The notes under the pieces: model-generated
What the model was told of the DNA's origin: nothing
Databases searched by the model: none
The model's input: only the letters and a program-made list of their open reading frames with translations
Shown: positions 1 to 16,404 of the stretch, piece after piece
How the letters are laid out: every line of letters starts with the position of its first letter
How positions within the stretch are numbered: the stretch's first letter is position 1
Position numbers and translations under genes: made by a program
Assembly: GCA_013166835.1 (NCBI GenBank)
Contig: JABLTI010000092.1
Location: 1-16,404 of the forward strand
Length of the DNA stretch: 16,404 nt
DNA from: Promethearchaeati archaeon
GTDB lineage: Archaea > Asgardarchaeota > Heimdallarchaeia > JABLTI01
Direction: 5' to 3'

Positions 1-895
1 TTTGAGCTCCAGTAACATTATAATGTCCTCTTAGTGGCATAACATAGAATTTTGTATAACTATTTAGATCTCTCACGAGACTTAATGCTGCATCTACATT
101 TCTGTGTTTACCTTTTGTGGATGCTAAACCCAAACCAAAAAAGAGCACTCCATGTTTTGCATTCTTCATAATTTCAGCTAATTCCTTTATTTTCTCAACG
201 GGAATTCCTGAAATGTTTTCATCCTTTATTTCTCTCCCTCTGACTATTGCTCTTAAAGCACTAATGAATTCAAAATCACCATCAGGTTCGATTTGTAAGA
301 AGAGATTCGCTAATTTTGCGGTTTCTGTCTTCCTAATATCTATTACTACAACAGTTCTCTCTTGGAATCCTTTCTCCCGGAAAAAACCTCGAGGGAAAGT
401 TGTGTATCTACTCATATGTCTTGGGTGAGCTTCCATAGGATTACAACCGAGATATACAATAAGATCTGATCTATTACGAACTTCACCTAGCGTACATCCT
501 GCAAGACCAATTTCCTGTATAGCTAAAACTGAAGGACCATGACAGACTGAAGGACAATGATCCCAAATAGCCCCAACCTCTTCAGCCAGTTTAATGCTTT
601 CTCTATGAGTGTTGGCATCAGTTGATCCAAAGCCATAAAAAATTGGATATTCAGCTTTTATCAGAATTTTCGCCGCTTGTTCCGCTGCTTTCTCATAACT
701 TGTTTCTATTAGTTGATTTTCTTTCCTAATAATTGGTTTTAGCATTCTCTTTGCTCTTTTACGCCCCTTAACCTTTGCAGCCCCTAACTGACAAGCATTT
801 CTAACTTCCAAGATTTCATTGTTCTCTATAACAACCTCGAGATCATCACATAAACTCCCGCAAAAAGGGCAGACGACATCACTAATAATTTTCAT
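1..895 (-). CDS. fwdB: Formylmethanofuran dehydrogenase subunit B (Mo/W-bisPGD catalytic subunit), 3' end runs off the window
   Basis: Not in the ORF track; translated manually from ATG at 895: MKIISDVVCPFCGSLCDDLEV...NACQLGAAK...YGFGST...DHCPSVCHGPS...CTLGEVRNRSDLIVYLGCNPMEAHPRHMSRY...GLGL...MPLRGHYNVTGA. These are FwdB/FmdB signatures, including the CxxCxxxC Fe-S motif and VCHGP ligand. GAGGT RBS overlaps the fwdD stop. W versus Mo isoenzyme cannot be resolved. Confidence 0.95.
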   Translation of the reverse strand, partial: MKIISDVVCPFCGSLCDDLEVVIENNEILEVRNACQLGAAKVKGRKRAKRMLKPIIRKENQLIETSYEKAAEQAAKILIKAEYPIFYGFGSTDANTHRESIKLAEEVGAIWDHCPSVCHGPSVLAIQEIGLAGCTLGEVRNRSDLIVYLGCNPMEAHPRHMSRYTTFPRGFFREKGFQERTVVVIDIRKTETAKLANLFLQIEPDGDFEFISALRAIVRGREIKDENISGIPVEKIKELAEIMKNAKHGVLFFGLGLASTKGKHRNVDAALSLVRDLNSYTKFYVMPLRGHYNVTGAQ

Positions 896-904
896 GTAAT
901 AACC

Positions 905-1324
905 TCATTTCTCTTTATTCTTTTCAACAAGTAGCTTTGCAAGCAAGTCTTCTACTTTTGGAACTGATTTTTTTGTTTTTCTAATAGTAGCTTTCACCCC
1001 TTTAAAACGTGGAACTCCTATTCCTGCTTTTCCGGGAGGAATTATCCAATTTGCATAGATTCCTAAAGGGATGAATATTATTCCTTTATGTGGGGCATCT
1101 TTTGATTCCTTTGCTTGCACAACAATTTTCCCTACTGATGTTTTAACTTCAATGTTTTGCTTCGCAACAATTCGTAATTTATCCATATCGTGAGGATCCA
1201 TAAAACAAACGCCAGTAGCTTCTCTTGCTTCCTCTGAAATTTTGATGCCAGCTAAAGTAATACCTTGTTCAATTGTTCGTCCAGTAGTTAGGATAACTTC
1301 GAGAACATCAATAGGTTCAGACAT
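905..1324 (-). CDS. fwdD: Formylmethanofuran dehydrogenase subunit D (molybdopterin dinucleotide-binding domain)
   Basis: 139 aa with LTTGRTIEQG, CFMDPHDM, GIIFIPLGIYANWII and GVPRFKG motifs typical of FwdD/FmdD; lies 9 bp upstream of fwdB, the usual D-B order. Confidence 0.93.
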   Translation of the reverse strand: MSEPIDVLEVILTTGRTIEQGITLAGIKISEEAREATGVCFMDPHDMDKLRIVAKQNIEVKTSVGKIVVQAKESKDAPHKGIIFIPLGIYANWIIPPGKAGIGVPRFKGVKATIRKTKKSVPKVEDLLAKLLVEKNKEK

Positions 1325-1344
1325 GGTCTATCTTCGTTAACGAG

Positions 1345-1355
1345 CTCTTAAAGAG
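1345..1355 (-). promoter_or_regulatory. Candidate TATA box for a leaderless fwdD transcript
   Basis: Minus-strand TTTAAG (1352-1347) about 26 nt upstream of the fwdD ATG; no clear RBS in between. Confidence 0.4.
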
Positions 1356-1520
1356 GTTACGTTAGTTTGATTTTGTTGCGAGTCCGCCCAACTCCAGAGT
1401 GGAGGAACTTTCGTTTGACTTTTGGCTGTGTGTCGCAAAAAACTTCTCTCGAAATTCCTTCAAGAGTCGTTGCCTGACCACAAGGCGTTTCAGTGATAGT
1501 GCTAGTAGTGCAAGAAGCCT
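1345..1520 (-). ncRNA. Putative omega/re-RNA overlapping the tnpB 3' end (boundaries approximate)
   Basis: The segment after RuvC-III is GC-richer, with nested stems TTGCGA/TCGCAA (1376-1381/1433-1438) and CTCCA/TGGAG (1392-1396/1400-1404). TnpB guide RNAs are known to derive from this position. Confidence 0.5.
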
Positions 1521-2834
1521 TTGCATGATATTTACTGTTCCACTTACATCTCGATTTATAACTAACCCACAATCACAATTGATAGTTCGTTCTGAGAGTT
1601 TACGATTCTTCTTTTGCATGCAGTAACAGCATCTTTTAGTTGTTCCTCGTTCACTGATCCTTATTACTTTTTTACCTGCTTTTTCTGCTTTGTAGGTTAA
1701 GAATCCAGCGAAGCGACCAATTGACCCACTGCTTTGCATGTTTCGATGACGGCTTTTATCGTTCTTCTTATCGTTCTTTTTGCTCTCACTCATTGCCTTA
1801 ACATTCAAGTCGCCAATGATGATAGTGTTTGCTTTGGTGTTCTCGACGATTTTCTTGCTTACTTTGTGTTGAAAATCTTTTCTTTGGTTTGCTTGTTTCC
1901 TGATCATCTTCCACATTTTGTCATTGTACCTGTGCCAGCGATTTGAATATTTTTTGCAGTGATCTCTTTTGCTTTGTATTTCCTCTATTTTTGGTTGCCA
2001 GTATTTTTCCACTCGCTTGTTTTTGACGGTTATCGTTTTTCCTTCATGACTGTTCACCGCGGCAACAATGTTCATGAGTCCGAGGTCAATTGTTTGGTAG
2101 ATACCATTATCGAAATATTCCGGTGTGTTTTCCTCGTAAATGATCGATAAGTAGAACTCTTTTGTTTTGTGTACTTGGTAAATGGTTACCTGCTTCACTT
2201 TTTTATTTTCAAAAGTTAGTTTTCCCTGCATCTCAAAAGTTAAATCTACTTTTTCTGCTTTTTTAGCAGGATAAAAATGAGTGAAGGTTATCTTATTCCC
2301 TGCAATTTTGAATCCTTTTTGATTGTAATGCATGGTAGTAAAATAATGCTTTCCTTTGAATCCCGGTGGTCGTGCATTTTTATCACCATTTTTCCTTAGA
2401 GCATGAAACGATTTGTAATCAGCTTCTAATTGTCGTAAAGTATCCTGTAATGTTTTAGAGTAATTTTGTTTATATCGAGGGTATTGCTCTTTTAGTTTTG
2501 GTAATTGTTTGGATTGTTTATTATAGCTAGGTTTGTTTTCTTTATCTCTCTTCTTCTTTGGCAAGTGTTGGTTTTTGCTCCACCATTCTTTTCGTTCCTT
2601 GTTAGCAAAGTAATGGATCAATCGACAGTTTTCTGATAATACCCAGAGCACTTGCTTTTGTTCTTCAGTCGGTGTGATCTTTACTTTATTGGTTAATTGG
2701 AGAGGTTTCTTCTTTACGGAAGGTTTTGTTATTTGCTTAATTTTTAACAGTGCTTTCTCTAGTTCATTCTTTGGTAAATCAGCTATTAATGTTTGGTAAA
2801 CTTTCTTTGCTTGTCTGTGTTCTTTTGAGAGCAT
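1362..2834 (-). CDS. tnpB: TnpB-family RNA-guided endonuclease (IS200/IS605 family, solo IS1341-like)
   Basis: 490 aa: N-terminal KVKITPTEEQ...LSENCRLIHYFA, PPGFKGK, RuvC-I IDLGLMN, DFQHKVSKKIV, RuvC-II region IIIGDLNVKAM, Zn finger TTKRCCYC...CDCG, RuvC-III NRDVSGTVNI. No tnpA adjacent. Confidence 0.93.
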   Translation of the reverse strand: MLSKEHRQAKKVYQTLIADLPKNELEKALLKIKQITKPSVKKKPLQLTNKVKITPTEEQKQVLWVLSENCRLIHYFANKERKEWWSKNQHLPKKKRDKENKPSYNKQSKQLPKLKEQYPRYKQNYSKTLQDTLRQLEADYKSFHALRKNGDKNARPPGFKGKHYFTTMHYNQKGFKIAGNKITFTHFYPAKKAEKVDLTFEMQGKLTFENKKVKQVTIYQVHKTKEFYLSIIYEENTPEYFDNGIYQTIDLGLMNIVAAVNSHEGKTITVKNKRVEKYWQPKIEEIQSKRDHCKKYSNRWHRYNDKMWKMIRKQANQRKDFQHKVSKKIVENTKANTIIIGDLNVKAMSESKKNDKKNDKSRHRNMQSSGSIGRFAGFLTYKAEKAGKKVIRISERGTTKRCCYCMQKKNRKLSERTINCDCGLVINRDVSGTVNIMQRLLALLALSLKRLVVRQRLLKEFREKFFATHSQKSNESSSTLELGGLATKSN

Positions 2835-2856
2835 TGTTCTTCAGTAAAGCATATAT

Positions 2857-2875
2857 TTAGCTAACTATATAGCTA
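2857..2875. promoter_or_regulatory. Palindromic operator-like site 1 (TAGCT-N8-AGCTA) over the tnpB promoter region
   Basis: TAGCT(2858-2862) aactatat AGCTA(2871-2875), 24-41 nt upstream of the tnpB ATG. Confidence 0.45.
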
Positions 2876-2931
2876 TTTTCCACAGAGTTCATTGAAAGTA
2901 ATAATTGTTTACTTAAAAGAATAGTGGAATA

Positions 2932-2953
2932 ATTAGCTTCCCGTACAGCTAAT
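2932..2953. promoter_or_regulatory. Palindromic operator-like site 2 (ATTAGCT-N8-AGCTAAT) upstream of the LAGLIDADG-HTH gene
   Basis: Perfect 7-bp arms with an 8-nt spacer, same core and spacing as site 1. Followed by TATTTAAG (2962-2969) and a GGAG RBS (2994-2997). Confidence 0.5.
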
Positions 2954-3004
2954 CTAAGAGGTATTTAAGAAGGCAAATAGAGATTAACTGATAGGAGAAT
3001 CACT

Positions 3005-4630
3005 ATGCTAGAGTTTCTCAATTGGCGAAATGATCCTTTATTAGTTGATTCTGATCCATTAAAACAAAACACTTGGCTAACAACTAATGATTTATTGGAG
3101 TTAAGCAAAAATGATTCCTTCTTAACATCAACAGGACAAATGCTTCTTTATCCGATTATGATCCGAAAAATAGATTTTCAAACTGGGGAACGCATCTTAC
3201 AATCATTTCCATATATTCTCTTGGGTAATGAATGGACTTCTTCAATTCGAAAACAATCTCTTGCTTTAGCTGAAAAAACGCATCATTATTTTCAGAAATC
3301 AAATTACAATAGAACAATTCTTGAATGGCAGAAAAAAATCATCAGTTACATGGAAGAACAACAACGGCTCCCCTTTCCTATTTTTCGATTAGTTCCATCT
3401 TGGAAAAAGTTTTTTCAAAACAAACAATTCGTTCAATTCCAATCTGCTCGAGGTGAAGATTTTCAGTTACCATTATATCTCACAGAAGAGCTTGCCTACC
3501 TTACAGGTGTTATTATGGGGGATGGGCATCTTGCAGAGTATTTTGTAAACATTATTGATTCATCAAAAAAACACATAGAAAATCTAAGACAAAAGTTAAT
3601 CACTTCATTTAATTCCAAAACCGAACTTTTCAAGCAATCAAACGCAAATGCTTGGAATGTTAACATTCTCGGTAAATGGATTGTTCGGTTTTTTAATTTC
3701 TTATCTGGGCAACCAATAAATGCTAGAAAATATCCCACATTACAAGAACCACTCATTTTTCAAGGAAATGATCTTTTCCGGAGGAGCTTTTGGCGCGGTT
3801 TGATGGATGCAGATGGCAGTTATAAAAGTATTATAGGATTTGGTACAGCCTCGCAAAAATTACGAAATGACTTTTCCCAGTTCTTGAAACATCAAGACAT
3901 ACAATATCGATTCTATGAGCAGTCTGTTTTTGGGGGAATTACATACAGTTTAACAATAGCAGGTGAATCTAGAAAACAATTTGCTTCTTTAATTAGTTCA
4001 AGTCATCCACAAAAACTACAAGAATTACAATTACTATTGCAAAAAAGAGTGATTCCTTTTTCACCACGAACTTCTACTTTGCGAAAACAAGGAGTATGGA
4101 AAGGACAAGTGATAAAGGTTAATAAAACAAAACTATCAAATGGATATTTCAACTTTGGATTGTTATCTAATTTTAGTATATCAGGATTTGGGTCGATTAT
4201 TCGTTCTCTTCGAAAAGAGAATTATCATACTCAACAACAAACTGCCAAAGAAGTAAATATATCTAGATCAATGTTATCAAATTATGAATTAGAGCGCACA
4301 ACACTACCAATTGAAGACTTGATGAATATGCTTTCTCTTTATTCGAAACCATTTGTCATTTTCCTTGAAGAAAAATCAAAGCTACACATCCATTCTCGGA
4401 GTTCACATTGTTTACTAGATGCACAACCTAATTGGAAATTATTGAATTTGCTTCGAGGAGTGCAAGTTAAAGACAAAGGTTGCTTAATGCTTCATGGTAT
4501 GAAAGATGAAGATATTGAAGAATATAGACAAGAAATTGCTAATCATTTTGGAATTGAGGTTAAAAATACAAGAGTCAATAATGAAGTACTCAATAGGTTT
4601 CTTCGAGAATTCTTTATCTTAAAGAATTAA
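3005..4630 (+). CDS. Free-standing LAGLIDADG (DOD)-family protein with C-terminal XRE-type helix-turn-helix
   Basis: Two LAGLIDADG helices, LAYLTGVIMGDG (~3491-3526) and FWRGLMDADG (~3788-3817). XRE HTH IRSLRKENYHTQQQTAKEVNISRSMLSNYE (~4199-4290). GGAG RBS. No intein splicing motifs recognised. Confidence 0.85.
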   Translation: MLEFLNWRNDPLLVDSDPLKQNTWLTTNDLLELSKNDSFLTSTGQMLLYPIMIRKIDFQTGERILQSFPYILLGNEWTSSIRKQSLALAEKTHHYFQKSNYNRTILEWQKKIISYMEEQQRLPFPIFRLVPSWKKFFQNKQFVQFQSARGEDFQLPLYLTEELAYLTGVIMGDGHLAEYFVNIIDSSKKHIENLRQKLITSFNSKTELFKQSNANAWNVNILGKWIVRFFNFLSGQPINARKYPTLQEPLIFQGNDLFRRSFWRGLMDADGSYKSIIGFGTASQKLRNDFSQFLKHQDIQYRFYEQSVFGGITYSLTIAGESRKQFASLISSSHPQKLQELQLLLQKRVIPFSPRTSTLRKQGVWKGQVIKVNKTKLSNGYFNFGLLSNFSISGFGSIIRSLRKENYHTQQQTAKEVNISRSMLSNYELERTTLPIEDLMNMLSLYSKPFVIFLEEKSKLHIHSRSSHCLLDAQPNWKLLNLLRGVQVKDKGCLMLHGMKDEDIEEYRQEIANHFGIEVKNTRVNNEVLNRFLREFFILKN

Positions 4631-4818
4631 TATTGTTAATTTTAATAAAATGAAGAGCAAAAGCTCACGCTTTGGAGCGTGCTCATATATACGCAACTCA
4701 TCCCTTTCAGCGATTCATCACGCATCAGTGCGAAGGTTTTTTGAGAGATTTTTCTCTGATTTTTTGCAGAGAATTTATTATAACCTATAATCAAAAAGGA
4801 ACGTCTTTTTTCCTGCTG

Positions 4819-4918
4819 TTTATATACTTTTGTCGAGGAAATTTGTCCTTTATAAAGAAAATTCTTCGAGTAAGTATTAAGGCAAAGAATAGAGTCGATA
4901 AGATTTTTTCCCTGGTGA
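4819..4918 (+). promoter_or_regulatory. Candidate TATA boxes and RBS for the giant Cas1 gene
   Basis: TTTATATA at 4819-4826, TTTATAAA at 4849-4856, and GGTGA at 4914-4918, six nt before ATG 4925. Confidence 0.45.
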
Positions 4919-4924
4919 AATTTG

Positions 4925-7900
4925 ATGAGTTCTATCGTTTATCCTAAAAAACGCATGCCAATAAGTGTTTCACTCGGAATTACCACCAAATTAGCCGCAA
5001 CTGAGAATATTAATGATGATATGTTTTGTGCTTTTCCATTCGAAAAACAAGAAGCAATACTATTCAACACAAATTCAATGGCATTTATTTGTCAGGATCA
5101 CAGTTATAGGAAGTCGATGCAAGATGAGCTCCTTGTTTTCCTTGCTACTCGTCGTGCTTATGGATTGAAGAATCATACGAAATTACCTGTCATGATTGTT
5201 GTTAAAAGTCAAAAAGTAGGCAAACAAGTTGCTGCTGAACTAGCCAGGCATACCACTGATTATAAACTCTTCAATATGATTTTTACATTAAAAGATAAAA
5301 TAAACAAAGATTTGTTGGTCAAAGTCTCTAAAAAAGCTGACTTTATTCTCTTAACTTATACCCAACTTCGGGATGTAGTTTATAAGAAAGCCTGCCCGGC
5401 TATTGAACAAATCGTTTATGTTAATCCACTAACAAAATATAACAGTCATCGAGAAGCAATTACCTTAGACGACATTAAAGATGGCCTACACAAGCACAAG
5501 TGTCGAAAAGTTAAATTCACTTATATTATTGATGCAAAGTCATTTCTTGTATTGGAAAGAAAGGATTATCTACACATATTAGGGGCAGATGATTGTCTTT
5601 TCTTTGGTTGCGGTGAGAAACCTTTGAATCTTTTAAGTAATGAATCTGAATCCGTTCTGCCACATCTTTCTGAAGAGCATTTTCAGTTTTTCGTTTTACG
5701 TGAATTATTCCGAAAGAGAGGCAATCTTACAGAATTAGTTGAGCGATTCAAAAAAACAATTACCTGTAAACTACATTTGTATAGTTACAATCTTACACCT
5801 CAAAACTTGAAGAAAGATGAAGAGGGCATCTTATCATGTAAAATGATAGAGCGAAAAGCTGAAATCGATAAGAAAATCAAAGGCAAAATAAATAAAACAC
5901 TTCTTCTTTTCAAGAAAAAAACCATGAAAACAATAATTGGGAAAGAAACATATGATCTTGAGCAGAATAAGGTGAATTTTTCTTGGGAGGAACCTATTGA
6001 AACAGCACCTTTCCTTCCTTTAATTGAAAAAAAGAAGGACAAATACTATTATCTTACAAGATTAGGTGAAGCGGTTTTAATTGCTTCATCAATCTATGCT
6101 GGGGTAGAAGTTAGCTTTTCATCTTTTTTGAATCGCATGTCAAACACCCTTTTCAAGAAAAAACGAACTTCACCGAAGCTCTCTATTGAAGAGATATTAG
6201 AGCTTTATAGTATGCTTATTGGATGTGATCCTGTTGACCTTTCACCCACAATCAAAGAATGCTTGACAACAGATGGAGAACAATCTGTAGATGAACTATC
6301 TACCCTAATTAATGAATTCATTGTTCGAGAATTTGGATACATAATGAATGATTACTCAAACCATGCTGCATTAACTCTTCTAGAAGCATTTGAAGAATTT
6401 ATGGATGAAAATGCATTATACTTTATCAAACGATTAAAACATCTCAAGAGTAAAAAGAAGAAAGCAAGAGAAGTTAATCTTCCTGATGCAATTCTCAAGG
6501 CAGTGAAATATAAACCGTTAATGATAGGAGAAGTGAGTCAGAAAGTCAAGGAAGATTACAAGAAAACAGGTAAAGAGCTAAAGAAATTAGAAAAGAAAGG
6601 ACATGTAAAGTCAATTAAAGTAATTCAAAATGATCGTAGTACTCGTTTGAAATATTGCCAGCCAGGAGTATTAGCTAAATTCCCTTATCTAAAGAAGACT
6701 TGTGGTATGTGTGTTTTATACAGAAAACGATTTAAAAAATGTCCATTACTAGAATTGTTGGCAATTTTTGATCAAACAGCTTTCCCAACGGATTATCTTA
6801 ATTATATCTTCAATTACATTAAAGAAAATGCAACTTCATGTGAAAATATCGTTGAATATTCCGATTTAGTGGTTGAGGGAGAAAAAATCAGATACACCGT
6901 TTCTAGAGAAAAACTTGAACGAGAGATGGGAATTATCGAAGGATCTTTTATTATTGGACAAGAGGTTCAAACAAAATATAAGTGCATAAATTGCAAAACT
7001 ATAATAGAAGAATTCGGAACAGGAGGAGAACTCTTCTTTCCGCGAAGACGAATTCTTTGCCCAAATTGCGCAACAGGTTACTATAAAAAAAGCGAACAAC
7101 TCATTTTGATACAAACGGAGTACAGAAATGTTCTTCGAAGTATTTATTACAAACTAACAGGTTCAGTTCCAAAAATTCTACAAGAATTAAAACCATCTTA
7201 TGCTTATGTAATCTATGATTATGAATATGCAAACGTAGATATGCTAAAAAATCAGACACTAGTACTCGAAATATGTAATCATAAAGTACCGCTTGAAAAA
7301 GTTAAGAATATTTATTTCATGGGGGAACAACATGTTGAGCTTGAAGAATTCCTTACCAATCTTGCAAAGGAAAGATCCGAAAAATACTTCTTTACTGTCA
7401 ATAGATCTCAACAAAAAGAGCAAGAGCAAAATGAAATAATAGAAGCTTGTGAACCATTCTCTCAAGAACAATATCAGTTGCTTCTTAAATTAATTGCATA
7501 CATATCTGATAAAGAGATTTTAAACAATGCAATTCTTAAATCAAGGAATTTATCGAATATTGGGGGTTTGCTTGAGTATCAAAGATTTGCACAAGAAAAA
7601 AACCAACGTTCATCTAAGATAAACAAACAATTGTATGAAATGACTGATCTCTTCATGATTGTTCAAACAGGTGTAAAATCAAGTTATTATGGTCGGCAAT
7701 TAGAAGGACTTAATCAAGATTGCTTTTTTGATTTAATAAAAGAAGAAGGAAGAAAAGTTGGTCTGTGGACACACGGCAGAGTTGTTTCACGATTAGTGAA
7801 AGACTTGTTCCTATCATCTACAATTAAAACTAGTAATGCTCGAGCACCATTAGATGCACTAATAAACCAAATTCTACGACAATTTCGATTTGTTGTTAAC

Positions 7901-8998
7901 AAAGTTTTCAGAAAAGTAGGATTTGAACCTTCTTCTATGGGACCAGGATTATTGCATAGGAGAAAATCAAAATCAGATATTGATAAGAAAGGATTCTACT
8001 TCGATATAATAGAACCCATAGGACCATTAGCTTTAGCTAGTTTACTCAAAGCATTATTTGATGATTTGTTCAATGAGGATGATTGTTTTTTAGAGTTAGA
8101 TGGTAGCGGACAAGAAGTTTACAAAGTAAAAAATTCATCCCTTGAGAAAATCGAAAAATTAGTTGAAGAAGCACTAACAGAACCTGTGTACTATAAAGGA
8201 AAGGAACTGCCTTTTCTAAATGCTTTTGAAGAAAATTTGCTTTCCTTCAGGCAAGCAATCCAACTTTGTTTTGATAAGCTCGAGAAGGATAATACAATAT
8301 CATCAAAAGAAATAACACATTGCATAAATTCAGCTGGGTACTATCCCTTTGTTTTTTGCCCCGTTGAGTGCAAAGAAGATCTGAAAAAAATCTACGATTT
8401 TACGGCTAAGAATGCATCCTTCTTTGAAGGAAGAGAAGAACGAGTACTAGCTGCAAGGGAGAAACGTAGTGACTTTAGGGCAGAAGCAATGAAGAAATGG
8501 TTAGCTAGTAATGGGGAACGAGGAAAAAAGAAGTTAAAATTGACTAGGCATCAAGCGAAGGAACAAGAACGAAGCTTGTTAATAGTATTAATGTTGATGA
8601 ACTTTGGAATACAAATGAATGGTTTCTTTGGTTTTTATTCAACAAGCCAAATCCGAGAAATACTTCAACTAACTCAAAATCAAGTACAGAGAATTCTGAC
8701 ACAAATGGTTACTCGAGACTTTTTGGTGAAAATGAAGTATAAGATGCAAAATTTCTATCAACTTAATCTAGAGAATGAAACAGTGCATAAGATACTCTTT
8801 ACCATTGGAAAAATTCCTTGTGATGATGCAGATAGAACACTCGAACTTATGAGTAACTCAAGAAATGTGCTCTCAAGTGTAGAAAAATTGCTAATGAAAA
8901 TTCAGGATTGCAGAGAAGGATTACCATTAAAAATCGGTTGGTCTGGTTGGAAAATACCAAGTAACGTTGAGCAAATAATCGAGCTTGTTAGTGAGTAA
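4925..8998 (+). CDS. cas1: Giant multidomain Cas1 homologue (stand-alone, Asgard aCas1-like integrase)
   Basis: Cas1 N-domain-like HKVPLEKVKNIYFMG (~7280), then RQLEGLNQDCFF (E at 7703), APLDALINQIL, GFEPSSMGPGLLH (H at 7955) and GFYFDIIEPIGP (D 8003/E 8012). This matches the order of the Cas1 consensus EG..a..Yf / N.lLny.Y / G.dp..G.lH / DlmE.fRp. Also a degenerate helicase-like N-terminus, internal wHTH, CxxC clusters and C-terminal wHTH. ATG 4925 preferred to TTG 4922 on RBS spacing. Confidence 0.8.
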   Translation: MSSIVYPKKRMPISVSLGITTKLAATENINDDMFCAFPFEKQEAILFNTNSMAFICQDHSYRKSMQDELLVFLATRRAYGLKNHTKLPVMIVVKSQKVGKQVAAELARHTTDYKLFNMIFTLKDKINKDLLVKVSKKADFILLTYTQLRDVVYKKACPAIEQIVYVNPLTKYNSHREAITLDDIKDGLHKHKCRKVKFTYIIDAKSFLVLERKDYLHILGADDCLFFGCGEKPLNLLSNESESVLPHLSEEHFQFFVLRELFRKRGNLTELVERFKKTITCKLHLYSYNLTPQNLKKDEEGILSCKMIERKAEIDKKIKGKINKTLLLFKKKTMKTIIGKETYDLEQNKVNFSWEEPIETAPFLPLIEKKKDKYYYLTRLGEAVLIASSIYAGVEVSFSSFLNRMSNTLFKKKRTSPKLSIEEILELYSMLIGCDPVDLSPTIKECLTTDGEQSVDELSTLINEFIVREFGYIMNDYSNHAALTLLEAFEEFMDENALYFIKRLKHLKSKKKKAREVNLPDAILKAVKYKPLMIGEVSQKVKEDYKKTGKELKKLEKKGHVKSIKVIQNDRSTRLKYCQPGVLAKFPYLKKTCGMCVLYRKRFKKCPLLELLAIFDQTAFPTDYLNYIFNYIKENATSCENIVEYSDLVVEGEKIRYTVSREKLEREMGIIEGSFIIGQEVQTKYKCINCKTIIEEFGTGGELFFPRRRILCPNCATGYYKKSEQLILIQTEYRNVLRSIYYKLTGSVPKILQELKPSYAYVIYDYEYANVDMLKNQTLVLEICNHKVPLEKVKNIYFMGEQHVELEEFLTNLAKERSEKYFFTVNRSQQKEQEQNEIIEACEPFSQEQYQLLLKLIAYISDKEILNNAILKSRNLSNIGGLLEYQRFAQEKNQRSSKINKQLYEMTDLFMIVQTGVKSSYYGRQLEGLNQDCFFDLIKEEGRKVGLWTHGRVVSRLVKDLFLSSTIKTSNARAPLDALINQILRQFRFVVNKVFRKVGFEPSSMGPGLLHRRKSKSDIDKKGFYFDIIEPIGPLALASLLKALFDDLFNEDDCFLELDGSGQEVYKVKNSSLEKIEKLVEEALTEPVYYKGKELPFLNAFEENLLSFRQAIQLCFDKLEKDNTISSKEITHCINSAGYYPFVFCPVECKEDLKKIYDFTAKNASFFEGREERVLAAREKRSDFRAEAMKKWLASNGERGKKKLKLTRHQAKEQERSLLIVLMLMNFGIQMNGFFGFYSTSQIREILQLTQNQVQRILTQMVTRDFLVKMKYKMQNFYQLNLENETVHKILFTIGKIPCDDADRTLELMSNSRNVLSSVEKLLMKIQDCREGLPLKIGWSGWKIPSNVEQIIELVSE

Positions 8999-9037
8999 AT
9001 AGATTATTACGAAAATAACAACTAGAAGGATGAAAAA

Positions 9038-10663
9038 ATGATTGATAGAATAATAACAAACAAAAAATCTCTTGTGGAAGAGAAATTCCCAATAAAAACA
9101 ACAAAAAGACGTGAATGGTTAAGGATCGCTAAACTACCCTCAACAAAACCAGCAATTGAAAGCGAAATTTGTTGGAAGGATATTCTTCCAAAAGAGGTTG
9201 AATCACTTGCGTCGGTTCTGGAGACATTGGTGAATAGTTCATATCCTTTTAAACATCAAAAAAAAGCATTAGAGTATCTATTAAGTTCAGAGAAGGAAAA
9301 CAAAAACCTAATCATCAATGGAGGAACTTATTCAGGAAAATCATTGTCATTTAGCGTTCCTGGAGTGGTCAAGCTACTGAAGGGAGAAATTGATTTCATG
9401 GTGTTATTTTATCCTTCGAAGCAGTTACTAATGGATCAATTTGAACAAGTGAAGAAATTTGTAGTAGAGGTAGAGAAACAAACAGGTGTGCGGTTAACAA
9501 CGCGAATGTATAGCGGTGATGTTGGTAGGAGCATTATACTTGGAAAAACGAGTTCAAAAAAGGAGCTTTATGAGACTGAAAATTACCCCCCGAACATTCT
9601 CTTAGCAACATTTGATAAGGTTTGGTATCAGATACTTAGAGGGAATAAAAATCCTTTAATCGAAAAAATCATGAACTGTCAGTATTTAGTGTTTGATGAG
9701 ATCCATGCATTCGAGGGATTTGCAGCAGCCATTATTAAATTGTTTATCCATGTACACAAAACAAAAAATCCTGATTGTCAAACAATCCTTTCATCTGCAA
9801 CGATAGATAGAGTATCAGATTTTGGAGACTCTTTTTTACCTGAATCTAAAATTATCACTTGTCCACCTGTTAGGGGAGAACAAGAATTCATTGGGATAAC
9901 GAGAGAACACACAGTTTCCTTACTTGCAGAGCTCTGGAAAGAATTAGAAACAATACCAGGAAAAACTTGTCTGGTTTTTGTTGATTCAAAAGAAGATATT
10001 GAATTATTAGCTGATAGATTATGCACTGCTCTTAAGCAGGAGCATGATTTTTTTGATGAACGAACTGTGGCAGTGATCCATGCTGATATGCCATATCTCC
10101 AGAGGAAAAAAGTACTTGACGAACTACAAAAGGATAAACAAAACAATATCCGAATCGTGATTTCCTCTTCTGTCCTTGAATTGGGAGTGAATATCCAAAA
10201 CATTCAAACTGTGTTGAATATCGGTATCCCGATCACTCAGAAGGATGGCATTGTTCAAAGGATGGCCCGAAATCGTTCTAAACCGGGAGAGCGAAGAGTA
10301 AATATCTTCATCTTTGATCTAGCAAATGCTCGAGATAAATTTTATTGGGAACACAAGGAAATACTGAAAGAAATCCTTGAGACAAATGCTTGTAATCCAA
10401 TTCTGTACCCGAAGCGAAATGCAAAAGTCTTTGCTGGAATACTAATTTTACTAATTCGTTATGGAATAACAGATTTTCGGGAAATAATGACTTTCTATCT
10501 AAAAGAAGGGATACTTGCTCACGAATTAGCTCGACAACAATACTCGAGATTAGTCACTCAAATGATATTAAAAAAGGATAAAGGAAAATTATTGATCACA
10601 AGTAAGGGAGAAGAACTCTTACTGGAAAAGAAAGAATTAGTACGGAAAGAACAAGACAAGTAG
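9038..10663 (+). CDS. SF2 DEAH-box helicase, YprA/MrfA/Hrq1-like (N-terminal part of a frameshifted gene)
   Basis: Q motif PFKHQKKAL, Walker A GGTYSGKS, Ia FYPSKQLLMDQ, YSGD, Ib ILLATFDKV, II FDEIH, III SSAT, IV LVFVDS, V SSSVLELGVNI, variant VI QRMARNR. Confidence 0.9.
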   Translation: MIDRIITNKKSLVEEKFPIKTTKRREWLRIAKLPSTKPAIESEICWKDILPKEVESLASVLETLVNSSYPFKHQKKALEYLLSSEKENKNLIINGGTYSGKSLSFSVPGVVKLLKGEIDFMVLFYPSKQLLMDQFEQVKKFVVEVEKQTGVRLTTRMYSGDVGRSIILGKTSSKKELYETENYPPNILLATFDKVWYQILRGNKNPLIEKIMNCQYLVFDEIHAFEGFAAAIIKLFIHVHKTKNPDCQTILSSATIDRVSDFGDSFLPESKIITCPPVRGEQEFIGITREHTVSLLAELWKELETIPGKTCLVFVDSKEDIELLADRLCTALKQEHDFFDERTVAVIHADMPYLQRKKVLDELQKDKQNNIRIVISSSVLELGVNIQNIQTVLNIGIPITQKDGIVQRMARNRSKPGERRVNIFIFDLANARDKFYWEHKEILKEILETNACNPILYPKRNAKVFAGILILLIRYGITDFREIMTFYLKEGILAHELARQQYSRLVTQMILKKDKGKLLITSKGEELLLEKKELVRKEQDK

Positions 10664-12117
10664 GGAAGATAACAACGAGAGATGTTTTAAGAAAAGGCTT
10701 GCCAGGAAACGTTCTAACTAGAAACAGGCAAAAATACCTTGTAGAGGATATTAATCAGCAAAACAGTAGTATCTTTGTGAAGAAATACTTACCAAGTCGA
10801 ACAGAAGGATTCGACACAGTACCGATGAATAGTTTAAGTGATCCAAGCATTACAGTAGGAATACTACCGAAAGTAACAGAAGGACCAGAGATGATGAATA
10901 TTAGCTTTGGTCAATTAACAATTGAACGAAAGCCAAAAGCAATAGTCAATTATAAACCTGAGAGGAGGATTACAGAAAATGGTGGTGAAAAGTCTAAGAG
11001 CTATTGCTGGCAAGAATTAACCGAAGAAGAAGCACAAGATTATAGCATCAGAGAGAAAGTAGAGGGAATAACCCTTAGCTTGTTAGTTGAATCGGTGAAT
11101 GGGAAGGGGGGATCGAGTAAGGAAATGCTAAAACTACTTGGAAAAATGCTTCTGATTGAAACAGAAGTAGTGCTAGGAATACCAACTTCGGAAATTGGGT
11201 TAATAAGCAACAATATACAATTAGCATTATTTGATAAAGGAAAAGGGAAGGGAAATGCTGGATATTTGTATGAACAGCTAAAGGTAGTTTCAGAGGAATT
11301 GAGAAAAAGGCTAATGAATTGTTCTTGTGAAGAAGGATGCAAGAACTGTTATGGAGAAATAATAGGTGAGCTGCCAAAAGGTTCGAAAGAGGAATTAATA
11401 CTCTTAGCACAAGATCTAGGAAAAATTGTTGAAGAAGATTCGTATGAAAAACTCGAAAAAGAAATTAACATACAATCAAACTATCAAGAAGGAAAGATCA
11501 TTGCCCTGGCAGACATACACTTGGGAAGTGAGTTCAGTTTAGAAGAAGAATTCTATGAAGCAATAAGCGGTTTGAGTAAACAAGCAGATATTGTGATAAT
11601 AAATGGAGACTTGTTGGATAAAGGAGGAAAGGAAGGACAAAAAGCAGTCAAGAAATTATTAAAGAAAGCAATCAGTGAAGGGTTCTGGTCAAAATTAATT
11701 CTGATAAGAAGCTCGACCATACATGATGCTGCACTGGCAAATTTTGCAAATATACAACAACAAGACTATGCACAGATAGAAACAGAAGCAGGAGAAGTAC
11801 TGTTTGTTCATGGAAACAAAATAGGAATAGATCCAAATGATGTAGTGAAAACAAACGAGGAAGGAGCAATAATAGTAGCTAAAGGAAAACTGATAGCAAA
11901 AAGTAAACTTACCGGTAAAGCAAGAAATTGGTTGCCAAAAATAACAAAAGAAACACACTTGGTAATAGGACACTTACATAAAAGGTTCTTCAATGAAAGA
12001 TACAGAGTATATGGATTAGGACACTGGACAAAGAAAGGGAAAAAATTCGATAAAAAATGTTATTTGATCATTGATTCCTCAAACACTCTTAATGAATTAC
12101 AACTTCAATCATATTAG
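10606..12117 (+). CDS. C-terminal continuation of the helicase: DUF1998-like Zn domain fused to a calcineurin-like metallophosphoesterase
   Basis: The frame is open from 10606, after TAA at 10603-10605; the ORF track starts at TTG 10699 with no good RBS. VGKITTRDVLRKGLPGNVL...KYLVEDIN resembles the post-helicase region of YprA/Hrq1. LFD..G.G.A and CSCEEGCKNC (11320-11349) fit DUF1998. Phosphoesterase motifs DIHLG, NGDLLD, HD, VHG, GHLH (~11490-12114). Confidence 0.8.
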   Translation, partial: GRRTLTGKERISTERTRQVGKITTRDVLRKGLPGNVLTRNRQKYLVEDINQQNSSIFVKKYLPSRTEGFDTVPMNSLSDPSITVGILPKVTEGPEMMNISFGQLTIERKPKAIVNYKPERRITENGGEKSKSYCWQELTEEEAQDYSIREKVEGITLSLLVESVNGKGGSSKEMLKLLGKMLLIETEVVLGIPTSEIGLISNNIQLALFDKGKGKGNAGYLYEQLKVVSEELRKRLMNCSCEEGCKNCYGEIIGELPKGSKEELILLAQDLGKIVEEDSYEKLEKEINIQSNYQEGKIIALADIHLGSEFSLEEEFYEAISGLSKQADIVIINGDLLDKGGKEGQKAVKKLLKKAISEGFWSKLILIRSSTIHDAALANFANIQQQDYAQIETEAGEVLFVHGNKIGIDPNDVVKTNEEGAIIVAKGKLIAKSKLTGKARNWLPKITKETHLVIGHLHKRFFNERYRVYGLGHWTKKGKKFDKKCYLIIDSSNTLNELQLQSY

Positions 12118-12258
12118 CAGTAAATTATCTTCGAGATGATTCATTTTTCTAAATAAAACAAATAAATGTTATAATTCATCCTAAAAAGTTAATAATATAT
12201 TTAATATACAAAGACATCATTTTAGATTAAGATATTAATTAAATTTTGTTAACGAACC

Positions 12259-12339
12259 TTAACCATAACCTTCGTTATCAGAATCGGAATCTTTAGGATC
12301 AGTTTGGTAACTGTTCACTTCTAAGCCATCCAGTAAACC
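12259..12339 (-). pseudogene. Remnant of a DxDxDG (thrombospondin type-3-like, Ca-binding) repeat protein
   Basis: Manual translation GLLDGLEVNSYQTDPKDSDSDNEGYG* matches the repeat DGLxDGxEVxxYxTDPxxxDSDxDG. Bounded by in-frame stops, no start codon. Confidence 0.7.
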
Positions 12340-12487
12340 ATGTCACAAGAAAAGGGTGTTTAAATAGACTAAAACATTATTAATTACTGATAAAGAAATC
12401 AGATAATTATATAACAGTTAGATTATACAAAATATATTTTTGTCGTAATAATTCTAATTCTGTGTATTTTCTTAATTTTCTCTAGGT

Positions 12488-12544
12488 TTTATATAGCGTA
12501 GAAAGTGACTGCTTTTTGAACGTAAAGTTCAATCAATAATGGAG
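12488..12544 (+). promoter_or_regulatory. Promoter of the Fn3 gene: TATA box, palindromic operator and RBS
   Basis: TTTATATA 12488-12495; TTGAAC-N5-GTTCAA 12516-12532 at the expected start site; GGAG 12541-12544 before ATG 12553. Confidence 0.6.
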
Positions 12545-12552
12545 ACTGAAAT

Positions 12553-12936
12553 ATGAAAATCAGAAATAAGACAATTCTAAGTATTCTTGGGATTGTAACG
12601 ATATTAGTATTCCTAACAGTTATTCAAGTTAAAGCAACAACTCCAGATCCACCTAGGTATTTTACAACATGGGATTTAGAAAATAATACAATACTATTGA
12701 CATGGAAATCACCAAGCAATATATTAGCTGAAAAATATGACATAGACTGGCGATATAGTACAGGTGATTCTTGGAGTAATTTAGTTGAACAAAACCAAGT
12801 TGGCGGTATAGATGTTGGACAATCATATCCAGTTTATAACCTTGAAGCTTATCACACGTATTACTTCAGAATAAGAGCATATGCAGATGCAACTTGGGGA
12901 GGATGGGCTTACACATCAGGTTGGTGTTCGGAATAA
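12553..12936 (+). CDS. Small secreted or membrane-anchored fibronectin type III domain protein
   Basis: Signal peptide MKIRNK plus hydrophobic stretch ending VKA. Fn3 pattern PDPP...ILLTWKSP...YDIDW...VYNLEAYHTYYFRIRAY...GGW. Confidence 0.85.
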   Translation: MKIRNKTILSILGIVTILVFLTVIQVKATTPDPPRYFTTWDLENNTILLTWKSPSNILAEKYDIDWRYSTGDSWSNLVEQNQVGGIDVGQSYPVYNLEAYHTYYFRIRAYADATWGGWAYTSGWCSE

Positions 12937-12949
12937 TAATCTATATAGT

Positions 12950-12977
12950 TTACCTCCTATGGAGGTAATCTTTTTTT
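12950..12977 (+). terminator. Hairpin plus T-tract terminator after the Fn3 gene
   Basis: TTACCTCC-tat-GGAGGTAA (8-bp perfect stem, 12950-12968) followed by T7 at 12971-12977. Confidence 0.7.
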
Positions 12978-13367
12978 CTAATTACAAATAATTTTTCATG
13001 AAGAATTTAGTACCTGAATTCTAATTTTACAAATCAAAATTGATTTTCTATTTTCAATTTATATATACATAAATATTATTGGTTTTTGTCAAAAAGTTTT
13101 TTGTTTATTTTTTAATAGATTACCAAAAGGGTTTTTTCAATATTTCTCTTCTTAATATAATGTTTATGCATAGTGTCTTTGTATAAGAAAGAACCTATAT
13201 ATTGATTGAAATTCTTCCATTGAAGATTTCGAATACTTTTAAACTATAATATTATTTCCATTTCTAATAAAGGATTGAAAAATATGATATACATGAGGAT
13301 AAGAATAAAATTATACATGTAATCCTAAGTATTATATTAAAGTCGGGTAGATACTGGAGTTCTATTG

Positions 13368-16166
13368 ATGAGCAGGTTTTCAGAACAGTTAAAGGTTTAT
13401 ATCCGAGTCTTGCTGCTGAATCGCCGCTCCACTATTCTTGCTTTTATTGGTCTTGGGTTTAGTTTAGCATTAATTTCTGAAGGACTGATTTTTGCTTATA
13501 GTTTTCAATATGGGGCATTTGAAGAGTATGCCGGAGAACCACCAACTAAGCAATTAACCGTTTCTCTTTCAGGGTTTTTTCTCGAAGATGATCCAAAGGA
13601 TGTTAAGGACTCTTTCTACAACATAACCAATGATGTTTCTGATTCTCTTGGTGTTTCCCATCGAATTCGAAAATTCGATTGGTTCTTTGAGAAAGGTCGC
13701 ATTCTGGGGGTGGAAGCCCCAGCTATTAATGGAAGTCTGCAGATCATTAAAGACTTCAATATCTATGGTGTCTCTTATGATTACTTCAGTGCTTTTCAAA
13801 CGCTTTTGTTTAATGGTTCTCTGCCTTCTGGTTCCGAGGATGTTTTAGTTGTTGCTAAAAAGAATGTAATAGAGCACTCTAATCTTAGTAATACTGGTCT
13901 ATTTCCACTTTTTGTTCCAGTTTTTGGCGGTGGGGCGCAATATGTTGGACCAATTAATGTTTCAGGAATTATAGCAAAAGAAGAGTTTGGTAGTTATAAT
14001 GGTTCTTTTCGAGATGATTTTAAAGCTATGATTGATTATTTTACAGAGCAATTCATTTTGATAAATATTGATAATTTTCCCCCAATTGTTTCTCCTTTTG
14101 ATGTGACTCGTCCCATTTGTCGGTATTCCTTTTATCTTGAAGAAATCAATTCTTTTGATATTAATTCCGAAATTGCTCTCCTGAACTCATTAAGTCAGGA
14201 GCTTACCAGAGTTTTCGAACGCGAAGGTTTTTCCTTGCATGTATATAATGAGCTCTCTATTCTTTTGCGGGATTTCGCAAATGAATTCCGGTTGTTTCAG
14301 TTGTTTGGTATTATTTTCTTAGTTCCACTAATTGTTGTTTCCGTTGCTCTCTCAAGTTTCTCAGCAAAACTACTAAAGCAACGACAAAGACAACACATCG
14401 CTAATTTGTTTCAAAGGGGCTCCACTCAATTTTCTATTTGGGTTATGCTCTTCTTACAATTATTAGAGGTTACTGTTTCTGGGATAATCTGTAGTTTAGC
14501 GATTGGATATCCTTTTTCCTGGCTTATGTTAAAGAGCACAGGTTTTCTTGCGTTTTCCAAAGTTGGAGTCTTGCTTGCCGTTAATGGTAGTATCTTCTAT
14601 ATCATCATTGGTGCTGCTTTTGTCTTGTCCTTTTTTATAAACTTAAAGGATGTTTGGGATTTCAGCAAAATTTCTTTGGTAGAAGCGCATCAAGAAACCC
14701 AGGAAAAAAAACCATTCTGGTCTAAATTCTATCTGGATGTGGTTTTACTTGTTATTGGTCTAACACTTTGGTTAATAGTGAAATTTCAATTACAAGGATC
14801 AACAGCTTATATTTTCGCATACAGCCTCGGAATAATCGCTCCAGTTGCCATTGTTCTCGGAGGTATCCTGCTAACAGCTCGATTATACCTGTTAGTATTA
14901 CAATTATTAGCAAAACCATTTTGGCGAACTGATCGATTAGGAGTGATAGGATTAGCAATCAAGAGGAGTAGTAGGCGAAAACAATCAACGATGAGAGGAG
15001 TTGTTCTCGTTGCTCTTACTTTCAGCCTTGTTTTCTCAGCATTAATAAGCGTGGAATCCTTCAACCAATACGAAGAGGAAAAAGCGTATTATTCTTTAGG
15101 AGCTGATATTCTTATAAAGAATGTAGATGCGATTTCAATTAATACCAGAAACCAGATTTTAGCTATATCAGGAGTACAAGAAGCTACTTTTCTCTCCTAC
15201 ACTAGTCAAATTGTGACTTTTGGTAGTTTAACTTACTCTTATTACATGATTGGTATAAATCCATTAGAATTTGCCCGGACGGCTTATTTTGATACGGAAT
15301 ATTTTGGAGGTAAATCCCCCGAAGAGTTTTTCGGAGAGATAAATGCCTCTCATGATGTTGTGATGCAAAAGGAGCAATTAGATAAAGGATTTACTCTTGT
15401 GCAAGAAAACATATCATTACCTGGAGAAAAATATCCTATAGGAATTGTTTCCTATGATTTACACGTTGTTGGTATTTACAACTTCCTCCCAAGATTCTTT
15501 ACCGAATATCCTCCTGCAGATGTGCCTATTTTCAGATTCACCGTAATTGGAAATTATTCTTTAGTGGATGAAATTGCTTATAGTCCAATTAGTATTGGTG
15601 TTGATGCTATTGTTAAAGTTGCAGCTGGGCACAGTATCACCCAAGTAGCAAAGGATCTTGAAACTGAATTAGGTCTGGAAGTAGAAAATGTCATCGATGA
15701 AGCAAATCTGTATGCGAAGAGTTTTCGGAACACCATGCTTTACGGCTCAGTAAATACTACCCTTATTTTCTCGTTTCTAATTCTAACAGCTTCGATTCTT
15801 CTCTCTTTACTCAGTCAATTAGTGGAGACCGAAAGAGAGATACGAATGCTACGAGTTGTTGGGTTTTCACCAAAGCAGTTTTTCTCTCTATTTCTCTCAG
15901 AGGTTGGACAATCACTTGTTTTTTCTGCTATAATTAGCTCCTTAGTTGGTGGGTTTGCAGCGAAAATGATTGTGGATCTTCTTACTTTTAACTCCCCGAT
16001 TCCACCGAGTGAATTATCTTTCCCCCTGTTACAATTAGTCTTGTCAATTCTTAGTCTGATTGCTGTTTCTCTTCTAATGGTTGTAATAGCGATAAGAATT
16101 ATCTTCCGAAAAGAAACACATAAGGATAGCAAGAAATCTCTACTTAAAATAGCAGATGAAAAATAA
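13368..16166 (+). CDS. ABC transporter permease, FtsX/MacB-like with duplicated architecture
   Basis: ~932 aa with two repeats of TM + large extracytoplasmic domain + 3 TM. Motifs QRQRQHIANLFQRGST and TEREIRMLRVVGFSPKQ, plus YYSLGADILI. GGAG RBS at 13356-13359 favours ATG 13368. Confidence 0.88.
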   Translation: MSRFSEQLKVYIRVLLLNRRSTILAFIGLGFSLALISEGLIFAYSFQYGAFEEYAGEPPTKQLTVSLSGFFLEDDPKDVKDSFYNITNDVSDSLGVSHRIRKFDWFFEKGRILGVEAPAINGSLQIIKDFNIYGVSYDYFSAFQTLLFNGSLPSGSEDVLVVAKKNVIEHSNLSNTGLFPLFVPVFGGGAQYVGPINVSGIIAKEEFGSYNGSFRDDFKAMIDYFTEQFILINIDNFPPIVSPFDVTRPICRYSFYLEEINSFDINSEIALLNSLSQELTRVFEREGFSLHVYNELSILLRDFANEFRLFQLFGIIFLVPLIVVSVALSSFSAKLLKQRQRQHIANLFQRGSTQFSIWVMLFLQLLEVTVSGIICSLAIGYPFSWLMLKSTGFLAFSKVGVLLAVNGSIFYIIIGAAFVLSFFINLKDVWDFSKISLVEAHQETQEKKPFWSKFYLDVVLLVIGLTLWLIVKFQLQGSTAYIFAYSLGIIAPVAIVLGGILLTARLYLLVLQLLAKPFWRTDRLGVIGLAIKRSSRRKQSTMRGVVLVALTFSLVFSALISVESFNQYEEEKAYYSLGADILIKNVDAISINTRNQILAISGVQEATFLSYTSQIVTFGSLTYSYYMIGINPLEFARTAYFDTEYFGGKSPEEFFGEINASHDVVMQKEQLDKGFTLVQENISLPGEKYPIGIVSYDLHVVGIYNFLPRFFTEYPPADVPIFRFTVIGNYSLVDEIAYSPISIGVDAIVKVAAGHSITQVAKDLETELGLEVENVIDEANLYAKSFRNTMLYGSVNTTLIFSFLILTASILLSLLSQLVETEREIRMLRVVGFSPKQFFSLFLSEVGQSLVFSAIISSLVGGFAAKMIVDLLTFNSPIPPSELSFPLLQLVLSILSLIAVSLLMVVIAIRIIFRKETHKDSKKSLLKIADEK

Positions 16167-16260
16167 TAATGCATTGAATGCAAACTCATATTTATATATT
16201 AAGCCTTTTTAGTGAAAATTCTTTTATCTTTTCAAACGAATAATAACATGAGAGCTTGAA

Positions 16261-16404
16261 ATGGTTGTTTCAGCAAAGAAGACTGCACAGAGATTTTTTG
16301 TAATTCTTCTTATTGAAGTCCTACTTCTGGTGTCAATTATTTGTGAGGTTAATGGAAAAACAATGATTAATGAAGATGACAAAAAAAACACAGAAATTAT
16401 CCCT
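16261..16404 (+). CDS. Start of a probable secreted or membrane protein (partial, runs off window)
   Basis: Manual translation MVVSAKKTAQRFFVILLIEVLLLVSIICEVNGKTMINEDDKKNTEIIP is signal-peptide-like and open to the edge. TTTATATA at 16191-16198 upstream. Confidence 0.55.
   Translation, partial: MVVSAKKTAQRFFVILLIEVLLLVSIICEVNGKTMINEDDKKNTEIIP

Follow-up and report, generated by a model that had tools for sequence, protein, structure and literature searches.

What kind of genetic unit encodes a very large protein with a Cas1 domain when that protein lies outside any ordinary CRISPR-cas locus? The question is raised by a 16,404-nt stretch of DNA from a Heimdall archaeon (hereafter the window, whose coordinates are used throughout). 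Cas1 works in CRISPR adaptation and in casposons. In the present locus, a sequence-only reading had linked a giant Cas1 gene and a helicase gene into one functional unit, which was taken as either a mobile element or a non-CRISPR system of defence or recombination. Our analysis indicates that positions ~1323-12266 are probably one copy of a ~11-kb autonomous transposon-like element of the proposed aCas1-TnpB kind, with the Cas1 giant as its likely transposase. Of the two options left by that reading, the mobile element is favoured, since the unit has well-marked ends, its copies lie in different surroundings and also occur in shortened form, and the ends are multi-copy; defence is disfavoured. 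Earlier reports of diverged stand-alone Cas1 homologues in Asgard archaea proved relevant, since the part of Altae-Tran 2023 (PMC10691335) drawn on here proposes aCas1 as the transposase of repeat-flanked, TnpB-linked Asgard elements, in groups named Cas1H-Asgard-1 and Cas1H-Asgard-2. Because this aCas1-TnpB association is already published there, the finding is less new than had been assumed.

A conserved module of four genes

The genes of the element are as follows.

1362-2834, minus strand: tnpB, 490 aa, oriented with its 3′ end towards the outside of the element (Pfam OrfB_IS605, 3.8e-13; Cas12f1-like_TNB, 2.3e-15)
3005-4630, plus strand: LAGLIDADG-HTH protein, 541 aa, with two LAGLIDADG motifs and an Xre-type HTH (Pfam LAGLIDADG_3, 7.6e-10; HTH_3, 1.5e-7)
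4925-8998, plus strand: giant Cas1-domain protein ('aCas1'), 1357 aa, with 15 homologues at 35-92% identity
9038-10663, plus strand: 5′ part of the helicase gene, DEAD and Helicase_C (Pfam 5.2e-18 and 3.2e-15)
10643-10644, no strand: point at which 73 nt are missing from the window, breaking the fusion gene into two frames (alignment to the related locus L002)
10645-12117, plus strand: 3′ part of the helicase gene, with a linker, an MZB (DUF1998) zinc domain and a calcineurin-like metallophosphoesterase (Pfam MZB, 4.7e-6; Metallophos, 1.8e-4)

The giant is a single ORF (counted from ATG) and the next ORF begins at 9038, so that the two co-oriented genes are separated by 39 nt, as first described; the final ORF of this block terminates at 12117. 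The helicase fusion follows the giant directly in 9/9 related loci that reach far enough, and the expected adjacency therefore holds: the two genes form a conserved pair that is inherited together. The extent of the unit had been drawn too short, as both tnpB and the LAGLIDADG-HTH gene were missed. In related loci, the complete module consists of four genes (tnpB, the LAGLIDADG-HTH gene, the Cas1 giant and the helicase fusion), the first three of which are found together in 7/7 loci with upstream DNA, the window being counted. Homologues of the LAGLIDADG-HTH protein (51-62% identity) lie directly upstream of the giant in all six related loci with upstream DNA; its GDG and DADG motifs are both conserved in 7/7 sequences, and it shows a weak PDB sequence match to the putative homing endonuclease 2dch. 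Catalytic motifs are conserved for every enzyme of the module. Strong matches are confined to one genus of Heimdall archaea, inside which the distribution is patchy (the giant occurs in 7/11 genomes). Ten records are Heimdallarchaeota MAGs by their titles, and the three named proteins among the 15 homologues are Heimdallarchaeota MAG proteins.

The remainder of the window agrees with the earlier description. Among its 17 ORFs (9 large and 8 small overlapping ones), Pfam matched none to Cas2, Cas4, PolB or a CRISPR effector, and no CRISPR-like array was found. Note that the window also gave no tRNA, zero Rfam matches and, by Pfam, no other DISARM or Druantia genes.

The giant carries a predicted two-domain Cas1

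Four regions can be recognised in the giant, by models and by two alignments (A1, with 16 sequences, and A2, with the 13 full-length ones).

4937-6454, plus strand: Hel308/Ski2-like SF2 helicase cassette with degenerate motifs I and II (aa ~5-510; from a model)
6701-7069, plus strand: Cys-rich region with invariant CxxC pairs (aa 593-715)
7154-8377, plus strand: Cas1 domain, both subdomains (aa ~744-1151; predicted fold)
8555-8809, plus strand: C-terminal winged helix (aa ~1211-1295)

The modelled helicase cassette (pLDDT 74.7) resembles Hel308 2p6r_A over 363 aligned residues (VIA-align Z 20.9, rmsd 6.5; Foldseek E 1.2e-4). Neither GK[ST] nor DExH is conserved in it (alignments A1/A2), and with no conserved ATPase motifs the cassette appears to be ATPase-dead. 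In the Cys-rich region, C593, C596, C606, C639, C687, C690, C712 and C715 are invariant in the 16 sequences; the model has low confidence at aa 593-646. The Cas1 fold, anticipated at ~7230-8300, was located at about 7154-8377 by VIA-align and Foldseek. Its model, of moderate quality (pLDDT 68.7), matches A. fulgidus Cas1 4n06_A (Z 18.1, 260 of 346 residues, rmsd 3.6) and the Methanosarcina mazei family 2 casposase 6opm_A (Z 17.1), with VIA-align rows over model residues 14-421 that span both Cas1 domains, the N-terminal beta-sandwich and the C-terminal alpha-helical one. Every match listed by Foldseek for this model is a Cas1 or casposase chain (best E 7e-8). The winged helix (model residues 481-565) matches wHTH and Z-alpha domains with a VIA-align Z of about 10, and has a weak PADLOC match to WH_III-A (E 0.002).

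Sequence libraries gave no Cas1 in the giant, whether with Pfam, whose Cas1 model is PF01867 (E<=0.01), or with NCBIfam and PADLOC (E<=0.1), and the profile of the giant found no Cas1 among PDB sequences. A profile of its C-terminal half retrieved only 29 of 1.84 billion proteins at E<=1e-3; 17 of these were scanned with Pfam, and 3/17 carry Cas_Cas1. The candidate catalytic residues E927, H1011, D1027 and E1030, which are invariant in 13/13 full-length sequences, align with E, H, D and D/E of the Cas_Cas1-positive proteins P0036, P0037 and P0039, a correspondence made by alignment to these three proteins and not residue-wise onto a solved Cas1. On the predicted fold and this profile link, the identification of a two-domain Cas1 in the giant is borne out.

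An active-looking helicase-phosphoesterase fusion

The second gene had been described as a helicase-DUF1998-metallophosphoesterase gene of YprA type. Its identity is borne out, since the full-length homologue at L002 has YprA 6znp_A as best PDB sequence match (E 1e-9), and Pfam recognised DEAD, Helicase_C and MZB in the unbroken L002 gene as well as in the two window ORFs. Its description as one ORF does not hold for the window, where two frames had been overlooked: the fusion gene is present as two ORFs, at 9038-10663 and 10699-12117, in different frames. In relatives it is a single ORF of 1054-1080 aa, and because contigs of the sequencing runs X1, possibly the source of the window, X5 and X7 (Logan) carry 73 extra letters exactly at 10643/10644, the split is an assembly gap or minor variant and not a pseudogene, a single ~1050-aa gene being the biological state. 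Helicase motifs I-III are conserved in 6/6 sequences, as are the MZB Cys cluster and the DxH, GD, GN and GHxH motifs, so that the fusion is active-looking as judged from its motifs. With MrfA/YprA (6znp) and the DUF1998 defence helicases it shares DEAD, Helicase_C and a four-Cys MZB, YprA being its best solved sequence relative. MrfA is partnered with a separate MrfB exonuclease, whereas the present helicase is fused to a calcineurin-like phosphoesterase and embedded in a mobile element.

Defined ends and the insertion context

The statement that the flanks held no TIRs was wrong, as two inverted ends delimit the element.

1323-1341, no strand: tnpB-proximal end, ATGGTCTATCTTCGTTAAC, with a GTTAAC-centred palindrome inside; homology break with L009
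12248-12266, no strand: distal end, GTTAACGAACCTTAACCAT, inverted relative to 1323-1341; homology break with L002

These ends are alike at 15/19 positions, a level reached by 7/1000 shuffles. Homology to L009 begins at 1323, FwdD loci that lack the element (L025, L033) part from the window at 1324, and 1323 is a loose end in two contigs of X5. On the distal side, homology to L002 stops at 12268, and loose contig ends were found at 12258 in X5 and at 12260 and 12269 in X10. In L007, a perfect 18-nt inverted repeat encloses exactly the four genes, and in L011 an inverted repeat of 33-34 nt does the same; these two loci are alike end to end only, their flanks being different, and the same end type was found at L004-left, L003-right and L005-right. 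Outside a core of 17-19 nt, the ends are asymmetric.

Such ends bear directly on the idea that the locus is a non-mobile chromosomal defence or recombination system, in which invading DNA would be the target of helicase-nuclease and giant, and tnpB would be an IS that happens to lie next to them. The helicase does resemble defence helicases (PADLOC SngC, 5.9e-18; BrxHI, 8.5e-16; also Cas3 variants), and some copies have defence genes as neighbours, with a type I R-M system following the copy at L010 and a NERD-NACHT protein preceding that at L007. However, tnpB lies inside the inverted ends along with the other three genes, copies cease to be homologous where the element ends, the ends are multi-copy with deletion derivatives, the distribution is patchy within one genus, and tnpB is present in 7/7 assessable loci, all of which makes this explanation improbable.

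Cas1-type staggered integration normally leaves a target-site duplication. No direct repeat flanks the complete type-b elements L007 and L011 or the tnpB-only element L069, and the searches made found neither an empty site nor an excision joint, which counts against the transposon reading that we prefer; we thus infer, rather than observe, the transposase role of the giant. The window copy is the single one of its genome, and its surroundings are not those of a simple insertion, with FwdD to one side and the remnant of a repeat-protein gene to the other, so that this copy is uninformative on target duplication, and both properties also weigh against the transposon reading.

Shortened copies, copy number and the place of tnpB

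Shortened copies form a graded series of internal deletions. L069 is a 1.7-kb tnpB-only element with both window ends, joining window position 2967 to 12229-12268; a 7-kb internal deletion was found at the orthologous site in genome G007 and in run X10; and miniatures of ~320 nt are present. Graded internal deletions are the usual pattern of autonomous/non-autonomous pairs. In one genome, end cores occur 23 times for type b, with 18 distinct type-b end flanks, and 16 times for type a (about 0 in a backwards control), and the tnpB-proximal end motif of the window is multi-copy in the genus (backwards control 0).

The same copies can be read differently: the mobile unit would be an IS1341/IS605-type tnpB element, the other three genes would be passenger cargo (defence, anti-defence or repair), and the transposase would lie elsewhere or be unrecognised. 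We consider this rather unlikely, with evidence on both sides. It would suit the tnpB-only element, which has both ends, and the wider spread of type-a ends (9/11 genomes of the genus) compared with the giant (7/11). Type-a ends include those of G001, G002, G003 and G007, where the C-terminal half of the giant has no match (G001-G003 being 64-83% complete), a point that counts against the autonomous reading. In X5, the summed contig depth of the tnpB region is 3-4 times that of the rest. The type-a tnpB of L009 is paired with a giant that is 88.6% DNA-identical to that of L010, so that tnpB type and giant similarity are not congruent, which again suits cargo, as does the missing target-site duplication. 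Helicase or WhiA/meganuclease-like cargo is also described, as a rarity, for IS605/607-type elements in the part of PMC10691335 drawn on here.

Against the cargo explanation, a search for Y1 TnpA (PF01797) gave nothing in 5/5 element-bearing genomes, with the control search positive in 6/14 control genomes. A serine recombinase (PF00239) occurs in 1/5 element-bearing genomes, G005, where 75 nt separate its gene from a solitary type-b end; this resolvase beside an end supports the cargo explanation and counts against the autonomous one, but no resolvase was found in the genome richest in ends. In addition, the LAGLIDADG-HTH gene, the giant and the helicase fusion keep their order and intact catalytic motifs although copies are only 35-90% identical, and the graded deletions fit an autonomous element with non-autonomous partners.

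Between the 3′ end of tnpB and the end motif lie 20 nt. The gene shares 75% identity with the tnpB of L009, its last ~120 nt being 89-98% identical and the rest ~75%. The RNA structure predicted for its 3′ region does not surpass that of shuffled sequences (z -0.26), which counts against the preferred element reading. In aCas1-TnpB loci, the part of PMC10691335 used here places a hypervariable stretch and then a GTTCACTCA motif downstream of tnpB. This motif has no exact match in the window and is absent next to tnpB; among 33 loci it matches in one, about 5 kb from the element.

Comparison with known systems

The element is like the aCas1-TnpB elements in its Asgard host, its diverged Cas1 near tnpB (7/7 loci) and its repeat-flanked locus, and unlike them, as far as the part of PMC10691335 used here describes them, in that GTTCACTCA is missing downstream of tnpB at the present loci; this absence, like the lack of a Pfam Cas1 match, counts against the preferred reading. 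With the IS200/IS605 and IS1341 families it shares a tnpB at one end reading outward with a conserved 3′ end, asymmetric ends, no target-site duplication and abundant tnpB-only and miniature derivatives. In contrast to them, Pfam finds no Y1 or serine transposase inside the element (and no Y1 in 5/5 genomes), the termini share a 17-19-nt inverted core, and 9 kb of conserved extra genes are present. Asymmetric ends with tnpB at one of them make the element more IS200/IS605-like than casposon-like, which again counts against the reading adopted here.

Casposases carry a DNA-binding HTH domain after Cas1. The portion of PMC8464041 used here supports an HTH domain in casposases. The present element shares with casposons a Cas1-fold integrase inside the element, inverted ends and an HTH after the Cas1 domain. 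With CRISPR Cas1-Cas2 it shares the two-domain Cas1 fold and an acidic/histidine active-site pattern. A casposon, or a CRISPR adaptation module in decay, would agree with this fold (a casposase is among its best matches), with the inverted ends and with the C-terminal winged helix. Nevertheless, we hold this reading to be extremely improbable, as the gene content contradicts it: PolB, Cas2, Cas4 and an array were not found in the element, no target-site duplication was detectable, and Pfam found no Cas1 in the whole 85%-complete genome, the control being positive in 7/14 control genomes. Unlike casposons, the element has no family B polymerase in its four genes, contains tnpB, a LAGLIDADG-HTH gene and a helicase-nuclease, and has its Cas1 fused to a 740-aa N-terminal extension; unlike CRISPR Cas1-Cas2, it has no Cas2 or array, and its Cas1 escapes the Pfam model, which detects no Cas1 anywhere in the genome. 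The view that this is not an ordinary CRISPR-cas or casposon locus is thereby upheld.

Proposed mechanism and significance

Under the preferred reading of an autonomous aCas1-TnpB-like element, the giant would act as transposase, holding the ends by way of its wHTH and zinc modules and, in the manner of casposases and CRISPR Cas1, linking their 3′-OH groups to the target DNA. Excised or donor ends may be unwound and trimmed by the helicase-phosphoesterase, and the LAGLIDADG-HTH protein may cut or mark DNA at the ends or at the target. Transcription of the TnpB guide RNA would run through the adjacent end and on into the flank. IS605-family TnpB has been shown to cut the vacated site, repair then restoring the element; the present TnpB might act in the same way, and shortened copies would be moved in trans.

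A Cas1 and TnpB transposon would be a third setting for Cas1, in the archaea closest to eukaryotes, and bears on how CRISPR was assembled from mobile elements. Should the giant be the transposase, insertion that apparently leaves no duplication and fusion to an inactive Hel308-like cassette would represent new Cas1-family biochemistry. A stronger version, in which a self-sufficient Cas1-driven transposon integrates without duplication, restores or homes itself with its own TnpB and guide RNA, and prepares DNA ends with its helicase-nuclease, is put forward tentatively, as possible but doubtful; if true, one living mobile unit would unite the ancestors of the Cas1 integrase and of the type V effector (TnpB) and offer a natural toolkit of RNA-guided nuclease and integrase. 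Bench-ready material consists of the exact sequences of two end types, candidate active-site residues and a four-protein set, with the 1.7-kb tnpB-only element and the ~320-nt miniatures as natural non-autonomous substrates.

Gene content of the element

The locus is a ~11-kb transposon-like unit (window ~1323-12266) of four genes, namely tnpB, a LAGLIDADG-HTH gene, a giant Hel308-like-Cas1 gene and a YprA-like helicase-phosphoesterase gene; it has defined ends and shortened derivatives and is confined to one Heimdall genus. The two-gene module of Cas1 integrase and helicase proposed by the sequence-only reading was largely right, with Cas1 confirmed, but it is only the core of this larger element. 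The coordinates and the 39-nt gap that it gave for the two genes were correct on ORF check. The features of the 16,404-nt contig, whose source genome is 85% complete, are listed below; the names FwdB and FwdD represent what we take the two molybdopterin-enzyme genes to be.

Features of the window
2-895, minus strand: molybdopterin-enzyme gene, presumably FwdB (Pfam)
905-1324, minus strand: molybdopterin-enzyme gene, presumably FwdD (Pfam)
1362-2834, minus strand: tnpB (Pfam OrfB_IS605 and Cas12f1-like TNB)
3005-4630, plus strand: LAGLIDADG-HTH protein (Pfam LAGLIDADG_3 and HTH_3)
4925-8998, plus strand: the giant, an ORF of 1357 aa
9038-10663, plus strand: DEAD/Helicase_C ORF (Pfam)
10699-12117, plus strand: MZB and Metallophos ORF (Pfam), in a frame different from that of 9038-10663
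12553-12936: fn3 protein (Pfam)
13365-16166: FtsX-type permease (Pfam)

No CRISPR array or tRNA was found in the window, Rfam returned no family at the gathering threshold over the window, nor any at E<=1 for 12200-12560, and Pfam identified no Cas2, Cas4 or PolB domain in the 17 window ORFs; for the array and these three domains, this agrees with the absences first reported. In the tnpB product, the position where the RuvC-II glutamate is expected seems to be a glycine (IIIGDLN, placed by eye). With this by-eye placement, the window TnpB would resemble the 'rearranged' TnpB clades of Altae-Tran et al. 2023. RNA structure in the tnpB 3' region received no support (z-score -0.26). Note that the 104 nt between the fn3 and FtsX genes (13151-13254) are missing from an otherwise collinear contig of genome G007.

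The Cas1 giant and the helicase fusion protein

The giant has 15 homologues with 35-92% identity, the 3 named ones being proteins of Heimdallarchaeota MAGs, and sequence searches with Pfam, NCBIfam, PADLOC and PDB sequences (phmmer and profile) did not detect Cas1 in it. The fold of residues 731-1357, modelled with 9 sequences as input (pLDDT 68.7), matched only Cas1 and casposase chains among the Foldseek rows listed for the PDB (best E 7e-8). In VIA-align comparisons with the model, A. fulgidus Cas1 scored Z 18.1 (rmsd 3.6 over 260 aligned residues) and a casposase in complex with its integration product scored Z 17.1; several of these alignments spanned both Cas1 subdomains (model residues 14-421, i.e., protein residues ~744-1151), and a winged helix follows the Cas1 domain at residues ~1211-1295. 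In addition, when 1.84 billion representatives were searched with a profile of the C-terminal half, just 29 proteins reached E<=1e-3; 17 of these were scanned with Pfam and three passed its Cas1 model, one of the three being a DEAD-helicase-Cas1 fusion. Residues E927, H1011, D1027 and E1030, invariant in the giant's family, align in the profile alignments with the E, H, D and D/E of these Pfam-positive Cas1 proteins. Since the model carries a Cas1 fold and the profile links it to Pfam-positive Cas1, the Cas1 call made from sequence alone stands. Among the distant profile relatives, P0039 (1140 aa) fuses a Pfam-detectable and apparently intact DEAD/Helicase_C helicase to a Pfam-detectable Cas1, so helicase-Cas1 fusions recur outside the giant's family.

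The model of residues 1-742 (18 sequences as input, pLDDT 74.7) aligned with Hel308 at Z 20.9 over 363 residues (model residues 5-510), and the helicase cassettes of Ski2, Brr2 and Pol-theta scored near Hel308. Because the family alignment contains no conserved GK[ST] or DExH, we infer that this part is a helicase-like scaffold that binds DNA but is ATPase-dead. The stretch between the Hel308-like part and the Cas1 domain has eight invariant cysteines.

The next gene had been read as a single helicase-DUF1998-metallophosphoesterase gene; six relatives do have one ORF of 1054-1080 aa with DEAD, Helicase_C, MZB and Metallophos domains, but the window has two ORFs, as 73 nt are missing at 10643/10644 relative to the related locus L002 and the frame is shifted. 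Contigs of 3 runs from 3 studies, one of which may be the source of the window, contain 73 extra letters at exactly this position, and the window gene length plus 73 is a multiple of three (1050 codons). Together, the extra letters and the restored frame show that the split is an assembly gap or a minor variant. By sequence, B. subtilis YprA/MrfA is the best solved relative, and all six sequences keep helicase motifs I-III, the cysteines of MZB and the DxH/GD/GN/GHxH motifs of the phosphoesterase.

Ends of the element

Ten related loci were fetched, all from Heimdallarchaeota MAGs. In the window and in all six relatives with upstream DNA, a LAGLIDADG-HTH homologue (51-62% identity) lies directly upstream of the giant and is itself preceded by tnpB. 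L007 displays a perfect inverted repeat of 18 nt, one arm next to the tnpB stop on its outer side and the other following closely on the helicase stop, and L011 one of 33-34 nt; each pair encloses exactly the four genes, and these two loci, from different MAGs, are similar from end to end only, with different flanks. The same end type (type-b) was found at the left of L004 and at the right of L003 and L005.

The sequence-only reading had noted no terminal inverted repeats, which does not hold: the window has a second end type (type-a), ATGGTCTATCTTCGTTAAC at 1323-1341 with an imperfect inverse at 12248-12266, matching at 15 of 19 positions; when the +-40-nt neighbourhoods were shuffled 1000 times, this level was reached in 7 cases. 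Both ends are fixed independently, since homology of the window to L009 starts at window position 1323 and that to L002 stops at 12268, the element-free FwdD loci L033 (G000:C113:4322-5643, from the window's own assembly) and L025 (G002:C183) diverge from it exactly at 1324, contigs of other runs break away at 1323, 12258, 12260 and 12269, and in G002 window positions 1322-2967 are joined straight to 12229-12268 in a tnpB-only element of 1.7 kb (L069).

Copies, derivatives and distribution

G400 (with the same places as G008) has 16 exact copies of the type-b end core and 7 more with one mismatch; of the other genomes in the genus, four have 6, 4, 4 and 1 copies and six have none; the core read backwards, used as a control, gave none in ten of eleven genomes and one in G009. 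For most type-b copies the distance to a contig end is 85-300 nt, which is to be expected because repeats break assemblies. Miniatures of ~320 nt consist of one end, ~170 nt with 80.6% similarity to the 3' end of tnpB, and the other end, and their end type has at least 10 different flanks. The type-a end has 16 copies in G008 and is present in 9 of the 11 genomes of the genus.

The derivatives with internal deletions can be arranged in a series. In G007, the copy at the orthologous site is without 3646-10644, and run X10 contains the same kind of joint; the derivative on G007:C86 retains tnpB and the LAGLIDADG gene together with a remnant of the phosphoesterase, and that on G007:C196 retains tnpB and the beginning of the LAGLIDADG gene. 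Strong giant matches were found in this genus only, in 6 of its 10 other members, with up to 3 each among the matches listed, no more than 3 candidates having been scored for any genome; other genera gave just two weak matches among the 389 genomes searched.

Insertion site

The window copy borders on the FwdD start codon at one end and on a relic, 27 codons long, of a repeat-protein gene at the other, which means that its insertion site is not a simple one. This open fragment, HGLLDGLEVNSYQTDPKDSDSDNEG (12267-12345, minus strand, with a stop just before it), is part of a DxDxDG/thrombospondin-type-3-like repeat coding sequence and stands directly outside the distal end, so that the element abuts a gene relic; similar units of ~75 nt (73-79% identity) occur in several other genomes.

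Comparison with relatives for empty sites and target duplications, proposed from the sequence alone, yielded neither. Searching the right and left flanks each in relatives gave no empty site: the element-free loci L025 and L033 have no match to the window's right flank on their other side, and Fwd genes are missing around the FtsX homologues of G005 and G004. L033 holds a second FwdB-FwdD copy with 94% identity, which may represent either a paralogue or another strain (bin contamination 6.8%). No target-site duplication flanks L007, L011 or the tnpB-only L069, and the miniatures lie at contig starts and thus lack one flank. As for excision, no contig joins 1322 to 12267 in four runs, contigs being prone to drop rare variants.

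The giant as candidate transposase

Altogether, the best-supported inference, which we hold to be somewhat probable, is that the Cas1 giant acts as the transposase of the element. Altae-Tran et al. 2023 (PMC10691335) associate some TnpBs with Asgard Cas1 variants (aCas1) and, on the grounds that repeats often flank the loci, regard aCas1 as the likely transposase of a separate transposon family. The element fits this published but uncharacterised aCas1-TnpB kind. That paper also places a hypervariable stretch and a GTTCACTCA motif downstream of tnpB, whereas the motif is not at the loci of our element. According to Koonin and Makarova 2022 (PMC8730458), Cas1 homologues are diverse in Asgard genomes to an unprecedented degree, and some may be linked to new mobile elements. 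No paper describing the present gene architecture was found in the literature listings searched. A casposon, a CRISPR module and a fixed defence locus were each rejected as the identity of the element.

Several observations nevertheless argue against a simple Cas1-transposase reading. Target duplications are lacking at L007, L011 and the tnpB-only element; the ends differ outside a shared core and tnpB reads outward at one of them, as in IS605-type elements; and type-a ends are also present in four genomes that yielded no giant, three of which are 64-83% complete. Moreover, a solitary type-b end stands beside a serine-recombinase gene in G005: at L057 (G005:C117, 6251-6911), this distal end is 75 nt from a gene of 189 aa (Resolvase 3.3e-20), with a RadA/Rad51-like gene further in and neither tnpB nor other element proteins near the end. 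The element might instead be moved by a hidden conventional transposase, but searches found no Y1 TnpA in any of five element-bearing genomes and no resolvase in the genome richest in ends.

Rearranged and mosaic copies

At L010 (6092-8042 and 17371-23272), the left end had no convincing candidate and no type-b end was found on either side. There, tnpB is inverted and a tRNA-Leu gene (7890-7977) lies between it and the LAGLIDADG gene, and a complete type I restriction-modification system (hsdM, hsdS and hsdR) comes after the helicase gene; L010 could be a rearranged or a cargo-carrying copy. In L006 (5122-5915), a 215-aa N6-methylase fragment separates the helicase stop from a type-b-like end, and a piece of foreign DNA may thus be included within the ends of this copy, and L005 (4755-4926) shows a tandem pair of type-b distal ends, 155 nt apart, past the helicase gene. 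In the pairs L007-L011 and L009-L010, the giant and helicase half has 83-89% DNA identity, whereas the half with tnpB and the LAGLIDADG gene shares only 69-72% or carries a tnpB of another type. The change occurs closely upstream of the start of the giant, and this mosaic pattern suggests recombination between elements.

Follow-up and report, generated by a model that had tools for sequence, protein, structure and literature searches.

A degenerate Hel308/Brr2-type helicase module predicted at the N-terminus of a giant Cas1-like protein from Asgard archaea

Introduction

What is the N-terminal part of a giant Cas1-like protein, and what might it do for an integrase? This question is raised by a stretch of 16,404 nucleotides (the window; contig JABLTI010000092.1) from a Heimdall (Asgard) archaeon. 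One of its genes encodes a Cas1-like protein of 1358 residues (P0001, numbered from a TTG at 4922), and a first-pass annotation made from the sequence alone described the N-terminus of this protein as a catalytically dead Ski2/Hel308-type helicase fragment, reused for binding DNA or for docking the active helicase encoded next door. The gene likely starts at the ATG at 4925 because homologues begin with MSS. The aligned relatives are collinear and 1355–1395 residues long. The features of the locus are as follows.

1362..2834, minus strand: TnpB-family RNA-guided nuclease gene, transcribed divergently (NCBIfam guided_TnpB, E 1.9e-56)
3005..4630, plus strand: LAGLIDADG and XRE-type HTH protein, 541 residues (Pfam, conserved upstream position)
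4925..8998, plus strand: giant Cas1-like gene (ORF translation, homologue alignment)
5015..5614, plus strand: degenerate RecA1-like domain, residues ~32–231 (predicted model, motif columns)
5672..6109, plus strand: winged-helix-like domain, residues ~251–396 (predicted model)
6116..6481, plus strand: helical continuation, residues ~399–520 (399–429 in the model, the rest inferred)
6503..6622, plus strand: TrmB/RPC34-like winged HTH, residues 528–567 (Pfam, PDB sequence profile)
6689..7081, plus strand: cysteine-rich region, residues ~590–720 (conserved CxxC pairs)
7199..8362, plus strand: Cas1/casposase-like domain, residues ~760–1147 (Foldseek, VIA-align, hhalign)
8540..8788, plus strand: C-terminal winged HTH, residues ~1207–1289 (structure comparison of the model)
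9038..10663, plus strand: YprA/MrfA-type DExH helicase, active-looking (Pfam, invariant motifs)
10699..12117, plus strand: MZB (DUF1998) zinc domain and calcineurin-like phosphoesterase (Pfam, relatives)

Results

The C-terminal Half Has a Predicted Cas1 Fold

The label of a giant Cas1 holds at the level of the fold, but not at that of sequence. Searches of the whole protein against Pfam, NCBIfam and PDB sequences returned neither a Cas1 nor a helicase match, PADLOC was empty for helicase, and PF01867 had no match in the giant protein, in the genome of the window or in a second genome (G086). The predicted model of the C-terminal half, on the other hand, has the two-domain fold of Cas1 (an N-terminal beta domain and a helical catalytic domain). 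In Foldseek it matched 7kfu_C (E 4.3e-08) and the casposase 6opm_C (E 1.4e-07), and VIA-align returned 4n06_B with a Z of 18.5 (293 of 347 residues aligned) and the casposase 6opm_A with a Z of 17.2 (287 of 341). This part had 58 Foldseek matches at E ≤ 0.001, and the 29 listed are all Cas1, casposase or complexes; one of these 29 is titled simply "uncharacterized conserved protein". Residues E928, H1012 and D1028 are invariant in 13 sequences, and E1031 is likewise invariant. In an hhalign comparison of a probability of just 0.8%, E928, H1012 and D1028 fall on E156, H221 and D233, which are invariant in nine canonical Heimdall Cas1 proteins. The domain thus resembles casposase and CRISPR Cas1 (6opm, 4n06, 7kfu) in its two-domain fold and in the E/H/D residues at the catalytic columns, and differs in that the protein is four times longer and goes unrecognized by PF01867.

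Between the N-terminal module and the Cas1-like domain lies a winged HTH that Pfam assigns to TrmB in 8 of 13 members of the family (best E 5.6e-07). A profile of these 13 members matched only winged-HTH chains and no helicase among PDB sequences, including the RPC6 chain 7a6h_P (E 0.0033). The cysteine-rich region that follows contains eight cysteines that are invariant in the giant-protein alignment (C594, C597, C607, C640, C688, C691, C713 and C716) and probably forms zinc ribbons; the predicted model is poor across it (pLDDT below 50). The C-terminal winged HTH compares to Z-alpha and MarR-type winged helices with VIA Z values of 9–10 (model residues 618–700).

Sequence Searches Do Not Detect a Helicase

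The N-terminal pieces of 14 proteins were compared to Pfam at E values up to 10. The only helicase profile matched was ResIII in one of them (E 0.11), and DEAD, Helicase_C, HTH_61 and Helicase_dom4_arc were not matched at all. The Hel308 encoded by the same genome, by comparison, matches all five profiles. Helicase_C also had no Pfam match in the 13 full-length members. With hhalign, the N-terminal family aligned to the neighboring helicase family at a probability of 2.1% (E 0.022) and to the genome's own Hel308 at 0.07%. In the former alignment, ADFILLTY coincided with the Ic region and FTYIIDA with SSAT. When 1.84 billion representative proteins were searched with the N-terminal profile, we retrieved 12 matches, consisting of full-length relatives, fragments and two distant relatives; none of the five that were scanned contains a helicase domain. 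The relationship to helicases described below is read from one predicted structure with no sequence method agreeing. Since both halves of this protein escape profile searches and surface by fold alone, surveys of Cas1 and helicase diversity call for caution.

The Predicted N-Terminal Structure Resembles Hel308 and Brr2

An AlphaFold model of residues 2–429 reached a mean pLDDT of 76.1 and a pTM of 0.78. The underlying alignment is shallow (14 rows), and the five models span pLDDT values of 47.5–76.1, two of them below 53. The model consists of one RecA-like domain, after which come a winged helix and the first part of a ratchet-like helical domain, and thus shows the RecA-like plus winged-helix fold that had been set beforehand as the test of the helicase proposal. 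Its best Foldseek match is Hel308 (2p6r_A, E 4.6e-04), and all rows listed are SF2 helicases or helicase-derived proteins, among them the XPF chains 9qee_A and 9qed_A.

Comparison with 48,161 chains by VIA-align gave the same picture. In a first look the best matches included Slh1 (Z 18.4, 316 aligned), Hjm (17.9), Hel308 (17.0), Lhr (16.6), PolQ (16.4) and Brr2 (16.2). A second look returned Hel308 from A. fulgidus (2p6r_A) with a Z of 19.9 and an rmsd of 4.1 over 285 aligned residues (model 31–420 versus chain 25–621). All 50 rows listed are SF2 helicases or helicase-derived proteins. Because the typical best Z for models without a real match is 7–8, the signal of this predicted structure at Z 17–20 lies far above chance. 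Isolated DEAD domains, which comprise RecA1 only, score a Z of about 12 over model residues 10–230 (175–180 residues aligned), and the alignments to Hel308, Hjm and Brr2 extend through the winged-helix-like part of the module. The assignment to the Ski2/Hel308 type is hence borne out by structure comparison, in which the Hel308/Hjm and Brr2/ASCC3/PolQ group scores best. The ten neighbors listed by a language-model search, a lead independent of the structure search, are all clusters of the DEAD/Hel308/Brr2/PolQ type (scores 0.84–0.86).

As proposed, the module has a winged helix and lacks a second RecA domain. The model of residues 2–429 contains a single alpha/beta domain and only helices and hairpins after residue 231; RecA2 is missing from both modeled parts of the protein (2–429 and 590–1358). 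In each Hel308 chain range, some 300 residues have no aligned counterpart in the model. The RecA1-like domain has seven strands alternating with helices, and carries a variable loop (58–68) at the position of the P-loop, NPL (168–170) at that of DExH and D204 at that of SAT. The winged-helix-like domain holds an inserted long, lysine-rich helix and a hairpin (~297–360) and closes with a conserved YYLTxLG strand-helix. In the alignment to Hel308, model residues 399–429 fall within the region of the ratchet domain, an assignment that is based on the last aligned chain residue (621) and takes the domain layout of the Hel308 from the same genome as a proxy. Residues 430–520 would complete a ratchet-like helical bundle.

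Predicted SF2 Motif Positions Lack Catalytic Residues

Nine strings had been quoted as remnants of SF2 motifs and of a winged helix. All nine are present in the translation of the plus-strand ORF 4922–8998 at the following positions.

Residues 38–47 (window 5033–5062), plus strand: Q-like, FPFEKQEAIL
Residues 58–65 (window 5093–5116), plus strand: Walker-A-like, QDHSYRKS
Residues 90–107, plus strand: Ia-like, VMIVVKSQKVGKQVAAEL
Residues 139–153, plus strand: Ib/Ic-like, ADFILLTYTQLRDVV
Residues 161–169, plus strand: II-like, IEQIVYVNP
Residues 200–205, plus strand: III-like, TYIIDA
Residues 256–263, plus strand: winged-helix string, FFVLRELF
Residues 269–279, plus strand: winged-helix string, LTELVERFKKT
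Residues 376–385 (window 6047–6076), plus strand: winged-helix string, YYLTRLGEAV

The order of the SF2 strings is as described, and they fall where SF2 motifs belong in the model: the Walker-A-like string occupies the loop that follows strand 1, the Ia-like string covers strand 2 and a helix, the Ib/Ic-like string covers strand 4 and a helix, and the II-like and III-like strings are strands 5 and 6, a mapping based on the order and spacing of secondary structure rather than on residue-level superposition.

The view that the module is catalytically dead agrees with the alignment, in which the motifs for ATP binding and hydrolysis are absent from every relative examined. None of the 14 relatives contains a Walker A motif ([AG]xxxxGK[ST]), and the loop at the P-loop position is variable. 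At the position of motif II (DExH) all 14 have NPL, and all 14 have an aspartate at the position of motif III. The Ib/Ic-like string (A..FI..TY), NPL and the motif III aspartate are invariant or nearly so among these relatives, whereas the Q-like and Walker-A-like strings vary. A distant relative (P0023) is degenerate too, with APL at the NPL position and no GK[ST] in its first 120 residues. The alignment also revealed a conserved basic patch, HRHKCRK, in the N-terminal module, in which the basic residues R78, K115, H192, K193 and K196 are invariant.

To judge selection, we compared pairs of loci. Between L009 and L011, the N-terminal part as a whole has a dN/dS of 0.137, with values of 0.13 in RecA1 and 0.148 in the winged-helix part; the C-terminal part, compared between L006 and L011, has a dN/dS of 0.161. 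Between the window and L001 the ratio is 0.196 for residues 178–430 and 0.149 for residues 590–1358. We take the N-terminal module to be functional because purifying selection on it is as strong as on the Cas1 domain (dN/dS 0.13–0.20).

The Gene Belongs to a Conserved Cassette beside TnpB

The giant gene has conserved neighbors. Upstream lies the LAGLIDADG-HTH gene, the product of which is 51% identical to that of the upstream gene in locus L003; a gene of this length precedes the giant gene wherever a locus has sufficient flank. A TnpB-family ORF is found upstream in nine of ten other loci tested, and the TnpB of the window is of a different type from that of L003. Wherever a locus includes downstream sequence, the giant gene is followed by a helicase-phosphoesterase gene. 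The neighboring helicase matches Pfam DEAD (E 5.2e-18), Helicase_C (E 3.2e-15) and YprA (6znp_A, E 1.1e-12), and GGTYSGKS, DEIH, SSAT and QRxARNR are invariant in its family. Together, the LAGLIDADG-HTH, giant Cas1 and YprA-like helicase-phosphoesterase genes form a cassette that adjoins TnpB. We found it in a single Heimdall genus, at up to four places per genome (four in G086 by the N-terminal profile).

The cassette is the putative aCas1-TnpB transposon of Altae-Tran et al. (PNAS 2023, PMC10691335), excerpts of which describe an Asgard Cas1 homologue beside TnpB, proposed to be the transposase of a distinct, repeat-flanked transposon family, with loci named Cas1H-Asgard-1 and -2. The same adjacency of Cas1 homologue and TnpB is seen in the window and in the nine loci above. 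The excerpts do not mention a helicase-like N-terminus, LAGLIDADG or a helicase-phosphoesterase gene. They do report a conserved GTTCACTCA motif downstream of tnpB, of which the window contains no exact match and six one-mismatch matches (3.75 expected), none of them downstream of tnpB. Among the ORFs and repeats of the window we found no cas2, CRISPR array, PolB or terminal inverted repeats, nor other terminal repeats of the element. In other loci, the 16-nucleotide sequence TTTTATGGAYAAWTAG occurs just outside the TnpB gene, exactly in L003, L004 and L008 and with one mismatch in L019. The same sequence is inverted about 200 nucleotides after the helicase stop in L005, and 84 nucleotides after it with two mismatches in L002. 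As a candidate terminal inverted repeat, TTTTATGGAYAAWTAG may bound one copy of the cassette. We also considered and rejected aloposons (Wu et al. 2022, PMC8813620), the giant genes of which, according to excerpts of that report, encode 3,000–6,000 residues and have different neighbors. Excerpts of a paper on YprA-family defence (PMC12458937) mention neither the cassette nor Asgard archaea nor a phosphoesterase fusion.

Discussion

Prediction and alignment show the fold of the module and the loss of its motifs, from which the following picture emerges. Residues ~30–430, perhaps to ~520, of the giant protein would be an evolutionary remnant of a Hel308/Brr2-type (Ski2-like) SF2 helicase that kept RecA1 and the winged helix, together with at least the beginning of a ratchet-like helical domain, but lost RecA2, and in which the Walker A, DExH and SAT motifs of the ancestor were replaced. 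Since the module lacks a P-loop, an acidic pair and a RecA2 that could provide motif VI, there is strong reason to infer that it cannot hydrolyze ATP or translocate. Its most likely role would be an ATP-independent grip on nucleic acid by way of the Ia/Ic surface of RecA1, the basic HRHKCRK patch and the winged helix. The equivalent parts of Hel308 reportedly hold the strand-separation junction in the Hel308–DNA structure. Such a grip may present single-strand/duplex junctions, or the ends of the transposon, to the Cas1 active site farther along the chain, and the two winged HTH domains and the putative zinc-ribbon region fit this end-positioning role. The whole protein would then serve the aCas1-TnpB element as its integrase. 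Judging from gene order, copy number and literature, the YprA-like helicase-phosphoesterase next door may supply the real motor and nuclease. Taken as a whole, we consider this explanation likely.

A more specific version, which we put forward tentatively and regard as improbable, is that the RecA2-less remnant is a junction-reading head that directs the Cas1 transposase to forked DNA or to single-strand/duplex junctions, and that aCas1, YprA-type helicase-nuclease, LAGLIDADG protein and TnpB together make up a so far uncharacterized kind of Cas1-driven mobile element. Its targets might be stalled replication forks or processed ends made by the neighboring helicase-nuclease. If true, the element would show a Cas1 integrase, a helicase-nuclease and an RNA-guided nuclease coupled without CRISPR in a close archaeal relative of eukaryotes.

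The same module could instead serve mainly as a protein-docking platform, to which the YprA-like helicase-phosphoesterase, TnpB or the LAGLIDADG protein would be recruited so as to join the Cas1 integrase. Inactive Ski2-like cassettes are established as interaction platforms, the Brr2 C-terminal cassette being the example to which we likened this role, and both the constant position of the helicase-phosphoesterase gene after the giant gene and the similar purifying selection on the two genes are consistent with it. Yet the giant protein has at least three other nucleic-acid-binding modules, as fits a DNA-handling enzyme, and a conserved HRHKCRK patch is more typical of nucleic-acid contact, so that we think docking as the main role rather unlikely. 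A complex predicted between the N-terminal module and the neighboring helicase core scored 0.00 in each of two runs, versus a mark of 0.32, and is neutral with regard to binding. We give far less credit to the idea that the module still works as an unconventional NTPase or translocase, for which another domain or subunit would provide RecA2 and the catalytic residues in trans. Some sequences do keep K[ST] at the P-loop position (GKT in L002, NGKTS in P0007), but the glycine-rich P-loop is missing from all 14, its loop varies more than any other part of the domain, NPL takes the place of an acidic residue at the Walker B position throughout, and neither modeled part (2–429, 590–1358) contains RecA2. 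Finally, the helicase-like fold might be a prediction artefact of a shallow alignment and the N-terminus an unrelated alpha/beta domain, as the two low-scoring models (pLDDT below 53) and the insignificance of every sequence-based comparison could suggest. Against this stand a Z of 17–20 over ~290–320 residues that spans two or three domains ordered as in Hel308 and Brr2, the independent language-model search that reaches the same families, and the location of the conserved blocks on strand ends where SF2 motifs lie; an artefact is, in our judgment, highly improbable.

The proposed remnant can be set beside several known systems. With Hel308/Hjm (2p6r, 2va8, 2zj2), Brr2, ASCC3, Slh1 and PolQ it aligns at Z 17–20 over 285–325 residues. 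It shares with Hel308 the matching order of RecA1, winged helix and start of the helical ratchet region, and by eye both have a T-x-L/F-G strand-helix after the wing (YYLTRLGEAV in the giant protein, LSATQFGRRV in the genome's own Hel308). It differs from Hel308 by the absence of RecA2, Walker A, DExH, SAT, the helix-hairpin-helix domain 5 and detectable sequence similarity, by the long helix and hairpin inserted in the winged helix, and by its fusion to a Cas1 domain. The C-terminal cassette of Brr2 and the helicase-like domain of XPF/ERCC4 are likewise SF2-derived, devoid of catalytic motifs and kept in a larger nucleic-acid enzyme, where they serve a structural purpose or bind DNA or protein. 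However, these two modules keep both RecA-like lobes, whereas in the giant protein one whole lobe is gone and the winged helix is kept. A physical coupling of Cas1 to an SF2 helicase-nuclease is also seen in the type I-F Cas1-Cas2/3 complex, of which 8flj_A is among the Cas1 matches. In type I-F systems it is Cas2, and not Cas1, that is fused to the helicase, which is active. The giant Cas1 carries a helicase remnant and adjoins a helicase-nuclease, but here the fused module appears to be dead and the active-looking helicase is of the YprA type.

Helicase modules that lost catalysis and serve as scaffolds are already known. A Ski2-like module minus a RecA lobe, plus winged helix, fused to a Cas1 integrase was not found in the literature searched; Makarova et al. 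(CRISPR J 2020), outside that search, reportedly also treats these Asgard aCas1-TnpB loci and may have described this architecture. The present analysis lays out in concrete terms the domains encoded by the largest gene of these elements, and makes the testable predictions that the module has no ATPase activity and that its binding to junction or end DNA is needed for integration.

In relatives, the MZB-phosphoesterase is fused to the helicase in one protein of ~1060 residues. In the window the two are split by a frameshift. Because this lesion affects the gene of the partner helicase, the copy of the cassette in the window may be decaying.

N-Terminal Module of the Giant Cas1-like Protein

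The contig that makes up the entire window (C246) belongs to a 3.56-Mb, 85%-complete genome and is AT-rich (G+C 32–39%). A fibronectin-III protein and an FtsX-like permease are also among its genes.

Gene content of the window
2–1324, minus: formylmethanofuran dehydrogenase subunits B and D
1362–2834, minus: TnpB-family gene (guided_TnpB, E = 1.9e-56)
3005–4630: LAGLIDADG and XRE-HTH protein
4922–8998: giant ORF of 1358 residues, ATG at 4925
9038–10663: DEAD/Helicase_C helicase
10699–12117: MZB(DUF1998) and metallophosphoesterase protein

Sequence comparison alone leaves the giant protein an orphan. The Pfam scan returned TrmB below threshold and nothing else, the NCBIfam scan no match and the PADLOC scan a weak winged-helix match only, and no PDB sequence matched at E values up to 10. 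From a collection of 5.8 billion proteins we recovered 14 relatives. Those covering the full query are 1355–1385 residues long, and those with names are annotated as "hypothetical protein" in Heimdallarchaeota metagenome-assembled genomes, besides one partial record labeled Bathyarchaeia. A 13-member profile of the protein found neither a helicase nor Cas1 among PDB sequences and Pfam. The part under study comprises residues 38–393. An N-terminal profile matched 12 of 1.84 billion proteins, and none of the five matches scanned for helicase identity is recognizably a helicase. A protein-language-model search with the N-terminal module listed exclusively DEAD/Hel308/Brr2/PolQ-type clusters, with scores of 0.84–0.86 that the tool itself rates as leads only. 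Because these scores are leads and every sequence-based comparison of the module with helicases was insignificant, the putative helicase reading rests on one predicted structure and on the placement of conserved blocks on that structure.

For this prediction, residues 2–429 were aligned with 13 relatives from genome and metagenome loci. The resulting model has a mean pLDDT of 76.1 and a pTM of 0.78 (the five models span pLDDT 47.5–76.1); model residue m corresponds to protein residue m+1.

Elements of the N-terminal model
Residues 52–227: seven strands alternating with helices
Residues 231–249: short, poorly defined linker
Residues 250–296: three to four helices
Residues 302–330: one long helix
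Residues 339–377: two hairpins
Residues 379–427: more helices

The first-pass annotation had described this region as resembling a catalytically dead Ski2/Hel308-type fragment consisting of a RecA-like domain and a winged helix. The model bears out this fold. The best Foldseek match in the PDB is Hel308 from A. fulgidus (2p6r_A, E = 4.6e-04), and the listed matches are all SF2 helicases or helicase-derived proteins (RIG-I, Mtr4, PolQ, Ski2, Brr2, DHX36, XPF, Dicer, Snf2-type). VIA-align, which is independent of Foldseek and covered 48,161 representative chains, also gave Hel308/Brr2-type best matches, with Z scores well above the 7–8 that are typically the best for models without a true match.

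VIA-align matches of the N-terminal model (Z score, residues aligned)
Slh1: 18.4, 316
Hjm: 17.9, 302
Hel308: 17.0, 290
Lhr: 16.6, 291
PolQ: 16.4, 268
Brr2: 16.2, 315
HamB: 15.1, 292
Mtr4: 15.0, 281
MrfA: 14.3, 262

Single DEAD domains scored about 12 across model residues 10–230. When the best 997 Foldseek chains were re-aligned, Hel308 came out on top (Z = 19.9, rmsd 4.1, 285 aligned), with model residues 31–420 set against chain residues 25–621; the best 50 rows were all Hel308/Hjm, Brr2, ASCC3, Slh1 or PolQ. By these ranges, the predicted match covers RecA1, skips about 300 target residues and continues in the winged helix and the helical domain that follows. As a domain yardstick we used the 724-residue Hel308 homologue of the same genome, in which Pfam places DEAD at 26–186, Helicase_C at 287–386, the winged helix HTH_61 at 392–484 and domain 4 at 530–653. 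The skipped segment has the size of RecA2 and more, in agreement with the earlier remark that no second RecA domain is apparent.

Loss of the ATPase Motifs

All nine sequence strings quoted in the first-pass annotation are present where it had placed them, and by strand order and spacing they appear to occupy the right structural places in the model: the Walker-A-like string forms the loop following strand 1, and IVYVNP and TYIIDA make up strands 5 and 6, respectively. None of the 14 aligned sequences contains [AG]xxxxGK[ST], the corresponding loop being the most variable stretch, while all 14 carry NPL at the DExH position and D at the SAT position. A nearly invariant A(D/E)FI..TY block corresponds to the Ic "TxEK" region. 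The divergent loci L008 and L021 have DEAH at the motif III position, where the spacing argues for coincidence. The motifs are equally degenerate in the relative P0023 (1357 residues, E = 1.8e-15 against the N-terminal profile), and the motif loss is therefore old within the giant-protein family. Since the module has no P-loop, no acidic pair and no predicted RecA2 that could supply motif VI, we infer that it is very unlikely to hydrolyze ATP.

In the loop that replaces the P-loop, which is variable in the other sequences, locus L002 has GKT (near residue 60) and the relative P0007 has NGKTS. These residues may be left over from the ancestral Walker A, or may have arisen by chance, the loop being rich in K and T.

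The degenerate module is under selection, as estimated from gene copies with a DNA divergence of about 13%. Between L009 and L011 dN/dS is 0.137 for the N-terminal 424 codons (RecA1 part, 0.13; winged-helix part, 0.148), and between L006 and L011 it is 0.161 for the C-terminal part. Comparison of the window with L001 gave 0.196 for residues 178–430, 0.149 for residues 590–1358 and 0.104 for the helicase. According to these values, the constraint on the remnant is about as strong as that on the catalytic half.

Cas1 Half and Middle Region

Residues 590–1358, folded with 11 relatives (pLDDT 65.9), gave 58 Foldseek matches at E ≤ 0.001, and those listed are Cas1 proteins and a casposase (7kfu_C, E = 4.3e-08; casposase 6opm_C, E = 1.4e-07). 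By VIA-align, Cas1 from A. fulgidus covers model residues 171–558, that is, residues 760–1147 (Z = 18.5, 293 aligned), casposase scores 17.2, and a winged helix lies at 1207–1289. In an hhalign comparison of the giant family with nine canonical Cas1 proteins from Heimdall genomes, which reached a probability of just 0.8%, the invariant E928, H1012 and D1028 coincide with the Glu, His and Asp that are invariant in Cas1. Prediction shows a Hel308-like RecA1 plus winged helix, devoid of RecA2 and ATPase motifs, upstream of a fused Cas1 domain with intact catalytic residues. The two halves are separated by a TrmB/RPC34-like winged HTH (residues 528–567) and a cysteine-rich stretch that probably binds zinc. 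With PF01867 we found no Cas1 in the genome of the window nor in a sister genome, which has four matches to the N-terminal profile.

Cassette Neighbors and Possible Function

Wherever the flanking sequence is long enough, a LAGLIDADG-HTH gene of about 545 residues (51% protein identity between the window and L003) stands before the giant gene, and a gene for a DExH helicase–MZB–metallophosphoesterase protein of about 1060 residues comes after it. This helicase contains invariant GGTYSGKS, DEIH, SSAT and QRxARNR motifs, and its closest solved relative is YprA/MrfA (E = 1.1e-12). Our data confirm the observation made in the first-pass annotation and support its structural interpretation; as to function, we infer that the module would be an ATP-independent DNA holder, probably for single-strand/duplex junctions or element ends, that would bring substrate to the Cas1 active site or hold it in place there. 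Motor and nuclease activity would be provided by the YprA-like helicase-phosphoesterase next door. In the main rival explanation, the module would dock this helicase or another cassette protein.

The upstream protein of the window has uncharacterized first 150 residues, LAGLIDADG_3 at 259–330 and an XRE-type HTH at 399–449. The helicase gene is a single ORF in relatives and split in the window, where near 10642 two bases replace 75 in L001, causing a frameshift; a TTG at 10699 opens the second ORF. The split (10600–10700) could be real decay, natural or an assembly error.

Immediately upstream, the window and nine of the 10 other loci tested carry a TnpB-family gene, which comes in at least two types and is inverted in one case. 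The roughly 170 nt between the starts of the divergent TnpB and LAGLIDADG genes (window 2835–3004) are conserved across TnpB types, also in L002–L004, L008–L010, L016, L018–L020 and L022. This suggests a divergent promoter that both genes share, and TnpB as a permanent part of the cassette, rather than random IS insertions. The TnpB start codon has the same aligned position in the loci that share this region. In L011, three large ORFs (15374–20078; 543, 441 and >596 residues) come after the cassette; by size and order they look like a type I restriction-modification operon.

Passages of Altae-Tran et al. 2023 (PMC10691335), a paper that cites Makarova et al. 2020, describe two groups of Asgard Cas1 variants (aCas1) adjoining TnpB and suggest that aCas1 serves as transposase in a distinct, repeat-flanked transposon family; these passages and the supplement legends do not mention a helicase-like N-terminus. 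Passages from papers citing Makarova et al. 2020 refer only to very diverse Cas1 homologues encoded in Asgard genomes, of which some may lie on new mobile elements. A full-text literature search found no description of the N-terminal domain. The cassette is therefore already known in outline, and in the texts covered there is no earlier account of the dead Hel308-like module.

Distribution and Element Ends

The N-terminal profile matches six of the 400 Asgard genomes searched, all in one genus (this genome and five of 10 other members). Matches number up to four per genome, and the genome of the window has one. Copies in L003 and L004, from two genomes, are 96.7% identical and have different flanks. 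A distant second branch with the same architecture (P0023, 1357 aa; P0024, 555 aa; G084:C17:12349-13026; E = 1.8e-15 against the N-terminal profile) retains the wing motif YYYMTTVG as well as an H..D..D block like that of Cas1; it likewise has no ATPase motifs.

The giant gene of L010 has an in-frame stop near 8711 (interrupting the linker behind RecA1 at about residue 238) and that of L002 one in the C-terminal part (between 5432 and 7738), which fits decay of single copies of a multicopy element.

Four loci carry the 16-nt motif TTTTATGGAYAAWTAG immediately beyond the 3′ end of their TnpB gene (plus strand; L003 4239, L004 4239, L008 4219, L019 813). It occurs inverted on the minus strand about 200 nt past the helicase stop in L005 (4759) and, with two mismatches, 84 nt past it in L002 (11031). 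This candidate terminal inverted repeat would bound an element of about 11 kb; a repeat of this type was not found in the window.

The window contains no tRNA genes. Elsewhere, two loci have a tRNA-Leu(TAG) gene immediately ahead of the LAGLIDADG gene, and a near-identical pair of loci has a tRNA-Arg(TCG) gene about 120 nt past the helicase stop. These cassette-adjacent tRNA genes (L007 248–335, L011 5893–5980, L021 8316–8394, L022 11113–11191) are possible integration sites.
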